From assembly GCA_964519305.1 (NCBI GenBank), contig CAZFHY010000001.1, forward strand, positions 486,218-550,217: DNA of 64,000 nucleotides, read 5' to 3'. How positions within the stretch are numbered: the first letter of the stretch is position 1; each line of letters opens with the position of its first letter. The position numbers were made by a program, and so were the translations under genes. Shown here in pieces: positions 1 to 64,000 of the stretch. The notes beneath the pieces were generated by a model. It was not told the origin of the DNA, ran no database searches, and was given only the letters and a program-made list of their open reading frames with translations. Origin of the DNA: Candidatus Undinarchaeota archaeon (GTDB taxonomy: Archaea > SpSt-1190 > JASMDC01).

Positions 1-2
1 CA

Positions 3-320
3 TGTCAGGGACTGGCGGCCGTCCCCGGTATCAGCAGGTCAGGGATAACTGTGGCGTTCCTCCTTCTGCGCGGGCTTCCCTCATCTAAGGCGCTGGAGCT
101 CTCCTTCCTTGCAGGCATCCCTGCTGTACTGGGAGCTGAGGTGTTCCTCAGCGCCCAGGGAATGACCATCGATCCCGTGGCACTGATAACAGCTTTCGTC
201 ACCGGACTCGTGAGCCTCGGTCTGCTCATGCGAGTGGCCCGGAATATAGCGTTCGCCCGGTTCTGTGTGATAGTGGGCGCGCTCACCGTGCTCGGGGCGG
301 CCGGTGCGCTCGTCCTGTAG
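3..320 (+). CDS. uppP: Undecaprenyl/polyprenyl-diphosphate phosphatase (BacA/UppP family), 5'-truncated at the window edge
   Basis: The frame from nt 3 reads CQGLAAVPGISRSGITVAFLL...LSFLAGIPAVLGA. PGISRSG is the UppP signature, followed by TM helices. Confidence 0.85.
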   Translation, partial: CQGLAAVPGISRSGITVAFLLLRGLPSSKALELSFLAGIPAVLGAEVFLSAQGMTIDPVALITAFVTGLVSLGLLMRVARNIAFARFCVIVGALTVLGAAGALVL

Positions 321-325
321 ACGGC

Positions 326-814
326 TCAGGCCGGGAGGAAGCCCAGCTCCTTGACCAGTTCCCTACGCGCCTGCACTTCCTCATCGGTCTCCTTCTTCGT
401 TGCGTGGAGCCCGTCCACGACACCCACTACAGCTCGGCCGAGGCCGGTCTTGGCCACGAGGAGCTCGAGCGGATTGGATGTAGCCACATAGATGTTGACC
501 ACACAAGGGATGGCCTTGATCGTGTTGAGGAGGTTGATGGGGTAGGCGCCGTCGAGATAGATGACGAACACATGGCCCGCAGCTATGTCGAGGGCGGTCT
601 GGGATGCAAGGTCCTTGAGAACGTCATCGTTACCGTTCATTCGGGTGAGCTGTGGCTTGCTCTCGTTCATTGCTACGCCGAACTTCACGTTCGGCACGGT
701 CGAGATGATGGCCGTGTAGATATCATCGATCGTCTTTACGGAGAAGTTCCCCTGACCGATGATCATTTCGTTCGTGTTCGGGTTCTTGATCTCTATGACG
801 TCGATCTCCACCAT
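326..814 (-). CDS. Adenosine-specific kinase / AMP-binding protein (PAE2307-like)
   Basis: Motifs IIGQGNF..KT, KFGVAMNES, GND, IAAGHVFVIYL..AYPIN, GRAVVGVVDG. The ATG at 814 is preceded by GGTGA. Confidence 0.75.
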   Translation of the reverse strand: MVEIDVIEIKNPNTNEMIIGQGNFSVKTIDDIYTAIISTVPNVKFGVAMNESKPQLTRMNGNDDVLKDLASQTALDIAAGHVFVIYLDGAYPINLLNTIKAIPCVVNIYVATSNPLELLVAKTGLGRAVVGVVDGLHATKKETDEEVQARRELVKELGFLPA

Positions 815-2645
815 GGCTTTCACCGAACCATAGCATGAACCCAAGTAATAAGAACGTGATGTTCACGGCCGCTATGAGCTTTAGCGATCGTGATGGGGTA
901 CCCTCGGGCTCTTGTACAGGAGCTTGTATGGATGGGGGGCCTTGTGCGATCTGCAGGGCTAACTCTTCGGACGCAACGGCCCGACGAGCAAAAAGTATAG
1001 CATCCAGGGCGTTACCCGTTCCGTTCCCCACTTCCTCGAGAGAGAGAAGAGCGTATTCCTGGTTGATGAAACCCGAGAGATGTGTGGGCTTGAAGCTCGT
1101 GTTCACCTCTGTTCGCGCCCTCGCTTCGAGGTCGTTGAGATCGGTAGAAAGCGCCTCCGTCGTCGCATAAGATGAGGCGGCATCGAAGCAGGAAGCGACG
1201 GTCCACCCCTTCTGTTCCTCAAGCCGGGAGGCAAGATAGAAGCGGTCAGCTCCCACTAGGTCCGGGACGCCGAAATTCTGGGCGGTTATTATCCCGGTAC
1301 GTGCGCTCTCCATGAGGTCCGCACAATGGGACTCCAGATCTCGGGGCTTGCCGACGGGTTCGATGGTCTTTGCATGCTCATGGAACACCGTTGCGCCGTG
1401 CACCCATTCCTCAGCGGCCATGACATAGAAAGCGAACAGTTCATCGGTCGGAACCTCGATGCTCTCCCCCATGCCCGTTACGATAAGGGAAAGGAAGTAC
1501 TCGGCCCACATTAACCGCTGTTGCGCGAATACGATGAGTTCCATACGCAGTGGAGGAAGGGGAGCGGCACCAACGTACTGTTCGAGCATCGCAGCATCGC
1601 GACGGATCGTTCTTACGCGGTCCAGAACGATCTGCCGACGCTCGGTATCGGTCCTGTTGTCGAGCTCCTCCCGGAAGTGGAGGACCTTGATGTCGATGAC
1701 CGCTCTGAAAGCTTCCGAGGCCGCAGGATATCGGTAGCCCCGGGCCAGTAGATCGTCCGCCCTGTCGATGCGTTCTTGAATAGGCTGTGTCCCATTGAGG
1801 TCACGCACCTCATAGAACGCCTCCTTGGCCCGCTTCAGTTCTGCCATGGCCACGGCCTCAAGCACGGTCGTGATATCGCCCTGACCGAAAGACCGCGGGG
1901 ACACCTCGCCCTCCAGTGCTATGTCCACGGCCTCTCGCAGTGTACCGGCCTCTTTTAGCTCGACACCATAATGGTCACGGATGAACGGTGCCAGTGCCAT
2001 GGACGAAAGACCCCGTGACAGGACCGTAGCGCGATGATCAACGAAGGTGGGCGCAGGTGCACTCCCCGTGGGCAAGGGAGCGCCATGCTCGATGAAACCG
2101 ATCACGAGCGGGAGGGGAGCAATGAGCGTACCCTGACCCCGCGGGACCACCATGGTACGACTCGAGTGGGCCAGGGCCTGGGCCTTTCGTAGCAGCCCCC
2201 CCACAGGCTGTACGTCACCGTCCACTTCAATAGACCCTGTGAGCACGACATCGTCCCTTGGAGTGCGGCCCCGTATAATGGCCGCGAGCCCTACCGCGGC
2301 AGGCAGACCTGCAGATGGGCCCGTTACTGAGCGGGCTGACGTATCGAAGGTGAATATGATATCACGGTCCGCAAAGGACACCCCTTCAAGCACTTCGGCA
2401 GCGGAGATGGCGGCCTCAAGGGAGCGCTGAGTGTTGAGCTCAAGCGGAGGGACTATCTCTGAGAGGGCACGACCCGAGCCGGGGCGCACCTCAATGATGA
2501 GGTCAGTGATGATGCCCTCGCCACCCTCTGTGACCGCCACCAGAGGGAGCATGACCGACGAAGGGATGACATGTGCAAGAAGGAAGAGGGATACTACAAA
2601 GATCGTTGTCCCTACAATCCGCTGATGGACCCCGTCGCCGTCCAC
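723..2645 (-). CDS. Membrane-anchored archaeal S16 (Lon C-terminal-like) serine protease without ATPase domain
   Basis: Ser-Lys dyad motifs GPSAG and VGGLLRKAQA, an N-terminal signal/TM and a C-terminal TM. The 3' end may be extended by a frameshift. Confidence 0.8.
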   Translation of the reverse strand: MDGDGVHQRIVGTTIFVVSLFLLAHVIPSSVMLPLVAVTEGGEGIITDLIIEVRPGSGRALSEIVPPLELNTQRSLEAAISAAEVLEGVSFADRDIIFTFDTSARSVTGPSAGLPAAVGLAAIIRGRTPRDDVVLTGSIEVDGDVQPVGGLLRKAQALAHSSRTMVVPRGQGTLIAPLPLVIGFIEHGAPLPTGSAPAPTFVDHRATVLSRGLSSMALAPFIRDHYGVELKEAGTLREAVDIALEGEVSPRSFGQGDITTVLEAVAMAELKRAKEAFYEVRDLNGTQPIQERIDRADDLLARGYRYPAASEAFRAVIDIKVLHFREELDNRTDTERRQIVLDRVRTIRRDAAMLEQYVGAAPLPPLRMELIVFAQQRLMWAEYFLSLIVTGMGESIEVPTDELFAFYVMAAEEWVHGATVFHEHAKTIEPVGKPRDLESHCADLMESARTGIITAQNFGVPDLVGADRFYLASRLEEQKGWTVASCFDAASSYATTEALSTDLNDLEARARTEVNTSFKPTHLSGFINQEYALLSLEEVGNGTGNALDAILFARRAVASEELALQIAQGPPSIQAPVQEPEGTPSRSLKLIAAVNITFLLLGFMLWFGESHGGDRRHRDQEPEHERNDHRSGELLRKDDR

Positions 2646-2649
2646 GAGC

Positions 2650-3894
2650 TCACTCCTTGGCCACGTTACCGCGTCCCAGGCGTTCGTGTGCTGTTACTAG
2701 ATGGCCGGCGGCCAGTGCGCCCAGAAGGGAGAGTTCCCCGGCAAGGGATGCTGCTGCGAATATCTCAGCTAGTTTCTTGGCGTTGGCACCCGGGTCATTC
2801 GTGTTCGGACCTGAGCAGCCAATGATGTTCATCGCTTCGAGCTGGGTGGGTAGTCCGGTCCCGCCACCGATGGTAGCGACCTCGAGCGATGGAAGGGTGA
2901 TGCTGGCATAGAGGTCCCCGTCATCCGTAACCTCTGCCGTGACCATCGACATGGACGACTCCACTACCTGGGCAGGATCCTGTCCCGTTGCTATGAAGAG
3001 GGCCGCGATGATGTTCGCCACATGCGCATTGAAGCCGTAGGCAGCGGCTTGAGCGCCACCTATGTACAGCTTCCGGTAGGCAACATCCGATAGGGCCTCA
3101 GGTGTGCATTTGAACACCTTCTGGACTATCTCCCTAGGAAAGATCACATCGGCCTGGACGGTCTTGCCCCTTCCCTCGATCCAGTTCATTGCCGAAGGCT
3201 TCTTATCGACGCACAGGTTCCCCGAGGTCGCGACGAGCACGGCGAAAGGATTATGCTCGCTGATGAAGTCACAGGCAGCACGACTTCCTTTCGAGATCAT
3301 GTTCATGCCCATGGCATCGGCAGGATCGGCAAGGAACCTGATGAAAACGTTCCGCCCTACGATCCAGATCCTGAGATCCCGCAGCCATACGAAGGGCTCG
3401 TCACCCTTGAAGGCCGCCGCCACCTCTTCGAAATGCTCCTCGACCCATAGTTTGAGTTTGACGGCATGGTGGGTGTCCGGTACCTGCATCACAGGGGCGC
3501 GCGTCATTAGGGAACGGAGCACACGTACCGTAGCGCCACCGGACTTGGAGATGGCCGAGCAGCCACGCGCCACCGATGCTAGCAGCGCGCCCTCGGTCGT
3601 TGCCATGGGAAGGTAGAACTCACCGTTGGCGTATTCACCATTGACCTTGATCGGGCCAGCTATACCGGTGGGAATCTGTGTCCATCCGACAGGATTCTCA
3701 ACGTTCCTTGCCCGTGTTATGCTCATCTCGATCGCGCTGGAACCCATGTTCTTGAGGGATACTCCCGTGGCCTGTTCGATGGCGATGCGGCGGATCTCGG
3801 TGGCACGGTCGATGTCGCCGTCCACAAGGCCTTCGACCTGGTGGAGTCTGACCTCGCCCGCTGCGACCTTCTTGATGAGCTCAGAATCGTCCAT
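2650..3894 (-). CDS. hmgA: HMG-CoA reductase, class I (NADPH)
   Basis: Motifs ENPVG, PMATTEGAL, DAMGMNM, GNLCVDKK, GQDPAQ, GGGT and the C-terminal catalytic His. Confidence 0.97.
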   Translation of the reverse strand: MDDSELIKKVAAGEVRLHQVEGLVDGDIDRATEIRRIAIEQATGVSLKNMGSSAIEMSITRARNVENPVGWTQIPTGIAGPIKVNGEYANGEFYLPMATTEGALLASVARGCSAISKSGGATVRVLRSLMTRAPVMQVPDTHHAVKLKLWVEEHFEEVAAAFKGDEPFVWLRDLRIWIVGRNVFIRFLADPADAMGMNMISKGSRAACDFISEHNPFAVLVATSGNLCVDKKPSAMNWIEGRGKTVQADVIFPREIVQKVFKCTPEALSDVAYRKLYIGGAQAAAYGFNAHVANIIAALFIATGQDPAQVVESSMSMVTAEVTDDGDLYASITLPSLEVATIGGGTGLPTQLEAMNIIGCSGPNTNDPGANAKKLAEIFAAASLAGELSLLGALAAGHLVTAHERLGRGNVAKE

Positions 3895-3970
3895 GGCGGT
3901 TCGTGCAGAGCGGGTGTCGTGAGATATTTAAAGGTTCCCGGGGCGCCGCCTGCAGCGGTGGGGATCAGTT

Positions 3971-4585
3971 ATGGAAGGTGACGACACGGTCCGCATCCTT
4001 TGCTGTTCGGACCTTCATGGACGTGCAGACATCGCCCAAAAGGCCGCTGCCGATGAGCACGTCGATCTCGTCTTCGTGCTCGGTGACGCCGAGGGATACT
4101 GGGATTCCGATGTCCCTGTATACGCTGTCCTCGGGAATCATGAGGACTGGCAACAGGTCGACGAAATCCTTACCGGTCGACGGACGTTCCGTAATCTTAC
4201 CCTCATCCCATCGGGAACGGTCACACGGATTCCCGAGCTCGATATCACGGCCGGTGCTCTAGGTGGGGTGTGGGCCGAGCGACCGCGCAAGCGTGGCCAT
4301 TTCAGACAGGCCGAAGTAGAACGTCTGAAGGAGGCTGGTCACGTCGACGTGCTGCTCACCCACGAGTCGCCCCGCCCACTCTGGCATGGGTGTTCGACCA
4401 TCACGCACCTGGTGGCCTCCCTCTCTCCCTCGCTCTCCCTTTCCGGCCACGTCCACAGCCCCCAGATAATGCGGTACGAGGCCACCGATACATGGTTGGT
4501 GAACACGCCGCCCATCGCCGAGGGGCACGCCGTGGTGACATGGCTAGACGGTCAAGTGAGAAAGGTCGAACTGAAAGTCAGATAG
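3971..4585 (+). CDS. Calcineurin-like metallophosphoesterase
   Basis: Motifs SDLHG, LGD, GNHE, THESP and GHVH. Confidence 0.85.
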   Translation: MEGDDTVRILCCSDLHGRADIAQKAAADEHVDLVFVLGDAEGYWDSDVPVYAVLGNHEDWQQVDEILTGRRTFRNLTLIPSGTVTRIPELDITAGALGGVWAERPRKRGHFRQAEVERLKEAGHVDVLLTHESPRPLWHGCSTITHLVASLSPSLSLSGHVHSPQIMRYEATDTWLVNTPPIAEGHAVVTWLDGQVRKVELKVR

Positions 4586-4621
4586 AGTGCGCGTCAAAAG
4601 CTACCAACCGTTCGTCATACC

Positions 4622-4730
4622 CCGCACATCTCAGAGAGACAGTTTGCTGTCATCGCCCTTTCGGGCTAGGCTAGCGAAATACTCTTCATCGGGCAAGGTC
4701 TGTGGGTGTTACACCTCATCATCCGCGCGG
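4622..4730 (-). ncRNA. Candidate extended C/D-box guide-like sRNA
   Basis: Minus strand: terminal stem CCGCGC/GTGCGG, box C ATGATGA (4716-4722), box D CTGA (4631-4634), internal CGATGA elements and a GCCC-GAAA-GGGC hairpin. A TATA-like TTTTTTAA lies at 4752-4759. Confidence 0.6.
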
Positions 4731-4825
4731 AAAGGACGGTAGACCGGCCTGTTAAAAAACCTTTTGGCGCGGGCGGGTGAACCTTTTTAAAGGAGAGCAC
4801 CTACCCCGACCGCCGGTGCAATCCT

Positions 4826-6241
4826 ATGGGACTTGAGATGCTGATGTCAGGACCGCTCATGATCGCAGTTGCCGCTGTGCTCGCAATCGTGCTCGGTGTT
4901 GTGGTGGTTTCGCTCGTGCGTGGTATGCTGAACATGATGCTCGCATCGCTGCTGATTATCACAGTGTTACTTACTGCCGAGATGTTCTTCGCCTTCTACC
5001 TCTCTACAGAGGGGAGCATGAAGGATAGTCTTGATGTATTGATACAGGACGATGACCTCGCAAAGATCGTGGACATCATCGTCGTTGCCATCGACGAGGA
5101 ACATGATGAGTTCAAGCTCGACGGTCCGACGAAAACGGCCCTAGTGGAGGGGATCACCGAGTCTGATAAAGATAAGGTGAACATTGCAGTGGGCGCCATC
5201 CTCTTCGACAAGATGGAGAAGGAGCTCGCTGACAAGGATCTGCACAAGAAGCTGGGTGTCGACAAACTCGAGCTGTCGGGCGATCAGAAGCAGCTTCTGG
5301 CAAAGAAGATGATCGAGGAGAACGACACCGAAGAGATCAAGAAGGAGCTCGTTGCACAGATCCAGCTGGCCGCGATCCGTGAGGCCGCGCTCACAGAACC
5401 CGGTGCGAAGCAGGGCATGGACGAGAAGGTGGAGAACCTCTACGGTAATGCTCTGGGAGACGCACTCGTCGGCACCATCCAGACCGCGGGGAAGGCCCTT
5501 GGCGCGGATACGATCCTGCCCATCACCGATCCCCAGGTCATCAAGTTCAAGGAGCTCCAGGCGAGCGTGAAGGGGAGCGCTGACTTCTCGAAGAAGTACA
5601 AGGAGATGAACATCGGCCTCTCTGGCTCGCTCTCCGAGCCCAAGGCGATGTTCCAGGAGCGGGGCCCTGAGGCCATCTTCGCTATCGCCCTCCCATTGAT
5701 CTCAAGCCCTTTCGCCATGGTGTTCCCCCTGGTGAACGATGAGCTGAGCCCGGCCGAGCTCAACGGGAAGCTCAAGACGGGTTTGATCATCTTCGTGGTG
5801 CTCGACCTCATCCTCGGAGGAGGGCTGTTCCTCATCAACGGAGTGCTCAGTCTGAGCATCTCTACGGGATTCAAGGACGCCTTCAAGTACTTCGGTATCG
5901 CACTGATGATCGCAGGTGTGCTGCTATTCGGGTTAATGAAAATGGGTACGAAGGTCACCTCGATCCTCGACGATGACGGGCCCATCATGAGCCGGATGGA
6001 GGGCGAGACGCTCGAGAGCCGCATCGGCCTTGGAGTGTCCAGGATCTACATCAGCAACATCCGCGACCAGGTAAAGGTCAGTCTGGAGAAGCGCACAATG
6101 GGTGGTATCGGACTGGTGCTTATCGGCGCCTGTTCCTATGCTAACTCGATATTGGGCATCTTCCTAACTGGCAAGGGTAAGAAGAAGGAGACGAAGCCGG
6201 AACCACAACCGGAGCCCGAACCGGCCAAGGAAGAAGAATAG
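4826..6241 (+). CDS. Hypothetical multi-pass membrane protein with a large soluble helical domain
   Basis: 471-aa ORF with genome-typical codon usage, N- and C-terminal hydrophobic helices, and TATA TTTTTAAA at ~4784-4791. Confidence 0.7.
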   Translation: MGLEMLMSGPLMIAVAAVLAIVLGVVVVSLVRGMLNMMLASLLIITVLLTAEMFFAFYLSTEGSMKDSLDVLIQDDDLAKIVDIIVVAIDEEHDEFKLDGPTKTALVEGITESDKDKVNIAVGAILFDKMEKELADKDLHKKLGVDKLELSGDQKQLLAKKMIEENDTEEIKKELVAQIQLAAIREAALTEPGAKQGMDEKVENLYGNALGDALVGTIQTAGKALGADTILPITDPQVIKFKELQASVKGSADFSKKYKEMNIGLSGSLSEPKAMFQERGPEAIFAIALPLISSPFAMVFPLVNDELSPAELNGKLKTGLIIFVVLDLILGGGLFLINGVLSLSISTGFKDAFKYFGIALMIAGVLLFGLMKMGTKVTSILDDDGPIMSRMEGETLESRIGLGVSRIYISNIRDQVKVSLEKRTMGGIGLVLIGACSYANSILGIFLTGKGKKKETKPEPQPEPEPAKEEE

Positions 6242-6250
6242 GGGTAATCG

Positions 6251-6279
6251 TGACGGGCCGTTCCATGAGCGGCCCGTCA
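6251..6279. terminator. GC-rich hairpin after the 4826-6241 gene
   Basis: Perfect 10-bp inverted repeat TGACGGGCCG / CGGCCCGTCA between convergent genes. Confidence 0.5.
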
Positions 6280-6569
6280 TACCCAGAATTATGAATGAAC
6301 CCCGATTAGGCCCAAACATCATCGTTTAACACATTATTTCCCACAGGGAAAGGTAGGGAAGATATTCCGCTCGTATCGGTAAGAATGGAATGATTTACTA
6401 GGACCATGATAACCGCTCTCAAAACAATCTCCCCAATCCTAATATACCGGTAGAGATTGGATAATTATACGGAAAAACAAGCCACTCCCAGCCTCTGCAA
6501 TAGTTTGCTCGATGAGCGTGTCGCACGAGCCCGGGAAAGGGCAGGGGTGAGGGCGGGCCTTTAGAACGA

Positions 6570-7082
6570 TCAGGTGGTGGTCTTGGTCTCCACGGTCAGA
6601 TCCGTGAGGTTGAGGTTCACCAGATCAAGGACAAGGTCCTCCCTGTACTCGACCCCTTGGGCGGAGCTCACATGAATGACATGCTTGCCCGGCTCGAGCT
6701 CCAGACACCACCCCGTCTTGTCGCACAGCGGGATGGACTTTGTGACACCACGTTCCAGGACCTGCCCCGTATCGATACGTTTTACGCTCTCCAGGTCCCC
6801 CCCCACATCGATGGTGAGGTCGGTGAGATCGTTCTCGCTGAGGTTCTTGAGATAAATGGAGAGCTTGTTGTCGTGACCCGGGCCGATCCATACTATGTCC
6901 AAGTCCCGCTCCCGGACGATGTCCTCCTGCTTATTGCTCCACTCTCGCGCGATTAGCTGTCCCAGGTAATTATAGGCGTTGTACAGCACTCCGAACACCA
7001 TGATGGAGATGAACGTCATGAGGAGCGCCCCCATGACCGGCGCTTGAGCGCGTGTGCCGTATATCATCCGCCGCCGCATCAT
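6570..7082 (-). CDS. Archaellin/type IV pilin-like protein with class III signal peptide
   Basis: Basic N-terminus, then RAQ-APVMGALLMTFISIMVFGVLY, then a beta-rich domain (IYLKNLS). Confidence 0.65.
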   Translation of the reverse strand: MMRRRMIYGTRAQAPVMGALLMTFISIMVFGVLYNAYNYLGQLIAREWSNKQEDIVRERDLDIVWIGPGHDNKLSIYLKNLSENDLTDLTIDVGGDLESVKRIDTGQVLERGVTKSIPLCDKTGWCLELEPGKHVIHVSSAQGVEYREDLVLDLVNLNLTDLTVETKTTT

Positions 7083-7140
7083 CCTTGTTAGTTCCTAGGC
7101 ACTGTCGGATTATAAGCTTTCTGGGGACACAGAGATCGAA

Positions 7141-9039
7141 CTAGCCCTTCAGAGCTGTCTGGAGCCGTTGACGGATCGCTTGAGCGACTAGCTTGCCATC
7201 GACCTTCCCTCGGACCTCCTTCATGGCAAGGCCCATGAGCGGGGCGAACGCGCGCTCCCCCTTGGCCTCAATAATACCTGCCTTCTCGCTGAAGATACGG
7301 TCGACGATCGTATCAAGCTCGCCTCCGGAGACGCTCTCCACTTCGATGGGCTCGCCCTTTGCCAAGCAGACAAGAGCCTGCGGTATCGCCTCCTTCGCGA
7401 GCTTCCCTTCGGCGAGCAAATTAAAGAGCTCCATGAAGCCCTCCTCATCGATCTCGTCCGTATCAATCCCCTCCTTACGCCGGACCTCGACCACGATGGT
7501 CGTGAGGATCGACGCGGCCACGGTGGGATTGATATCAAAACGCTCCACGGCCCTGTCGAAGAGGAACATGTGCCGCGAGCGGATGAGCTGCCCGGCGAGG
7601 TCGTCAGAAAGCCCCATCCCCAGATAGCGCTTCTTTCGCTGGATCGGAGTCTCAGGAAGGTCGTCCTCCGCTTCCTGTTGCATCCGTTCTGTAACCGAAA
7701 TGGGTGGTAGATCCGTCTCAGGGTACATCCGCTTTGCCCCGGGTAGGGGACGAGCATAGGACGTAGTGGCATCATCGTGGTTGGGGGCCCGGGTCTCCTC
7801 GGGGATGCCCACCAGAAGGTAACGGGCACGCTCCACGACCGCGTCCACCGCCTTGCGGGCAATCCGATCGGGTCCTGCTGCAATGAGCACTAGGTCGCCA
7901 TCGCTTGCAGATAGCGAGGTACGAAGTGCGGTGAACTCCTTGACGAGATCGTACTTCTTTAGATCCTCGTCGGAATGGATTATTCCGCCAACACCTGCTG
8001 CAACAGCGTAATCGGCCAGCTCCCGGCCGAGTGTGCGTCCTGTGCACACCTCCTTCTTCAACCTACCATCGAATCCGGGTAGTCGGGTCGCCACGACACG
8101 TCCACCGTCCTTGATGAGCTTTGCCAGGAACTTGGTCTTCACGTTCGCGAACGTTTCGGTGACGTCCAGAACGTCGCCGGGTATCTTGTCTAGCCCGGCG
8201 GCCTTCAGTTCATCCTTGATCTTGAGCAGGGATTCCTGTCGCGTGGTCTCGTTCTCCACGAGCTTGGAGAGGGAACGCAGGTCCTGCCATCCTTTCACCT
8301 CGATACGCGCCCCTCCGAAGATGGATATGTTCACGTCCTGCCGGATGGTCCCGATGCCGCGTTTCATGGCACCGGTGGCCCGGAGCATGAGCCCTATCGT
8401 CTCTGCGACCTCCCGTGCGTGTTCGGGATCAACTATGTCAGGGCACGTACCCAGTTCCACGAGTGGGATGGAGAGACGCGATAGGCTGAAGTGCCTCGTT
8501 CGACCCTTGGACCGCTTGTTATCGATCTTGGCCGCCTCCTCCTCGATAAAGAGGGACTCGATACCGACGGGTGTCTTGGAGGTCTCGAGCACGGATCCCT
8601 CGGTCTGGACACCTATCTGACATGTGCGCTGGAATCCCGATGTGTTGCTCCCATCGACGACGCTCTTTCGCATGACGAAAAGCTCGTCAGGGACCTTTAG
8701 ACCGAACATGCGAGCTACGACCAGCCCGACATGGAGCGCACGTGGATTCATCTGATGCGGCGGTTCCTCGTCAAGCTCAACTAGACAGGCCTCCCCCTCG
8801 TAAAGATGGTAGTGGAACTCCCTGTCGCGGAACATCTCGTACTGTGCAGCGGGGTCCACCTCGCCGAGCTCACCGGCGACGGCGCGCAGCTTGCGTACCA
8901 CTGCACGGGTCTCAGCTCCCTCTGTGAGAGCGCTCGAGCACGGGCAGAAGAGCTTGCCCGTCTCTAGTTCCTGGTGGAACTCCAGCCCGCACTTGAATCC
9001 GAGTTTCTTGTACCTGTCATGCGTTTTCTCGGCCATCAT
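7141..9039 (-). CDS. gatE: Glu-tRNA(Gln) amidotransferase subunit E
   Basis: Motifs KCGLEFHQEL, MRKSVVDGSNTSGFQRT, KRGIGTIRQDVN, RPLPGAKRMYPETD. GGAGGTG SD precedes the ATG at 9039. Confidence 0.97.
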   Translation of the reverse strand: MMAEKTHDRYKKLGFKCGLEFHQELETGKLFCPCSSALTEGAETRAVVRKLRAVAGELGEVDPAAQYEMFRDREFHYHLYEGEACLVELDEEPPHQMNPRALHVGLVVARMFGLKVPDELFVMRKSVVDGSNTSGFQRTCQIGVQTEGSVLETSKTPVGIESLFIEEEAAKIDNKRSKGRTRHFSLSRLSIPLVELGTCPDIVDPEHAREVAETIGLMLRATGAMKRGIGTIRQDVNISIFGGARIEVKGWQDLRSLSKLVENETTRQESLLKIKDELKAAGLDKIPGDVLDVTETFANVKTKFLAKLIKDGGRVVATRLPGFDGRLKKEVCTGRTLGRELADYAVAAGVGGIIHSDEDLKKYDLVKEFTALRTSLSASDGDLVLIAAGPDRIARKAVDAVVERARYLLVGIPEETRAPNHDDATTSYARPLPGAKRMYPETDLPPISVTERMQQEAEDDLPETPIQRKKRYLGMGLSDDLAGQLIRSRHMFLFDRAVERFDINPTVAASILTTIVVEVRRKEGIDTDEIDEEGFMELFNLLAEGKLAKEAIPQALVCLAKGEPIEVESVSGGELDTIVDRIFSEKAGIIEAKGERAFAPLMGLAMKEVRGKVDGKLVAQAIRQRLQTALKG

Positions 9040-9048
9040 GTCCACCTC

Positions 9049-10398
9049 CTAATACCTGAACGACGCCGGGTCCGATCCCGGCGACACCTCCCCAGCGATG
9101 TTCTCGAGCATCATCTTTTTCGCCTCAGCGACATCGGACGTGTGCCCGAGCACCCACGCCAGCTTGATGTAAGCGGTCTCAGGTAACATGTCCTCGAGGA
9201 ATATCACTCCCCGCTCGAGCATAAGACGGCCGTTCTCGTATACATAGGGATCGAGGCGTCCGTACATGCATTGGGGAGCAAAGCATACGATCATGCCCTC
9301 ATCGCGGGCACGCTCGAGGGCCGGGAGCCAGGACTTCTCCTTGTCCAGTGTCTGTGTGGGGACATGGCCCAGACCGGTCGCTTCCACGACAACTCCCCTG
9401 AAGCCCTTGTCGATGTAATGGTGTAGGATCCCAGGATCCTGATTCGGACATACCTTGAGCAGGGCTACTTTTTCCTCCATGGCGGTGTCCGCCGTGACAG
9501 TCACAGCATCATCGCGCTTGACGTACGCCTTATCGAGCACCTCGATACGGCCGTCGGGCCAGGTCTTGGCGATCGGCGGGGCGTTGACCGGTCTGAAGGC
9601 ATCCCGTCGGGATGTATGGAGCTTGCGCACCTTGGTCCCCCGTGTCACCAGGCAGTACGAGTCGTCGCTCTCGCCATGCATGACCAGGGTGACGCCCGCT
9701 ATGTCCGACGTAGCAGCGATCCGTGATCCGCAGATGAGGTTGATTGGGCCATCGAAGGAGCCGCGGTCAGCTGAGCGCTGAGCGCCCACTAGGCAAACGG
9801 GTTTCCTAAGGTCCTTGAGCATGAAGGAGAGCGCTGCTGCGGTGTAGTGGAGGGTATCGGTACCATGCGTGAGCACGGCACCGAGTGCGCCATCGTTGAG
9901 TTCGCTCGCAACGGCCTCGGCCAGCTGCTGGTACTCGCCGAAGGTCATGTCCTCGCTGGCGATGGTGAAGGGTGAGAGCACGTTCCTGAACGTTACCACA
10001 TCGGCGAGCTCGGGCACAGAATAGAACACCTCCTCCGGCTTCATGAGCATGTGCACAGCGCCTGTGCGATAGGAAACACGGGAGGCGATCGTACCTCCTG
10101 TAGCGATTAGAGAGATGGCAGGGAGGTCGTCCCGGGTCGGGAAGTCGCGGGTCGGGAACTGCTCCAGTTCCTGTCGATGGTCCATACGCTCGATGGTCGT
10201 GTTTGTTTCGGGCTTCAGCCCGATATTGTAGCCGTTATCGAGCTTCAGGGTGAGAGTATTCGTGTCACCGAGCTCGATGCGTGGAAGAAGGAGGCCCTCC
10301 ACCACGACCGGTCCACTGGTGATCCGGACACGGTCCCCGGGACGGACGGAGGCCGCGTCGAGCAGCCCCTTGGTCGTCTTGGAATAGGACATGGTCAC
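9049..10398 (-). CDS. gatD: Glu-tRNA(Gln) amidotransferase subunit D
   Basis: Motifs LKLDNGYNIG, TGGTIASR, HGTDT, GAQRSADR, KLHTSRRDAF. Adjacent to gatE. Confidence 0.97.
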   Translation of the reverse strand: MTMSYSKTTKGLLDAASVRPGDRVRITSGPVVVEGLLLPRIELGDTNTLTLKLDNGYNIGLKPETNTTIERMDHRQELEQFPTRDFPTRDDLPAISLIATGGTIASRVSYRTGAVHMLMKPEEVFYSVPELADVVTFRNVLSPFTIASEDMTFGEYQQLAEAVASELNDGALGAVLTHGTDTLHYTAAALSFMLKDLRKPVCLVGAQRSADRGSFDGPINLICGSRIAATSDIAGVTLVMHGESDDSYCLVTRGTKVRKLHTSRRDAFRPVNAPPIAKTWPDGRIEVLDKAYVKRDDAVTVTADTAMEEKVALLKVCPNQDPGILHHYIDKGFRGVVVEATGLGHVPTQTLDKEKSWLPALERARDEGMIVCFAPQCMYGRLDPYVYENGRLMLERGVIFLEDMLPETAYIKLAWVLGHTSDVAEAKKMMLENIAGEVSPGSDPASFRY

Positions 10399-10471
10399 GA
10401 AGGGCGGGACCAGAAATATAAAACTAGTGGGGACGGGGACCGCGGGGCCCGATTGTTCGTATCCTATAACA

Positions 10472-10488
10472 ATACCTTAATAAGGTAT
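10472..10488. promoter_or_regulatory. Perfect 8-1-8 palindrome, candidate operator
   Basis: ATACCTTA-A-TAAGGTAT in the divergent gatD / giant-protein intergenic region, upstream of TATA (CTATAAAT ~10512-10519). Confidence 0.5.
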
Positions 10489-10552
10489 CCACGCCTTCGC
10501 CTGATAAAGAGCTATAAATCGTACGCTCTCAACGGTTTTGGAGGCCATTTTC

Positions 10553-13500
10553 ATGAAGGCGAAGGCATATACGACCCTTTCAATCATTCTAGCGCTGTTC
10601 ATCGCGCTCGGTACAGCCGCGGGATGCGACTATTCGGCTGGTGAGAACTGCCAGACCAAACCAAACATCTGTCCCTGCGATCTTCCCGAGTTCCCAAACT
10701 GCGATCCTTCGCACGCCGACGCCGATGAGCGTGGATGCTGGGGCGAAGGCGGTAGCGGTGGCGCTACCGACTGTGGCCAGCACGTCACACAGGCAGCCTG
10801 CGACGTCACAGGTATGTGCAAGTGGTGCGAGGGCGACTCGGCACCGAACAGCTGTTTCCCCATGGAATACACTTGCCAAGGGAGCACCGGCGGTTACTGT
10901 GGCGACAGCAATTGTGCAGGCACCGAGGGCGAGGACTGCAACACCTGTTCACAGGACTGTGGCTGCCCTTCTGGTGACATCTGCAAGAGCGACGGGCACT
11001 GTTCGCCGGACACAGCTACCTCTGGCTACTGCGGCGACTACTCATGCAATCCTGGCGAGGATTACACTACCTGCTGCAAGGACTGCAAGTGCCCTGACGG
11101 CACGCTCTGCGATACCAACTCGAACACATGCGTCACCGACACCAGCAGCAGTAGTAATGACGACAGTGGCTACGTCTGCTGCCAGCCCTCGGAAAGTGGG
11201 GCTGATGCATGCCGCGTGGATCTCGGGGGCGCCTGCCCGAACGGATTCTCGCACCTCGATAACGAATGGGTGGATCCGTACAACCCCGCCAACTGCATCT
11301 ACCCGGGACCGGGCGCGACGAACCCGCCCTTCTGTCCGGCGGACGGCAGCGGGACGAGCTCTGGGGACTACATCCCCCCCCGGCCCCCGTCCTACGACAC
11401 CTGCGGCAACTGCCACTGGGAGTGCATGTTCGAGGACAATAAGCCCGATTACGAGTGCGACAACCAGTGCGGGTCCGTGTGCGACACGGGGACCACATAC
11501 CAGCCCGACCCGTCCTCAGAGCCTTCCGACCAGTGTCAGAACTGCCTCGACAAGTGCATGTACGAGATGCACCGCTCGAGCACGGAGTGCAAGGGGTTCT
11601 GCGAGTACGACTGCGGTGGTGCTGACGAGCCCACACCCACACCTTATACTTCAACGACCGATACCGGAGACCAGTGCGACAACTGCATGGACAAGTGCCG
11701 GTACGAGATGGGCCGTTCGACCTCTGAGTGCGAGGGCTTCTGCGAGTACGACTGCGGCGGAGGGGACACGGGTACAGATGACTTCGACACGTCCACTCCT
11801 TGTGGACAGTGCGAGTACCAGTGCGAGGTAGTGGAAAGGAAACCGGTCTACGAGTGCGATAAGATATGTGCACCCAAGTGCTCGGATTCGCCTCTCTTTG
11901 ATAACGAATGCGACAAGTGCTTCTACCAGTGCGTAGAGGTAGAGGGGAACTCGGAGTACAGATGCAAGGACAGGTGTCGGCCGGCCTGTGAGGGCGGCAC
12001 GGAGCAGCCATCGGGCAACGAGTGCGATAATTGCTTGTACAAGTGCGTAGAGGTGGAGGGGAACCTGGAGTACAGGTGCAAGGACAGGTGCCAGCCGGTC
12101 TGTGGGAGCATTCCGGAACAGCATGATGATTGCGGTATCTGCACCCACGAGTGCGAGGTCGTCGAACGTAGGCCCACCTACGAGTGCAAGTCGCTCTGTC
12201 GTGACGTCTGCGATGTGCCATTGGACACGGGTGATGCCCCCGACGTTAGAATCATCCCGACGACGGTCCGCCTGTACGAGCCCATGAACATTTGCAGAGG
12301 GAAGCTGAGCCTCGACGACGTCGACATGACCCGTTCCGAGGCTTTCTTCACAGCCGTGCGACCTGATGGTGCCAAGGAAGGATTCAACATCAAGTTCGAC
12401 GAGTTGAGATACTACCCGTTCTTCATTCACTTCGGTACATTTGCCGTCCATGCGGACGAGAGCTCGAGCCTTGAGCGCGATGCCGCCAACATCAACATCC
12501 ACAAGACCCCCGAGTGCGGGCCTTTCCCACCGCCGGACGACATCGGGGGTTCTGATGACGGCGGATGGCAGCCTTCGGGGGACGATATCCCCCCCAAGCC
12601 CCCGATCTACGACCGCTGCGGGACGTGCAAATGGAAGTGTGAGTTCGAGCAGAACCGTCCCGAGTACGAGTGCCGGGACGAGTGCGGCATTGTGTGCGGG
12701 GAGACCGAGGATCCCTGGGGAACGGACGAGTCCGATGAGTTCGACCTGTCAGAACCACCGTCCTACGCCTTCCGGGACCGACCTATGGAAGGCGGCTTTG
12801 TCGGTCGCCCCCTCCTGCTCAAGCTCAACGAGCCCGTCGAGGTGTGCGGGATGCAGTTCGAGGCGCTCGCCATCAATCCGGAGGAGCGCGTTCTGATGAT
12901 AAAGGCAGTGTGGCCCGATGGTAAGGCCGAGGAGGTCGGTGTCGATATAGACCAGGTGCTCGCGGGGACCATGCACGGCCTCGTCAAGCACTTCGACACG
13001 GTGTCGCTCCACGTCCCCGAGCCTGATAACGAGGAGGACAAACCGCCAATCGCCCGGAACTGGGCCGTGCTCGCCGCGATGATACGGACGGACTGTGCGC
13101 CGTTCTCCCTCTCGGACCTCATGCGAGGACCTGGCGAGGATCCGACCGAAGGGCCAGGTGACGGGGATGCCATCGTCGCTGACATCGAGATACTGGACGA
13201 CGGTCGGTTCATCACCAAGCTCGAGCGAGGTCAATGGACTCTCGTGTGCAGCCGAAGGGTGCGGTACCTGGACCTCAAGGACGGCGGCAAGGTGGCCGTC
13301 GTCGAGGCGGACACAGGGATCCGGATGCGCGAGCTACTCTTCAGAGCGGACACGTTCCACGATGAGGACGGCCGCGAGGTCACGGATGAACAACGCGTTG
13401 GCCTCAACATGGTAAAAGCGCTCAAGGACGGATTCCATGACGGCAACGTCCTCGCCATCCTCGTGAAGCCAGATCTCAGGTGTTCGGAGGAGCTCAAACA

Positions 13501-15691
13501 GCAGACGGGCGAGCAGCCCGTTCCCGGTGAGGGTCTAGAGCTCCCCAGCAGAATGATCTGCTGCGAACCAGAGGATGGTGCCGGTTCGGCCTGCATGGTC
13601 CCGATGCAAGGCAAGTGCCCCCGGGGCTTCAAAGCACTGGAGAACGAATGGATCGATCCGGACAGTAAGAACAATTGCATTTCTGATAGAGGCGTACGGC
13701 GCCCATTCTGTCGTGTCGGCCCTACCGATGAAGAAGGTCCGCAATGCGGTGACGGTGAGTGTCAGGAGAACGAGTCACAGGAGACCTGCTGCAAGGACTG
13801 TGGGTGCCCAGAGAACATGAGCTGCAGGGACGACAGGTGTGTCGCGAGGGCTCCGGACAACACCCGTCAGTGTGCCACGTTCTGCGGCCGGGTGACCGAA
13901 CCCGAGGTCTGCTCATTCGCCTGCATGTCATGCCCGGACTGCACGGACAAGGCCCCACCATGGCCCTGTCTTACTGACTGTGTCAAGGCCGAAACGGGCA
14001 TCGGTATGTCCGACCTGTGCGACAAGCGGTGCTCAAGGTCTAAGGACCCGGATACCTGCAACGCAGTGTGCGGTTCATGTCACAAGTGCTTGTTCATGAA
14101 GGACGCCAACAGGTGTCTTACAAACTGCGCTAAGGACAAGCTTAAAGTGTTCGCCAAGCGGTGTGACGGCATCTGCGATTCCTTCGGCGAGAAGGACGTC
14201 TGCAATCCCATCTGCCGCGATTGTCGCAAGTGCGTAGTCGATCCCGATGACACTTGTGCCGAGGAGTGTGTCAGCGAGCGCCGGGGAACTATGAAGGATG
14301 CCTGTGAAGAGGCCTGCGTCGACGAGGGTCCTGAGTGCGTGGATAAATGCCTCAAGTGCAGGAAGTGTGTCCCTCAGCTCGGTAAGGACGGCCTCCCGGA
14401 CTGCCTGCGTTCTTGTCTGGACTCCCAGGGCATGAAAAGGAAGATGCTCGACATGCTCAAGAAGGTCCAGGCAGAGGACGATGACATGGCCCGGAAGCTC
14501 CTGGTCGCCAGTGCCCTGGACGACAAGAAGAAAGAGCGCTTCCACAAGGCCATCGCCGACTCGCGCCACTCCATCAACGACCAGCGAGTCGATGATGCGA
14601 AGAAAGCCCTCGAGGACTTGGAGAAACAGCTGGCCGAGCTCAAGGAGCTCGAGATGAAGGTCAGGGTCCTTGAGAAGAAGGTGACGACGGTCAGGAAGAA
14701 GGTCGAGCGCAAGGACCTAGCAAAACACGTTTCCATGTTCGTCAAGAACAGGGCCGTCGATGAGGGTGATAACGTCACCGACGATACTGCCGATGACATA
14801 GCCAACGACACCGTTGAGGTAACCGAGGAAGAGATCAACATCACCCTAGAGGCTGAGGTGCTCGAGGTCGAAGAGGGCGAAACCAAGGAGAACGTCAGCG
14901 TGTTCACCATCTCGGTCAAGAACCTCAAGGACAAGAACCTCACTGACGTCACCATTATCCAGTCCATCCCCAAGGAGATCGCGGAGAGCGCATCCGAGCT
15001 CGTGTTCGCCGGTGCTGTGACCATCATCGAGGACGATCCAATCGTTGGATGGGACCTCTCAATGCTCGAAGAGGAGGAAGAACATAAGCTCAGCTTCTCC
15101 ACGAAGAAGAAGGTGGACCTTGATGCTATTGCCGACACCGAGACCGCTGCCGTCAAGGTAGCTGTCGAAGAGGTCGAGGTCAACACAATCGAGCAGGAGA
15201 TGGCATCCGAGGAAGGAGTGACCGATACTGAGGAGACCAAGCAGGCAATGGTGGAGCGCATCGAGGCCAGCTCCGACCAGCCTACTGGTGCGGTCGCACC
15301 TGTCGAGGGAGCGCCTGACGACAAGCCCGCTGATGAAGCGGCCACCAAGTCCGAGCTTCCCTTCGGGCTGTCGGGCAAGGACCTGCGCGGACTGCTCCTT
15401 GTCCTCATGGCGGTCGTCGTGCTCGTTGCCATGGTGAAGACCGGTATGACCACGGGCGGTACGTCCTCAGTTAGCACGGTCGAGCAGGATCGCCTTGAGG
15501 AGGCCTTCGGTCATGGTGAGGTCATCTCTGTCGAGGAGGACGGTGACGAGGTCGTCACAAAAGTGGAATCCCCGGTGAAGGTCGAGAAGAAGAAGGGCAA
15601 GGAGAAAACCGACACCGAGGAGACCGAGGGGGAAACGGAAGAAGACGAAGAAGAGAGTGATGAAGAAGAGGACAAGGGGAAGGCAGAATAA
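10553..15691 (+). CDS. Giant (1712 aa) cysteine-rich, secreted, membrane-anchored surface protein
   Basis: Signal peptide MKAKAYTTLSIILALFIALGTAAG, several Cys-repeat families, a coiled coil, a C-terminal TM (LLLVLMAVVVLVAMV) and an acidic tail. GGAGG SD upstream. Confidence 0.9.
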   Translation: MKAKAYTTLSIILALFIALGTAAGCDYSAGENCQTKPNICPCDLPEFPNCDPSHADADERGCWGEGGSGGATDCGQHVTQAACDVTGMCKWCEGDSAPNSCFPMEYTCQGSTGGYCGDSNCAGTEGEDCNTCSQDCGCPSGDICKSDGHCSPDTATSGYCGDYSCNPGEDYTTCCKDCKCPDGTLCDTNSNTCVTDTSSSSNDDSGYVCCQPSESGADACRVDLGGACPNGFSHLDNEWVDPYNPANCIYPGPGATNPPFCPADGSGTSSGDYIPPRPPSYDTCGNCHWECMFEDNKPDYECDNQCGSVCDTGTTYQPDPSSEPSDQCQNCLDKCMYEMHRSSTECKGFCEYDCGGADEPTPTPYTSTTDTGDQCDNCMDKCRYEMGRSTSECEGFCEYDCGGGDTGTDDFDTSTPCGQCEYQCEVVERKPVYECDKICAPKCSDSPLFDNECDKCFYQCVEVEGNSEYRCKDRCRPACEGGTEQPSGNECDNCLYKCVEVEGNLEYRCKDRCQPVCGSIPEQHDDCGICTHECEVVERRPTYECKSLCRDVCDVPLDTGDAPDVRIIPTTVRLYEPMNICRGKLSLDDVDMTRSEAFFTAVRPDGAKEGFNIKFDELRYYPFFIHFGTFAVHADESSSLERDAANINIHKTPECGPFPPPDDIGGSDDGGWQPSGDDIPPKPPIYDRCGTCKWKCEFEQNRPEYECRDECGIVCGETEDPWGTDESDEFDLSEPPSYAFRDRPMEGGFVGRPLLLKLNEPVEVCGMQFEALAINPEERVLMIKAVWPDGKAEEVGVDIDQVLAGTMHGLVKHFDTVSLHVPEPDNEEDKPPIARNWAVLAAMIRTDCAPFSLSDLMRGPGEDPTEGPGDGDAIVADIEILDDGRFITKLERGQWTLVCSRRVRYLDLKDGGKVAVVEADTGIRMRELLFRADTFHDEDGREVTDEQRVGLNMVKALKDGFHDGNVLAILVKPDLRCSEELKQQTGEQPVPGEGLELPSRMICCEPEDGAGSACMVPMQGKCPRGFKALENEWIDPDSKNNCISDRGVRRPFCRVGPTDEEGPQCGDGECQENESQETCCKDCGCPENMSCRDDRCVARAPDNTRQCATFCGRVTEPEVCSFACMSCPDCTDKAPPWPCLTDCVKAETGIGMSDLCDKRCSRSKDPDTCNAVCGSCHKCLFMKDANRCLTNCAKDKLKVFAKRCDGICDSFGEKDVCNPICRDCRKCVVDPDDTCAEECVSERRGTMKDACEEACVDEGPECVDKCLKCRKCVPQLGKDGLPDCLRSCLDSQGMKRKMLDMLKKVQAEDDDMARKLLVASALDDKKKERFHKAIADSRHSINDQRVDDAKKALEDLEKQLAELKELEMKVRVLEKKVTTVRKKVERKDLAKHVSMFVKNRAVDEGDNVTDDTADDIANDTVEVTEEEINITLEAEVLEVEEGETKENVSVFTISVKNLKDKNLTDVTIIQSIPKEIAESASELVFAGAVTIIEDDPIVGWDLSMLEEEEEHKLSFSTKKKVDLDAIADTETAAVKVAVEEVEVNTIEQEMASEEGVTDTEETKQAMVERIEASSDQPTGAVAPVEGAPDDKPADEAATKSELPFGLSGKDLRGLLLVLMAVVVLVAMVKTGMTTGGTSSVSTVEQDRLEEAFGHGEVISVEEDGDEVVTKVESPVKVEKKKGKEKTDTEETEGETEEDEEESDEEEDKGKAE
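11400..12212 (+). repeat. Seven tandem Cx2Cx3Cx10Cx3Cx3C modules in the giant protein (eighth copy at ~12616-12698)
   Basis: Examples: CQNCLDKCMYEMHRSSTECKGFCEYDC, CDNCMDKCRYEMGRSTSECEGFCEYDC, CDKCFYQCVEVEGNSEYRCKDRCRPAC, CDNCLYKCVEVEGNLEYRCKDRCQPVC. Confidence 0.85.
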
Positions 15692-15853
15692 CCTCCCCTT
15701 GTGCCCTCTCCGAGGAACCCCCGCTGTTAAAGGATAGACTTATAAGCCGGATACCGCGACCAGCCCTGACATAATGTGTCACGGCGTCGCTTTCCGAAAT
15801 GTATATAAGCGTCCAGAGACATATATTACTACTCTACGGGGGTAACAAAAGAA

Positions 15854-17848
15854 ATGGAAATGCAAGCGTCCGGTGATGTGGCCGGCGGTGGATTGACCGG
15901 CCAGGGTGTCGAGGGAGGTCCCCATTTCTTCTACACCGACGTCAACGGTACCCGCGTAGAGAACTATCAGACCGATTTGGACGCCATCGTAGGCAACCTG
16001 GGCGGCGATTTCAAGTATGGGGTGTCACCCCAGGGCTATGTCGCGACCTTGCTCGATGGAGATGCTTCCTGCCATTCGCTTGAGTACGGCGGCAGGCAGG
16101 TGCACAATACCGTAAACGGCATCCTGGAGCTACGTCCGGTCAAGGGCGGCGATGAGCTCTCGGCCACGGAGCTGGAGTACGCCCAAGAGGGTGATACATA
16201 CCTCCCCATCGTGAAAGCGACCTACGGCGACGTCGCCACTGGTGAATTCTTCTCAACAACCGACGGTATAGGTGTAGCGCGCTACCATGGTAAGGACGTC
16301 GACACTGTCAAGGATCCTCGTGTATTCATCCGCAACGAGTCCAGCCCCAACGTCTATCTGAAGCAGACCGACGCTCAGGCGCGAACGGGGACCGTCGACA
16401 TCGACGGTGACTCCCAGTCGTACTTCGTCGAGATCAACCACATGAAGGGCGATACCTGGGGCGAGAACCGCGCGATCATCACGCTCACCTATGACAAGGA
16501 CGGGGAGCACAACGTCCTCTTCGCCATGAGCCCGTACAAGGACGCGGACTCCATGGCCTCCCGCATGATCGAGAAGGTCGGTAAGATCGACCAAGAGATG
16601 GAGAAGGCCAAGGGTCAGTATTCCAAGATCATGAAGGAAAAGGGTATCGATGTGTTCGGTACGTTCATCGACCATCTGGAGAATGTCGTAGACACCTACG
16701 GGGGCATCCCCCAGCGTATCCGTATCGACGGCAAGCCCGCCTCCACATGGGGCGAGCAGGTCGACCAGTTCGCGATCCCGCTATCGACCATCCGCGAGGT
16801 CGGCGAGGGTATCGGCCGCGCCGCGCCCGCCCGCCGCACCGAGGAGCACGACCGCCTGTACAATGTGGGCGAGCTCCTGGAGGTCATGCACTTCTTCCCA
16901 AAGCACGCCACGTTCTCGGCGAGTCTGCCCTTCGACGCCACCGCGGTCCCCCTGCAGTCCACTGACGGGAAGATCCGCTACACCGCTTCCGGTGGCTACG
17001 GCGGCATGGAGTGGCCCGGCCGGGACGGCGCCCACATCGCAGGTGACCTGGCCCGGGACGGCTGGCACCGGTTCTCCTCAAAGCAGGACCTGTACAAGGA
17101 GTCCTGGCCGCTTGTCGAGAAGCTCGTCGGCAAGCTCGAGGAGAAGATGGGCCCCAATAACGAGGTCCCTTGGTCCTTCTGCCCCTGGGAACACTTCGCA
17201 GGTAAGCTCTCATATGTAGGTATCGAGGTGAGCCAGGGACTGAGGAACGCTGCCCACATCGCCGAGGAGCTCGGGTACACCGACAAGGCCCGCGACTGGG
17301 AGAACAAGGCCGACATTCTCAAGCAGAAGACAATCGACCAGTTCTGGAACAACGACCAGGGCTACTTCATTCGCGAGGAGCACGACGGACACCTGGACGC
17401 ATCGCCCAACATGTCCGCCATCCTCAACGGATTCCTGGACCTCTCTAAGGACAACGAGCGCAACATGGCCGAGCGCATCCTGGCGGCCGTGGACCCGCGC
17501 TCCGCGGAGTTCGGCGGCATCCTCCGCATGGAGGACGAGTACTACATCGGTCGCAACCCGTGGTTCGTGTGCACCGGTCAGTACGTCCAGGCGACCGAGA
17601 AGCTGGCCAAGGCCGAGGACGCAGCCGGTGACAGGGGCGCTGCCCAAGTCTACCGCGATGTTGCTGACGGATTCATCTCCTGGATGGAGGAGCACCAGAA
17701 CGACTCGGGCACCTACCCCGAGCAGAAGATGTTCCACCAGCCACCACGGACCGACGACGGCTCCAATATCCCACCCCTTGAAGGCTGGACACTGCTCCCC
17801 TGGTCCGAGGTAGAGGTCCGCAAGGCCCTTATCGCCCGGGACGAGTAA
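15854..17848 (+). CDS. Glycoside hydrolase family 15 (glucoamylase-like), divergent
   Basis: Motifs WPGRDG, CPWE, LDAS, GGILR..D.Y..RNPWFVCT, PEQ and LPWS of the GH15 (alpha/alpha)6 barrel. Confidence 0.75.
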   Translation: MEMQASGDVAGGGLTGQGVEGGPHFFYTDVNGTRVENYQTDLDAIVGNLGGDFKYGVSPQGYVATLLDGDASCHSLEYGGRQVHNTVNGILELRPVKGGDELSATELEYAQEGDTYLPIVKATYGDVATGEFFSTTDGIGVARYHGKDVDTVKDPRVFIRNESSPNVYLKQTDAQARTGTVDIDGDSQSYFVEINHMKGDTWGENRAIITLTYDKDGEHNVLFAMSPYKDADSMASRMIEKVGKIDQEMEKAKGQYSKIMKEKGIDVFGTFIDHLENVVDTYGGIPQRIRIDGKPASTWGEQVDQFAIPLSTIREVGEGIGRAAPARRTEEHDRLYNVGELLEVMHFFPKHATFSASLPFDATAVPLQSTDGKIRYTASGGYGGMEWPGRDGAHIAGDLARDGWHRFSSKQDLYKESWPLVEKLVGKLEEKMGPNNEVPWSFCPWEHFAGKLSYVGIEVSQGLRNAAHIAEELGYTDKARDWENKADILKQKTIDQFWNNDQGYFIREEHDGHLDASPNMSAILNGFLDLSKDNERNMAERILAAVDPRSAEFGGILRMEDEYYIGRNPWFVCTGQYVQATEKLAKAEDAAGDRGAAQVYRDVADGFISWMEEHQNDSGTYPEQKMFHQPPRTDDGSNIPPLEGWTLLPWSEVEVRKALIARDE

Positions 17849-17939
17849 CTCCACAGGCCTTCTGTGAACGACCGTCCAGTCCTTGGAGCGTTATTCTCTA
17901 TATAGGGGCGCCTCTGAGTTGAAGTGGACCGATAGGCGT

Positions 17940-18551
17940 CTATCCGTGCCGCGGGTCCCTATGACGCCGATGGGACACGATGCGGGCCATCTTCTCGTTC
18001 TCGACCCTGAGCTGGTCCCGCTCTGCAGAGAGCTTGGCGACCTTGTCCACTGTCTGGGACATGGTGAGATCGGCCTCATGTACCTTCTTACAGGCCGAAG
18101 ATAGTCCGCTGACCTCGCGCCGCATTGCGGCCATGTCCTTAGCGAGCCCCTCCATTTCCCCACCCAGGCGCTGTGTGCGTTCAACGCCCTGAGCAAGGCG
18201 ACCGACCTGATCCTCGACTGACTGGACCACACGCTCTTCGATGGCCCCGGCGACGGCCTCGCAGAGACCTTCCCGCACCACGCCGAGTTCGGCCAGCTCT
18301 CGTCGCAATCGACGCATCCCATCCTCCACGTCCTTGGAGAGAGCTGCAGTGCGCTCAAGCTGAGCGGCCTCCTGCTCAAGGCCTTTGGAGAGCCTCGTGT
18401 CCAGTTCATCGACGCGTTGCTCCATGGCCTCAACGCGGTCGACCATACCACTAAGCTTCTGGTCGATGGATTGGACTGCCTTCAGCACCTTGGAAGCAGC
18501 CTCATCGCTATGACGCATTGCTTCAAGCGAACCCTTGAGCGTACCGTACAT
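17940..18551 (-). CDS. Hypothetical coiled-coil protein
   Basis: 203-aa heptad-rich ORF in tandem with 18566-18970. Confidence 0.6.
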   Translation of the reverse strand: MYGTLKGSLEAMRHSDEAASKVLKAVQSIDQKLSGMVDRVEAMEQRVDELDTRLSKGLEQEAAQLERTAALSKDVEDGMRRLRRELAELGVVREGLCEAVAGAIEERVVQSVEDQVGRLAQGVERTQRLGGEMEGLAKDMAAMRREVSGLSSACKKVHEADLTMSQTVDKVAKLSAERDQLRVENEKMARIVSHRRHRDPRHG

Positions 18552-18565
18552 GACAGGCCACCCCC

Positions 18566-18970
18566 CTATGAAGAGGTCTTCTCCCGGCGGAGCTTGGGTG
18601 TCGCCTTCTCACGCCTGGACTCCAGCGCGGCCTCGATGTTCACGATCTCCCCACGAACGGTCCCAACAAATTGGGCGAGGTTCTGGAGGAAAGAACGCTG
18701 ACGCTCGGTCTTGAGCTCGTCCCATCGCGTATCCTTAAGGCGGTCGAGCACATTCAGGGCAGCATCGATCACTGGATCGAAAGCGACCGACCGGCCCAGC
18801 AGCTCAGATCCCAGGTTCTCGAGCGTTTGGCTTCCTTGACGGACGACCTCCAGGTTCCGTCGAAGCTCGTACTGGTCGGCATCATCGATGCCCGAAGGAA
18901 TCCTCTTGGCGGTGGCGTCGAAAGCGGCGATGGCCTTGGAAAGGACATCCAGAGCGTCTTTCCGTCCCAT
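18566..18970 (-). CDS. Hypothetical helical protein
   Basis: 134-aa ORF with a TATA-like TTTTTAT ~25 bp upstream on the minus strand. Confidence 0.6.
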   Translation of the reverse strand: MGRKDALDVLSKAIAAFDATAKRIPSGIDDADQYELRRNLEVVRQGSQTLENLGSELLGRSVAFDPVIDAALNVLDRLKDTRWDELKTERQRSFLQNLAQFVGTVRGEIVNIEAALESRREKATPKLRREKTSS

Positions 18971-19137
18971 GGTCAGTCATAAGCGACGAGGAGATAAAAA
19001 CGTTTTGGCCGCGCGACGTGCGAAATAGTTATCATCATCGTGAACGGTGTACAGCACCCCAATGATGCCTGTTTCTTCCGCACCTCTTGGAAAGCCATAA
19101 AAAGCCTATGCATTTGACAGTCTACAGGTGTGAGACC

Positions 19138-19278
19138 GTGAAATTCTGCCTCTGCAAGGTCTGCTTCATGAGCCAGAGGTACTGTCTGTGCGATATCTGC
19201 CACAACTACCTCACGAAGAAGTGCAACAACCGCATGCGCCGCATGAAATGCAAGGTCAAGCGGTTCTTGTTAAAGTGA
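19138..19278 (+). CDS. Small basic Cys-rich (putative Zn-binding) protein, 46 aa
   Basis: GTG start after AGGTG gives MKFCLCKVCFMSQRYCLCDICHNYLTKKCNNRMRRMKCKVKRFLLK, with GC3-rich codons and ATAAAAA at ~19097. Confidence 0.55.
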   Translation: MKFCLCKVCFMSQRYCLCDICHNYLTKKCNNRMRRMKCKVKRFLLK

Positions 19279-19416
19279 CACCAGGTCAAGGTACGTCACG
19301 GTATCCGACCCTGGCGGGAGGTCGCAGCCAAATATACACTTATCGCTGCGAGAACGTGCCTACAGGGCCCAAGCTCTCCGAAACTTTTAAAAATTGACAT
19401 CTCGTCGAGGATACTT

Positions 19417-19444
19417 ACCCGACGCACTGCTTCGGCAGGAGGGT
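19417..19444 (+). promoter_or_regulatory. Candidate ribosomal protein L1 autoregulatory RNA site overlapping the rpl1 SD
   Basis: ACCC-GACGCA-CTGC-TTCG-GCAG-GA-GGGT forms two helices around a 6x2 internal loop, capped by a cUUCGg loop. Confidence 0.65.
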
Positions 19445-19448
19445 CCCT

Positions 19449-20099
19449 ATGGAAAAAACACATTACGTTGAGGCGATTAAAAAGGCCCGCGAGGGCAAGA
19501 CGCGCCGTTTCCCACAATCTTTCGACCTTGCTGTTTCTCTTCGGCATATTGACCTGAAGAAACCCCAGAACAAGATCGATACGGAGCTCACGCTCCCGCA
19601 TGGTCGCGGCAAGGACATCTCTGTCGCCATGATCGCTGATGGCGAACTGGCCAAGAAGGCCTCGAAGTTCGTCCAGCACATCATCTCTCCCGACGAACTT
19701 GGCAAACTCGGTAAGAACCGCAAGAACGCCAAGAAGATTGCCGGACAGTACGATTTCTTCGTGGTCCAGGTCAATCTTATGCAGAACTTCGCAAAGAGCC
19801 TTGGTCCCGTGCTAGGTCCCCGGGGAAAGATGCCCAAACCGAGCCAGATCATACCGCCACAGGGGGATCCCGAGGCGGTCGTCAAGGGTCTTAAGAACAA
19901 GATCAGGCTCTCCATGAAGAGCCAACCGGTCCTTCACGCATTCGTAGGCCACGAGTCCCAGAAGGACGAGGACGTCGCTGAAAACGTCCTTGCAGTGGTC
20001 AACTTCCTAGAGCACAAGCTGGAGAATCCTGTCCACCAGATCCACTCGATCTATATCAAGATGACCATGGGTCCGGCAATCCGGATAGGTGGTGAATGA
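19449..20099 (+). CDS. rpl1: 50S ribosomal protein uL1
   Basis: Motifs RRFPQSFDL, LPHGRGK, LGPVLGPRGKMP and KMTMGP. Confidence 0.97.
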   Translation: MEKTHYVEAIKKAREGKTRRFPQSFDLAVSLRHIDLKKPQNKIDTELTLPHGRGKDISVAMIADGELAKKASKFVQHIISPDELGKLGKNRKNAKKIAGQYDFFVVQVNLMQNFAKSLGPVLGPRGKMPKPSQIIPPQGDPEAVVKGLKNKIRLSMKSQPVLHAFVGHESQKDEDVAENVLAVVNFLEHKLENPVHQIHSIYIKMTMGPAIRIGGE

Positions 20100-21117
20100 A
20101 GTGGTCAAGCAGTGGAAGGTAGAGAAGGTGGACGAACTCCAGAAGGCGTTCATCAGCAGCCCCACGACCGCGATCGTGAACGTTCATGGGATCCCTGCTC
20201 CCCAGATGCAGGGCATCCGGGCCGGTCTCAAGGACAAGGTCACCATCACCATGACGCGCAAGCGCATCATTTCGCGCGCGCTCAAGAACGTACCGGGCAA
20301 GGAGAAGCTCGCGGAGCTCGTCGAACACATGAAGGGCGAGACCGCGATAGTGCTCACTGCTCTAAATCCATTCAAGCTATTCAAGGCGTTGGAGGCCAGC
20401 AAGGTCAAATCGCCGGCCAAGGCCGGACAGACGGCGCCGTGTGACATATACGTTCCCGAGGGTGACACAGGCTACCCTCCCGGCCCCATGATCGGAGAGC
20501 TGGGGAGGCATGGCATCAAGTCTGCCGTGCAGAAAGGTACGATCCACGTCACTAAAGAGAAGCTCATGGTCAAGGAGGGTGAGGTCATCGTCGAGGACAT
20601 GGCGGACATCCTCTCCAAGCTCCACGTAGAGCCTATGGAGCTCGGTCTTGATCTCAGGGCTGCGTTCGAGGACGGGATAATCTTCCCCCACGACGCCCTT
20701 ATCATCGATGAGGCCGCATTCATCAGTGATATCATGATGGCCCAGACATGGGCCATGAACCTGGCCATAAACCAGGGTATCATGAACAGTGAGACGAGCG
20801 CCCCGCTGCTTTCCAAGGCATACCGGGACGCCATCGCTCTCGCATCCCACATCGCATTCCTTACGCCGGAAACGGCGGAGGCTATCCTCCAGAAGGCGAA
20901 CGCACAGTGTCTCTCCCTTGCCAGCGAGATCGCTGGTAAGGACCCTGCGGCACTGAGCGATGAGGCAACGGCCGCACTGTCGGCCCAGCCCGCCGCTCCG
21001 GCGAGTGCCGGACCCTCCGCCGGGGAGGCCACGGAGAAGACCGAGGCCCCCTCGGAAGAGGAGGAGGAGAAAAAGGAAGAAGAGGCCGTTAGTGGCCTAG
21101 GAGCATTATTCGGGTGA
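20089..21117 (+). CDS. rpl10: 50S ribosomal protein uL10 (P0)
   Basis: Motifs [28 protein letters not shown], and an acidic hinge ending SGLGALFG. Confidence 0.97.
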
Positions 21118-21121
21118 TACT

Positions 21122-21433
21122 ATGGAATACGTCTACGCTGCCATGTTGCTGCACAAGGCGGGAAAAGAGATTAACGAGGCCAACCTGAAGAAGGTCGTCA
21201 CCTCGACCGGCGCGAAGGCCGACGAGACGAGGATCAAGGCGCTTGTGTCCGCCCTCGAGGGCGTTGACATCGCTGAGGTCATCGACAAGGCTGTCCTTGT
21301 GCCTACGGCCGCTGCCGCGGCCCCCGCCGCCACCGACGCCGCTCCCGCTGCGGAGAAGGCTGAGGAAAAAGAAGAAGAGACTGAAGCAAAAGCTGAAGAG
21401 GCCGTCGCTGGCCTAGGCGCCCTGTTCGGGTAA
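21122..21433 (+). CDS. rpl12: 50S ribosomal stalk protein P1/L12
   Basis: [11 protein letters not shown]...AGLGALFG. Confidence 0.97.
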
Positions 21434-21457
21434 GCCCCTAGAACCAGGGATGCACTC

Positions 21458-22729
21458 TTGGATATCGGTAGTCTCAAAAACAGGATTGGTGAACTGGAGA
21501 AGCAGCGGAACGACTGCTCGAAAGAGATTGACGAGTCGAAAGGTCGACGCGATCTCCTTAATCAGAAGATTCGTGAGTCTGCCGAGAGTATCAAAGAACT
21601 GCGCAAGTCTCGTGATGAGGCCAACGCACAAGTGCGGGAACAGAAAGCGGAGCGCGCTCGCATCCAGAAGCTCGTGAACGATCAGCGGAGGGTAATGCGG
21701 GATAAGCGCGACCTGTTCCGCAAGATGATGAAGGACGCGCCCACGCGTATGAGCCCGCAGGAGATCAAGGAAACCATCGATAAGATGGAGTTCGAGTTCC
21801 AGACTAATGCCATGAGCATCGATCAGGAAAAGCGGTTCATGCAGAAGATCAAGACACTGGAGCGCACCTATCAGGTCAGGATGAAGGCGGAAGACGTCCA
21901 TCAGGATATGATGAAGGCCGGTGATGAGCTGGACAAGCTCCGGGAGCAGGTGGAGACCGCTCACAAGAAAGTTGTCGAGTCCTCCGAGCTCTCGCAGCAG
22001 CACCATGAAGCTCTCATCGGCCTCTCCCGACAGATGGACCCCATGCGCCGGGACGCCGACGAATCACATCGTTCCATGGTCGCGTCATTGGAACGCAAGA
22101 AGGAGATCAATGGCAAGCTTGCCGAGGTCCGGAAACAACTGCTAGAGGTCAAGGCGGAACGTCAGGCCCATGACCTGGCCGAACGCGAGGCCGCCCTCAA
22201 ACATAAGGCAGATGGTATCAAGGAGAAGTTGAAGGGAAAGAAGCGATTCGACCTTCGCCAACTCCAGATACTCGCCCAGACCGGTGAGGGCTTCTCCTTC
22301 GGAGGCGATGACGGCGAAGCTGTGAATATCGAAGGTAAGAGGGACTTCAAGAAGAGGAAGGCCGCGGAGAAGACTGAATCGAAGACGAAGGCTCCACCCA
22401 AGAAGGAGTCCAAGGTCGAAGAGGCCTCCGAGAAACCAGCGCCGAAAAAGAAGACACCGACAAAGAAGAAGGCCCCTCCCAAAAAGGAGTCCAAGGTCGA
22501 AGAAGCCTCCGAGAAACCGGCACCGAAAAAGAAGACGCCGGCAAAGAAAAAGGCCCCATCCAAAAAGGAGTCCAAGGTCAAAGAGGCCTCCGAGAAACCG
22601 GTGCCGAAAAAGAAGACACCGGCAAAGAAGAAGGAGGTGCCCCCTGTAGAGGACGCACAACCCACAACTCCGTTAGCGATCTCAAAGGACGCGCAGCTCG
22701 AGGAAGCCCTACAGGTCGAGGACATCTAG
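21458..22729 (+). CDS. Archaeal coiled-coil protein (COG1340-like) with Lys/Pro-rich repeated tail
   Basis: Motifs RDLLN..IR, RDEANAQV, EFEFQTNAMSIDQEK, SQQHHE, ADESH. Confidence 0.75.
   Translation: MDIGSLKNRIGELEKQRNDCSKEIDESKGRRDLLNQKIRESAESIKELRKSRDEANAQVREQKAERARIQKLVNDQRRVMRDKRDLFRKMMKDAPTRMSPQEIKETIDKMEFEFQTNAMSIDQEKRFMQKIKTLERTYQVRMKAEDVHQDMMKAGDELDKLREQVETAHKKVVESSELSQQHHEALIGLSRQMDPMRRDADESHRSMVASLERKKEINGKLAEVRKQLLEVKAERQAHDLAEREAALKHKADGIKEKLKGKKRFDLRQLQILAQTGEGFSFGGDDGEAVNIEGKRDFKKRKAAEKTESKTKAPPKKESKVEEASEKPAPKKKTPTKKKAPPKKESKVEEASEKPAPKKKTPAKKKAPSKKESKVKEASEKPVPKKKTPAKKKEVPPVEDAQPTTPLAISKDAQLEEALQVEDI
22388..22630 (+). repeat. Three tandem 81-bp in-frame repeats
   Basis: The 27-aa unit KAPPKKESKVEEASEKPAPKKKTPTKK occurs three times with few substitutions. 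Confidence 0.9.
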
Positions 22730-22793
22730 ATTCTTCGAAGTAGTCCTGTGACTATTCTTATGGTTCTTTCCGGAGAGTGGATGCGTTATTGGA

Positions 22794-23156
22794 CTATGCC
22801 TCGTCCGTATCCTCTTTCTCCGCCTGACGCCGTCGCTCCTCGATCATCTGCTCGATCTTTGAACCGCCGATCTTTCCAGATATGTATCCCACTCCGAGAC
22901 CGGTAACTATACCAGCTGAGCCTCCGACGAACCTGTAGTTCTTGAGGACCTCTTCATCCTCGATCCCCTTGTACGCGGCGTACTGATCGGAGAGGAAGTT
23001 GCCCAGATGGTAGCCGCCATACACGAACAGGGTCGATGTACCCGCTATGGTGGCCATCTGAGTACCTGTAAGGTCTTCCGTGATGGCATACCCCTCCAAG
23101 GCATCGCAAGCCCCCTGGCCTGCGGTTTCAAGATCATCAAGGTCAATATCATACAT
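22794..23156 (-). CDS. Small Gly-rich membrane protein, hypothetical
   Basis: 120-aa ORF with two Gly-rich hydrophobic stretches and a strong BRE-TATA at 23195-23209. Confidence 0.6.
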   Translation of the reverse strand: MYDIDLDDLETAGQGACDALEGYAITEDLTGTQMATIAGTSTLFVYGGYHLGNFLSDQYAAYKGIEDEEVLKNYRFVGGSAGIVTGLGVGYISGKIGGSKIEQMIEERRRQAEKEDTDEA

Positions 23157-23339
23157 AGCGCTATCCCCTGTGATGGAAGGCGGCAGGAGAGGCCGTATTT
23201 ATACCTTTCGACAAGCGGGCGCGATCACCATAAGAGGATACCGAACAAGTAGCCCGCTCAGCTTCGGACCGTTCAAGCCTGCTAGAGGCTCCTGAAGGCC
23301 CACGACACGCTTAAGAACCTAATCCCCGTACCGAGCGGT

Positions 23340-24554
23340 ATGACGGATATCAAGCGCATCGGCATCCTCACGAGCGGCGGTGACTGTGGCGGTCTCAACG
23401 CAGTCATCAAGGGCACTGCCCGTATGGCCAATGCCCTCGGCATCGAGGCCTATGTCATCCCGAACGGCTACGCCGGCCTCTACAACCTCGTGGAGTTCGA
23501 GAGCCTGACGCTACTCACGTCCGACCGTATCGACAACGTGAACGCCGCGCTCGCGGGTTCCGAGGCAGGCCACTCGCGCGTCAAGATCAGGAAGATCAAG
23601 GACGAGGGCAAGTACGATCGAATAAAGAAAGGCTTGGCCAAGTTCAGCATCGACGCCCTGGTCATCTCCGGCGGGGACGACTCCGGGTCAGTGATGGTCG
23701 ACCTGGACGCTCAAGGTATCCCCTGCATCCATGTCCCCAAGACAATGGACCTGGACCTCCAGACCTACAGCGTCGGGGCCGATTCCACCATCAACCGCAT
23801 CGCAAACTTCACCGAGGACCTCAAGACCACCGGCCGTACCCACAATCGGGTCATCGTGCTCGAGGTGTTCGGCCGATATGCCGGACATACGGCATTTCGG
23901 GGAGGTATCGGTGCTGACGCGGACTGCATCCTCATCCCCGAGATCCCGGCCGACTTCGACGTCGTGTACGAGCACGTGAAGAAGGTTTACATGGACAGGA
24001 TCCGCGCCAGCGATGTCAATGCCGGTACTTACATACTCATCGTTGCCGAGGGCCTGCGGGACGCCAGCGGTAAGGAGCTGGTGGACGAGAGCGCAGGTGT
24101 TGACGCCTTCGGTCACAAGAAGCTTGCGGGTGCGGGCAAATTCGTCCGACAGGAGCTGTCCCGACGCTTCGCGGCAGACCCCGAGGTCCCCGTCTTCATG
24201 AAAGAACAGGGGCTCTTCGTGGAAGGGCTCTACGTGGCACCCGAGGTGCGCGAGGTGCGTCCCGGTCACCTTGTGCGCTGCGGACGGTCCTCTGCTTTCG
24301 ATGTGAACTTCGGTAAGGAGGGAGGGGCCGCGGCCATCCACCTCCTTCTCGAAGGCCTTTCGGGCGTCAGTGTGGTAGAGGTGGACGGCAGTAGCATCCT
24401 CTACAAACCTACTGCTGAGGTCATCGAACAGCGCCATGTGGACCTGGACCTCGTCTCGCTCTACGAGGCACAGGGAGTGTGCTTCGGCCGAGAGCCGAAA
24501 CCCTTCCGCCCAGCTGTAACGAAGCAGGAAGGGAAGGTCTGGCGCCACCTCTGA
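23340..24554 (+). CDS. pfp: PfkA-family phosphofructokinase, probably PPi-dependent
   Basis: Motifs ILTSGGDCGGLN, GGDDS and PKTMD (Asp/Lys at the PPi-determinant positions), EVFGR, DAFGH. Confidence 0.85.
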   Translation: MTDIKRIGILTSGGDCGGLNAVIKGTARMANALGIEAYVIPNGYAGLYNLVEFESLTLLTSDRIDNVNAALAGSEAGHSRVKIRKIKDEGKYDRIKKGLAKFSIDALVISGGDDSGSVMVDLDAQGIPCIHVPKTMDLDLQTYSVGADSTINRIANFTEDLKTTGRTHNRVIVLEVFGRYAGHTAFRGGIGADADCILIPEIPADFDVVYEHVKKVYMDRIRASDVNAGTYILIVAEGLRDASGKELVDESAGVDAFGHKKLAGAGKFVRQELSRRFAADPEVPVFMKEQGLFVEGLYVAPEVREVRPGHLVRCGRSSAFDVNFGKEGGAAAIHLLLEGLSGVSVVEVDGSSILYKPTAEVIEQRHVDLDLVSLYEAQGVCFGREPKPFRPAVTKQEGKVWRHL

Positions 24555-24600
24555 GACTACAGGATCCGCGTCAATGAACGCGGGAATGATGCTCTCGAGC

Positions 24601-25749
24601 TCACTTGGCCAGTTCCCGGTAGACCGCCAGAGTCCCCTCACACATGGCCTTTCGGTCGAACCGTCCCGCTCGTTCACGAGCTGCCTTCCCGAACGAGACA
24701 CCGCGGTCATTTTTCGCCAACAGCTCGACTAGTGCCTCGCCGAAGGCGTACCGGTCACGTGGATCGCGAACCAGTCCGCTAACCTCGTCCTCTACGAGCT
24801 CGGCACACCCTCCCTGGGACGAGACCAGCACCGGTCTACCCCTGGCCATAGCCTCTAGGCCGACCACACCGAATGGTTCGTAGAGAGATGGGAGGACCAC
24901 GACGTCGGCGGCATCAAGTAATCCCCACTTGTGGGCCGAATCGAGAGTCTGCGGTATGAAGTGGATGCGAGAGGCCAAACCCTTGGCCCGTGCGTTGGCC
25001 TTCAAGGTCTCGGTATCCGGGCCGCTCCCCGCGTACACCAGCTGACAGTCGTCCAGCTTGCGCGCGGCGAACGAAAAGGCGGATAGGAGCTCCCGGCATC
25101 CTTTTGGCTTGGTAATCCGCCCGATGAACACGGCAAGAGGCGCGTCCCCCAATCCCATCGAGTGTCGGACTTCCTTCGCTTCCATGGCAGGAGCGGCCGC
25201 GATGTCCTTGATGGGGAGCCCGTGTGCTACGTGCCTGAGCTTTTCCCCAGCACATCCAAGGTCCCGGGCTTCCTTAGCCATGAACTCCGATGCTACGACC
25301 ACGAGGTCCGCGGCCTCCACGGCACGTCGCTCCAGCTTCGCGAGCTGGGGGCTCCCAGCTCCAAGGGACCGACCTTTTTCGGTCGAGTGGAGCGTGATTA
25401 AGAAAGGGACACTCTTGGCCGCAGCCAGTGCGGGGGCAGCGATGGCGCCGAGCCAGTCGTGGGCATGGACGAGGTCAGTGGGCTCCTCCAGTGCCGCGTG
25501 ATAGGCTGCGAGGTTGTATGCTGCGATATTGGCCATGAACCGTGCTGTGCGATCCCCACCGAAAAGCTCGGCCAGATAGGGTCCGACCGGGGCGGGCACC
25601 ACGGTATGGATTCGAGGATCATCCACCTTCGAGCGGGCATAGATAGTAACATCCGCATCTGCCATTCCCCTCATCAGGCCTTCCACATGGACCATGAGAC
25701 CAGATGGTGCTCCGGGCACGTACTCGGGCACGAGCATCGATGCTTTCAT
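24601..25749 (-). CDS. GT4 glycosyltransferase, glycogen-synthase-like
   Basis: Motifs EY.P...GL..HV, VHAHDWL, TLHSTE.GR, PSLYEPFGVVGLEAM. Confidence 0.85.
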   Translation of the reverse strand: MKASMLVPEYVPGAPSGLMVHVEGLMRGMADADVTIYARSKVDDPRIHTVVPAPVGPYLAELFGGDRTARFMANIAAYNLAAYHAALEEPTDLVHAHDWLGAIAAPALAAAKSVPFLITLHSTEKGRSLGAGSPQLAKLERRAVEAADLVVVASEFMAKEARDLGCAGEKLRHVAHGLPIKDIAAAPAMEAKEVRHSMGLGDAPLAVFIGRITKPKGCRELLSAFSFAARKLDDCQLVYAGSGPDTETLKANARAKGLASRIHFIPQTLDSAHKWGLLDAADVVVLPSLYEPFGVVGLEAMARGRPVLVSSQGGCAELVEDEVSGLVRDPRDRYAFGEALVELLAKNDRGVSFGKAARERAGRFDRKAMCEGTLAVYRELAK

Positions 25750-26525
25750 TCACCCTCACCCCCCTCAAAGAGATACGGGTAGAATGACTCCTGGAACTTT
25801 TCCGTGTGCCTTCCAGACCACCAGTAGTCAACGTAGCCCCGACCGAAGGCCAGGAATCCGGCCAGACGCGTTCCCAGTGACATGGGAGGCTCGTCAACGC
25901 CCAAGAAAAGGAGCTTATCGTCCACAAGAAGAAGAGTGAGGGCAAGGCCCTCACCTCCGATGAATCTTATCATGGCCTCTGCATCAGGGAAACGACCCTG
26001 AGCCTCCTCGCATGCCAGAACCCGTACATCGATCCCCCGTGACCGGGCGTCCGATAGCGCGGGCCCGATCCCTGACATGAGCTCGAGTCGTGGGTCTATT
26101 GCATGCACCGTTGCCGATGCGGTCCCCACAGCGTCGCGTGTGGCCGTCACCAAGGCCTTTCTGTTCGGTAAGAACCAGAGCTCACCTACTTCCTGAGGAC
26201 CCCCACGAGATGCGAACAACTGGCCAAGCTCGGCGATTCTCTTCTCGGCCTCCTCTAAATGCTCCCGCTGCTTCGTGACGCGTGGCCCGAGACGGTCAGG
26301 AGGGAGAGGTGCATACCGCTTTGGACGCTCGGGTATGACGCGGGCGAGCCCTGCATCGACGAGACGGTTGAGCACATCGTAGACCTTGGACTGAGGGATA
26401 CCGCTCTCCCGTGTCACAGCGCTCGGTTTCGCCTCACCAAGTCGTACCAATGCCTCGTAGGCTTTGGCCTCGTACTCGCTGAGACCCAGAAGGGAGAGTG
26501 CGTCCATCACCGATAGTCCGGCCAT
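25746..26525 (-). CDS. TrmB-family sugar-responsive transcriptional regulator
   Basis: LGLSEYEAKAY..L, SGIPQSKVYDVLNRL wHTH, and a C-terminal effector domain. Confidence 0.9.
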   Translation of the reverse strand: MAGLSVMDALSLLGLSEYEAKAYEALVRLGEAKPSAVTRESGIPQSKVYDVLNRLVDAGLARVIPERPKRYAPLPPDRLGPRVTKQREHLEEAEKRIAELGQLFASRGGPQEVGELWFLPNRKALVTATRDAVGTASATVHAIDPRLELMSGIGPALSDARSRGIDVRVLACEEAQGRFPDAEAMIRFIGGEGLALTLLLVDDKLLFLGVDEPPMSLGTRLAGFLAFGRGYVDYWWSGRHTEKFQESFYPYLFEGGEGE

Positions 26526-26560
26526 GGTTTTCCATCGCCATGCACCTTTTTATGTGAGGA

Positions 26561-26589
26561 TTGAGTATTTGTTACTACTCAACAGTAGT
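26561..26589. promoter_or_regulatory. Candidate TrmB operator
   Basis: Overlapping palindromes TTGAGTA-N8-TACTCAA and ACTACT-CAAC-AGTAGT between the divergent trmB and GH15 genes. Confidence 0.6.
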
Positions 26590-26645
26590 TAGAACCCTTG
26601 CGGTGGTTCCAATCCCATAAATAAACCGCCTGACTATAATATATC

Positions 26646-28517
26646 GTGGATGGGGCGCCGATGTTCGCATATCGTGACATGGGTAGTGAACGCGTCACTC
26701 CGGCCACCGCAGGCACTCTCGAGGATTACGGGATGGTCGGCAACGGCGAGACAGTCTCGCTCATCAGCCCGTACGCATCCGTGGAGTGGCTGTGCACGAA
26801 CCGGTTCGACGAGGACCCGGTTTTCGCCCGCCGTATCGGAGGAGGCTACCTGGACATGTCCGTGCAGTACGGCGGTCGGACCGTGGCCCTCAAGGACCTG
26901 GGCGATGCTCAGCAGGAGTACGTCAAGGATACCAACGTGCTCCACACCACCGTGGAGAACGACGATCTCAGGGTCGACGTGTTCGACGCCATGCCCTGGG
27001 GTCGGAAATACCTGGGCCGCCGCGTCGTCGTGACCTCCAAGGGCGAGGACCGTGACGTGGCGATCAAGCTCAATTCTGAACAGAGCCGCTACCCCGGTCT
27101 GGCCGAGAAGTCGGTGTACGACCGGGCTAACGATGTCACCCTCTACGAGAACAAGATCTCATCTGTGGCCATCGCCGCGGACCGCAAGGCCCATCGTGGT
27201 GCGTACGGCCTCGGGACGATCGAGCATGACAAGACCTCGACCTTCGATCTGGTCGTCGCCTACGGTAGGGACCGTGATACTGCTGTCCAAGAGGCCAAGC
27301 GCGGTCAGCGTCTTGACATGAAGGCCGTTATCGAGCAGGAGGCCACCTACTGGCACGACTGGCTCGGGGACGCCAAGTCCTACACACACGACGTCCGTCG
27401 TGGCCTGCTCGCCATGAAGCTCCTCACATACGAGGCGACGGGCGCCATGGTGGCCGCTCCCACCGCGTCATTCCCGGCCGTGCCGGGGGGCGAGGACAAC
27501 TGGGACTACCGGTTCTGCTGGCTCCGCGACGGGTTCCTTGGTGCCGAGGCATTCGACCGGGCCGGTAAGCATAAGGAGGCCGGGGCGTTCTACGACTGGG
27601 CCTTCAAGATCCAGGGGAAGGACGGCCACTGGGCCCACCCCCTCTACGGTATCGACGGCAAGTCCGCCAAGGAGGAGTTCTCCGTCCACGCGCTCCAGGG
27701 CCCCAAGGGGGAGAAGCCCATCCGGTTCGGTAATGCCGCCAAGGACCAGCTCCAGCTCGACAGCGAGGGTAGCATCCTGGACGGTGTGCTCACCCACTAC
27801 AAGGCGAGCGGCGACAAGGCGTTCCTCGAACAGCACTACACCGGTATCAAGAAGGCCGCGAACTGGATCGAGAAGAACTGGCATCGCAAGGAGAACGGCA
27901 TCTGGGAGGTGCGCGACGACGACAACGAGGGCGGTGACGTCTGGTGGCGCACGGGTAAGTCCAACTGGGCGTACGGCAAGACCATGTGCTTCGCCGGGCT
28001 CAACGCAGCCGCCGAGATCGCCGACATACTGGGCAAGGACCAGAAGGACGCCGCTCGATGGCGCGGAACCGCTGACGTCGTGAAGGAGGATGTCGTCCAG
28101 AAGGTTTGGTCCGATGACAAGGGCGCCTACACACAGGGCTACGAGCGGGACGTCATCGACATCTCGGTCCTCCCAATGGTGTTCTACGGAATGGTCGACG
28201 CCAACGATCCCAGGATGGTCCAGACAGCAGAGGTCATGGAGAAGGCCCTGCTCAAGCGGGGTGGCATCGCCCGTCACGAGGACGCCGACCTCCCCTTCTA
28301 CCTTCCTACTCTTTGGCTGGCCCGCTACCACATCCGGGCCGGTAACGAGGCGCGTGCAGAGGAGCTCATCGAGACCTGCCGCACCGCGTCAACCACCCTC
28401 GGCCTCATGGCCGAGCACTACGACGGCGTCACTGGCGGCCAGTGGGGCAATTTCCCCCAGCTATTCTCCCATGAGGAGATGGTCAAGGCGTCGATGGAGC
28501 TCCACGGTAAAGAGTAG
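26646..28517 (+). CDS. Glycoside hydrolase family 15 (glucoamylase/trehalase)
   Basis: Motifs GAMVAAPTAS, WDYRFCWLRD, GNAA.DQLQLD, GIWEVR, GNFPQLFSH. Confidence 0.92.
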   Translation: MDGAPMFAYRDMGSERVTPATAGTLEDYGMVGNGETVSLISPYASVEWLCTNRFDEDPVFARRIGGGYLDMSVQYGGRTVALKDLGDAQQEYVKDTNVLHTTVENDDLRVDVFDAMPWGRKYLGRRVVVTSKGEDRDVAIKLNSEQSRYPGLAEKSVYDRANDVTLYENKISSVAIAADRKAHRGAYGLGTIEHDKTSTFDLVVAYGRDRDTAVQEAKRGQRLDMKAVIEQEATYWHDWLGDAKSYTHDVRRGLLAMKLLTYEATGAMVAAPTASFPAVPGGEDNWDYRFCWLRDGFLGAEAFDRAGKHKEAGAFYDWAFKIQGKDGHWAHPLYGIDGKSAKEEFSVHALQGPKGEKPIRFGNAAKDQLQLDSEGSILDGVLTHYKASGDKAFLEQHYTGIKKAANWIEKNWHRKENGIWEVRDDDNEGGDVWWRTGKSNWAYGKTMCFAGLNAAAEIADILGKDQKDAARWRGTADVVKEDVVQKVWSDDKGAYTQGYERDVIDISVLPMVFYGMVDANDPRMVQTAEVMEKALLKRGGIARHEDADLPFYLPTLWLARYHIRAGNEARAEELIETCRTASTTLGLMAEHYDGVTGGQWGNFPQLFSHEEMVKASMELHGKE

Positions 28518-28534
28518 TGGAGCGGATCCCGGCC

Positions 28535-30838
28535 CTAGATCCCCGCCGGGTACCGTCGCCGGTCGGATAGCTCAGCGACCTTGCCCGCGTTCCAGCCTGA
28601 CACTTTCTGGTAGTAGCCGGTGATACGGGAGTACCCGTCCACGTTCTTTGATGTGCACTTCACGCACGAGGTCACCAGTTCCGGGTGGACCGAGTCACAA
28701 TCGCAACAGAGAGTAAAGTCCTTGGTGTAGGCGAAGTAGCCCGTTAGCGTGTTGCTAAGGATGCGCTCGGTGAGGCTGTTCAGTGCGTCAGGGGAGGGGT
28801 GGGCCTCACCTAGCCAGATGTGGGTCATAGCACCACCCGAGAGCAGCGGGTGGAATGCAGCCTCACGCTTGATGCGCTCGAAGAGCGGGATGTCAGCAGA
28901 GGGCCTGATATGGGTGGAATTGGTATAGTACGCACCACCGTTCACGGGATCACCCTGATAGAAGGCCTTTGCACCATGTCGCTTGATATCGAGATTTGCT
29001 AGTCGGTTCGCCGTGCTCTCCGCAGGCGTGCGGGAAACGCCGAACAGCAGCCCCGTCTCCTCGGAGAACTCGTTGCAGATGCCGGACATCTCTTTGATGG
29101 CGTTAAGGCCGAAGGCCCATGCCCCGGTCGACTCGTGAAGTTCATCACCAGTGTGGAGTTTGACCATCTCATTGAGACCGACCAGGCCGATCTCCAAGGC
29201 CTGCTTGTCCACCTCGAGGTACGGGGTTCCCTTATCGTCAATAGGTTGTGAGAGGAAGGGGAGCGAGCCCTGTTCAATGCGCTTGTTGACTATGTCGCGC
29301 TTCACCACGTGAACGTCGCGTGCGATGTTCATTCGCTCGTGCAGTAGCTCCATAAGTACCTCGTCACTACCCTTGGCCTCTAGGGCCAGGTTAGGGAGGT
29401 TGAGCGTGACCACCTGGAGCGCGCCGCCACGGACAGTGCCACGTAAGAGGTCAGCATCATCGTTCTGCTCCGAGAGGGGCATCATGAACGAGCAGCACTG
29501 GTAGCAGGCGTACTCCGGCATGTAGTCCTGCTGTAGGAAGTAGTATGGAGTGCCGAACTTCGCCGCAAGAGCGTCCACGGCCCTGATGTCATCGGGACGT
29601 TCCTTGAGGTCCTCCTTGGTGACCTTCACCTCGCATTTCGGGAAGTTGAAGGGCTTTCCCTTGTAATCACCCTCGGAGAACACCTCGATAATGGCCTTGA
29701 AGAACTGATTGGTCTCCTTCTGGAAGTCACCATAAGTGATGTTCTTATCGACCTTCCCTCCAGGGAGCACTGCGGGGACATCGAGCAGTTGTTTAGGTAC
29801 GGAGGGCTCTATATCGATGGACGAGAACACGGTCTGGCCGCCTCGTGCGACATAGATCTGGCTCATCTCGTAGATGAACATCTGGGCCAGCTGCTTCATC
29901 TCCTTGTAGGACTTCCCCTTCATGTAGGGGGCAAGGAGGGTGTTGAACCAGTTGTATCCCTGGCCTCCGGCACAGTTAGTCTGGGCCGAGGCAAGCACCT
30001 TGGTCGCATGGAGGATGGCCACAGCGGCGTGATTGGCGGGTCCGGCCGATGCGGAATGGATGCCGGAACCGTCGGCGTTGTAGCCGTTGCGCAGGAAGAA
30101 GCGCATATCATGTGAGAAGCAGAACGGTCTGAGCACGAAGTAGTCCAGATCGTGGATGTGGATCTTGCCTTGGAGGTGAGCGTCGGCCGCGTACTGGGGG
30201 AGGGCATTGAGCAGAGCGTACTCCTTGAACAGGTGGTCGCCGGCCAGCTTGTGGATGGTCTCCGAGTTGTACTGGAGGTTCGCGTTCTCCCGGGACCGGT
30301 TCTCCACGAGGCTCGTGAGGTCGAACACAGGCATTCCCACCCGCGTGTACACCGACCGCTCGGTCTCATGACCCCGCTTCAGAAGCTCGAAGTTGACGAT
30401 CTCACGGATCATGGGCGCTGATACAAAGGCCAGCTTGTTCTTCTTCAGGAAGCGTTCCACTTCACAGCCGATATCGTGAGCGTCCGAGCGCTTGATCCCC
30501 GTCTCCTTCACGAGCGAATCCTCCACCCGATAGCGGGCGAACCGCTCGTAGGACTCGCGGGACGTTCGGACGTATATCGGTGACACCTTCATGAACTTGG
30601 AGGCGGCCTTCCGGTCCCGCTTACGCAGCGCCTCGAAGATGAGGGGCTTGATGTCGCTCATCTTCATGTGGGGCTTGATGATGAGCTCGACCTCGCGGGT
30701 GACCTCCTCGGCTACCTCATAAGTGGCGCCCGCGGACATGCACAAGGTTGCGATCTTATCTGGCTCGACCATCTCGGCCTCGATGAACCAGTAGGTCAGT
30801 TTATTGGGGTTGTGCATGGATGGATCTGGCGGGACCAT
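28535..30838 (-). CDS. nrdD: Anaerobic (class III) ribonucleoside-triphosphate reductase; exact start uncertain
   Basis: ATP-cone region, IHIHDL, RGGQTVFS, TPAES, YYTNS, CxxC..CxxC Zn site and the glycyl-radical motif SRITGYY. Confidence 0.95.
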   Translation of the reverse strand: MVPPDPSMHNPNKLTYWFIEAEMVEPDKIATLCMSAGATYEVAEEVTREVELIIKPHMKMSDIKPLIFEALRKRDRKAASKFMKVSPIYVRTSRESYERFARYRVEDSLVKETGIKRSDAHDIGCEVERFLKKNKLAFVSAPMIREIVNFELLKRGHETERSVYTRVGMPVFDLTSLVENRSRENANLQYNSETIHKLAGDHLFKEYALLNALPQYAADAHLQGKIHIHDLDYFVLRPFCFSHDMRFFLRNGYNADGSGIHSASAGPANHAAVAILHATKVLASAQTNCAGGQGYNWFNTLLAPYMKGKSYKEMKQLAQMFIYEMSQIYVARGGQTVFSSIDIEPSVPKQLLDVPAVLPGGKVDKNITYGDFQKETNQFFKAIIEVFSEGDYKGKPFNFPKCEVKVTKEDLKERPDDIRAVDALAAKFGTPYYFLQQDYMPEYACYQCCSFMMPLSEQNDDADLLRGTVRGGALQVVTLNLPNLALEAKGSDEVLMELLHERMNIARDVHVVKRDIVNKRIEQGSLPFLSQPIDDKGTPYLEVDKQALEIGLVGLNEMVKLHTGDELHESTGAWAFGLNAIKEMSGICNEFSEETGLLFGVSRTPAESTANRLANLDIKRHGAKAFYQGDPVNGGAYYTNSTHIRPSADIPLFERIKREAAFHPLLSGGAMTHIWLGEAHPSPDALNSLTERILSNTLTGYFAYTKDFTLCCDCDSVHPELVTSCVKCTSKNVDGYSRITGYYQKVSGWNAGKVAELSDRRRYPAGI

Positions 30839-31153
30839 TATAATCTTCCTTCTGTCCCTAGGATTCTGGGATGAGTTCCGCCCGGGGGTGGGGGTGGGTG
30901 GACTTACCCTTCTTCGAAGGGGTTAAAGATAGAATAAATGATTCTTTATATTTACATACTTGGGGGGTAGTGGACCGGTATTCCAAACCCACGGATATCG
31001 TGCTGAATTGGGCTCGGGGACCTCGTTTTTCGAAGTCTTTATAAACGCGGAGGCCGCTTGTCAAGGTACCCTTCAAAATACTATTTAATTAAGACTGTTC
31101 AGAAGGGGTCGGCAGACCACACACTTTTAAGCCTCACGCACGAGCCTTCGATC

Positions 31154-31723
31154 GTGCTCGAGGACATCTCAGGGTGCACGAAATGTGCCCTGGCCGAGCG
31201 GCGCGCCCGCATCGTGGTCGGTGACGGGGACGCCAGCGCTCGCGTCATGCTCATCGGTGAAGCCCCTGGTGCTAAGGAGGACCGCACAGGCAAGCCCTTC
31301 GTGGGCGCTGCGGGACGGTTCCTGAACGAGCTCCTGGACGTGGCCGGACTGCGGCGTGAGGAGGTCTACATCACGAACGTCGTCAAGTGCAGACCGCCGG
31401 GGAACCGTGATCCGAAGCCCGAGGAGATCAGCGCCTGTCGCCCCTTTCTGGAGCGCCAGCTATCCGATGTCCGCCCCGATATGGTGATCACCCTCGGAAG
31501 GGTGGCTGCCAAGGACTTCCTGGGAAGGAAGGTCTCGATCTCTCATGAACATGGGACCGTGGTCGAGCACGGCCTCCTCAGAGTGTTCCTTTCGTTCCAC
31601 CCCGCGGCCGCCCTCTACAATCCAAAGCTCCGTGATGTGCTGGTCGAGGACTTCGGCCTACTGCGAGAAGCGCTGGAGAACCGAGGCGGCACCCAGGCAA
31701 CTACTCTGGACCAGTTCTTCTGA
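31154..31723 (+). CDS. udg: Uracil-DNA glycosylase family 4 (Fe-S)
   Basis: Motifs CTKC.L, IGEAPG..ED..G.PFVG, YITNVVKCRPP.NR, HPAA and a PIP-like C-terminus TLDQFF. GTG start chosen ~25 nt after TTTTAA. Confidence 0.92.
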   Translation: MLEDISGCTKCALAERRARIVVGDGDASARVMLIGEAPGAKEDRTGKPFVGAAGRFLNELLDVAGLRREEVYITNVVKCRPPGNRDPKPEEISACRPFLERQLSDVRPDMVITLGRVAAKDFLGRKVSISHEHGTVVEHGLLRVFLSFHPAAALYNPKLRDVLVEDFGLLREALENRGGTQATTLDQFF

Positions 31724-31747
31724 TCTTGAGCCCGATAAGGCGTGTCC

Positions 31748-32512
31748 CTATCTGAACATCACATCGGACGGTGAGATCGAGGACGCTCCCGGTGTCAGTT
31801 CTTCTGCGCGTTCCTTAACCTGACGGACCTCGGCCTCGATGAGCTCTGCTTGTTGAAGTAGCGGTTCAGCATCGACGCGGAGCTCAGGTAGAAGGGTCGA
31901 AAGAGCCTGGATCAGGTTCGCTGCCGCCCGGGCATCCGGGTATTCCTGGTGCGCCTCCGATATCAAGCAGAACATGTCCTGAGAGCTGTACTCCGCGAGA
32001 TATAGCAGCACGCCGGAGAGCCCGCCCACTACCCCGTTCTCCATAGTGGCGACCTCATAGTCCTTGAGCAGCTGCTTCATATTATCCGTGGAAGTGACGC
32101 CGATTGTGTTCAGCGGCTCCTCCTTGACAGGCATCGACTCCAGTGAAACGACGACAGGTGCGCCCTTCTCCTTGGCCCAGTCGAGGATCCTGGTAGCCAA
32201 CGGCTTGACAAGCGGCGCAGGGGGTACGAACTCGGACATGACCACTATGAAGCTTGAGCAGATCCGCTCGCCCTTGCACACTCGCTTCCCCCCATAGATA
32301 CGAACCGGAGGGAGGGGCACCCCGTCATGGACCACGGCCGCGGGCTGGAACACGGTAGCGTCCATACCCCCGATGCGCTTGAGCTTGAGGGTAGTCGTAA
32401 TGAAGTTGGCCGCGATGGAGCTCACAACACCCATCGTGGGAAAGCAAACGAGGACAAGAGGGTCCTTAAGCCCTTTCAGTCCCTTCTCATAGATAGTGAT
32501 CTCGTCGGTCAT
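31748..32512 (-). CDS. Proteasome assembly chaperone (PAC2/Pba family)
   Basis: Motifs FPTMGVVSSIAA, P.PPVRIY, GGLSGVLL, YPDARAAA, EPLLQQAELIE. Confidence 0.85.
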   Translation of the reverse strand: MTDEITIYEKGLKGLKDPLVLVCFPTMGVVSSIAANFITTTLKLKRIGGMDATVFQPAAVVHDGVPLPPVRIYGGKRVCKGERICSSFIVVMSEFVPPAPLVKPLATRILDWAKEKGAPVVVSLESMPVKEEPLNTIGVTSTDNMKQLLKDYEVATMENGVVGGLSGVLLYLAEYSSQDMFCLISEAHQEYPDARAAANLIQALSTLLPELRVDAEPLLQQAELIEAEVRQVKERAEELTPGASSISPSDVMFR

Positions 32513-32577
32513 CCCGTTTCTCACCGCTGTAGTGGATGCAGCACAGCAATAAAAAGATTGTCGGCCGGGTACACGCC

Positions 32578-33096
32578 ATGTCCTTAAACGTCATGCTCCT
32601 TGCCCAAGAGCTCGGCCGCCTCAAACGTATCCCTCGCACGGGGTGGGCACTACGCGGCGTCCCTGGGCCCGAGTCGGTCGCGGACCATTCGTACCGCACG
32701 ACCGTTCTTGCTATGGTCCTCGGAGACCGCCTTGGGCTCGATACCGATCGCATGATGCGCATGGCGCTCCTTCACGAGCTATCCGAATGTCGGACAGGCG
32801 ATATCCCGTCGGGGGCCATCCCGATCGAGCAGAAGACCGCGATCGAGCAGCGAGTGGCAAGGGATTTGCTCGCCGCTGCTGGCGACGATGGCGTCTATCA
32901 GGAGCTCATCGAGGACTTTCTTGAAGGGCGGAGTCGGGAGGCTCGGCTCGTCCGTGACCTGGACAGGTTGGAGATGCTCCTTCAGGCATTGGAGTACCAG
33001 GACGCAGGATTCCCGGTGTTCGAGGAGTTCTATACCAACACTATAGAGTCCATCCGTGAGCCTGAGGTACGAGCGCTTGCGGAGGCGCTGCGGTGA
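32578..33096 (+). CDS. HD-domain 5'-deoxynucleotidase (YfbR/HDDC2-like)
   Basis: Motifs LKRIPRTGW, ESVADHSY, LHEL.E..TGDI, DLDRLEMLLQALEY. Confidence 0.85.
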   Translation: MSLNVMLLAQELGRLKRIPRTGWALRGVPGPESVADHSYRTTVLAMVLGDRLGLDTDRMMRMALLHELSECRTGDIPSGAIPIEQKTAIEQRVARDLLAAAGDDGVYQELIEDFLEGRSREARLVRDLDRLEMLLQALEYQDAGFPVFEEFYTNTIESIREPEVRALAEALR

Positions 33097-33515
33097 GGTC
33101 CTACGAGTTCCTTCCGCACACGGCGGACATCAAGGTCCTGGCTCGGGGGGATACTCTGGACGAGGCCGTAATGGCAGCAGCGGACGCCCTACTGGCATCC
33201 ATCACCGATATCGCCAAGGTCCAGGATGATGAAGTGATCGATATCACGGTACGCCAGCCCGACCTCGAAACGCTGTTGGTGTCCGCACTGGAGGAACTGT
33301 TGTTCTATCACGAGACCGAGGGAATGGTGTTCAAACGGCTCGAGGTGGGGCGTGTGGAGGAAGGTCCCGAGGGCTGGTTACTCCATGGCACTGCCCACGG
33401 CCAGTTCATCTCCGGGCATCTTATCGAGACCGAGATCAAGGCCATAACGTACAACGATATCCGTGTAGAGCAGGGAAGAAGCGGCTGGATAGTCCAGATA
33501 GTGTTCGATATTTGA
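33093..33515 (+). CDS. Archease
   Basis: YEFLPHTADI ... EIKAITY ... IVFDI C-terminus. Confidence 0.93.
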   Translation: MRSYEFLPHTADIKVLARGDTLDEAVMAAADALLASITDIAKVQDDEVIDITVRQPDLETLLVSALEELLFYHETEGMVFKRLEVGRVEEGPEGWLLHGTAHGQFISGHLIETEIKAITYNDIRVEQGRSGWIVQIVFDI

Positions 33516-33664
33516 AAAGGGCGCAGCCCCGTTGAGTATTTACACAAGGTATATAGTGCTCGGGCACCTTGTTGTATATAGGAGAGAAGGGTAAGACTCG
33601 TTGAGATTAGTACCGAAGCCGTTCCCCCGCAAACGACGACAAGAACTACCACACAAGGACTACT

Positions 33665-34897
33665 ATGGGAACTTCACGACCCGAGACCACACAGACGGTA
33701 CTTTGGGAAGGCGTCGGTAGTCCCACGAACGTGGTCCCTTCACGAGGACATCCTCCTCGGGTCATTCTCTACCTGACTACCCTCCTTCTTCTCGTTATGA
33801 TGGTCGACGTGGTTGCCGCCCCTGAAGAGGCGGACGCCAATACCCTTTGTGCGTGCCCGGGAACGGTGAACGTCTCCACGCTCACATGTTCGTACCACGA
33901 GGACGCTGTGATGGAAGGGTCTGATTTGCCGTACGGACGGACTACCTGCGGGCCGGACACCTGCCCCGTTTACACCGCACCCCTCGGGTACGAGAGGGAG
34001 GTATGCCATCCGCGCAACGGCCCCATACCCGCCATCGGGATAACGGACATACGGATACGTTCTCATCGGACACTCGAGGGAGGGATGGTCGGGCGGGTCA
34101 CGTTCAAGGTGGTCCATACAGAATTCCTACAATCGGCCGAGAATGCGGACAAGGGGTGCGAACACTGTCAGGCCACCGTCTCCTACAGGAACATCGTAAA
34201 GATCTGCACGCACCTTGTCGATGGCCTGTTCAGCTGTGACGTCCCCGGTCCCGTGACGAACATACAACGCCCGGTGGTCACGATCATCGCTACGGATCCC
34301 ATGTGCCATCATTGTACGAAGGCCGATGCACCGCATCTGTGCGATTTCGATGGCAGCCCGGCTCCTGAGACGGGCACGTGCATGCTCCACATCGATGCCC
34401 ACGTCCAGACCGCGTTCTCACTTGAACGCTTTATCGAGCTCAAAGTGCGAAAAATGACTGGGACGGCGGACATCGTAGGCGATTCTATGAAAGCGTATGT
34501 CGGTGAACGGTTCGTGCTAGGTGCTCGTATCACCAACTACTGGACCCTTCCCGTGAACGTCGTGGTCATACTGGATAAGAAGGGGATATGGTCGACCTTC
34601 CAGGAACAGTCGTTCCCTCTCCTTCCCGGTGAGACAAGGACCGTGCCCATCGAACTGTTCCCCTACACGCGTGTCCACGACGCCCGCATCTCTCTCTCCG
34701 TTGAGGAGGCAGGAATCCGCAATCAGCTGGACGAGAGCTCGTTCCACGTCCAGGTGATACATCCGGGAGGTAGCTCGTTCATGACCAATGCTCCGGGTGT
34801 GGGCGCTGTGGACACCGCACTCCTCCTAGTGTTCTCGTCCTTCTTCCTTGCTAATCGGTGTGCGGGGCCGTACACCCGAAAGGGAACGTATAAATAG
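33665..34897 (+). CDS. Secreted Cys-rich protein with a beta-rich C-terminal domain and TM anchor; start uncertain
   Basis: Signal-like VILYLTTLLLLVMMVDVVAA, many Cys, and a C-terminal APG + hydrophobic helix + basic tail. Confidence 0.65.
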   Translation: MGTSRPETTQTVLWEGVGSPTNVVPSRGHPPRVILYLTTLLLLVMMVDVVAAPEEADANTLCACPGTVNVSTLTCSYHEDAVMEGSDLPYGRTTCGPDTCPVYTAPLGYEREVCHPRNGPIPAIGITDIRIRSHRTLEGGMVGRVTFKVVHTEFLQSAENADKGCEHCQATVSYRNIVKICTHLVDGLFSCDVPGPVTNIQRPVVTIIATDPMCHHCTKADAPHLCDFDGSPAPETGTCMLHIDAHVQTAFSLERFIELKVRKMTGTADIVGDSMKAYVGERFVLGARITNYWTLPVNVVVILDKKGIWSTFQEQSFPLLPGETRTVPIELFPYTRVHDARISLSVEEAGIRNQLDESSFHVQVIHPGGSSFMTNAPGVGAVDTALLLVFSSFFLANRCAGPYTRKGTYK

Positions 34898-34934
34898 GGT
34901 TCTCGGACCGGTCTTCATTTAGCAGTGGTTACTC

Positions 34935-35717
34935 ATGTACATCCTTGACGCTCTCCTGCATCGGGACCGCGACGAAGAACCGCTCCGTGTCGCGACGCTC
35001 ATGCACCATGCCAAGGGCTTCAATGCAACGCTGGCCGTCTCTTACTTGGAGAAGGCGGGTGTGGAGGTGCATCAGTACAGGGCGTACATGGGCGAGTTCC
35101 CGGACCCGGAGGCGTATGACGGTTTCATCGGTGTGGGATCATCCTTCAATGTGCGTGATAAGCGTGGACAGCGGTGGCTCGAGCTCGAAAAGGAGTTCTA
35201 CCGCGATGTCGAACGGCCGACATTGGGCATTTGCTTCTCACATCAGGTCATGGCCGAGGCGTATGGTGGCCTTAGCGAAAAAGCTGCTGGCTACGAACTG
35301 TGCAGAGGTGCAGTCAAGGTCCATGTCGACACATCCTGCCCCCTCTACGAGGGACTCGACGATGAGGTCTTCGTATCGGCAGTGCACGGTGATGAGGTCG
35401 TCGAGGTGCCCGGGGAGTTCGAGGTCGATGCCTACTCGGACATATGTGCTGTGGAAGGAATGCACCACCGTGAGAAACCCCTCTACGCGGTCCAGTTCCA
35501 CCCCGAACGTGCCAGTCTCGTAGAACAAGCGGGCCACTCCAACGACGATGGCTACCGTATGTTGGAGAACTTCCTTGGGATCGTGCGTGAGAATAAAATG
35601 GAGAGGGAAGGGACCGATCCCCCCGAGGAAGAGATGCCAGACCAAGGACCCAAGGGAATTTCGCGGATCGGCCATGCTATCGGTAGCTATCTAAAGGACA
35701 TCTTCGGTAGTGGATGA
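34935..35717 (+). CDS. Class I glutamine amidotransferase (GMP synthase-like), stand-alone
   Basis: LGICFSHQ nucleophile elbow, HGDEV and QFHPE. Confidence 0.85.
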   Translation: MYILDALLHRDRDEEPLRVATLMHHAKGFNATLAVSYLEKAGVEVHQYRAYMGEFPDPEAYDGFIGVGSSFNVRDKRGQRWLELEKEFYRDVERPTLGICFSHQVMAEAYGGLSEKAAGYELCRGAVKVHVDTSCPLYEGLDDEVFVSAVHGDEVVEVPGEFEVDAYSDICAVEGMHHREKPLYAVQFHPERASLVEQAGHSNDDGYRMLENFLGIVRENKMEREGTDPPEEEMPDQGPKGISRIGHAIGSYLKDIFGSG

Positions 35718-35734
35718 TCACATGCTGATCAGCA

Positions 35735-36325
35735 TCAGGTCTTAGTATCTTCAAATGGACTGATACCTACTTTCCCCAGCATCTCCAACACGAGAGCTAT
35801 AGGAAGTCCGACGATATTGGAATAACACCCCTCGATCCGTTCGACCAGTGCCGCACCTCGCCCTTGGATGGCGTACGCCCCGGCCTTCCCCATTCCATCT
35901 CCCGAGCCAACATAGGACTGGAACGTCTCTTTGGGAAGGTCCCTGAACCGGACGACGGTACGTTCATGACCGACCTGCAGCACACCTGTGTCACAGTCCA
36001 TTACCGCTATACCGGTGAGTACCTCATGCTGTCTGCCGTTCAGGGACAGAAGGGTCGCCAACGCGTCCTGGGCATGCGCGGGCTTGCCCAACACGCTATC
36101 ATCCAGGAGTATCATAGTATCGGCACCGAGCACCACCGCGTCCTGAAGTTCGAATGCCACGAAGCCAGCTTTCCGTCGGGCGAGCGTCTCCACGTACTCT
36201 ACAGCATCGGTGACACCGGGAAGTGACTCGTCAACTTGTGGCGGGATGACCTCGGGATTGAGCCCTATCTGCTTCAGCAGCGCGAGGCGCTGTTGTGAAC
36301 CGGATGCGAGCACTAGACGTCGCAT
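35735..36325 (-). CDS. maf: Maf nucleoside-triphosphate pyrophosphatase
   Basis: Motifs LVLASGS, GADT, LGKP, KAGAYAIQG, NIVGLP. Confidence 0.93.
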   Translation of the reverse strand: MRRLVLASGSQQRLALLKQIGLNPEVIPPQVDESLPGVTDAVEYVETLARRKAGFVAFELQDAVVLGADTMILLDDSVLGKPAHAQDALATLLSLNGRQHEVLTGIAVMDCDTGVLQVGHERTVVRFRDLPKETFQSYVGSGDGMGKAGAYAIQGRGAALVERIEGCYSNIVGLPIALVLEMLGKVGISPFEDTKT

Positions 36326-36329
36326 ATGC

Positions 36330-37697
36330 CTATGAGGAGCCGTCCGGTTCCTCACGGAGGCTCTCGGCCACGTGCTCAGCTATCTCACGGCCCTTTGCCT
36401 TTACAGCGTCCTCGTTCATGGTGAGGAGCTCGCGGTCGCGCATGACCATCTGGCCGTTGATGATGCTGGTCTCGACATCGTTGTGATCGGCAGCGTAAAC
36501 GATGGACGAGTACACGTTGTAGCTCGGTGTCATATTCGGACTGTCGGTCCCGATCACTATAAGGTCGGCCTTCTTACCGGCCTCAAGGGATCCGATCTTG
36601 TCCTCCATGTGCAGGGCCCGTGCCCCACCGATGGTTGCCATCTCGACCACTCGCTGAGCGGGCATAGCTGTGCAGTCCATGGAGTGGATCTTGTGGAGCT
36701 TTGCGGTCGTGTCCATCTCACCGAACATGTCAAGGTCGTTGTTTGATGCGGCACCATCGGTACCAAGACCAACGTACCCACCCTTGTCAATAAGGTCAGG
36801 GATCGGCGCAACGCCCGATGCGAGCTTCATGTTGCTCTCGGGATTGTGGGCGATACCAGTTCCGGTCTTGACCAGCAGGTCCTTTTCGTTCTCCGTGAGC
36901 CAGACACAATGGGCAGCGACCACGTTGTCGCCCAGGACTCCGATCGAGTTCAGGTACTCAGTAGGCGTCTTGCCGTGCTTCTCCTTGATCTGCTCGACCT
37001 CGCTCTGGGTCTCTGAAAGATGGATGATATAGGGAACGCCCTCCTTATCGGCGAGATCTTTTGCCGCTTTCAGGCTCTTGGGCCCTACTGTGTAGGGTGC
37101 GTGAGGAGCAACGGCAGGTGTGATTAGGTCATCGCCCTTCCAGTCCTTTATGAAAGTCTCAGCGTAATTGATCCCCCCGGCCGGGTCCGCCGAATCCGGT
37201 GATGGGAAGTCCAGGACGGTCTCCCCCAGAACAGCGCGCATGCCAGCTTCCTTAGTGGCCTTAGCGGCCCTATCCTCGAAGTAGTACATGTCGCAGAACG
37301 TGGTAGTTCCGCCCTTGATCATCTCTGCGCACGCCAGCTTGGTCCCGTGGTAGACCATATCGGCGTTCGTGTTCTTCGCCTCGGCAGGGAATATGTAGTC
37401 CTGAAGCCATTCCATTAGAGGCAGGTCGTCAGCCATCCCGCGATAGACGCTCATTGCTGCATGAGTATGAGCGTTCACCAATCCGGGCATCACGATCTTG
37501 CCCGAGGCATCGACATCCTCCTTGGCGTCATAGAGGGTACGGGCCTCCGCGGCCGTCCCCACATATACGATCTCGTCACCCCTCATGGCTACCGCTCCGT
37601 CCTGGTAGACGTTCCGGTCTCCGTCCATGGTGACAACGGTCCCGCCAGTAACCAGGACATCCACGGTCTCCCGGTCTGTGGCTTCATATTCGAACAT
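36330..37697 (-). CDS. mtaD: Amidohydrolase, 5'-methylthioadenosine/S-adenosylhomocysteine deaminase-like
   Basis: Motifs PGLVNAHTH, PHAPYT, HLSET, HNPESNMKLASG, GTDGAASNN. Confidence 0.85.
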   Translation of the reverse strand: MFEYEATDRETVDVLVTGGTVVTMDGDRNVYQDGAVAMRGDEIVYVGTAAEARTLYDAKEDVDASGKIVMPGLVNAHTHAAMSVYRGMADDLPLMEWLQDYIFPAEAKNTNADMVYHGTKLACAEMIKGGTTTFCDMYYFEDRAAKATKEAGMRAVLGETVLDFPSPDSADPAGGINYAETFIKDWKGDDLITPAVAPHAPYTVGPKSLKAAKDLADKEGVPYIIHLSETQSEVEQIKEKHGKTPTEYLNSIGVLGDNVVAAHCVWLTENEKDLLVKTGTGIAHNPESNMKLASGVAPIPDLIDKGGYVGLGTDGAASNNDLDMFGEMDTTAKLHKIHSMDCTAMPAQRVVEMATIGGARALHMEDKIGSLEAGKKADLIVIGTDSPNMTPSYNVYSSIVYAADHNDVETSIINGQMVMRDRELLTMNEDAVKAKGREIAEHVAESLREEPDGSS

Positions 37698-37773
37698 AAT
37701 GACTCACCTTTATGTTGCTACTGTATAGTAGTGTCATTTCTCCTATATATATGTTTCGTCTCCGTGTCCCGTT

Positions 37774-37917
37774 ATGGAGGCTGAGGAGCGAGTGGTCCAG
37801 TATATGAAGCTTGCGTTTGGTGTCTACTTCGCAGCAGGCATCTACCTTATGCTCAACGAGCTGTGTACCATCTCGCGCAGGTTGGAAGAACTCGATCGGC
37901 GCCTTGCGGACCAGTAG
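37774..37917 (+). CDS. Small single-TM protein, 47 aa (not in the ORF track)
   Basis: MEAEERVVQYMKLAFGVYFAAGIYLMLNELCTISRRLEELDRRLADQ. The ATG is ~25 nt after TATATATAT. Confidence 0.5.
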   Translation: MEAEERVVQYMKLAFGVYFAAGIYLMLNELCTISRRLEELDRRLADQ

Positions 37918-38798
37918 GCAGTCACGGGGCGATGGACCGGATAGGGCCCTTTATCCAGGTCCACCTTATCAAGTCCTTTCTTTGAGATGCGAACCGCAAC
38001 ATCCCGTAGCCCAAGAAAAAGAGATTTTCCGTCATAAGGATCCGGAGCAGCATGAAGTACAGGTCCCTCGAGCGTCCCATGTACCTCGAACTCCCCGGTC
38101 TCAAGGTCCACTGTGAACACATCCCCCCCTTCAGTCCCAATAATCGCTTCCATTCCTGAAGGCCATACCGTTGTGATGCGCCCATCGAGTCGGCCCAGCG
38201 TACGGGGCCCATCTCCGTCGATCGCAACGAGGGCGCTCGTCCCACGCATCGTCTCATGGACCGTAACAAGAGCTTTTTCACCCCAATCAGTCACCAAGTC
38301 AGCAACGCCATGGTTCAGGGGATGGGTGATTGCGGGTTCATCGGGATCGGGATCAAGAATATGGAGCGCTCTACCACACACAGAAAGGATATATCCCTCC
38401 AGGGGCATTACGGCCCGTACATCCTCTGTGAAACGATACCCGTGGGGCTCTAGCCCTTCCCCTTTACGCCACCAGACTAGGCTGTCGTCAACGGGCACGA
38501 TGATTGCATCACCATCCTTGGCGGGGATCCCTACGTGTCTAGCAGATAATATTGTTCGCCAACGGGCGTCCGGATCGGGTCGCTCCAGGTCCAGAAGCAT
38601 GCTCTTAGGCCCTCTGAGAACGAGTACCAGCGGCCCTTCCGGTTCAATAGGTAGCATGAAGATAACTGCATGGTCATGGTCGGTGAACGAGAACACTGTG
38701 GAAGAGACAAGCCCCCCATCATCCATCGGCATCAGGGCCCCCATTGTCCCAGTGGCAGTCCCAAAGAACGCCAAAGGACATGCTCCCCGCATCCCCAT
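37842..38798 (-). CDS. Hypothetical beta-propeller-like protein, 3' end probably frameshifted
   Basis: Repeating blade-like segments (GRITTVWP..AIIGTEGGDVFTVDL, GPVLHAAP..LFLG). Confidence 0.5.
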   Translation of the reverse strand: MGMRGACPLAFFGTATGTMGALMPMDDGGLVSSTVFSFTDHDHAVIFMLPIEPEGPLVLVLRGPKSMLLDLERPDPDARWRTILSARHVGIPAKDGDAIIVPVDDSLVWWRKGEGLEPHGYRFTEDVRAVMPLEGYILSVCGRALHILDPDPDEPAITHPLNHGVADLVTDWGEKALVTVHETMRGTSALVAIDGDGPRTLGRLDGRITTVWPSGMEAIIGTEGGDVFTVDLETGEFEVHGTLEGPVLHAAPDPYDGKSLFLGLRDVAVRISKKGLDKVDLDKGPYPVHRPVTAYWSARRRSSSSNLREMVHSSLSIR

Positions 38799-39089
38799 GT
38801 TCAGTCATGCGGGCGCACATTAATTTAAAATGGACCATGTGAGTGCATCATTCCAACCGTCAACCTAAGCCGGAAAAACATGCGGGAAATATCGGGTTTG
38901 AGAGCCTTCGAACGTTGCGTGACCGTCCCGACGTTGACATATCCGCGTTTCCCTCGCATTATTGAAAGTGAAAACACCTGAAATATCCCCCTTGATTGTT
39001 TACTTTTCGTTTAGCGACCGTTGCGCAACCGTTTCAGGAAATCATTTTATACCGGGATGAACTAAGCCACTTCCGTTTAGGTGAACACC

Positions 39090-39674
39090 ATGCCGTCCAA
39101 CAAGAAATCTGCAAGGGGCCAAGCCGCGCTTGAGTTCCTCATGACGTACGGGTGGGTTCTAGTGATTATCGTTATCGCTGGCGCCGCCCTGTATTCGATG
39201 GGTATCTTGAACCCATCCACATATATGAAGAAGGGCTGCGTCGGCTTCGAGAAGATCCACTATAAGGACCATCTCTTCAAGACGAGCCCTGACGACACAG
39301 GACTCTGGACCGTCTGGTCCTCTGAGACCGAGCGCGAGAGCATCTTCCAGCTCCGTATCCAGAACGGCGCTGGCGAGACACTTCGCATCCGAGGTCTCGA
39401 TGTGGAGTACCCCGATGGTATCCACGTGACCTGGTCCGAGCGCGGGTACGACTGCGACTACTACAACACCGCAGACTCCACCGACTCGGGCTGCCAGGAG
39501 CAGAACGTGTCAGAGGCCGAGGTCACCACCCTCAAGATGGAGGATGTAGGCCGCGGAACTCTGGACCTCCGCTTCGGTACAGTGTACAGGTCCAAGGTGA
39601 AGGTCACCTTCGATGTGTTCAACGCACTGGCTGACCACACTGAGACCGCCATCTGCTCGGGTAAGCTCGAGTAG
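39090..39674 (+). CDS. Type IV pilin-like protein with class III signal peptide
   Basis: KKSARG|QAALEFLMTYGWVLVIIVIAGAALY, followed by a Cys-containing beta domain. Confidence 0.85.
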   Translation: MPSNKKSARGQAALEFLMTYGWVLVIIVIAGAALYSMGILNPSTYMKKGCVGFEKIHYKDHLFKTSPDDTGLWTVWSSETERESIFQLRIQNGAGETLRIRGLDVEYPDGIHVTWSERGYDCDYYNTADSTDSGCQEQNVSEAEVTTLKMEDVGRGTLDLRFGTVYRSKVKVTFDVFNALADHTETAICSGKLE

Positions 39675-39686
39675 ACCTGACGGAAA

Positions 39687-39725
39687 GAAGGGGTCCTCCG
39701 GGACCCCTTCATTTTTCTCTTTTTC
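39687..39725 (+). terminator. Hairpin plus T-tract terminator after the pilin
   Basis: GAAGGGGTCC-TCCG-GGACCCCTTC perfect 10-bp stem followed by ATTTTTCTCTTTTTC. Confidence 0.8.
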
Positions 39726-39741
39726 TGTTTTTCTCTCCGCT

Positions 39742-40158
39742 ATGAAGAAGACCGAACGGAAATCTCGCATCTCCGTGCGGCCCCAGACACTCATCCTCCT
39801 GCTCATTCTTTCCCAAGCATTTGATGTAATTACGACCTACGTGGGCATCCAGCTCGGATTGACTGAACGGAACACTCTGATCGTACCAATCGCCAACGAC
39901 CTACTCAGCCTCATTGAGTTCAAACTTGTTTTCTTCTTCCCAATAGTACTCCTTCCTGTTGCCCTCCTGTACATCGCTTACATTGCATCTGTGACCACTA
40001 AACGGCACACGGACAAGAAATTACATACCGCCCCCCGAAAAGAGAGCCATTTATTCAGCAATCTGCTTCAGGGCCTACTTTTCTTCCTACTTGTCTGGAG
40101 TTGGGCTGTTATTGTCAACAACATAATCGGCATCGCTCACATAACGATAAGCCATTGA
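39742..40158 (+). CDS. DUF5658-like small membrane protein
   Basis: D..TTY.G...G..E.N pattern with several TM helices. Lower GC than its neighbours. Confidence 0.6.
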   Translation: MKKTERKSRISVRPQTLILLLILSQAFDVITTYVGIQLGLTERNTLIVPIANDLLSLIEFKLVFFFPIVLLPVALLYIAYIASVTTKRHTDKKLHTAPRKESHLFSNLLQGLLFFLLVWSWAVIVNNIIGIAHITISH

Positions 40159-40222
40159 GCCGTATAACCTAGGTCAGAGAGTTCCTTGAACTGTATAGCA
40201 TTCCCCTTGTAGGGCATGAAAG

Positions 40223-41662
40223 TTATCCGGAGGACGCCTGAGCCCGGTTCAGTTCCTCGGCAGAGATCATGTCCCGGTTCTCGAAGAGCGTCACTGCATC
40301 GTACTTTCCGTAGTGGAGGACAGGTGCCCGTAACACGTATCCATCCATCACGTACTTCCGGAAAGCAGGATCGTTCCCAATACCGGAAAAATGGAGTTCG
40401 TTTTCCCCGTCAGGTTGCGGTGTGCGTTTGGCCACGAGCACGATGTAACGTGTACGATGCACTGAGACCGCCTCGATAAGGCGCTCGGGAGCCAGTACAC
40501 CACTAGTGACACGGACGTAGTTGGAATCGAGTTCATTACCACTTATCTCAAGACCTGACAAGAACGCGAGCGTTGGAGCAGCAATAGCATGCCCGAACAC
40601 ACGTTCGTCTGGATTCGAATGCGTGCTGACGTATTGCGAGTACTTCAAGAGGGCAAGTCCAAAGGGGTGACCGGTGCGTGCCGCCGAATAATGGGGCGCG
40701 TTCCAGAAAAAGGCCGCGACGAGCACGGCCACGATTATGACCCCAGCACTCTTTCCCCAGGAGCTCCACCGATCCAGTGTCCCCCCTGCGAACACGGAAA
40801 GAGGGACGAGCGGGAATATCAAGTACTGGAGGAATATACGCTTCTGGATGAGGATTAGAAAGGTGACGAGGGTAAAGAAGGCAGGGAAGGCCAGTGGTCG
40901 GTCCCGCCCACGCTCGATAAGAGAAGGAATGGCCGCTATGACGATCAGTGCTTCTGTAATAAGGAAGTTCTTGAGCACGCGAGCGCGGACTTCAAGATGG
41001 AAGGGCTCCTTCTGCATGTGGAAGAGCACAATCTGCTCAACCATCTGGTGAGGGCCGGCGATATACGCGAGCGCGCACCCGACAGGGACCGTAACTACCA
41101 GGAAAGCAAGAAGGAACTTTTTAACAGCTCCCCTCCGCCCCCACAGGTCGAAGAGGATGACAGGAAGGGTCACAACTGTGAAGAGCTTGGTGAGCACAGC
41201 GATCCCGCAAAGGACCCCAGCAGGAATCGGTCGCCGGGCATAATGTCGTTCTAGGGCCGCCATCGCGAACAACAGAGCAAGGACGTTCCCATCGGTCTGT
41301 CCAGACATCAAGAAGCCTTGTGAACTGAGGAGCAGGACGCAGGAGATCAGCGCAGCACGGTCATTATAGTATCGGCGAGCTAGACGAAAGCAGACAGCTA
41401 GGAGCGACACGTTCACGACCATAGCGATTGCTGTCCCGGCCATATACGTCGTCCCCAGGAACATGAAGACGGACGTGATGATGACGAGCATGACGGGCGG
41501 GTGTGCGAAGAAGAAATCCCTGTACGGTACACTTCCCCGGAGAGTGTCCCGGGCCATGAGGAAGTAGATGTTCTCATCGCTCGGCCGGGGGATGGTCGTA
41601 GGAGCATTGATCCAAGCACAGATGAGGAGCAGGATGATGAGGACCTTGGTAATGTTGTTCAT
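40223..41662 (-). CDS. GT-C fold glycosyltransferase (ArnT/PMT-like), paralog A
   Basis: DENIY..MA....G.VPYRDFFFAHPP, multiple TMs, LTK, QYL and an extracellular C-terminal domain. Start MNNITK matches paralog B. Confidence 0.85.
   Translation of the reverse strand: MNNITKVLIILLLICAWINAPTTIPRPSDENIYFLMARDTLRGSVPYRDFFFAHPPVMLVIITSVFMFLGTTYMAGTAIAMVVNVSLLAVCFRLARRYYNDRAALISCVLLLSSQGFLMSGQTDGNVLALLFAMAALERHYARRPIPAGVLCGIAVLTKLFTVVTLPVILFDLWGRRGAVKKFLLAFLVVTVPVGCALAYIAGPHQMVEQIVLFHMQKEPFHLEVRARVLKNFLITEALIVIAAIPSLIERGRDRPLAFPAFFTLVTFLILIQKRIFLQYLIFPLVPLSVFAGGTLDRWSSWGKSAGVIIVAVLVAAFFWNAPHYSAARTGHPFGLALLKYSQYVSTHSNPDERVFGHAIAAPTLAFLSGLEISGNELDSNYVRVTSGVLAPERLIEAVSVHRTRYIVLVAKRTPQPDGENELHFSGIGNDPAFRKYVMDGYVLRAPVLHYGKYDAVTLFENRDMISAEELNRAQASSG
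41045..41305. repeat. 261-bp tract identical to 42742-43002
   Basis: Base-by-base comparison at offset 1697. Extends to 40972-41305 with 3 mismatches. Confidence 0.9.
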
Positions 41663-41717
41663 GTCCGCGACAAGGGATGCGGGGGTCATTAAATCTTTAT
41701 GGGGCAGAAGCCGCGAC

Positions 41718-41900
41718 TCACCTTGTACCCATGTTGTCAAAGAGGACGATGGACTGCTCTCCGGTCCACCGTATGACCGGCGTCCGCAGCGTCCATCCAT
41801 CATATACTGGCGGAAAATCGTATCGTTGGCCAATCCCGAGAACGTAAAATCCGTTCATTTCCCGGATTCAGCTCGAATCCCTTTAAGATGAACATCGAGT
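41718..41900 (-). pseudogene. 3' remnant of a sixth GT-C paralog (C-type)
   Basis: Reads DFTFSGLANDTIFRQYMMDG / TLRTPVIRWTGEQSIVLFDNMGTR*, matching paralog C DYTFSGLGNNPVFTRYMMNGWTLRAPVLRWTEGRSIVLFENVGAG*, with a 4-bp loss in a TGGA run. Confidence 0.85.
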
Positions 41901-41919
41901 AAAGGTATCGGATTGACTC

Positions 41920-43359
41920 TTATTCTGAAGAGGCCTCGGCCCGGCTCAGTTCCTCCGGGGAGATCATATCACGGTTCTCGAAGAGCGCCACTACGTCATA
42001 CTTACCATAGTGAAGAACAGGCGCCCGTAGAATGTATCTCCCGAGCACATGATCCCGAAATGTGGGATCATTACCTATACCGGGAAAGCGTAACTCATGA
42101 TTCCCGTCAGCTTTTGGGATGCGCTTGGCCACGAGCACGATATAACGCGTTCGATGGATTGAGACTGCTTCGATGAGACGCTCAGGTGTCATAACTCCGC
42201 TCTTAATACGTAGATAGTTGGAATCCAGTTCATTGCCACTTATCTCAAGATCTGACAGGAACGCTAGCGTTGGAGCGGCAATCGCATGCCCGAATACGCG
42301 TTCGTCAGGATTCGAATGTGACCTGACATATCGTGAGTATTCAAGAAGGACGTGTCCGAAAGGATGATTGGTACGGGCAGCCAAGTGATATGGAGCAGTC
42401 CAGATGAACGACGCGACGAGTAAGACTATGATAAGGGCCTCGGTTCTCTTTCCCCGGTAACTCCACCTATTGAAAGTACCACCTGCTAACAAGGCAAGCG
42501 GAACGAGCGGGTAAATTAGGTACTGGGGTAAAATACGCTTCTGGACGAGGATGAGCAGTGAGACCAGTGTGAGGAAGGCAGGAATCGCCATGGGGCGCCC
42601 CTTCTTCCTTTCGATTAGCGACGGGATTGCTGCCAGTACGATCAGGGCGTTGTAACTAAGGAATTCCCTGAGCACGCGAGCGCGGACTTCAAGAGGGAAG
42701 GGCTCCTTCTGCATGTGGAAGAGCACCATCTGCTCAACCACCTGGTGAGGGCCGGCGATATACGCGAGCGCGCACCCGACAGGGACCGTAACTACCAGGA
42801 AAGCAAGAAGGAACTTTTTAACAGCTCCCCTCCGCCCCCACAGGTCGAAGAGGATGACAGGAAGGGTCACAACTGTGAAGAGCTTGGTGAGCACAGCGAT
42901 CCCGCAAAGGACCCCAGCAGGAATCGGTCGCCGGGCATAATGTCGTTCTAGGGCCGCCATCGCGAACAACAGAGCAAGGACGTTCCCATCGGTCTGTCCA
43001 GAAATCAGGAAGCCATGTGATCCGAGGAGCAGGGCACAAGACATCAGCGCGGCACGTTCGTTGTAGTATCGACGGGCAAGGCGGAAGAAGACGGCTAGGA
43101 ACGACACGTTCACGATCATGGCCACGGCGGTCCCAGTTAACCACGTAGTCCCCAGGAACATGAAGAAGGTGGTGATTATAATGAGCATCACGGGCGGATG
43201 GGCGAAGAAGAAGTCCTGGTAGGGTACGCTCCCCCGGAGCGTGTCCCGGGACATGAGAAAGTAGATGTTCTCGTCACTCGGGCGGGGGATTGAGGTGGGA
43301 GCATTGATCCAGGCACAGATGACGAGGAGAAGGATGAGGAGCTTGGATGTGTTGTTCAT
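41920..43359 (-). CDS. GT-C fold glycosyltransferase, paralog B
   Basis: Same motifs as paralog A, which is its closest relative; 479 aa. Confidence 0.85.
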   Translation of the reverse strand: MNNTSKLLILLLVICAWINAPTSIPRPSDENIYFLMSRDTLRGSVPYQDFFFAHPPVMLIIITTFFMFLGTTWLTGTAVAMIVNVSFLAVFFRLARRYYNERAALMSCALLLGSHGFLISGQTDGNVLALLFAMAALERHYARRPIPAGVLCGIAVLTKLFTVVTLPVILFDLWGRRGAVKKFLLAFLVVTVPVGCALAYIAGPHQVVEQMVLFHMQKEPFPLEVRARVLREFLSYNALIVLAAIPSLIERKKGRPMAIPAFLTLVSLLILVQKRILPQYLIYPLVPLALLAGGTFNRWSYRGKRTEALIIVLLVASFIWTAPYHLAARTNHPFGHVLLEYSRYVRSHSNPDERVFGHAIAAPTLAFLSDLEISGNELDSNYLRIKSGVMTPERLIEAVSIHRTRYIVLVAKRIPKADGNHELRFPGIGNDPTFRDHVLGRYILRAPVLHYGKYDVVALFENRDMISPEELSRAEASSE

Positions 43360-43418
43360 CTCCGTATCAAGGGATGTGGAGGGGAGTTAAATCTTTTTGG
43401 GGGTCGGGTAGGTCCGGT

Positions 43419-44825
43419 CTATCCGGCACCCACGTTCTCAAAGAGAACAATGGATCGCCCTTCCGTCCATCGAAGAACTGGTGCTCGTAGGGTCCATCCG
43501 TTCATCATGTACCGGGTGAACACCGGGTTGTTCCCCAGACCTGAGAACGTGTAATCCATCCCGTCCGCATTACCCTGACGTTCCCCAACAAATACGATGA
43601 ATCGGGGACGGTCTGTCTTTATCCGTTCAACGAACTCCGCTACGTCCAGTTGCCCGCTCGTGATACGAGCGTAGTTCAGGTCGAGCACATCGGCGCTCAT
43701 CCGTCGGTCGGCGAGGAACGCCAGGGTAGGGGCCGCTACCGCGTGACCGAGCACCGTGTCCTCAGGTGATGAGGTCGTGGCCACCGTCCATGCCATGAAG
43801 AGTAGAGCCCGACCAAAGGGTGTATCCGTCCTTGAAGAGAGGTTGTCTGCGACGGACCAGATCAGGTTCCCTGCAAGGACAAGGACTATGAGGACAGCGA
43901 AAGTACGGTCACGTGAGAACGCTCTATCGAGCGTCCCTCCTGCGAACACGGTCAGGAAGAAGAGGGGATATATCATGTATTGGATGTAGATGCGCTTCTG
44001 GGCGATTATCAATATGGTTGCGAGAACGAGCAGGCTGAAAATCGTACGGTTGCATGACCTGGAGGTTTTGCAGATAGCTGGGATAGCCGCGATTACAGCA
44101 AGTGCGTTCAGGGATAGGAACCGTACGATCACAGAGGTCCTTGCTTGTATCGAGTGTGGGTCCTTGGCGAGATGATAGAGCACAACGGGATTGACCACCC
44201 TTTCAACTCCCGAGATTGCACAGAACGTGCCCATGACGACAGTCAGCACTGCCGTCAGTGTGATAAGGAAGCGCCGGGTGTCGCCATTTCCCCCGGACTC
44301 GCGGAGCAGGTCGAACAGGATTACTGGGAGGACCACGACAGCAAAGAACTTGGTGACAACCGCGAACCCGCAGAGAATACCAGCCGTTGCGGGCCAACGC
44401 CTATAATAGGCAATCAACGCCGAAACGACGAACAGGAGCGAGAGGGCGTTCCCGTCCGTCTGTGCGGACATCAGGAAGCCCTGAGAACCAAGGAGGAGCA
44501 CACAGGACAACAATGCTGGACGTTCACCGATGAGACGACGCGTGAGGGCGAAACAGCCTATCAAGAGACCAAGTGATACCATTGTAGCCACAAATGTACC
44601 CACCTGCCACGTAGTACCTGCTGCAGCGAAGGTCGCTGTGAGAAGGATGAGCATCACGGGCGGATGGGCGAAGAAGAAATCCCGATAGGGTACGAGCCCA
44701 CGCCCCACATCCCTTGCCATGAGGAAATAGATATTCTCGTCATGGGGTCGTGGGACGGATGTGGGTGCGTTCACTAAGGCACAGACGATAAGAAGCGCGA
44801 TCAGGAGCCTCGTTGGAGTTCCCAT
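43419..44825 (-). CDS. GT-C fold glycosyltransferase, paralog C
   Basis: Motifs DENIYFLMAR, VPYRDFFFAHPP and QTDGN. Confidence 0.85.
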   Translation of the reverse strand: MGTPTRLLIALLIVCALVNAPTSVPRPHDENIYFLMARDVGRGLVPYRDFFFAHPPVMLILLTATFAAAGTTWQVGTFVATMVSLGLLIGCFALTRRLIGERPALLSCVLLLGSQGFLMSAQTDGNALSLLFVVSALIAYYRRWPATAGILCGFAVVTKFFAVVVLPVILFDLLRESGGNGDTRRFLITLTAVLTVVMGTFCAISGVERVVNPVVLYHLAKDPHSIQARTSVIVRFLSLNALAVIAAIPAICKTSRSCNRTIFSLLVLATILIIAQKRIYIQYMIYPLFFLTVFAGGTLDRAFSRDRTFAVLIVLVLAGNLIWSVADNLSSRTDTPFGRALLFMAWTVATTSSPEDTVLGHAVAAPTLAFLADRRMSADVLDLNYARITSGQLDVAEFVERIKTDRPRFIVFVGERQGNADGMDYTFSGLGNNPVFTRYMMNGWTLRAPVLRWTEGRSIVLFENVGAG

Positions 44826-44876
44826 GTCCGTGGTGAAGGGTGGCGCTGGTGAGTTAAATCTTTATTGCGCCCCGGC

Positions 44877-46292
44877 TCAGGCCGGACCCGAACCGGCCCT
44901 CCGCTCAAGGAGAAGAAGGACGTCGTATTGACCAAGCGGGCGTTCTAACACTCCCACGTAGTGCTCGAGGGCGAACTGTCGGAAGTCCTCGTCCAACGCA
45001 ATCCCAGCAAAGGAGTAGCGAGGACGGCCTTCCATCGGTATCCGGCTGGCCTTTAGCACGAGGTAGCTCGCTCGGTCGGCCTCGATGGCCTGTATAAGCT
45101 CGTCACCACTGAGGATACCGCTAGCTATCCGTTCATAGTTCGTGTCAATCACGTCACCGCTCATCCGACGGTCGGCGAGGAAAGCAATTGCAGTGGTCGC
45201 CGTACTATGCCCTGATATGCTCTCGTCCGGGCCTGTGGACTCGCGCACCTCTCGGGCTATATCGAGTATGGCACGCGAATACACCGGCTGGCCCTGTCTG
45301 GCCAGATGGTAACCGAGCGACGACCATCCAATGCTCGCGATAAGGACCACGATGACGATCGTCCGGAGCGCTCCTCCCCGTTCCACGACCGATCCAAGAA
45401 GCCCGCCCCCCAGTGCGGTGCAAGCGAGGAGCGGGTAGATAAGATAGGGGTAAACAAGACGCTGCTGAACTAGCACCAGCACAGTGGCCAGGATGAGAAA
45501 GGCAACCAAGGTGCGCGGCCGGTCAGGAAGTCTCCAGAGGGCGACAGCTCCCGCGACCACCGCGAGGGTGTTCGTACCGAGGAACGTCGCCAGGACCGCT
45601 GCGCGGGCATCGAACGTGAAGGGCTCTTTATGGAGGTGATAGAAAACAACGGAATCGAGCACGGGACCGTACCCGGCAATGGTCGCGAACGCCAGTGACA
45701 CGGGGATCACCACTGCAGCGATACCAAGGACGAACATCTGAGCGTCACGTCGCCTTCCAGGTGAGAGATACAGATCTATCAGTATCGCTGGCAAGGCGAC
45801 CACCGCGAAGAGCTTGGTCAGCACTGCAGTACCACACAGAGCACCGGCCGTGAACGGCCGTTTCGCCATGTGCCGCTCTAGAGCGAGCACACAGAATAGC
45901 AGGGAAAGGGCGTTCCCATCGGTCTGCCCAACCTCCAGAAGTGCCCTGGAGCCGAGGAGGAGGGCTGTCGCAAGGAGTGCACCATTCTCCCCGAAGCTCC
46001 GGCGGGTCAAATGGAAACAGCCGAGAAGGAGGCCGACGTTCACCGCGGTAGCGACAAGGGTCCCTGCCCACCACGTGGTGCCCAGTATCATGAACGTGCC
46101 TGCGAGCACGTAGAGCATTACTGGCGGATGGGCGAAGAAGAAGTCCCGGTATGGTACGGAGCCACGGAGCACCTCCCGCCCCATGAAGAAGTAGATGTTC
46201 TCGTCACGGGGAAGAGGGACCGATGAGGGTGCGGCCGCTACTGCACACAGGACGAGCATCGCGAGGAGGAGGAGCTTGGAGATAGTATCCAT
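44877..46292 (-). CDS. GT-C fold glycosyltransferase, paralog D
   Basis: Motifs DENIYFFM, VPYRDFFFAHPP and QTDGN. Confidence 0.85.
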   Translation of the reverse strand: MDTISKLLLLAMLVLCAVAAAPSSVPLPRDENIYFFMGREVLRGSVPYRDFFFAHPPVMLYVLAGTFMILGTTWWAGTLVATAVNVGLLLGCFHLTRRSFGENGALLATALLLGSRALLEVGQTDGNALSLLFCVLALERHMAKRPFTAGALCGTAVLTKLFAVVALPAILIDLYLSPGRRRDAQMFVLGIAAVVIPVSLAFATIAGYGPVLDSVVFYHLHKEPFTFDARAAVLATFLGTNTLAVVAGAVALWRLPDRPRTLVAFLILATVLVLVQQRLVYPYLIYPLLACTALGGGLLGSVVERGGALRTIVIVVLIASIGWSSLGYHLARQGQPVYSRAILDIAREVRESTGPDESISGHSTATTAIAFLADRRMSGDVIDTNYERIASGILSGDELIQAIEADRASYLVLKASRIPMEGRPRYSFAGIALDEDFRQFALEHYVGVLERPLGQYDVLLLLERRAGSGPA

Positions 46293-46354
46293 GTCCGTTG
46301 GTAGTGTTGTTGGGCTGATTCAATAAATGTTTGCCGGAGTGTACCTAATGCCCC

Positions 46355-47782
46355 CTACGATGCGGTCAGCGGGGGAACACCACGACTACCGCGGTCACGA
46401 GGCTCGAGGAGGACGAGGATGCCCTCCGCGTCCGTGGGACGGACATCGATCGTACGCCATCGTTCCTGCACGGATGCAGCGAAGTCGGGATCGCCCCCAA
46501 TTCCTGGGATGAAGAAGTCGTCGCCCTGAGCGGAACGTCGTCCCTTGAGCACAAGGTAGCGTGTCCGATCATCTTCGATGGCACCCACCAGGTCAGAACC
46601 GCCCATCATACCGCTCGTGATACGGGCATAGAATACGTCCATTACGTTCGAGCTCATGCTCCGGTCTGCGAGGAAGGCGACGGTGGCGGCAGCTACGCTA
46701 TGTCCGAACACTGTATCCTTGGGCGTCGTCGTTTCCCGGACACGATTCGCAAAGACGGTAACTGCATCACCGAACTGGCTGGACGCGAAACGGGCCCATT
46801 GCCACTGGACCGTCCAGACGAGATTGAGGCAGAGGACGAGCACTAACACTACCGCAGCAAGGTCCCCACGTTCTGTCACCTCATCCAGGGCGCGGCCTGC
46901 AAGTACAGTAAGTAGGGCGAGCGGGTACACAAGGTACTGGATGAGGATGTTCTTCTGGACGAGGATGAAGAGGGAAAGGAGCAGGAACAGTAGCATGACC
47001 GGCCCCGGACGGGTGCGACCGTGGAGCCGGATGGCCGCTAATCCCGCCACGATCGCTAGCGGGTGGGCTGAAAGGAAGCCGACGATCACACCGATACGCT
47101 CGTTCAACGGGATCGGTTCCTTTTGTAGATGGTAGATGACCACCGGCCCGGTCACAGCGTCCATCCCCGATAGGTGGACGAAGAGCAGTGTCACCGGCAG
47201 GGTTACGGCCACGAACGTCGCGATAAAACGAGCGACAGGACGTCTGCCGCGACCGGTCGCGAGCAGGTCGAACAGGATGACCGGGACGGCCATTACAGCG
47301 AAGAGCTTGGTAAGCACAGCCACCCCGCAGAGCAGCCCCGCAGAGAGGTGTTTTCGGCCCAAATGGCGTTCAAGGGCAAGGACCATGAACAGCAGCGAAA
47401 GCGCGTTCCCATCGGTCTGAGCGGCGAACATGAAGCTCCGTGAGCCGAGCAGGAGTGCGCTCGCGAGCACCGCTGCACGCGGCCTGTGGAGACGGGCACA
47501 CAACCGATAGCATCCTATCAGGAGCCCGAGGTTCACCAGTGCGGCCACCAGTGTCCCCGCCCGCCACGTCGTGCCAAGGAGCATGAAGGAGCTGGCGAGC
47601 ACATAGAGCATGGCCGGCGGATGGGCGAAGAAGAAGTCCCGGTACGGCACTGATCCACGGAGGACCTCCCGGGCCATGAGGAAGTACACGTTCTCGTCCC
47701 CAGCGAGCCGGACGTCCATAGGGGGATTCACTACTAAGTAAATGACGAGGATGACGATGAGGAGGGTCTGGGCCCGGTCCAT
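46355..47782 (-). CDS. GT-C fold glycosyltransferase, paralog E
   Basis: Motifs DENVYFLMAR, VPYRDFFFAHPP and QTDGN. Start MDRAQ set by alignment to the paralogs. Confidence 0.85.
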   Translation of the reverse strand: MDRAQTLLIVILVIYLVVNPPMDVRLAGDENVYFLMAREVLRGSVPYRDFFFAHPPAMLYVLASSFMLLGTTWRAGTLVAALVNLGLLIGCYRLCARLHRPRAAVLASALLLGSRSFMFAAQTDGNALSLLFMVLALERHLGRKHLSAGLLCGVAVLTKLFAVMAVPVILFDLLATGRGRRPVARFIATFVAVTLPVTLLFVHLSGMDAVTGPVVIYHLQKEPIPLNERIGVIVGFLSAHPLAIVAGLAAIRLHGRTRPGPVMLLFLLLSLFILVQKNILIQYLVYPLALLTVLAGRALDEVTERGDLAAVVLVLVLCLNLVWTVQWQWARFASSQFGDAVTVFANRVRETTTPKDTVFGHSVAAATVAFLADRSMSSNVMDVFYARITSGMMGGSDLVGAIEDDRTRYLVLKGRRSAQGDDFFIPGIGGDPDFAASVQERWRTIDVRPTDAEGILVLLEPRDRGSRGVPPLTAS

Positions 47783-47842
47783 GTCCGCTCCTTCCCTCCA
47801 CGGACCAGAGTAATATATAATTACCCGCATTGGCCCTTCTCG

Positions 47843-49240
47843 ATGACGGGTGTAGACGAGCGTGCTTTCGTTGTTGGCATTCTTGTCGCACTCGGCCTTC
47901 TGACGACCAGCTTCCTGTTCACGAACGAGGCGCCACGGTTCAGCCTTGCCCTTGCCCTCGGGATCAGGGGTGAGGTCACTATCGACAGGTACCTTTCGCA
48001 GGTCATCCACCCCACCTTCCAGCCCATCGATTTCGCGGTCAAGGACGGACGGTACGTCAGCGATAAGGGACCACTCCAGTCCGTTCTCGCCGCTCCGCTG
48101 ATGTGGCTCCTCTGGTGGGCGGACGTCCCCCTGATGACGGGTGTGTACCTCGCGACGCTCCTGCTCGCAGTGCTCCCCACTGCGCTCACGGCCCTGCTAA
48201 TCTTCTGGTTCGGTCAACACGTTCACCGCACGGGGACTGTCTCGCCCGCGCTCCCGGCGCTCGTGTACGCCCTCGCGACCCATGCGTTCTTCTATGGGAC
48301 CATGTTCTTTGCGTACGCCCTTACAACGTTCCTCGCTTTCGCGAGCTTCTATCTGTTGTTCACCGCTGATCCTAAACAGGACCGGGTGAGAGCGATCGCT
48401 GCGGGCGTGCTGGGTGGGCTTGCTGCTACCAACGACTATCCGACCATACTCCTCATACCAGGCCTTCTCCTCTACTGTCGTATGAAAGCCCCCCGGCTCG
48501 TGCCCGTATTCCTCGTGGGTGCGTTGGCGGCCCTATCCCTTCTTCCCATCTACCATTACACGCTCTTCAGTGAGTTCTCCCCCCCACATAAGTACCATAA
48601 CATGAGAGATACCCACCAACAGGGATTGTTCTTGGGCGTGGGCACCTTCACTCCCGAGGCGTTCCCCGGGACCACTGTTGGTCCCTCACGAGGTCTTTTC
48701 GTCATCTCCCCTGTGCTCGTAGTCGCTGTCGTGCTCCTCAGACGGCTCCACAGACAACATCCTGCTGAGGCCGTCCTTGTCGTTGCAGTCGTACTGGTCC
48801 TCTTCCTGTTCCAGACCTCCTTCATCGACTGGAAGGGCGGTAACTCCTTCGGCCCTCGCTACCTCGTACCCGCCATTCCTTTCCTCGTACTCCCGCTCCT
48901 CACACTTCACCGTAATGGCCCCCTCTGGCCGGTGTTCCTTTCCCTCCTGATCGTCTCGTTCCTGATCAACCTGGTGTGCGCAGCGTCCTACCTACCAAAG
49001 ACCAAGGACAGGTATCCTGTAGAGGGCGCGTTCCTCCGCTGGACCACTGGGACACAGGTATTCAAGCTGATCATTGAGACAGGTGAGCCCTATGAGGACG
49101 TTACCCTACGACCCAAGGTACATCCGTTCCTCTACTGGGCGGATCTCGACGATAACGAAGCGCTCGTGCGGCTCCCTACCCTTCTATCTGGTCTTATCGG
49201 GATCGTGCTGTTCCGCCGCGCCATGAACTGTAAAGACTAG
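47843..49240 (+). CDS. Multi-TM GT-C-like membrane protein (second family), paralog of 60564-61952
   Basis: Motifs TNEAPRFSLA, YVSDKGP, P.RGLF..SP, W.GG.SFGPRYL. Confidence 0.65.
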   Translation: MTGVDERAFVVGILVALGLLTTSFLFTNEAPRFSLALALGIRGEVTIDRYLSQVIHPTFQPIDFAVKDGRYVSDKGPLQSVLAAPLMWLLWWADVPLMTGVYLATLLLAVLPTALTALLIFWFGQHVHRTGTVSPALPALVYALATHAFFYGTMFFAYALTTFLAFASFYLLFTADPKQDRVRAIAAGVLGGLAATNDYPTILLIPGLLLYCRMKAPRLVPVFLVGALAALSLLPIYHYTLFSEFSPPHKYHNMRDTHQQGLFLGVGTFTPEAFPGTTVGPSRGLFVISPVLVVAVVLLRRLHRQHPAEAVLVVAVVLVLFLFQTSFIDWKGGNSFGPRYLVPAIPFLVLPLLTLHRNGPLWPVFLSLLIVSFLINLVCAASYLPKTKDRYPVEGAFLRWTTGTQVFKLIIETGEPYEDVTLRPKVHPFLYWADLDDNEALVRLPTLLSGLIGIVLFRRAMNCKD

Positions 49241-49285
49241 CTCGCGGCCATCCTTTTAAAGGATGATATGCATTTGAGTGCCACC

Positions 49286-50035
49286 ATGAAAGCGGTCGGT
49301 GAGAAGGTGGTGATGGTCGTCCCCGTGTACAACGAGAAGGAGAACATCGCTCCTTTCCTCCTCGACATGGAGAAGGTCGCATCATCATTCCCAGCTGCCT
49401 TTACCATCCTCTTCGTCGAGGGCGGTTCTTCCGACGGTACAGGGGATGCCGTGGACGAGGCGGCCGCTCGTCTCCCCGCCCTGGTCAGCGTGCTCCACGA
49501 GGAGAAGAAGGAGGGTCTCGGCGCGGCCTACCTCAAGGGATTCGCCCGGGCCCTGAAGGACCCTGACGCCGTCTATATAGGTGAGATGGACGTGGATGGC
49601 TCTCATGACCCCGATGTGCTCCCAAAGCTCCTGAAAGCCGTTCAAGAGGGGTATGGGATGGCCTTGGGCTCACGGAGTGTAGATGGCGGAGGAACACCCG
49701 ACTGGCCACTCCGAAGACGCATTATCAGCGGAGGAGCGAACCTTCTCGGACGGGCGGGCACGGCGTTCTCCATCGGTGACGTCACGACCGGTTATAGGCT
49801 CTACCGCCGGGAGGTGCTGGACGATATCGACCTCGGTGCCATCAGGACCCGTGGGTACGCGTTCCAGCTCGAGATGGTATCAGCCGTGCTCAATGCCGAT
49901 TTCACCGTGGCCGAGGTGCCTCTGGTGTTCCACGACCGCGAACGAGGGGCCTCCAAGCTCCGCTCCGACGACATAATCGAGTACTTCCTCCTATCCATCC
50001 GACTCATGTTCCAACGGATACTGGGCAGGAAGTGA
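49286..50035 (+). CDS. Polyprenol-monophosphomannose synthase-like GT2
   Basis: Motifs VPVYNEKENI, GLGAAY..GF, MDVDGSHDP, GSR, D.TTGYRLY, GYAFQLEM. Confidence 0.88.
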   Translation: MKAVGEKVVMVVPVYNEKENIAPFLLDMEKVASSFPAAFTILFVEGGSSDGTGDAVDEAAARLPALVSVLHEEKKEGLGAAYLKGFARALKDPDAVYIGEMDVDGSHDPDVLPKLLKAVQEGYGMALGSRSVDGGGTPDWPLRRRIISGGANLLGRAGTAFSIGDVTTGYRLYRREVLDDIDLGAIRTRGYAFQLEMVSAVLNADFTVAEVPLVFHDRERGASKLRSDDIIEYFLLSIRLMFQRILGRK

Positions 50036-50056
50036 AGAGCACGAACTTGTCGAGGC

Positions 50057-50725
50057 TCACCGCCGCCGCTGGAAACGTGGGCGCACTTCCCGTGCTACCT
50101 CTTCGATGTTCTCGTCGGGTGCCAGTTCCCGTCGAAGGAACACGCCTGTGCGACCGATGACGTCCCGCCGGACGAGCACTGACACACGTTCCTCGACGAC
50201 CGCCAGGGGGATGTCGAGGGCACGGGCCACTTGGGACGGCCCGACCTCCTGTGCAGCCTCCTCCGTATGACCCTTGGACGTGGGCGTCACCAGAACGAGC
50301 CGCTTGTCCACGCCGGTAACACGTTTATCAGCGCGTAGCTCGGGGTGGTCAACTGCGCCGCCGAACCGGTGGAATCCCTCCTCCGCAGGTGTGGGATGCC
50401 ACAGGGGGTGAGTGACGGTGACCTCCGGGCCCAAGTGGTAGTGGGCCTTGGGAGTGAGCCAGGGCGTCGCGGCCACTACCTCACGCCCGATGACCTCTAG
50501 CCGCGATTCCACTTCGAGCGAAGGTATGGGGCGGGGGATGATTATGTCAATATCACTGCCCCGATGGACGTCGCCCCGGGCCACCGAGCCGTACACCTGC
50601 GGGGCCAGGTCCCCAAGCCGTTCCATGACGGCCAGTGCAACGCTCCGTTTCGACGCCAAGAGCTCCCAGTGCTCGGTATCGTAAACGACATCGGCGCGAT
50701 GATGCTGGAGGACCTTCTCACGCAC
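50057..50725 (-). CDS. Archaeal Pol-beta-superfamily nucleotidyltransferase (COG2413-like)
   Basis: Motifs YGSVARGDV..GSDIDI, FGG, RV.GVDKRL, RRD..GRTGVF. Confidence 0.8.
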   Translation of the reverse strand: MREKVLQHHRADVVYDTEHWELLASKRSVALAVMERLGDLAPQVYGSVARGDVHRGSDIDIIIPRPIPSLEVESRLEVIGREVVAATPWLTPKAHYHLGPEVTVTHPLWHPTPAEEGFHRFGGAVDHPELRADKRVTGVDKRLVLVTPTSKGHTEEAAQEVGPSQVARALDIPLAVVEERVSVLVRRDVIGRTGVFLRRELAPDENIEEVAREVRPRFQRRR

Positions 50726-50732
50726 CGGACCC

Positions 50733-52874
50733 TCACCGGTGGTGGAGGTATGCATCCATCCACTGGGACCAGTACTGCACCGGGTTCTTCACAGGCACAG
50801 GATCTTCATTGTTCCCGTTTGGCGAGGGATTGCGGCCTTCAGGCAGGGAGAAGAGCTCGTTGTTGTAGAACACCGCCTGCTCCTCCACCATATGAGCCAG
50901 ATTGCTATCAAGGACATCACGGATGACGTCCTCTTCCCCAACGGACTCTAAAAGGCCGATGAGGTACGGAGTGTCCCGGGGCCACACCACGGCCTCGTGG
51001 TACTGCTCGTCGCCGTAGTAGATACGCTCGTCGGAGTCCTTGACCAGGATACCGAAGGCCTTGCCCCCCCGCTCGATTAGCAGGTTGTCACGGGTGGTGT
51101 CCCATACCCTGCGCAGTTCGTCTTTCGAGAAGACATCCGTACCTAGCATGGAAGCAGCGACTACCGCAGGTGAGCCTCGGGTGTCGTCCTTCCGGCCGTT
51201 AGCGTCCACCAGGTTGTAGAGGAACCCTTCCTGGTCGTTCCAGAACACGTCCTTGTAGCTGGCGGTCCCCATAGCGTGAAGGCTCTCGCACCGTTCGGCG
51301 AGCTTATCGTCACCGGCATTGCGCGCCACCTCGGCACCATGGGAGAGCATGGTCAGCCACTGTGCGTTGACCTCTGGAAGGAAATATGAGGGCAGGTAGA
51401 ACTCGTGCCGCGCCTGGTCACCGCCAACCTCGCGCACGCGTTCCTCCTCCCATCCGCGCGGGATCCGCTCGGGGAGCATGTGGCCACCCACCCAGCGCTT
51501 GGAGTCGGTCCAGGTGTGCCAGGCAACTGAACGGATGAGACCGTTGTCCGTCACAACGGGTGCCCCGTCCTCGATCCCGGGATCGGCGGCGGAGAACCCG
51601 TCAAGAGTTCGTCGGAGGCTTCCAAGGACCTCCTGTGAGAATGATCGGTCACCGCTGTCCGCAGCGATGCGCAGCCCTGTGTCGATGCACAGGAGCGTGG
51701 CGTCCACGGCGTTATAGCTCACAGGCTCGCCAGCACGCTCGGGAAGCTTGTTGGGGATGCGACCCGTGTCGTCCTGGAGCTTGAGTCCGGCGCGGACAAG
51801 GTCCTTGACGAAGTCATCGCCCTTGATCGTCCGGTATGTCTCATAGCTCGAGCGGACGCCTTCGTAAGCGTCGCGGAACCAGGCGTTCCTGAACCACCAG
51901 CCACCGGCCTCGGGTACAGTCGTATCGCCCACGCGGATGCCGAAATTGGCCAGAGTTACCGCGCGGTTGAGCAAGAGACCCTCGCGCTCGTCACTCGGGT
52001 CCAGTCCGAGGTTCTGAGCCATGGTGGTGATGCGGTACTCCTCGGCACGCTCGTTGGTCGCATGTGTCCGGATCGCGTTCTGGTAGGCATCGCGCACAGC
52101 ACCTTCGCCGCGCCCGGCCGCGAACACGACCTCCAGGTCCTCTCCGTCAGTCACATCGGCCTCTAGCTTGCCAGCGAACGTCGGGTGCTTCCACTCCTCA
52201 CGGAACACGATGCCTTCAGGCCCCTCTGTCCGGGAGCCCGATCCGAGCTTGTAGCCCCAGGGCATGGTCCGGCGGAAGTCCTCTGCGCGTGCGTTCTGTG
52301 CTCCGAGGAGAAGATACCTGTCGCCACGAGCTGCGAACAGCGCGCCGGTGCCGGAGTCCACCCACGAGCCGATCTCATGCGGCGAGGAACCGTCGTACAT
52401 GTGGCGGATGTCCACGAGCGGGCTCACCGATAGGTGGAGACCGTTCTCCTGGCTGTCGACATGGTACCGTACACGACCTGTGATACCATCAGCGTCGCCT
52501 CCGTCGAGGAGGAAGTAGTCAACGTCGACCGAACCGACGTTCTCGCCATCGCGTATCATGTCGTAATGATAGACGGCCTTATGGGCGTGGGCGGTGACCG
52601 AGGTGGGCTTCAGGTCGAGCCACTGGTCACCCTGACGCACACCGAACGCCATGGAGTCGAGATACTTCCAGTTCTCACCCTCGGAATGCACGTTCAGGCC
52701 TTCATAGGAAAAGTCACGGTTAGGGGCCATATAGATGCCCTGGTCCGGGAGGACAGAAGCGGAGAATACCGAGAGCGACATCTCGGCCTGGGGACGTCTG
52801 AGCACGACCCGTTGATTGCGGGCGAATCCCCAGTCTGGATTCTCCTCACAGTCAATGGAGTATCCTGTCTCCAT
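50733..52874 (-). CDS. Amylo-alpha-1,6-glucosidase (glycogen debranching enzyme)-like
   Basis: Motifs AG.WWF...WFRD, GRIPN, YNAVDATL, TWTDS, EVNAQW, YH...VWP, Q.WS. Start METGY follows a BRE-TATA. Confidence 0.85.
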   Translation of the reverse strand: METGYSIDCEENPDWGFARNQRVVLRRPQAEMSLSVFSASVLPDQGIYMAPNRDFSYEGLNVHSEGENWKYLDSMAFGVRQGDQWLDLKPTSVTAHAHKAVYHYDMIRDGENVGSVDVDYFLLDGGDADGITGRVRYHVDSQENGLHLSVSPLVDIRHMYDGSSPHEIGSWVDSGTGALFAARGDRYLLLGAQNARAEDFRRTMPWGYKLGSGSRTEGPEGIVFREEWKHPTFAGKLEADVTDGEDLEVVFAAGRGEGAVRDAYQNAIRTHATNERAEEYRITTMAQNLGLDPSDEREGLLLNRAVTLANFGIRVGDTTVPEAGGWWFRNAWFRDAYEGVRSSYETYRTIKGDDFVKDLVRAGLKLQDDTGRIPNKLPERAGEPVSYNAVDATLLCIDTGLRIAADSGDRSFSQEVLGSLRRTLDGFSAADPGIEDGAPVVTDNGLIRSVAWHTWTDSKRWVGGHMLPERIPRGWEEERVREVGGDQARHEFYLPSYFLPEVNAQWLTMLSHGAEVARNAGDDKLAERCESLHAMGTASYKDVFWNDQEGFLYNLVDANGRKDDTRGSPAVVAASMLGTDVFSKDELRRVWDTTRDNLLIERGGKAFGILVKDSDERIYYGDEQYHEAVVWPRDTPYLIGLLESVGEEDVIRDVLDSNLAHMVEEQAVFYNNELFSLPEGRNPSPNGNNEDPVPVKNPVQYWSQWMDAYLHHR

Positions 52875-52983
52875 GTGGCACGGTTTTGCGGGACCGCCGG
52901 TATTTATACCTTTCCCACCCCCATGCCGTGTCACTTGGACAAGGGCGCGGGTTGTGACCGTCACCACTGCGGGAACGCCTGGC

Positions 52984-54036
52984 CTACTCCAGATCCTCAG
53001 CGATCTTTGCGTAGATCGTGAGATACTGGTCGGCAATGGCGTCCCATGTGAATCTTTCTTCGACTCTTTGTCGCGCATGCTTCCCAAACTCCTGACGCAA
53101 TCCCTCGTCATCCTTGAGAGTGCGCCCGTACTTTACCAGCCCCTCGTAGTCCTTGGCGAGGAGGCCTGTGCTCCCATCGACGACCACGTCCCGGTTGCTC
53201 ACGACGTCATATGCGAGCACTGGCTTGCCGCAGGCACAGGCCTCCAGGATGGTGAGGGTCATCCCTTCCCATCCACTGGCCGTAGCGTAGAACGCTGCGC
53301 GGCGATAGGTATCGATCAGGTCCTCCTCGCTCAGCCCCGTCATTATGTCCAGCTCGACACCGAGCTTGGAGGCCAATAGCATTAGCTCGTCCTTCTGGGG
53401 ACCACGTCCGATAATCTTGAGGGGCATGTCGATGTCAGCTGCCAGTTGTACGAGCTGCTCGACCCGCTTCTGCCCTATGAGCCGGCCAACGAAGAGCATG
53501 TAGCCTTCGTCCTCCCCCGTGGGGGTGAACGACCTAGTGTCCACTCCATTAGGGATGTAGGTCGGATCCTTGACCCTGTACGTACCCTCCAGCTCCTCTT
53601 TCTGGGTGAGGGATACGGTGGTGACTTGGTGCATCCTACGATATAGCGCCGTAGTAGCTCCCAGGAATCCGGCCCGGGCTATTTTCTTTGGGGCCAGGGC
53701 CGGGTCCAAGGCCATGCTGTACCATCCGTGGTACGTGCAAAGATAGTTCCGTCGGCTGTTGCCCAGGGCCGCCCAGTTGAGCACTGCATGATGGAGGTGG
53801 AATATCCCGGTCTCGTTCAGCATCCGGTTGCGGACGGTCGTGAGCATCCAGAGCACCTTGTGACGGGTGTCCTTGGTCTTGACCACCTCGATCTCCAGGT
53901 TTCGGAGGTTCGGGTAGTCCACCTCGAACCCGCTCTCTGCGACCAGGACCTTGACGGGGTGGACCTTCCTGACATGATCGATGAGGCCGAACATCACCCG
54001 GTCGATGCCCCCTCCCTCGATGAAGGTGTTGTTCAC
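52984..54036 (-). CDS. GT4 glycosyltransferase
   Basis: Motifs IPNGVD, FVGRL...K, WEGMTLTILEA.ACGKP. Start codon is problematic (see findings). Confidence 0.85.
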   Translation of the reverse strand: MNNTFIEGGGIDRVMFGLIDHVRKVHPVKVLVAESGFEVDYPNLRNLEIEVVKTKDTRHKVLWMLTTVRNRMLNETGIFHLHHAVLNWAALGNSRRNYLCTYHGWYSMALDPALAPKKIARAGFLGATTALYRRMHQVTTVSLTQKEELEGTYRVKDPTYIPNGVDTRSFTPTGEDEGYMLFVGRLIGQKRVEQLVQLAADIDMPLKIIGRGPQKDELMLLASKLGVELDIMTGLSEEDLIDTYRRAAFYATASGWEGMTLTILEACACGKPVLAYDVVSNRDVVVDGSTGLLAKDYEGLVKYGRTLKDDEGLRQEFGKHARQRVEERFTWDAIADQYLTIYAKIAEDLE

Positions 54037-54057
54037 GTGGATAATCTCGGCGGCCGT

Positions 54058-54963
54058 TCAGACCACCCCCCGCAGGAAACCCGAAGCATACGTTATGAAG
54101 CGTACAAGTGCCAGGGGCAGGAACGCGATGGACGCAAGACCGTGATCATTTAGTCCTTGGAAGAGCACAGGCAGACCATCCACCATCAGGAAGGCGACCA
54201 GAAGGAGCGTCATCGCCAATCCGCCACCAGGGACGAACGGTGCAGCGACCGCAAGAGGGACGAGCGCAAGGCCGCCCAGGCAGTAGAGGGTGTTGCCAGG
54301 ATTGTGAAGGCCGTGCTTACGCACAAGCCGCCCCTGGCCGACACCGTAGCCGAACTGCTGACGGAGCCAGGGACCGATCGAGGCGCGGTGGTGATGGTAG
54401 GCCTTTGCTTTGGGAACGTAGACCGCCTCAAGACCGACCGTCTCCGCTCTGATGAGCAGGTCAAGGTCCTCGCCTGTGGGCAGTTCCGCGTCGAACCCGC
54501 CCAGGTCGTCAAGGAGCTTTCGTGTGTACGCGGTGCACCAAGAAGGTGCTCGCGCGGGTGCGCGCTGGAAGTGCAGTTCCGTCCGTGAACCCTCGAACCG
54601 CTCAACCAGTGTACGGGCATCGGCGGCCCCGACCCTTCCGGTGGCGATGGCGATGTTGTCCTTCAGTGCCGGGAGGAGGGCGGCCAGAAATCCTTTCTCG
54701 AGCTTTATGTCCGCGTCCACGAAGAGGACGATATCACCGGTCGTCTCCGCGATACCGCGGTTGCGGGCGCGTGCGATGCCACGCGTATCCTCGACGACCA
54801 CACGGGCGCCATGCTCAGCAGCGATTTCCTGTGTGTCATCCGTGGAACCGCCATCGACCACGACGACCTCTGCTGGTAAAGGCTCTTGGGCTGAAAGGCT
54901 CTCTAGCGTCGCGGCAACGGTGTCCGCGTTATCCAGGGTGAGCACGACCGCGCTGACCTCCAC
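54058..54963 (-). CDS. GT2 glycosyltransferase with C-terminal TM helices
   Basis: Motifs VVDGGSTD, ARNRG, FVDAD, GGFD, GEDLD. Confidence 0.88.
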   Translation of the reverse strand: MEVSAVVLTLDNADTVAATLESLSAQEPLPAEVVVVDGGSTDDTQEIAAEHGARVVVEDTRGIARARNRGIAETTGDIVLFVDADIKLEKGFLAALLPALKDNIAIATGRVGAADARTLVERFEGSRTELHFQRAPARAPSWCTAYTRKLLDDLGGFDAELPTGEDLDLLIRAETVGLEAVYVPKAKAYHHHRASIGPWLRQQFGYGVGQGRLVRKHGLHNPGNTLYCLGGLALVPLAVAAPFVPGGGLAMTLLLVAFLMVDGLPVLFQGLNDHGLASIAFLPLALVRFITYASGFLRGVV

Positions 54964-55015
54964 GATGTTGGGGGTGGCTGCACCCTTTTAATGCTTATCC
55001 ACCACATAACATCCT

Positions 55016-56146
55016 ATGCGCCTGTGCCTCTACAGCCCGTCGCTCGGTGAGGTGGTCGCCGGAGGTGCCGAGACCTTCGGTCGGGAGATCGCACGCCGGC
55101 TCTCGAGACGCCATGAGGTCCATGTTGTGTGCGGCGGTACTGTAGCGCCCGAGCTCGCGGCGATAAAGGACATCACGTTCCATACGTTCCCGTACGTGCG
55201 GCGCAACTCTGCCCCGGCGGACGCATTTCGCAGTCTCACCCGTTATCATCTGGACGCATTCTGGCTGGAATCGGTGTCATTCTTCCCAGCTGCAAAGCGG
55301 CACTTCGCAGAGAACGAGTACGATCTCGTGGCCGTGCTCTACCCCCCTGACTCCATGGTGCGCTCCGTAGCAAAAGGGAAGCTCGCCGTGCATTTCCAGG
55401 GCTATCCCGTGGGGAGCATCAAGCGGCGGATCTACAAGCGTATCCTGGACAGGTACGATCCGGAGGTATCCGCGTCGTGCAGCCGGTTCGTGGCAGAGCG
55501 TGTCCGCGAGTCGCTGGGGATCGAGAGCGCGGTGGTGTACAACGGCGTCGACACTGAACGTTTTTCACCGGGAAAGCGCGATACGGAGCTCACGGAGGCC
55601 TTCCTGCTGGAGGACCGCCGGGCCGTGCTTTTCGTAGGACGGTTCACCAAGCAGAAGGGAGTGGACACCCTCCTGCGCGCTGTTGCCCGGATGCCCGACG
55701 ACACGGTGCTCCTCTTGGCAGGTGGAGGGCCACTGGAGGGACAGCTGCGTCTTTTAACCAAGGAACTGGGCATCGAGGAACGGACCCGGTTCCTGGGCGT
55801 AGTGGCCCACCACGAGCTCCCTCGGCTATACCGGGCGGCCGACGTAGTGGCCGTGCCCTCGAACATGGAACCACTGGGGATAGTCTGCCTCGAGGCCATG
55901 GCCTGTGGGGCTCCCGTGGTAGCATCTGACGTGGGAGGACTGCCCGAGCTCGTTGGAGATGATGCCGGACTGCTCATTGAGCCCGGAGATCCGGAAGGTC
56001 TGGCCCAGGGGCTCGGTGCGGTACTAGAGGACGATAAGCTGGCACGTCGCATGGGCACCGCCGGGAGAAAACGCGCCAAGAAGATGGACTGGGACGCGAT
56101 ATCTGCCCAGGTTGAGGACCTCTACGTCACCGGATTAAAAGTGTGA
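55016..56146 (+). CDS. GT4 glycosyltransferase
   Basis: Motifs GGAE, NGVD..RF, VGR....KG, EPLGIVCLEAMACG.P. Confidence 0.9.
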   Translation: MRLCLYSPSLGEVVAGGAETFGREIARRLSRRHEVHVVCGGTVAPELAAIKDITFHTFPYVRRNSAPADAFRSLTRYHLDAFWLESVSFFPAAKRHFAENEYDLVAVLYPPDSMVRSVAKGKLAVHFQGYPVGSIKRRIYKRILDRYDPEVSASCSRFVAERVRESLGIESAVVYNGVDTERFSPGKRDTELTEAFLLEDRRAVLFVGRFTKQKGVDTLLRAVARMPDDTVLLLAGGGPLEGQLRLLTKELGIEERTRFLGVVAHHELPRLYRAADVVAVPSNMEPLGIVCLEAMACGAPVVASDVGGLPELVGDDAGLLIEPGDPEGLAQGLGAVLEDDKLARRMGTAGRKRAKKMDWDAISAQVEDLYVTGLKV

Positions 56147-56181
56147 GTCTTTTTAATGGAACAAGGCACTACTAGAGGTAC

Positions 56182-56670
56182 ATGGTCTTAAGAATGGACT
56201 TTTCCTTGATGGACGAGACCTCTAAGGCCATATTCATCATCCTCGTCTTCATCGTCTCCTACATATTCGCGCTCGTACCCCTTGGCATTGTACTGGACCC
56301 CACTTCCACGCTGGCAGAGCGTATGATGAACTTCGAGACCCCTGAACTGCGCCTTCTCAACATGCTGGCCGTGGTCGTTGCGCTCGCGGTGGGCTTCCTG
56401 GTCTCATACAACATCGCACTGGCCCAGCGGGATGAACCCGAGCATCAGCTCGAGATCATCAAGAAAGCATTGAGCGATGACGAACGCCTCGTTGTGGAGG
56501 AGGTGGAGCGCTCCGGAGATATCACACAGGACTCACTGCGCTTCCGCTTGGACTGGAGCAAGGCCAAGGTGTCCACCGTGCTCAGTAATCTGGACCGGAT
56601 GGGCGTCATCCAGCGTGAACGGATGGGCAAGACCTACAAGGTGTTCCTCGACTCGTCCCGAGTGACCTGA
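56182..56670 (+). CDS. Membrane-anchored wHTH protein (COG2512-like)
   Basis: Two TM helices, then LSDDE...ITQ..L...LDWSKAKVS..L..L...G.I.RER.G. Confidence 0.8.
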   Translation: MVLRMDFSLMDETSKAIFIILVFIVSYIFALVPLGIVLDPTSTLAERMMNFETPELRLLNMLAVVVALAVGFLVSYNIALAQRDEPEHQLEIIKKALSDDERLVVEEVERSGDITQDSLRFRLDWSKAKVSTVLSNLDRMGVIQRERMGKTYKVFLDSSRVT

Positions 56671-56758
56671 GAACGACCGGCGGCCGCAGAGTCATCCATT
56701 TATCCTTTTCCCCGCGATTCCCTGACATACCTACGTTTACGGTAAAGGACGGAGCATC

Positions 56759-57616
56759 ATGGAAGGCGTGAGAGAGGTCGGTTGGGCGGTCAAGCCCAGC
56801 GTACTGGGATTCGAGGGAGACTGGGAGGGCGGCATCGCCAGCGCCCGCGACGTGGCCACCGCCGCAAGGATGGATTATCTGGTCGTGGACGCGGAGTTCG
56901 AACAACATTACCCGCCGCCAACTGTCGTACAGGACCTCCTGTCCACGTTCGACCAAGTGCGCCTCATGCTGACCATCCAGGCGCTCTCGAACGCCGGGTT
57001 GAGGCTCCTCACCGCCCTTGGTAAGCGGAAAGTGCTGAACGATGACAACCTCATCATCAACCTCGTACGTGGCAATGACGCCTACCTATCCCCTGCGGAG
57101 AAGGCACAGAACTCCGTCACTGCCCTGCGCCGTACACTGGGTGTGCTGGACAAGTACCACGCCAAGGTGTGGGTCGGCGGAGAGGGCCCTCGTATCACGG
57201 AGTGGGCCATGCCCAACCATAATGCCGGTCGCTTCACGTTCTTCGCCCTCATGAACACAGGGCTCAACGAACGCCTGACCGCCATGGAACGCCCGGGTGC
57301 ACTCTACACTCTCGCGCTCCACGCTGAGGGCGATGGGTACCAGGCACTCGCTGACAAGATGGGGACCGGGTACTTCCTCCGACGTCCCTGGGTCGTGGAC
57401 GACCTGAAGGCCCGGGGCATCGATCCCAAGGACGCCACCAGTTCCGACATGGCACCTTACGCTCAGGAACTGGGCATCGCCGGTGCGGGTGATTCTCTCA
57501 AGGAGCAGGTGGACAGGCTCCCTCCAATGGACACGGTCGTGTTCTACGTGCCCGAGACCGATAAACCGGTGTTGGGGGCACAGTTGACGGAACTCGGTAA
57601 TGCCCTCCGCGGCTGA
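56759..57616 (+). CDS. Hypothetical protein, possibly related to the haloarchaeal DUF7388 / luciferase-like family
   Basis: Pattern VKP, VD.E...H.P, G..AYLS..E, WVG.EG recalled from that family; not verified. Confidence 0.4.
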   Translation: MEGVREVGWAVKPSVLGFEGDWEGGIASARDVATAARMDYLVVDAEFEQHYPPPTVVQDLLSTFDQVRLMLTIQALSNAGLRLLTALGKRKVLNDDNLIINLVRGNDAYLSPAEKAQNSVTALRRTLGVLDKYHAKVWVGGEGPRITEWAMPNHNAGRFTFFALMNTGLNERLTAMERPGALYTLALHAEGDGYQALADKMGTGYFLRRPWVVDDLKARGIDPKDATSSDMAPYAQELGIAGAGDSLKEQVDRLPPMDTVVFYVPETDKPVLGAQLTELGNALRG

Positions 57617-57654
57617 GAGTCATCCATTTAAAGCCTGCCACCGGACTCCTCACC

Positions 57655-58746
57655 GTGGACCGCAAGGACCTCGCCAATGCTCGCCGTGTCGTCGTGAAGG
57701 TCGGTACTTCCGCTTTTGTTGGCCGAGAGGGGCCGGCGGCCGAGCGGGTACGGTCGCTGGTGGACGATATCGTATCCCTTGTATGGCGCGGGATCGACGT
57801 CATAGTGGTCAGTTCGGGGGCCATCCCTTTCGGGATGGAGGCGCTTCGGTTGAAAGAGCGTCCTCGTGACCTGAACACGCTCCAGGCGATCGCTGCTGTA
57901 GGCCAGAGCCTGCTCATGAAGGGATATGAGGAAGGGTTCGGTGCCCACAAGATCAATGTGGCCCAAGTGCTCCTGACCGCTGACGATGTCACTGACCGGC
58001 GACGGTACGTTAACGCGCGCAACACTGTGCTCACGCTCTTCGATCTGGGAGTTGTGCCCGTAGTGAACGAGAACGATACAATCGCCGTGGACGAGATCAG
58101 GTATGGCGACAACGACATGCTCTCCGCGCACGTGGCAGTCGCTGTCGAGGCCGACCTTCTCATCCTCCTGGCATCATCGGACGGGCTCATCGGGCCCGGG
58201 CGCGATGGTGTGCGTGTACCCGTGGTCGAGGAGGTGACCCCCGCAGTGGAGCGCCAGGCTCGCCAGCACCCCAAGGAGAAGCTCGTGAGCAAGGTGAAAG
58301 CGGCCCGCATCGCCACTCGTGCCGGTATCCCCGTGGTGATGCTCCAGAACACCACAGAACGGGCGTGCGAAAGGGTGGTCGATGGCGAGGACATGGGAAC
58401 GTTATTCCACCCACAGAAACGCCTGGAGGGGCGGTTCACCTGGCTACTGTTCTCCAGCCGTCCCAAGGGAATCCTTCGTGTTGACGCTGGTGCAAAACGA
58501 GCCCTCACGGGCCGTCCGTGCAGCCTGCTGCCCTCGGGTGTCGTCGAGGTGGAAGGCACATTCCGTAAGGGCGATACGGTCTCCATTGCAGGACCCGACG
58601 GGAAGGAGTTCGCCCGCGGGATCGTCAACTACACGAGCCGCGATGCGGCAAAGATCGCCGGGCTCCAGACCGACGAGATCGCGGGTGTGCTGGGAAAGGA
58701 AAGCTACAAGGAGCTTGTGAACTCCCACAATCTAGTCACCCTCTGA
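57655..58746 (+). CDS. proB: Glutamate 5-kinase with PUA domain
   Basis: Motifs VVVKVGTS, VSSGAI, QAIAAVGQ, VNENDT, GDND.LSA, and a PUA domain with SLLPSG. Confidence 0.93.
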   Translation: MDRKDLANARRVVVKVGTSAFVGREGPAAERVRSLVDDIVSLVWRGIDVIVVSSGAIPFGMEALRLKERPRDLNTLQAIAAVGQSLLMKGYEEGFGAHKINVAQVLLTADDVTDRRRYVNARNTVLTLFDLGVVPVVNENDTIAVDEIRYGDNDMLSAHVAVAVEADLLILLASSDGLIGPGRDGVRVPVVEEVTPAVERQARQHPKEKLVSKVKAARIATRAGIPVVMLQNTTERACERVVDGEDMGTLFHPQKRLEGRFTWLLFSSRPKGILRVDAGAKRALTGRPCSLLPSGVVEVEGTFRKGDTVSIAGPDGKEFARGIVNYTSRDAAKIAGLQTDEIAGVLGKESYKELVNSHNLVTL

Positions 58747-58811
58747 ACTGTGGGCTGATATAGCACGATTCCGAAAGGTATAAATACGCCGTTACCCGCT
58801 AGTAGTGAACA

Positions 58812-59792
58812 GTGGGGTACCTGGGCGTCATCAACTCATGTGAAGGTATAGGTGCACCTCTGTCCGTCAAGGCGCAGATCTGCGGCTACGGCGAGAAGGA
58901 GGACCTTGCCAAGGAGATGCTCCGTGAGGTAGTGGATGCTCTCGATGCCGCTGGGTACGAGACCATGTACTTCGGCGCGGCCGGTATGGCGAACGCCGAT
59001 GGTGCGACCTACGCCAGCGACGAGCAGGCGAACGATCCCGAGACCATCGCACACGAGGAATGGCACGTCGAGCTCGCTCGCGGCCACTACACCGCCGACC
59101 AGAATCTCACTAACATCCTCAACGAGTCCTCGGCCCATGCCGTGGGCCTGTACAACGCCCGCGAGGTCTACCGGGAATCGGGTGACAAGGAGAAGCTTGC
59201 CAAGATAGAGAAGCAGATCGAGAAATCCAAAGAGTACTCCTCGCACATGCTCGAGACCTACACCCTCGTCAAGGAAGCCGAGGAAAAGGGGGAGGACATC
59301 GAGAAGCTCCGTAGTAAGGTGTGGAAGGCCGCCCATGAGACCAGATGGGGCTACGACCGCAAGAACTGGAGCTCCCTGCTCGTCGACATGTCCTATTTCG
59401 GCGCCTTCGGCCCCGCGTTCGACGTGCTCGAGGAGCACGGTCTTGAGCGTGGGAAGGATATCCTCAAGGAGGCTTTCGACATCACGAATGAGTCCCGCGA
59501 CATCACCGCAGGCAAGGACCACCTCCTCGAGTACATCTCCGAGGAGGAGAGGGAGCAGTACGATGGCGAGCTCGATATAGTGGAGTCAAAGGCACCCAAC
59601 CAGTTCTACATCTCCGGCGAGGACTTCAACATCGGCCTCTGGACCGAGGACGAGCGTGCCGTGCACATAATCGAAGAGGTCTACGAGAAGTACAAGGACC
59701 GGTTCGAATCAAAGGCGAAGGTCATCCCGTTCCCCGTTCAGGCCGTGAACGACGAACTCCTCGATGCGAGCGAGATCCGTAAGGCCGCATGA
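58812..59792 (+). CDS. Putative zinc metallopeptidase (HExxH...NExxA)
   Basis: TIAHEEWH followed by LNESSA. Confidence 0.55.
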   Translation: MGYLGVINSCEGIGAPLSVKAQICGYGEKEDLAKEMLREVVDALDAAGYETMYFGAAGMANADGATYASDEQANDPETIAHEEWHVELARGHYTADQNLTNILNESSAHAVGLYNAREVYRESGDKEKLAKIEKQIEKSKEYSSHMLETYTLVKEAEEKGEDIEKLRSKVWKAAHETRWGYDRKNWSSLLVDMSYFGAFGPAFDVLEEHGLERGKDILKEAFDITNESRDITAGKDHLLEYISEEEREQYDGELDIVESKAPNQFYISGEDFNIGLWTEDERAVHIIEEVYEKYKDRFESKAKVIPFPVQAVNDELLDASEIRKAA

Positions 59793-59840
59793 GAGCCGCC
59801 ACACCAAAGGCTTTAAACCTCGTCGTCCAAGCTGGACGCG

Positions 59841-60545
59841 ATGGAGGAGACGCGGTCCGTATCCGTAATCTTCCCCTGTTACAACGAGGAGCATAACGTC
59901 GAGCAGGCCGTGTCCGAGACACTCGACACCCTTGGCGACCTCGACCTGGAGGTCATCGTGGAGGAGGACGGCAGCACCGACCGGACGGCCGAACTCGCAC
60001 GCACCATTGCCGACAGCGATCCCCGGGTCCGTGCCCTCTCCTTCCCCGGAGCGCGCCTGGGGAGAGGAGGTGGTTTCCTCAAAGGCGCGGAGGAGGCGTC
60101 AAAGGACGTCATCGTGCTCATGGACGCCGATCTGGCCATCCACCCACGACATGTAAGGGACGCTCTCGAGCGGATCACGGCCGGGGCGGACCTCGTGATC
60201 GGTTCGCGGAACGCTCACGGAGGGCGCCGAATCGTGGACCAGACCTGGGCCCGGATCCTGACCGGTGTGGTCTACCGGACGCTCGTCCGCCTGCTGTTCT
60301 TCCTACCCTACAGCGACTTCCAATGCGGCTTCAAGGTTATGCGCCGTCGTATCCTCGACGACATCGACCTTTCCCACGGTGACTGGGAGTTCGACACCGA
60401 GCTCATCTGGAAGGTCCACCGCACAGGGCTCAGGATCGAAGAGATGGGCATCGTCTGGACCGAACGCGGTGACTCCCGACTCCGGATCTTCCCCGACGCG
60501 TTCAGGATGCTCAGAGGGATTCTCCTTATGCGTCTGGGCAGATGA
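59841..60545 (+). CDS. GT2 polyprenol-phosphate glycosyltransferase (DPG/DPM synthase-like)
   Basis: Motifs FPCYNEE, DGSTD, MDADL, GSR, DFQCGFK, FDTEL. Confidence 0.88.
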   Translation: MEETRSVSVIFPCYNEEHNVEQAVSETLDTLGDLDLEVIVEEDGSTDRTAELARTIADSDPRVRALSFPGARLGRGGGFLKGAEEASKDVIVLMDADLAIHPRHVRDALERITAGADLVIGSRNAHGGRRIVDQTWARILTGVVYRTLVRLLFFLPYSDFQCGFKVMRRRILDDIDLSHGDWEFDTELIWKVHRTGLRIEEMGIVWTERGDSRLRIFPDAFRMLRGILLMRLGR

Positions 60546-60563
60546 TCGTGCGCTGGAGCGCGC

Positions 60564-61952
60564 TCATACCATTGCACGTTTCAGCAGGACAAGGCCTACA
60601 GCGCAGGCAAGGAGCGACGGGAGCCTGACAAGGGCCTCATTACCGTCCAATCCCATGCGGTAGAACGCGAGGTGTACCTTGGGTCGCGCCACGATTATCT
60701 CGTAGGGATCGACCTCACCCGTGTCCATCACGAGACGTCGACCGCTATACCATCTGGCAAGGAGGCCTGCCACCGGATTCTCGTCATCACCGGGGTAGTG
60801 GGAAACGGCACCAAGAAGGTTCACCAGGAACGAGGTGAGGAGCAGTATCATGAACACAGGCCGGACAGCACCCCTTCTGCGCACGGCGAGGAGCGGTAGT
60901 ACGAAGAAGGGCATGCCTGCCGCCATGTACCGTGGGCCGAAGGAAATGCCGGCACGCCAGTTAAGATGGGTGACATGGAATCCCATGAGGACGATGAACA
61001 TGGCCAGGACCAGGTACGCCTCGCTGGTATGGAGAGAACGGAACCTGAACCAGAGCACGGCGGCCACGATCAGGACCGGGCTATAGAAGAAGAGACCCCG
61101 CTCGGGTGAGAACGTCATTCCAAAGGGCGCCTGTGGATCAGGGATCCCCCATTGGTACCACACGCCCTGCTCACGTGTTTCCGCAAACGTCGCATGGTAC
61201 TTGTACGGGAGGCCGAACGGATCACCGAGCATGGCATAGGCATAGAGCGGAAGGAGGGAGAGCACCAGGCCACCCGATATGATGAACCTGACGGTCCAGC
61301 CGGGGCGTCTCAGCGCACAATAGAGAAGGAGGGCGGGGAACAGCAGAAGTGTCGCGAAATCCGCCAGACCCGAGAGACCGGCGAGCGCCCCTGCGGCCAA
61401 CGCACTACGACCATCCGGATTCCGGTCGCCAGCATGCAGGACCATGAAGCTCGCGACGGCAAGGAAGGAGGCCATGCTGTACGGGAAGAAAACGGTGCCG
61501 TAGTAGAAGGCGTTCGTGCACAATGCATAGGCAAGGGCCACGAGCGCAGGATTGATGTCCCCCGGCCTGTGGACCGAGCGACCGAACCAGAAGATCAGCA
61601 GGGCGGTGAGGACCGTGGGAAGACCTGAAAGGAGCAGGGTTGTCAGGAATACGGTCGTGCGAAGATTAGCGCCGGCCACCTGAAGGATGCGCACGAGGGG
61701 TGCGGCCAGTACGGACAGGAGCGGACCCTTGTCACTGTAGATCGTACCGTCCTTCACGACGTAGTCGATGGGAGGGAACTGCGGGTGAATGACGTCACGG
61801 ATGTAGCCTCCGATATCGACCGAACCGTCCAGCCCAAGGGACATGGCGAGCGAGAACCGCGGTGCTTCGTTCGTAGAGAGGAAGCAGGTGGTGAGGAGGG
61901 CGAAGCAGACAATGAGCCCCCCCACCAGAGTGCGGTCGTCCAGGCAGGCCAT
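60564..61952 (-). CDS. Multi-TM GT-C-like membrane protein, paralog of 47843-49240
   Basis: Motifs TNEAPRFSLA, YSDKGP, PERGLFFYSP, SFGPRY, NEALVRLP. Confidence 0.65.
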   Translation of the reverse strand: MACLDDRTLVGGLIVCFALLTTCFLSTNEAPRFSLAMSLGLDGSVDIGGYIRDVIHPQFPPIDYVVKDGTIYSDKGPLLSVLAAPLVRILQVAGANLRTTVFLTTLLLSGLPTVLTALLIFWFGRSVHRPGDINPALVALAYALCTNAFYYGTVFFPYSMASFLAVASFMVLHAGDRNPDGRSALAAGALAGLSGLADFATLLLFPALLLYCALRRPGWTVRFIISGGLVLSLLPLYAYAMLGDPFGLPYKYHATFAETREQGVWYQWGIPDPQAPFGMTFSPERGLFFYSPVLIVAAVLWFRFRSLHTSEAYLVLAMFIVLMGFHVTHLNWRAGISFGPRYMAAGMPFFVLPLLAVRRRGAVRPVFMILLLTSFLVNLLGAVSHYPGDDENPVAGLLARWYSGRRLVMDTGEVDPYEIIVARPKVHLAFYRMGLDGNEALVRLPSLLACAVGLVLLKRAMV

Positions 61953-62003
61953 CCGTGGCATTATCTAGGACGTAAAGAGTTTTATTTCCCCCGCCCGGCC
62001 GCT

Positions 62004-63956
62004 CTACTTTTCGGCCTTCCAGAAATGATCGAGGGTCGCTTTCAGCGCCTTTGTATTGTAGACACTGATCATCTCGTTCTTCAGCGAGTCGGGGACGAGT
62101 TTGAGGTACCGGTCGTTGAGGATACGGTTGTCGATCAGATAGACCACGCCCCGGTCACGCATCGTGCGGATGAGGCGGCCTTTGGCCTGCATGATACGGG
62201 CCAGGGCCGGGTAGGTGAACACGTAATTGTAGCCATCACCGAAACTGCGCTGCAGGTAGCGCTGGAGCCGTTTGTTCTCCTCCGAGGGGACCGGGATGCC
62301 CATCCCGACGACGATGACCCCGATGACGCCCTCCTCCTTGAGGTCGATACCCTCCGAGAAGGAGCCGCCCAGCACGCCCAGCAGGACGGTGGGCATCTTC
62401 ATCAGCCCGCGAGTGCGCATGTCGGACATCATCTGGTCCCGCTCCCGCTGTTTGAGCGAGCGCTTCTCCTCGAGCACCTTGATCCCCCGCGGGAGGTCGA
62501 GCCGCTTTGAGTACTTAGCGAGCTCGCGGTATGACGAGAAGAACACCAGGTAGTTACCAGGATAGGTCGTCACCATTGTCTTTAGGCGCTCGGTCACACC
62601 GTTCAAGGTGTCAGGGAGGTCACGGTAGCGCATGGCGTTGTTCATGCGTGCGTCGACCAGCACCAGACGGTTCTCGGGGGGGAAGGGTGACGGGTACGTC
62701 GCGGCCATGCAGTCATCGCCCAGACCCAGGATGCGCCGGTAGTAAGGCTGCGGACTGAGCGTGGCGCTCTGGATTATCGCGGCACGGAAGGTGCTTATTG
62801 AATTATGGATGTCGCCTGATACGTCGAACTTCTTGAAGCGAAGCAGGAAATCCTTCGTCCCATCGCGCCACGAAACCGTCATGTACTCTTCATGGAACCG
62901 CTTCCTGTCAGTGAGGAACTCGATAATCGAACTGCAATTATCCTTGAACCGGGACATCGAACGCTCGGCCCGCTCCCGGCGGTCCTTCGGTAGCTTGGCC
63001 AGTTCCTTCATGAGCATCTTGTGATAGTCCTCCGCCCCAAGTCTTCTCGTGATGGATTTGCAGACATTCTCTAGTCGGTCAAGTGTTTCTTCTTCCAGGT
63101 CGATGACCGTATCCTGACCCTGCCCTGGATTCGTATCCCGGCAGATTCCCACAACGATCTTCCCGATTTCCTGTACGTCATCCTGTAGACTCTGAAAAGA
63201 GCTGTTTGAACGGCTCCATAAGATTTTCACAGTGGACTGTACTGATTCTAGAGTGCCGCGATTGATAGTCGCAGAGTAGAAGGCCAGAACACGGTCATAG
63301 AGGTTGTGGCCCTCGTCGACCACAAGGAGTCGTTTTCCGTACTCCATTTCCTTCTTCTCCATGATATTGGCAATAGCCGGAGAGAACACGTAATTATAGT
63401 CGCAGACGACGACCTCCGCCTCATGGGCGAAATCTATTACTGCCCTATGAGGGCAGTATTCGAAGCGCCTTCCAAAAGAGAGGGCTGTCGGAACGTCTAA
63501 TGAGGGTCTTTCCTTGCTCAGGGACCGGAGGGAATGTTGTATTTTTTCCTTCGATTTGGGTTTACCGAGTTTCATCTGGCCACCCTTTCCCGGCATGAAC
63601 GGGCAGTCACCGTAAGCGCACTGGAGCCCGTTCTCGTTGATGCACAGGTCCGATTTCGACACCAGATTGAGCACCCTGAAGTCGTGGCCTTGCTTGTTTA
63701 TCCGAGCCACATCGTCGAACACCACGGCGTGCTGGGTCTTGCGTGGTGTGACGAACATGATGCCCTTGATCTCGCCACGTTCCACCGCCTCCAGTCCGGG
63801 TACGATGGCGTTGAGGGTCTTCCCGGTCCCTGTGGGGCTCTCGAGGAGGGCGAGACCACGGTCACGGATGGTGCTCCGATTGGCCTCGATGATCTCCTCT
63901 TGGCCTGCGCGGAAGGAGGAGTAGGGAAAGTACTTCGCTCCCGGAGGCGTGGCCAT
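62004..63956 (-). CDS. XPD/Rad3/DinG-family Fe-S DNA helicase
   Basis: Q motif FRAGQ, SPTGTGKT, Fe-S Cys (LC..CAYGDC..CP), DYNY, DEGHNL, SATL, SEGID, QAKGRLIR. Confidence 0.9.
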   Translation of the reverse strand: MATPPGAKYFPYSSFRAGQEEIIEANRSTIRDRGLALLESPTGTGKTLNAIVPGLEAVERGEIKGIMFVTPRKTQHAVVFDDVARINKQGHDFRVLNLVSKSDLCINENGLQCAYGDCPFMPGKGGQMKLGKPKSKEKIQHSLRSLSKERPSLDVPTALSFGRRFEYCPHRAVIDFAHEAEVVVCDYNYVFSPAIANIMEKKEMEYGKRLLVVDEGHNLYDRVLAFYSATINRGTLESVQSTVKILWSRSNSSFQSLQDDVQEIGKIVVGICRDTNPGQGQDTVIDLEEETLDRLENVCKSITRRLGAEDYHKMLMKELAKLPKDRRERAERSMSRFKDNCSSIIEFLTDRKRFHEEYMTVSWRDGTKDFLLRFKKFDVSGDIHNSISTFRAAIIQSATLSPQPYYRRILGLGDDCMAATYPSPFPPENRLVLVDARMNNAMRYRDLPDTLNGVTERLKTMVTTYPGNYLVFFSSYRELAKYSKRLDLPRGIKVLEEKRSLKQRERDQMMSDMRTRGLMKMPTVLLGVLGGSFSEGIDLKEEGVIGVIVVGMGIPVPSEENKRLQRYLQRSFGDGYNYVFTYPALARIMQAKGRLIRTMRDRGVVYLIDNRILNDRYLKLVPDSLKNEMISVYNTKALKATLDHFWKAEK

Positions 63957-64000
63957 GTCGGGAGCGCCGGGGGCATAGGATAAATATGTTCGCTCGGAGG

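What the first reader, a model, noticed from the sequence alone, without database searches (positions are those of the whole stretch)
4622..4760. Unannotated, promoter-driven, extended C/D-box-like RNA with possibly three guide segments
Seen on the minus strand: TATA TTTTTTAA ~25 nt upstream, then CCGCGC-GG-ATGATGA-[GGTGTAACACCCA]-CAGA-CCTTGCC-CGATGA-[AGAGTATTTCGCTAG]-CCTA-GCCCGAAAGGG-CGATGA-[CAGCAAACTGTCTCT]-CTGA-GAT-GTGCGG. Established: archaeal C/D sRNAs are usually ~50-70 nt with two guides. This one is ~109 nt, with two internal C'-like elements and a GNRA hairpin. Inference: a three-guide or hairpin-extended sRNA. From memory, segments 2 and 3 resemble antisense to conserved 23S stretches (TAGCGAAAT, GAGACAGTT); this is unverified.
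Basis: partly seen in the sequence, partly recalled or inferred. Interest (0 to 1): 0.7.

Follow-up and report, generated by a model that had tools for sequence, protein, structure and literature searches.

The report
Three-guide archaeal rRNA methylation RNA
This small archaeal RNA carries three address labels instead of the usual two, each matching a spot in the catalytic core of the cell's own large ribosomal RNA, and unrelated three-label guide RNAs turn up in several other archaea, so the standard two-guide picture looks incomplete.

Summary
Confirmed and extended. The 109-nt intergenic RNA (minus strand, 4730-4622) of this Undinarchaeota archaeon is a box C/D guide RNA with three guide/D-box units under one terminal stem. 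Guides 2 and 3 pair 11 bp with the genome's own 23S rRNA (D+5 = E. coli C1934 and A2600). The three changes in a sister genome all fit the structure, and one restores the consensus D' box. Relatives keep the U2552 and C1934 guides in separate, ordinary sRNAs, so this looks like a fusion. Fibrillarin, Nop5 and L7Ae are present; no RlmE passes its cut-off. Five unrelated three-unit RNAs were found in four other archaeal genomes, one with three perfect rRNA matches and one already sequenced as an 88-nt RNA but published with two targets. Seven searches for three-guide wording found no description, and the scan's earlier notes showed none. Expression and methylation are untested. The middle D box is degenerate, and guide 1 can self-fold. 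New variant of a known kind; it offers a natural test of how a two-fold symmetric enzyme serves three guides.

The parts
4752..4765 (-). Purine-rich stretch plus T-rich TATA-like box; likely promoter, predicted start of transcription near 4731
   Evidence: Same kind of box starts 20-45 nt upstream of 16 of 38 tRNA calls in this genome versus 1.4% of random positions; identical in G001
4725..4731 (-). 5' arm of terminal stem
   Evidence: Pairs with 4621-4627; -12.5 kcal/mol against -7.6 and -4.6 for closing after the internal D boxes; G001 changes a U-G pair to C-G
4716..4722 (-). Box C, perfect consensus
   Evidence: Sequence
4703..4715 (-). Guide 1 (13 nt): antisense to the 23S A-loop, own 2628-2638 (E. 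coli 2549-2559); D'+5 = own U2631 = E. coli U2552
   Evidence: 7 pairs, one bulged guide base, 4 pairs; unbulged homolog is the D' guide in 10 of 10 genomes of family f2; numbering
4699..4702 (-). Box D' (CAGA; consensus CTGA in G001)
   Evidence: Alignment with G001
4692..4698 (-). 7-nt linker between D' and C' (K-loop size); can also pair with the 3' flank to close an inner two-guide form
   Evidence: Alternative 7-bp stem, -9.5 kcal/mol; any role is inferred
4686..4691 (-). Box C'
   Evidence: Sequence; identical in G001
4671..4685 (-). Guide 2 (15 nt): antisense to own 23S 2020-2030 (E. coli 1931-1941); D''+5 = own C2023 = E. coli C1934
   Evidence: 11 Watson-Crick pairs, 4 of 2000 shuffles; same guide end and register before a consensus D box in G002 and in published Mka sR43, assigned to the same site
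4667..4670 (-). Box D'' (CCTA), degenerate: lacks the G of the second sheared G-A pair
   Evidence: Position fixed by the homologous guides above; identical in G001
4655..4666 (-). 4-bp hairpin with GAAA loop, in place of a K-loop
   Evidence: G001 keeps it with a C-G to U-G change; other sRNAs of this genus also have a TA-ending element, a hairpin and a C'-like box in a row
4650..4655 (-). Box C''
   Evidence: Sequence; identical in G001
4635..4649 (-). Guide 3 (15 nt): antisense to own 23S 2676-2686 (E. coli 2597-2607, helix 93); D+5 = own A2679 = E. coli A2600
   Evidence: 11 Watson-Crick pairs, 4 of 2000 shuffles; found only in G000 and G001 of 17 phylum genomes; site not in the published target table
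4631..4634 (-). Box D, perfect consensus
   Evidence: Sequence
4621..4627 (-). 3' arm of terminal stem

Best explanation
One independently transcribed box C/D guide RNA with three working guides. L7Ae, Nop5 and fibrillarin assemble on its box pairs and 2'-O-methylate, by the D+5 rule, three positions in the core of 23S rRNA: U2552 (A-loop, helix 92), A2600 (helix 93) and C1934 (just 5' of helix 71), E. coli numbering. Shown: the boxes, the stem, the three complementarities, the register of guides 1 and 2 from homologs, and the protein genes. Inferred: transcription, protein binding and methylation. Also inferred: how a two-fold symmetric Nop5 dimer copes. Most likely it engages two of the three box pairs at a time, as alternative ordinary two-guide particles (outer stem with guides 1 and 3; inner stem with guides 2 and 3). 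Origin, inferred: fusion of the phylum's U2552 sRNA, whose second guide has no conserved target, with a second sRNA that carried the C1934 guide.
For: Guides 2 and 3: 11 pairs each next to the D box, D+5 paired, 4 of 2000 shuffles each. Guide 1: its best partner among all rRNAs and tRNAs of the genome is the A-loop; 11 pairs with one bulge, 16 of 2000 shuffles against rRNA; D+5 falls on U2552, a guided site in five of seven species of Dennis 2015. It is the only A-loop guide match in G000, and no RlmE passes the cut-off in 17 of 17 genomes of the class. The RNA differs from G001 at 3 of 113 positions against 330 of 2826 in the flanking genes (Fisher p = 0.0012); all three changes keep or improve the structure and none touches a guide. 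Separate two-guide sRNAs carry guide 1 in 10 of 10 f2 genomes, and a separate sRNA carries guide 2 in G002. Fibrillarin, Nop5 and L7Ae genes are present. The layout recurs: L180 has three guides with 10 perfect pairs each to its own rRNA, and MKAsR19 is listed as one 88-nt sequenced RNA with three C-like boxes.
Against: D'' is CCTA in both genomes, so the second sheared G-A pair is missing and the hairpin abuts C'' without a K-turn bulge; it may not bind L7Ae. Guide 1 has only 7 unbroken pairs (935 of 2000 shuffles do as well), below the 9-pair rule of Dennis 2015. By duplex energy alone no guide stands out clearly (14, 67 and 18 of 250 shuffles). A2600 is not in the published target table. 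Only two near-identical genomes hold the RNA, so there is almost no covariation, and the promoter region is also better conserved than the genes (5 of 93). A 176-aa SAM-dependent methyltransferase of G000 passes the Pfam FtsJ cut-off on its SAM-binding stretch, so a protein-only route to Um2552 is not formally excluded.
Confidence: 0.65

Rival explanations
1. A two-guide methylation RNA (guides 1 and 3: U2552 and A2600, 48 nt apart) whose internal loop carries an inserted module. Guide 2 still pairs with the 1931-1941 region but only as a tether or folding aid, because its CCTA box is dead.
For: D'' is the only box that lacks a sheared-pair G, in both genomes. Published Neq sR10 pairs a U2552 guide with a helix-93 guide (C2606) in one two-guide RNA. 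Both box motifs are needed for specific methylation in vitro (PMC1635284 abstract). The linker's first four bases could pair with bases just before C'' and so close D' onto C'' (read from the sequence).
Against: Guide 2 keeps the exact D+5 register of homologs with consensus boxes, and C' and C'' are both intact. Other sRNAs of the genus use the same TA-hairpin-C' arrangement with freely varying hairpins. Unusual boxes are common in real archaeal sRNAs (PMC6009581 section 12).
Confidence: 0.17
2. Guides 2 and 3 work as an ordinary two-guide RNA (C' to D, closed by the inner stem); unit 1 is a decaying remnant or is trimmed off.
For: Guide 1 is bulged and self-folding, and D' is CAGA in G000. 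The inner stem can form (-9.5 kcal/mol). Clusters of two or three sRNA genes that are processed are known (PMC7994747 section 9).
Against: The outer stem is stronger (-12.5) and is improved in G001, where D' is consensus. Unit 1 has the only perfect box C, directly behind the promoter. No other U2552 guide and no RlmE over cut-off were found in the genome.
Confidence: 0.12
3. Chance arrangement of box-like words in intergenic DNA; no functional RNA.
For: No Rfam match; folding z-score -0.95; GATGA words are frequent in these genomes.
Against: Top of 70 parses genome-wide; two independent 11-bp matches at the right register; homologous guides in other genomes; excess conservation.
Confidence: 0.02

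Closest known systems
Archaeal box C/D sRNAs (Dennis et al. 2015, PMC4644070; Lui et al. 2018, PMC6009581; Breuer et al. 2021, PMC7994747)
   Same: Boxes C and D with terminal stem, internal C'/D'-like boxes, 10-15-nt guides antisense to rRNA, D+5 register, targets in the helix 68-71 and 90-93 hotspots, Nop5/fibrillarin/L7Ae in the genome.
   Different: Three guides and three box pairs in 92 nt from C to D, where the papers describe about 50 nt and two guides; one internal motif is a degenerate D box followed by a GNRA hairpin.
MKAsR19 in supplementary file 1 of Dennis et al. 2015
   Same: An 88-nt sequenced RNA (coverage 3700) with three C-like boxes and three guide-sized segments; the same letters were hit here as locus L168.
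   Different: Unrelated sequence. The paper assigns it two 16S targets, and its main text has no 'sR19' or 'three guide'. Its third segment had no convincing rRNA match here (6 Watson-Crick pairs plus 4 G-U).
Neq sR10 and Mka sR43 (Dennis et al. 2015)
   Same: Neq sR10 guides U2552 plus a helix-93 site; Mka sR43 guides C1934 with the same guide end and register as guide 2.
   Different: Each is a separate two-guide RNA; neither targets A2600.
Clusters of two or three sRNA genes (PMC7994747 section 9; four-unit arrays L111, L114, L115, L170, L175, L181, L193)
   Same: More than two guide units in a row behind one promoter.
   Different: Those have an even number of units that split into ordinary RNAs. 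Here the number is odd and one stem joins the outermost ends.
Yeast snR13, snR48 and U18 (van Nues and Watkins, PMC5389607, abstract only)
   Same: An unusual internal motif and alternative particles let one RNA direct extra methylations.
   Different: There one guide marks two neighbouring nucleotides. Here three separate guides address three regions.

Membership tests
Archaeal box C/D methylation guide sRNA | Terminal box C (RUGAUGA) and box D (CUGA), able to form a K-turn | tested here: met
   Both perfect, closed by a 7-bp stem
Archaeal box C/D methylation guide sRNA | Internal D'/C' pair with short loop | tested here: met
   D' CAGA (CTGA in G001), 7-nt loop, C'
Archaeal box C/D methylation guide sRNA | At least 9 consecutive Watson-Crick pairs with rRNA or tRNA covering D+5 | tested here: met
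   Met by guides 2 and 3 (11 bp); guide 1 reaches 7 unbroken pairs, 11 with one bulge
Archaeal box C/D methylation guide sRNA | Exactly two guides, bipartite layout of about 50-60 nt | tested here: not met
   Three units, 92 nt from C to D; hence filed as a variant, not an ordinary member
Archaeal box C/D methylation guide sRNA | L7Ae, Nop5 and fibrillarin encoded in the genome | tested here: met
   All over the Pfam cut-off; Nop5 and fibrillarin adjacent on C12
Archaeal box C/D methylation guide sRNA | Expressed as a small RNA | not testable with these tools
   No RNA run holding this stretch was listed
Archaeal box C/D methylation guide sRNA | L7Ae binding and site-specific 2'-O-methylation | not testable with these tools
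   Needs reconstitution or RiboMeth-seq
Any Rfam 15 family (sR1-sR60 and others) | Score at or above the gathering threshold | tested here: not met
   0 matches in the window
Cluster of separate two-guide sRNAs | Even number of units, each pair with its own terminal C/D closure | tested here: not met
   Three units; the outer closure is the strongest, although an inner closure is possible

The most novel reading that the evidence does not exclude
Three-guide C/D RNAs are an overlooked, repeatedly evolved class that assembles a particle with three active sites (a ring of three box motifs, or two RNAs on three Nop5 dimers). This one grips helices 92, 93 and the approach to helix 71 at the same time, acting as an RNA chaperone for the late step in which Um2552 locks helix 92 onto helix 71, a step done by the protein RlmE in bacteria.
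Probability: 0.2. Interest if true: 0.82.

Novelty: new variant of a known kind. Interest (0 to 1): 0.6.

Why it matters
Archaeal C/D RNAs are described as strictly two-guide, matched to a two-fold symmetric protein scaffold (PMC4644070 and PMC1635284 abstracts). A natural RNA with three box pairs cannot fit that scaffold in one piece, so it is a ready-made substrate for asking how Nop5 dimers are arranged on guide RNAs. The single-RNA versus double-RNA particle question is still argued (listed abstracts of PMC5062973 and PMC3001065; the state of the debate is recalled). Search models built for two guides would miss or truncate such RNAs, as the published treatment of MKAsR19 suggests. In an organism that seems to have only a handful of guide RNAs, one RNA covering three sites around the peptidyl transferase centre also points to which modifications matter most.

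Tried and rejected
Expression: no RNA holder was listed, and 0 contigs of 3 same-study RNA runs lay on 4400-5000; this says nothing either way. Wider homologs: blastn over 61 genomes found only G001; the guide 2 + guide 3 pattern gave 1 hit in the genome collection and 17 in metagenomes, of which 16 lack the box layout and 1 repeats the G001 sequence. A first, loose genome scan (247 candidates) was mostly noise and was replaced. Guide 3 outside the genus: the G011 hit is inside a coding region. Four of the A-loop pattern hits (L059, L060, L071, L075) look coding or chance. The linker's 7-nt match to 23S 667-673 is what chance gives in 8.7 kb and was dropped. The 134-aa ORF 4270-4674 on the other strand overlaps the phosphoesterase gene out of frame and has no Pfam match; treated as spurious. 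Energy-based shuffles were weak and are reported against the reading. The three-C-box pattern over 401 genomes was mostly coding sequence and 193 of its matches were not listed. L110's three segments had no rRNA match above 7 unbroken Watson-Crick pairs, and tRNAs were not tested for it. The Haloferax sR-tMet paper is not held, so its unusual C'/D' motif is recalled only. The one paper uses 'three C/D' to mean three separate RNAs, and the one is about RNase P RNA (listing only).

Full report
Observation. The RNA runs from 4730 to 4622 (109 nt; 92 nt from box C to box D), between a metallophosphoesterase gene ending at 4585 and an ORF starting at 4826. The neighbourhood (GatD, GatE, HMG-CoA reductase) and the rRNA matches are archaeal. 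The only other genome with the RNA carries the label Candidatus Undinarchaeales. Rfam finds nothing in the window.

More than chance. A scan of the whole genome for box C, two to five guide/box units and box D gave 70 parses. This locus scored 17.5 and the next independent one 5.0; with reversed targets nothing reached 8. The scoring was my own and was written after seeing this RNA. The T-rich box upstream is of the kind found 20-45 nt before 16 of 38 tRNA calls, against 1.4% of random positions.

Targets. Against the genome's own 23S rRNA (C14:30276-33281), guide 2 makes 11 Watson-Crick pairs with 2020-2030 and guide 3 makes 11 with 2676-2686; the D+5 positions are C2023 and A2679. Of 2000 shuffles, 4 match either result against the rRNAs, and 3 and 6 with tRNAs added. 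Guide 1 makes 7 pairs next to D', skips one guide base and makes 4 more with 2628-2638; D'+5 is U2631. Unbulged, this is unremarkable (935 of 2000); with one bulge allowed, 16 of 2000 against rRNA and 43 of 2000 with tRNAs, a test chosen after the fact. On the E. coli-numbered alignment in Dennis 2015 these sites are U2552, C1934 and A2600. By duplex energy alone the guides are not clearly better than shuffles (14, 67 and 18 of 250), because G-U-rich duplexes score well.

Conservation. A blastn search of 61 genomes found only G001, of the same genus. The RNA differs at 3 of 113 positions; the three flanking gene stretches differ at 330 of 2826 (p = 0.0012), and the promoter region at 5 of 93. 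The three changes turn D' into the consensus, keep a hairpin pair as U-G and strengthen the terminal stem. Single guides are older than the RNA. An A-loop guide pattern matched 14 of 17 genomes of the phylum. In 10 of 10 genomes of family f2 it is the D' guide of an ordinary 47-68-nt two-guide sRNA, with 11-13 perfect pairs and a second guide that is not conserved (tested on a relative's 23S, since no complete f2 23S was found in the three f2 genomes tried). Guide 2 occurs before a consensus D box, in the same register, in a separate sRNA of G002 cut by a contig end (3 of 17 genomes matched, two being G000 and G001), and in Mka sR43, which the paper assigns to the same site. This fixes the degenerate CCTA as the D'' box. 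Guide 3 was found only in G000 and G001, and A2600 is absent from the paper's target table.

Machinery. Fibrillarin, Nop5 and L7Ae pass their Pfam cut-offs. The RlmE model is passed by 0 of 17 genomes of the class; G000's best hit has 31.8 bits against a cut-off of 300. That protein is a 176-aa generic SAM-dependent methyltransferase, which does pass the looser Pfam FtsJ cut-off on its SAM-binding stretch. Guide 1 is the only A-loop guide match in G000.

How it most likely works. Established: the box pairs bind L7Ae, then Nop5 and fibrillarin, and both motifs of the two-part RNA are needed for specific methylation (PMC6009581 passage; PMC1635284 abstract). Inferred: with three motifs, a Nop5 dimer can hold two at a time. 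The sequence allows an outer stem (-12.5 kcal/mol) and an inner stem between the linker and the same 3' arm (-9.5), which exclude each other. The outer form would present guides 1 and 3, the inner form guides 2 and 3, each as an ordinary two-guide particle. I put all three guides methylating at about 0.65, a non-methylating guide 2 at 0.17 and a decaying unit 1 at 0.12. In E. coli, Um2552 promotes docking of helix 92 on helix 71 through a U2552-C2556-U1955 triple (PMC6486555 passages). Guide 2 binds just 5' of helix 71 (helix limits recalled) and guide 3 on helix 93, so the three targets are neighbours in the finished subunit; I could not measure distances. Long-range chaperoning by two-guide RNAs is already proposed.

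Origin (inference). Relatives hold guides 1 and 2 in separate RNAs, and arrays of two sRNAs with spacers of 0-22 nt exist in other archaea (L111, L114, L115, L181). Deleting the orphan half of the U2552 RNA from such a pair would give this layout.

The layout recurs. Two patterns were run over 401 archaeal genomes. The first needs three C-like boxes and left 193 matches unlisted; I inspected 23 loci chosen by eye. The second needs a middle guide of exactly 12 nt and matched 89 genomes; I inspected 59 stretches. Five are clear three-unit arrays, in four genomes of four families (L110 and L180 in G356, L082 in G278, L168 in G052, L178 in G370); L112 is uncertain, and Rfam sR47 covers its last two units. 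Against their own rRNAs, L180 has 10 perfect pairs in all three guides, L178 and L082 have 9-11 in two, L168 has 11 in one and 12 with a G-U in another, and L110 has none. Their terminal stems are weak except in L168, so some may be a one-guide RNA beside a two-guide RNA. This is a lower bound from narrow patterns, not a census. L168 has the same letters as MKAsR19, listed as an 88-nt sequenced RNA that stops just before the last D box and is given two targets.

What is in print. Searches for three-guide wording, for K-loop papers and for Undinarchaeota with fibrillarin found no description; the library lacks most subscription journals. Seen: PMC4644070 (passages; supplement 1 part 1 and searches; supplement 2 parts 1 and 3 and searches), PMC6009581 (passages, section 12), PMC7994747 (passages, section 9), PMC3695527, PMC6486555, PMC4033218 and PMC5378194 (passages), PMC1635284 and PMC5389607 (abstracts). 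Supplements of PMC6009581 and PMC3695527, and Tripp et al. 2017, were not read and could mention such RNAs. The scan's earlier notes showed no three-guide RNA (the word 'three' was dropped by that tool).

Verdict. A real box C/D guide RNA with a three-unit layout not found described; a new variant of a known kind; interest 0.6.

Noticed in passing
G000 C26:19704-19764 (+) and C9:78534-78591 (+); G001 loci L221, L223, L225, L227: A family of unusual C/D-like RNAs with shared GC-rich terminal stems: box C, a guide, a GGTA element, a hairpin of variable length, C', a second segment, box D. First guides pair with the anticodon/intron junction of pre-tRNA-Trp (11 bp; one copy in G000, four matches in G001) or pre-tRNA-Met (9 bp). 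The second segment of the C9 RNA matches 7 nt of the tRNA-Met intron. Counting five from GGTA does not land on position 34, so the register or the function is unexplained.
   Followed up: partly
G000 C2:85602-85661 (+): Probable two-guide C/D sRNA in an intergenic gap; its D guide points to 16S C1342 (own numbering; the C1402 region of E. coli, recalled); the other guide has no clear target.
   Followed up: partly
G000 and G001, whole genomes: At 3.6 and 3.8 Mb these genomes are three to six times larger than the other 15 of their class (0.6-1.2 Mb).
   Followed up: no
L180 (G356:C1:83517-83865) and L110 (G356:C1:556150-556700): Two three-unit C/D arrays with perfect boxes in one complete genome; all three guides of L180 match its own rRNA, none of L110's do (tRNAs untested). 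The same genome has two four-unit arrays, L111 and L181.
   Followed up: partly
L082 (G278:C1:441317-441412): Three-unit array whose first and third guides begin alike, as if by partial duplication; they match 23S and 16S respectively.
   Followed up: partly
L178 (G370:C13:76403-76742): 75-nt three-unit array a few hundred bases from the start of the 23S rRNA gene, on the other strand.
   Followed up: partly
L063-L070, L072, L074: In family f2 the U2552 sRNA keeps one invariant guide while the second guide varies freely and is often U-rich.
   Followed up: partly
L025 (G005:C8:2635-6394): The 23S rRNA match spans 3760 nt, about 750 more than usual, suggesting an intron between the P-loop and the A-loop.
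   Followed up: no
window 10538-15691 (+): A 1717-aa cysteine-rich, repeat-containing, probably secreted protein with no NCBIfam match.
   Followed up: no
window 4752-4790: Back-to-back T-rich boxes, one on each strand, serve the RNA (minus) and the 471-aa membrane-type ORF at 4826 (plus; no Pfam or NCBIfam match).
   Followed up: no

Follow-up and report, generated by a model that had tools for sequence, protein, structure and literature searches.

A tandem array of five GT-C glycosyltransferase genes in an uncultured marine archaeon, probably encoding specialised final transferases of surface glycosylation

Five paralogous glycosyltransferase genes lie head to tail in the 3.6-Mb genome of an uncultured marine archaeon, and the question they raise is whether such an array is a recombining repertoire that diversifies surface glycans or a set of stable enzymes. 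A first-pass annotation of the window, the 64,000-nucleotide stretch of DNA analyzed here, had proposed the former, and its description of five head-to-tail paralogs of about 470–480 residues was confirmed by the ORF list. The minus-strand genes A (40223–41662, 479 aa), B (41920–43359, 479 aa), C (43419–44825, 468 aa), D (44877–46292, 471 aa) and E (46355–47782, 475 aa) together span 40223–47782. A and B are sisters sharing 79% identity, and every other pair is 42–49% identical. An assembly artefact was considered and rejected because contigs from all four sequencing runs examined span all four gene junctions, although in run X7 the B–C junction was spanned only via overlapping short pieces. 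The near-invariant first loop also stood, as the motif DEN[IV]YF..VPY[RQ]DFFFAHPP is present in all five proteins and mean paralogue identity there is 75%, as compared to 53% in the transmembrane core, 39% over residues 201–320 and 38% in the C-terminal domain. The C-terminal domains are thus divergent, as had been claimed, but not specially so, with residues 201–320 equally low. The QTDGN motif had been misplaced; it occupies residues 123–127 in the second outer loop, and two related proteins carry ETSGN instead. The closest homologues are labeled Undinarchaeales and the family comprises hundreds of uncharacterized proteins, mostly from DPANN archaea. A literature search, with most subscription journals outside its coverage, returned no paper describing the array or the family.

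The five array proteins are GT-C glycosyltransferases, as had been proposed. Each scores above the gathering cut-off of 26.1 bits for PMT_2 (PF13231), with 32.9 (A), 32.5 (B), 31.6 (C), 48.7 (D) and 45.8 (E) bits. For GT87 (PF09594, cut-off 25), A passes with 26.3 bits, B and D score 23.2 and 19.8, and C and E do not match. Neither the PMT family (PF02366, Pmt/GT39) nor the NCBIfam ArnT model matched any of the five at E ≤ 0.01, a single-protein search of PDB sequences returned nothing at E ≤ 1, and the ESM Atlas yielded generic PMT_2 clusters only. The name "glycosyltransferase family 39" carried by relatives at NCBI is an automatic label. The array proteins contain no WWD of the AglB/STT3 (GT66) WWDxG motif, their C-terminal domains starting instead with [FLS]GH[AS]. 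An AlphaFold2 model was made of paralogue D only (pLDDT 96, pTM 0.94), and in the VIA structure comparison its top 20 matches were all GT-C-fold proteins, with Z-scores of 13.7–29.5 before a drop to 6.2. The best whole-length match was ArnT (Z 29.4, rmsd 3.8, 422 residues aligned; Foldseek E 6e-10), tied with the top-ranked Pmt1–Pmt2 (Z 29.5, rmsd 3.2, 332 aligned). Weaker matches included EmbA (Z 14.5) and, last among the GT-C proteins, PimE (Z 13.7). The first-pass annotation had also placed catalytic acidic residues in the first loop; D30–E31 are conserved across the 14 aligned array-type proteins, including the five array copies, and correspond to D55/E56 of the ArnT PDEGRY motif and, in Gpi14, to the second Asp of the DxD, acidic residues described as catalytic (PMC7801869, PMC12653191). 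Loop residues adjacent to the predicted pocket vary between clades and are mostly constant inside each.

Sequence profiles pointed elsewhere among the solved structures, with the family profile preferring GPI mannosyltransferase 1 (Gpi14, E 1e-18) over ArnT (4e-6) and ALG12 (4e-4). The paralogues might accordingly form an ordered extracytoplasmic assembly line for a glycolipid or GPI-like oligosaccharide, each adding one sugar in the manner of PIG-M/V/B or ALG3/9/12. The Gpi14 match includes shared G.xPY.rD and YH motifs, ALG12 and ALG9 align along the whole D model (Z 23–24), the genome encodes a GGGP synthase and one PIG-L-family gene, and the clustering and joint retention of the paralogues are compatible with a pathway. 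However, about 20 bits of the profile match reflect composition bias, the Gpi14 structure scores lower (Z 19.2, 281 residues aligned) and is missing the C-terminal domain, and the first Asp of the PIG-M/GT50 DxD is replaced by Pro or Ala in all five proteins. Of the five, C alone scores against PF05007, at 16.4 bits under the cut-off of 23.4. The PIG-L family is common (7 of 14 control genomes), B is dispensable, and one copy suffices in distant relatives. We regard an assembly line as decidedly unlikely. If true, no prokaryotic line would stand closer in sequence to eukaryotic PIG-M than this family, and the genus, which has 35–44 PMT_2-type genes, would have independently evolved a battery of lipid-donor glycosyltransferases like that of the ER lumen.

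Each array gene has its own TATA-like box, a putative promoter: TTTAW or TATAW occurs at −31 to −37 before all five genes, as compared to 1.4% of random 20-nt windows, and similar AT-rich boxes precede all four array-type genes of the sister species G001. The box of E lies in a 60-bp spacer (47783–47842) between divergent genes, beyond which a second family of putative GT-C proteins begins. Its first member (47843–49240, plus strand, 465 aa) scores 66 bits against the NCBIfam LA_3751/3752 putative glycosyltransferase model (cut-off 200), and its second (60564–61961, minus strand), 51% identical to the first, scores 58.9 bits, also under the cut-off, and weakly matches the array-family profile (E 3e-6). 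Two DPMS-like GT2 genes on the plus strand are candidate polyprenol-phosphate-sugar synthases; both have the Dol-P-Man synthase 5mlz as best PDB match, the nearer one, a Glycos_transf_2 protein at 49268–50035 that may supply the donor, at E 3.9e-32 and the other, at 59841–60545, at E 3.5e-20. A candidate for the GT2 synthase of a three-component glycosylation system is thus found here, linked to the array by position only. Together, the fold and the neighboring DPMS-like GT2 suggest a polyprenol-phosphate sugar donor for the array enzymes. Further GT2/GT4 genes and hmgA were found as previously annotated, as was uppP, truncated by the left edge of the window.

On the other side of the array, a small membrane protein (39742–40158, plus strand) is weakly DUF5658-like (19.9 bits, under the cut-off), and a gene at 39081–39674 (plus strand), 550 bp from A, encodes a probable type IV pilin-like protein with one N-glycosylation sequon, a possible acceptor. 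Its annotation as a pilin relies on the N-terminal signal-peptide pattern RGQ-AALEF, and the protein has no Pfam or NCBIfam match. Elsewhere the genome encodes uppS, uppP, a 12-member family of short GT2s and, outside the array, an AglB with the WWDYG motif; its S-layer-like protein has only two sequons and is encoded on another contig. No GtrA flippase was found in this genome, which is 99.8% complete, an observation that counts against a Gtr/Arn-type reading. In distant relatives the array-type gene is mostly single-copy. Among 77 loci of distant archaea it stands head-to-head with, and 0–57 bp from, a GtrA flippase or DPMS–GtrA fusion in 10, and has an S-layer-like gene at most 4.6 kb away in 21 (Pfam checked on two), counts drawn from syntenic relatives that represent perhaps two or three lineages and not 31 events.

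The pilin-like neighbor and the S-layer genes that adjoin distant homologues are what would be expected if the array enzymes were protein O-glycosyltransferases (Pmt/TMTC-like), each serving different surface proteins (the pilin, for example) and relying on its C-terminal domain to pick the client. The tie of Pmt1–Pmt2 with ArnT and the DE motif common to Pmt D77/E78 (PMC7801869) fit as well. The pilin connection is, however, one of proximity only, PF02366 is absent from all five proteins, and Pmt aligns only to the membrane part of the D model (residues 1–336), while the alignments of ArnT, AglB and ALG9/12 extend over the C-terminal domain as well. A 2016 paper states that no archaeal O-mannosylation had yet been described (PMC4973528). 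On balance, protein O-glycosylation is an unlikely role for the array.

Whether the copies diversify was addressed by comparison with G001, which has four array-family members, with B not found. The two species have one-to-one orthologues for A, C, D and E (clade support 100/99–100), with G001 orthologues 90% (A), 79% (C) and 92% (E) identical and dN/dS values of 0.14, 0.22 and 0.09, respectively. The value for C is the highest among 28 local gene pairs, and the range for the four genes (0.09–0.22) compares with 0.04–0.20 for 24 neighboring genes. A check of dN/dS per domain, which the first-pass annotation had suggested, gave no diversifying signal: C-terminal domains (0.05–0.21) are under purifying selection as strong as elsewhere in the protein, and no domain exceeded 0.35 (upper bootstrap bound 0.60). 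These four lineages are old and under purifying selection. The 2,920 called ORFs of the genome do include 93 tandem arrays, six of them with at least four members, and B is dispensable in G001, so the array might be a neutral or dosage-driven outcome of a general accumulation of tandem duplicates, with copies that are largely redundant. That explanation is extremely unlikely, given that copies only 42–49% identical have each been kept across species by purifying selection, whereas decay, as in the C remnant described next, is what one would expect of redundant copies.

The B–A spacer holds what is left of a copy of the C gene's 3′ end, decayed and frameshifted (41722–41868, minus strand, ends approximate), detected as a tblastn match of C residues 414–467. 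The duplicated unit, consisting of C tail, spacer and gene, extends over 1641 bp at 80% identity, and the spacer is 72% and 73% identical to the C tails of this genome and G001, which are 85% alike. A and B arose by unequal crossover that left the decayed C tail, with the order of duplication events inferred from dS and remnant divergence. The pair also shares a gene-conversion tract of about 300 bp (permutation p < 0.001), located at 42696–43002 in B (minus strand, codons ~120–221) and at 40999–41305 in A. In the assembly, 261 nt of the tract are identical. Very recent conversion is doubted as the cause of this perfect identity, because the sequencing runs collapse the tract into a single 307-bp contig that contains variant letters, and swapped tract alleles occur among database proteins. 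The real identity is probably 97–98%.

Beyond this pair, quartet scans of the two species found no exchange among lineages A, C, D and E after the two separated: within- and cross-species sites were equally rare in all nine clade pairs, at 0–5 per bin as compared to 7–58 orthologue sites. Over 8 kb, the four sequencing runs revealed six variant sites, four of them inside the A/B repeat, and no joint. One database protein, P0043, is a B/A chimera, but such chimeras are equally well explained by misassembly because their breaks fall at the ~300-bp repeat, where contigs break too. Mosaic signals were present in proteins from a further lineage (P0006, P0008, P0029, P0030 and P0037); P0006, for example, matches G001 A at 95% identity in residues 1–40 and at ~65% elsewhere. 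These mosaics would fit more exchange than was found between this genome and G001. The extra A (P0006/P0008) and extra D (P0003/P0028) of a third species were excluded from the duplication count because paralogues are indistinguishable here from co-occurring strains or chimeric assemblies. Homogenization of the first-loop motif by ongoing conversion was tested and rejected, since the excess of identical codons (0.61 and 0.68, as compared to 0.49–0.50 expected from codon usage) was also seen across species (0.59); a conversion scan of the loop flagged only short D/E runs, one of them cross-species. The excess is attributed to constraint or to exchange in the distant past. A search of viral contigs gave seven pattern matches, none of them a relative, and so revealed no copy carried by a virus at the sensitivity of that search.

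It is therefore very unlikely that the array is a birth-and-death repertoire whose active recombination varies surface glycans for virus evasion or host recognition. In its favor, copy number differs between the species (five as compared to four in the array, and two as compared to three for family-2 GT-C genes in the stretch compared), and variable glycosylation clusters are described in Haloferax (PMC5867893), in addition to the A/B tract, duplication scar, P0043 chimera, swapped alleles and mosaics above. The quartet scans, the low dN/dS of all domains, the scarcity of variant sites and the equal plausibility of misassembly weigh against it. Of the original proposal, birth and death survives in a slow form (B gained, a C remnant left, one A/B conversion tract) and not as fast turnover, while a recombining repertoire with varying acceptor specificity does not agree with one-to-one orthology, purifying selection and the lack of A/C/D/E exchange. 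The fixed, orthologous, unrecombined state that had been set against the proposal describes three of the five genes and the A lineage except for the A/B pair. The claim that this is the best candidate for an undescribed system was overstated, because the genome has 44 PMT_2 matches, only five of which are in the array, along with its 93 tandem arrays. Class relatives have 1–8 PMT_2 matches; per megabase, some other archaea are equally rich. The array is a gene-family expansion of an ordinary sort, within a genome unusually rich in sugar enzymes, and is not evidence for a new diversification mechanism.

The array most probably encodes subfunctionalized enzymes for the final transfer step in a multi-component system of surface glycosylation, with activity, donor, acceptor and division of labor all inferred. 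A DPMS-like GT2 would charge polyprenol phosphate with a monosaccharide, the lipid-sugar would be flipped across the membrane, and each GT-C enzyme would use the Asp–Glu pair of its first outer loop to transfer the sugar, on the outer side of the membrane, onto a surface glycan that is either lipid-linked or protein-bound. A single ancestral gene may have been tandemly duplicated within the genus, and its copies, like embC, embA and embB, would have diverged into stable specialists, of which there are four (A, C, D and E). Each would have a promoter of its own, and judging from divergence they probably differ in the linkage made or the acceptor site. Turnover would be slow, comprising the later duplication that produced B, a single conversion tract and a loss in the sister species. 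Both the Pmt fold tie and the choice of Gpi14, not ArnT, as best PDB profile match count against this surface-glycan reading. The array is likely a clean, small case of one GT-C gene expanding into specialists, and its five closely comparable enzymes, from an uncharacterized, largely DPANN family, offer material for studies of GT-C acceptor choice. That a DPANN-type archaeon with a 3.6-Mb genome has 44 PMT_2 matches implies a very elaborate surface coat.

Among known systems, GPI mannosyltransferase I (PIG-M/Gpi14, GT50; PDB 9wno, 23gx) is the best sequence-profile match among solved structures, with its catalytic Asp aligned; the array proteins differ from it in lacking the first DxD Asp, in their extra C-terminal domain, and in structural and PF05007 scores. 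ArnT (GT83; PDB 5ezm/5f15) shares the whole-length fold with an outer C-terminal domain and the DE motif, and array D125 and K160 fall at or beside ArnT D158 and K203, in a register that is uncertain by a few residues. The two are only 13–14% identical, the array proteins are ~70 aa shorter, and ArnT K85 aligns with a His. To our knowledge, archaea lack lipid A. Nor do we know of AglS of Haloferax volcanii occurring as a tandem array. AglS, described as the mannosyltransferase that transfers mannose from Dol-P-mannose to the S-layer N-glycan (PMC4973528), is by that described function an archaeal precedent for transferring a lipid-phosphate sugar onto a surface glycan outside the cell. Three-component glycosylation systems are described as a GT-A synthase, a GtrA/Wzx flippase and a GT-C (PMC8035078); the array likewise places GT-C genes beside a DPMS-like GT2, and its distant single-copy relatives stand head-to-head with GtrA or DPMS–GtrA, but it is archaeal and sets five tandem GT-C genes and a second GT-C family beside one GT2, with no GtrA found. 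The mycobacterial embCAB genes belong to another GT-C family, and Emb proteins exceed 1100 aa. EmbC serves lipoarabinomannan. Like the embCAB genes, which are described as stable, non-redundant tandem GT-C paralogues with an internal promoter (PMC2885622), the array genes are stable tandem GT-C paralogues, probably non-redundant and with putative internal promoters.

The five genes, lettered A to E in order of ascending coordinate, are minus-strand ORFs of 468-479 aa arranged head to tail from 40223 to 47782. They lie on contig C1 of the host genome G000, an assembly of 3.63 Mb in 42 contigs that is 99.8% complete, and their closest named homologues bear the label Candidatus Undinarchaeales archaeon, Undinarchaeales being a DPANN order. 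All five score over the cut-off for PMT_2 (PF13231), and every gene junction is spanned by contigs from four public sequencing runs (two may be the source of the window DNA, and both studies may be one campaign), which bears out the tandem paralogues described in the first-pass annotation. A and B are 79% identical, and every other pair is 42-49% identical. Mean identity between paralogues falls from 75% within the first loop and 53% within the membrane core to 39% in residues 201-320 and 38% in the C-terminal domain. The C-terminal divergence noted in that annotation is thus real but extends over the whole C-terminal half, and the QTDGN motif, assigned there to the first loop, is located in the second outer loop.

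The predicted structure of D (pLDDT 96, pTM 0.94) returned ArnT as the top Foldseek match (E 6e-10). A wide structural search with the same model gave Pmt at Z 29.5 (rmsd 3.2 over just the membrane part) and ArnT at Z 29.4 (rmsd 3.8 over 422 residues, whole length), then AglB (28.1), STT3B, ALG12, ALG9, PglB, AftA, ALG3 and Gpi14 (19.2), with unrelated folds beginning at Z 6. Sequence profiles ranked these families differently (Gpi14/PIG-M E 1e-18, ArnT 4e-6, ALG12 4e-4). D30-E31 aligns with PDEGRY of ArnT and, in the DxD of Gpi14, with the second Asp; passages of PMC7801869 and PMC12653191 describe these residues as catalytic. In an alignment of 14 array-type proteins (A-E and closest kin) with 78 full-length relatives, most chosen among the 150 top hits of a profile search, D30-E31, K160, H219, K222, Y283 and D383 are kept in 14/14 array-type proteins. 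The fold matches and the retained catalytic residues identify the five proteins as GT-C enzymes whose active site is intact; their GT-C identity, claimed earlier, is also upheld by the PMT_2 scores. Membership tests placed them outside ArnT, Pmt, PIG-M and AglB proper and were borderline for GT87. The Pmt fold match speaks for, and the negative Pmt test against, the idea that these are protein O-glycosylation enzymes, which is unlikely; an assembly line that builds a glycolipid or GPI-like product in ordered steps, favoured by the Gpi14/PIG-M profile match and disfavoured by the negative PIG-M test, is less probable again. An Asp/Lys pair of the array-type proteins (D125 in 12/14, K160 in 14/14; alignment positions 125 and 160) resembles the D158-K203 salt bridge of ArnT and is absent from most of the 78 distant relatives.

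The neighbourhood is the same in G001, the sister species and sole other genome of the genus in the comparison, where it contains four genes, the orthologues of A, C, D and E (79-92%). A profile search of G001 (98% complete) found no fifth copy, and the same four genes are carried by L018, a metagenome contig from this species. In a midpoint-rooted tree of 30 proteins, all 15 array-type rows group together (99/99), clades E, D, C and A/B are each supported at 100/99-100, and A of G000 stands beside A of G001 (97/93). Within the B-A spacer lies a copy of the 3' end of C that contains a frameshift, showing that the duplicated unit was C tail plus spacer plus gene, the mark of unequal crossover. 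Similarity between this remnant and the C tail of either species is 72-73%, as against 85% between the two C tails themselves, and the A/B synonymous distance outside a shared tract (0.67-1.33) exceeds that between A orthologues (0.38 overall). From these values we infer an A/B duplication older than the species split, and loss of one copy in G001. The tract common to A and B is ~300 bp long and includes 261 nt that are identical in the present assembly (permutation p<0.001). Inside it, 28 sites unite A with B and 0 unite either copy with G001, which indicates conversion after the split. The runs assembled the tract as a single collapsed contig with variant letters, and either allele is found in database copies of both A and B; true identity is probably 97-98%, and chimeric database A/B proteins may be misassemblies.

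The first-pass annotation proposed a recombining birth-and-death repertoire. Copy number does vary, also in family-2, a second putative GT-C family (window 47843-49240 and 60564-61961) with a third copy plus an extra GT2 in G001, and the N-terminus looks mosaic in proteins of a further lineage (protein sequences only). Against the recombining part, Nei-Gojobori dN/dS between G000 and G001 orthologues is 0.14 for A, 0.22 for C, 0.14 for D and 0.09 for E (C-terminal domain 0.05, 0.21, 0.14 and 0.10) and is <=0.35 in every domain; for the remaining 24 gene pairs of the stretch that was compared the values are 0.04-0.20, which leaves C highest of all 28. Quartet scans of nine clade pairs found within- and cross-species sites equally rare and orthologue sites abundant, so that no exchange between the A/B, C, D and E lineages is detectable after the split. 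Over 8 kb the four runs, a narrow sampling whose contigs drop rare variants, showed six variant sites but no joint. An active diversification system is improbable, and redundancy of the copies, which these dN/dS values also speak against, very improbable. By sequence comparison, the array's history looks like a slow birth and death of genes in which the survivors are stable.

PMT_2 matches number 44 in G000 (40 over cut-off) and 35 in G001, whereas each of 15 class relatives (0.6-1.2 Mb) has 1-8 and each of 24 other archaea 0-12; per megabase, two other genomes (G024 and G030) about equal G000. Another family of 24 members, with its own tandem run, accounts for 22 of the 44, and G000 holds 93 tandem arrays, six with four or more genes, by the ORF calls and thresholds of this analysis. 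Tandem arrays are thus a genome-wide habit, of which the five-gene array is one case. Seven members of the 24-member family lie at C1:271298-292818, four in tandem. Several PMT_2 genes adjoin members of other expanded families (26, 18, 11 and 9 members), which by sequence appearance we take to be radical-SAM (26 and 18), U32-peptidase-like (11) and carbamoyltransferase-like (9); this adjacency suggests many surface-glycan tailoring loci. Families of 17 and 18 members form a ~600 aa plus ~940 aa gene pair side by side ~16 times across the genome (for example C1:2714-9330 and C9:17887-26187; the ~600-aa protein shown starts pilin-like, RAQ-IS), and C7:59340-78565 encodes three tandem secreted-looking proteins of ~2,100 aa each. 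The first-described Undinarchaeota had a mean genome of 0.66 Mb, as given in PMC7414124, and DPANN genomes of ~4 Mb are reported in PMC10634959, in whose main text the word "glycosyltransferase" does not occur.

A TATA-like box stands 31-37 nt upstream of the start in 5/5 array genes (background 1.4%) and similar boxes precede the G001 genes, which suggests separate promoters. E is divergently oriented to a family-2 gene, followed by a DPMS-like GT2 (candidate polyprenol-phosphate-sugar synthase). The genome encodes uppS, uppP, GGGP synthase and an AglB with WWDYG; a search of it for GtrA found none. In G001 (C73 ~44900-47950, L014/L015), an extra short GT2 and the third family-2 gene are inserted between the genes orthologous to 58812-59792 and 59841-60545 of the window; the GT2 plus family-2 pair is therefore itself a duplicating or mobile module. 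A ~1.9-kb G001 insertion at the site matching window ~33545 (L014:3184-5246) holds an ORF that is presumably an IS110-type transposase. Around the array lies a storage-glycan or trehalose metabolism set (window 15854-17848, 26646-28517, 50733-53111 and 23340-26525), comprising three six-hairpin glycoside hydrolases (GH15/GDE-like), phosphofructokinase, GT4 and TrmB. A 1717-aa ORF at 10538-15691 (+) had no match in a Pfam search.

Distant relatives were sought by scanning genome contigs, and of the 296 stretches obtained the best 80 (76 loci) were kept; removing L023, a G001-type array, and adding two class relatives gave 77 syntenic loci representing few lineages. Within this set from the best 80 of 296, 64/77 loci hold one family member, 6/77 two and 0/77 three, the ORF caller used recovering none in 7/77; more than one occurs in 3/44 loci with at least 3 kb on either side. 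In 10/77 loci GtrA or a DPMS-GtrA fusion stands head-to-head with the gene, and in 21/77 an S-layer-like gene, mostly with 7-12 sequons, lies <=4.6 kb away. These neighbours point to surface glycans and to the three-component glycosylation scheme reviewed in PMC8035078. The S-layer-like protein at G000:C3:181628-184396 (922 aa) has only 2 N-glycosylation sequons, compared with 7-12 beside the distant homologues. Several "uncultured Methanosarcinales archaeon" records among L024-L098 match Woesearchaeota gene order and may be mislabelled.

The likeliest reading, which we favour with some reserve, is that the array genes are subfunctionalised final transferases of surface glycosylation. Each copy would move a monosaccharide from polyprenol phosphate onto a surface glycan, and the copies would serve different positions or kinds of glycan. 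A literature search found no paper on the array or its family; supplements, outside its scope, may list the genes. On the favoured reading the array would be an archaeal counterpart of embCAB (PMC2885622), with AglS (PMC4973528) as the archaeal precedent for the proposed chemistry.
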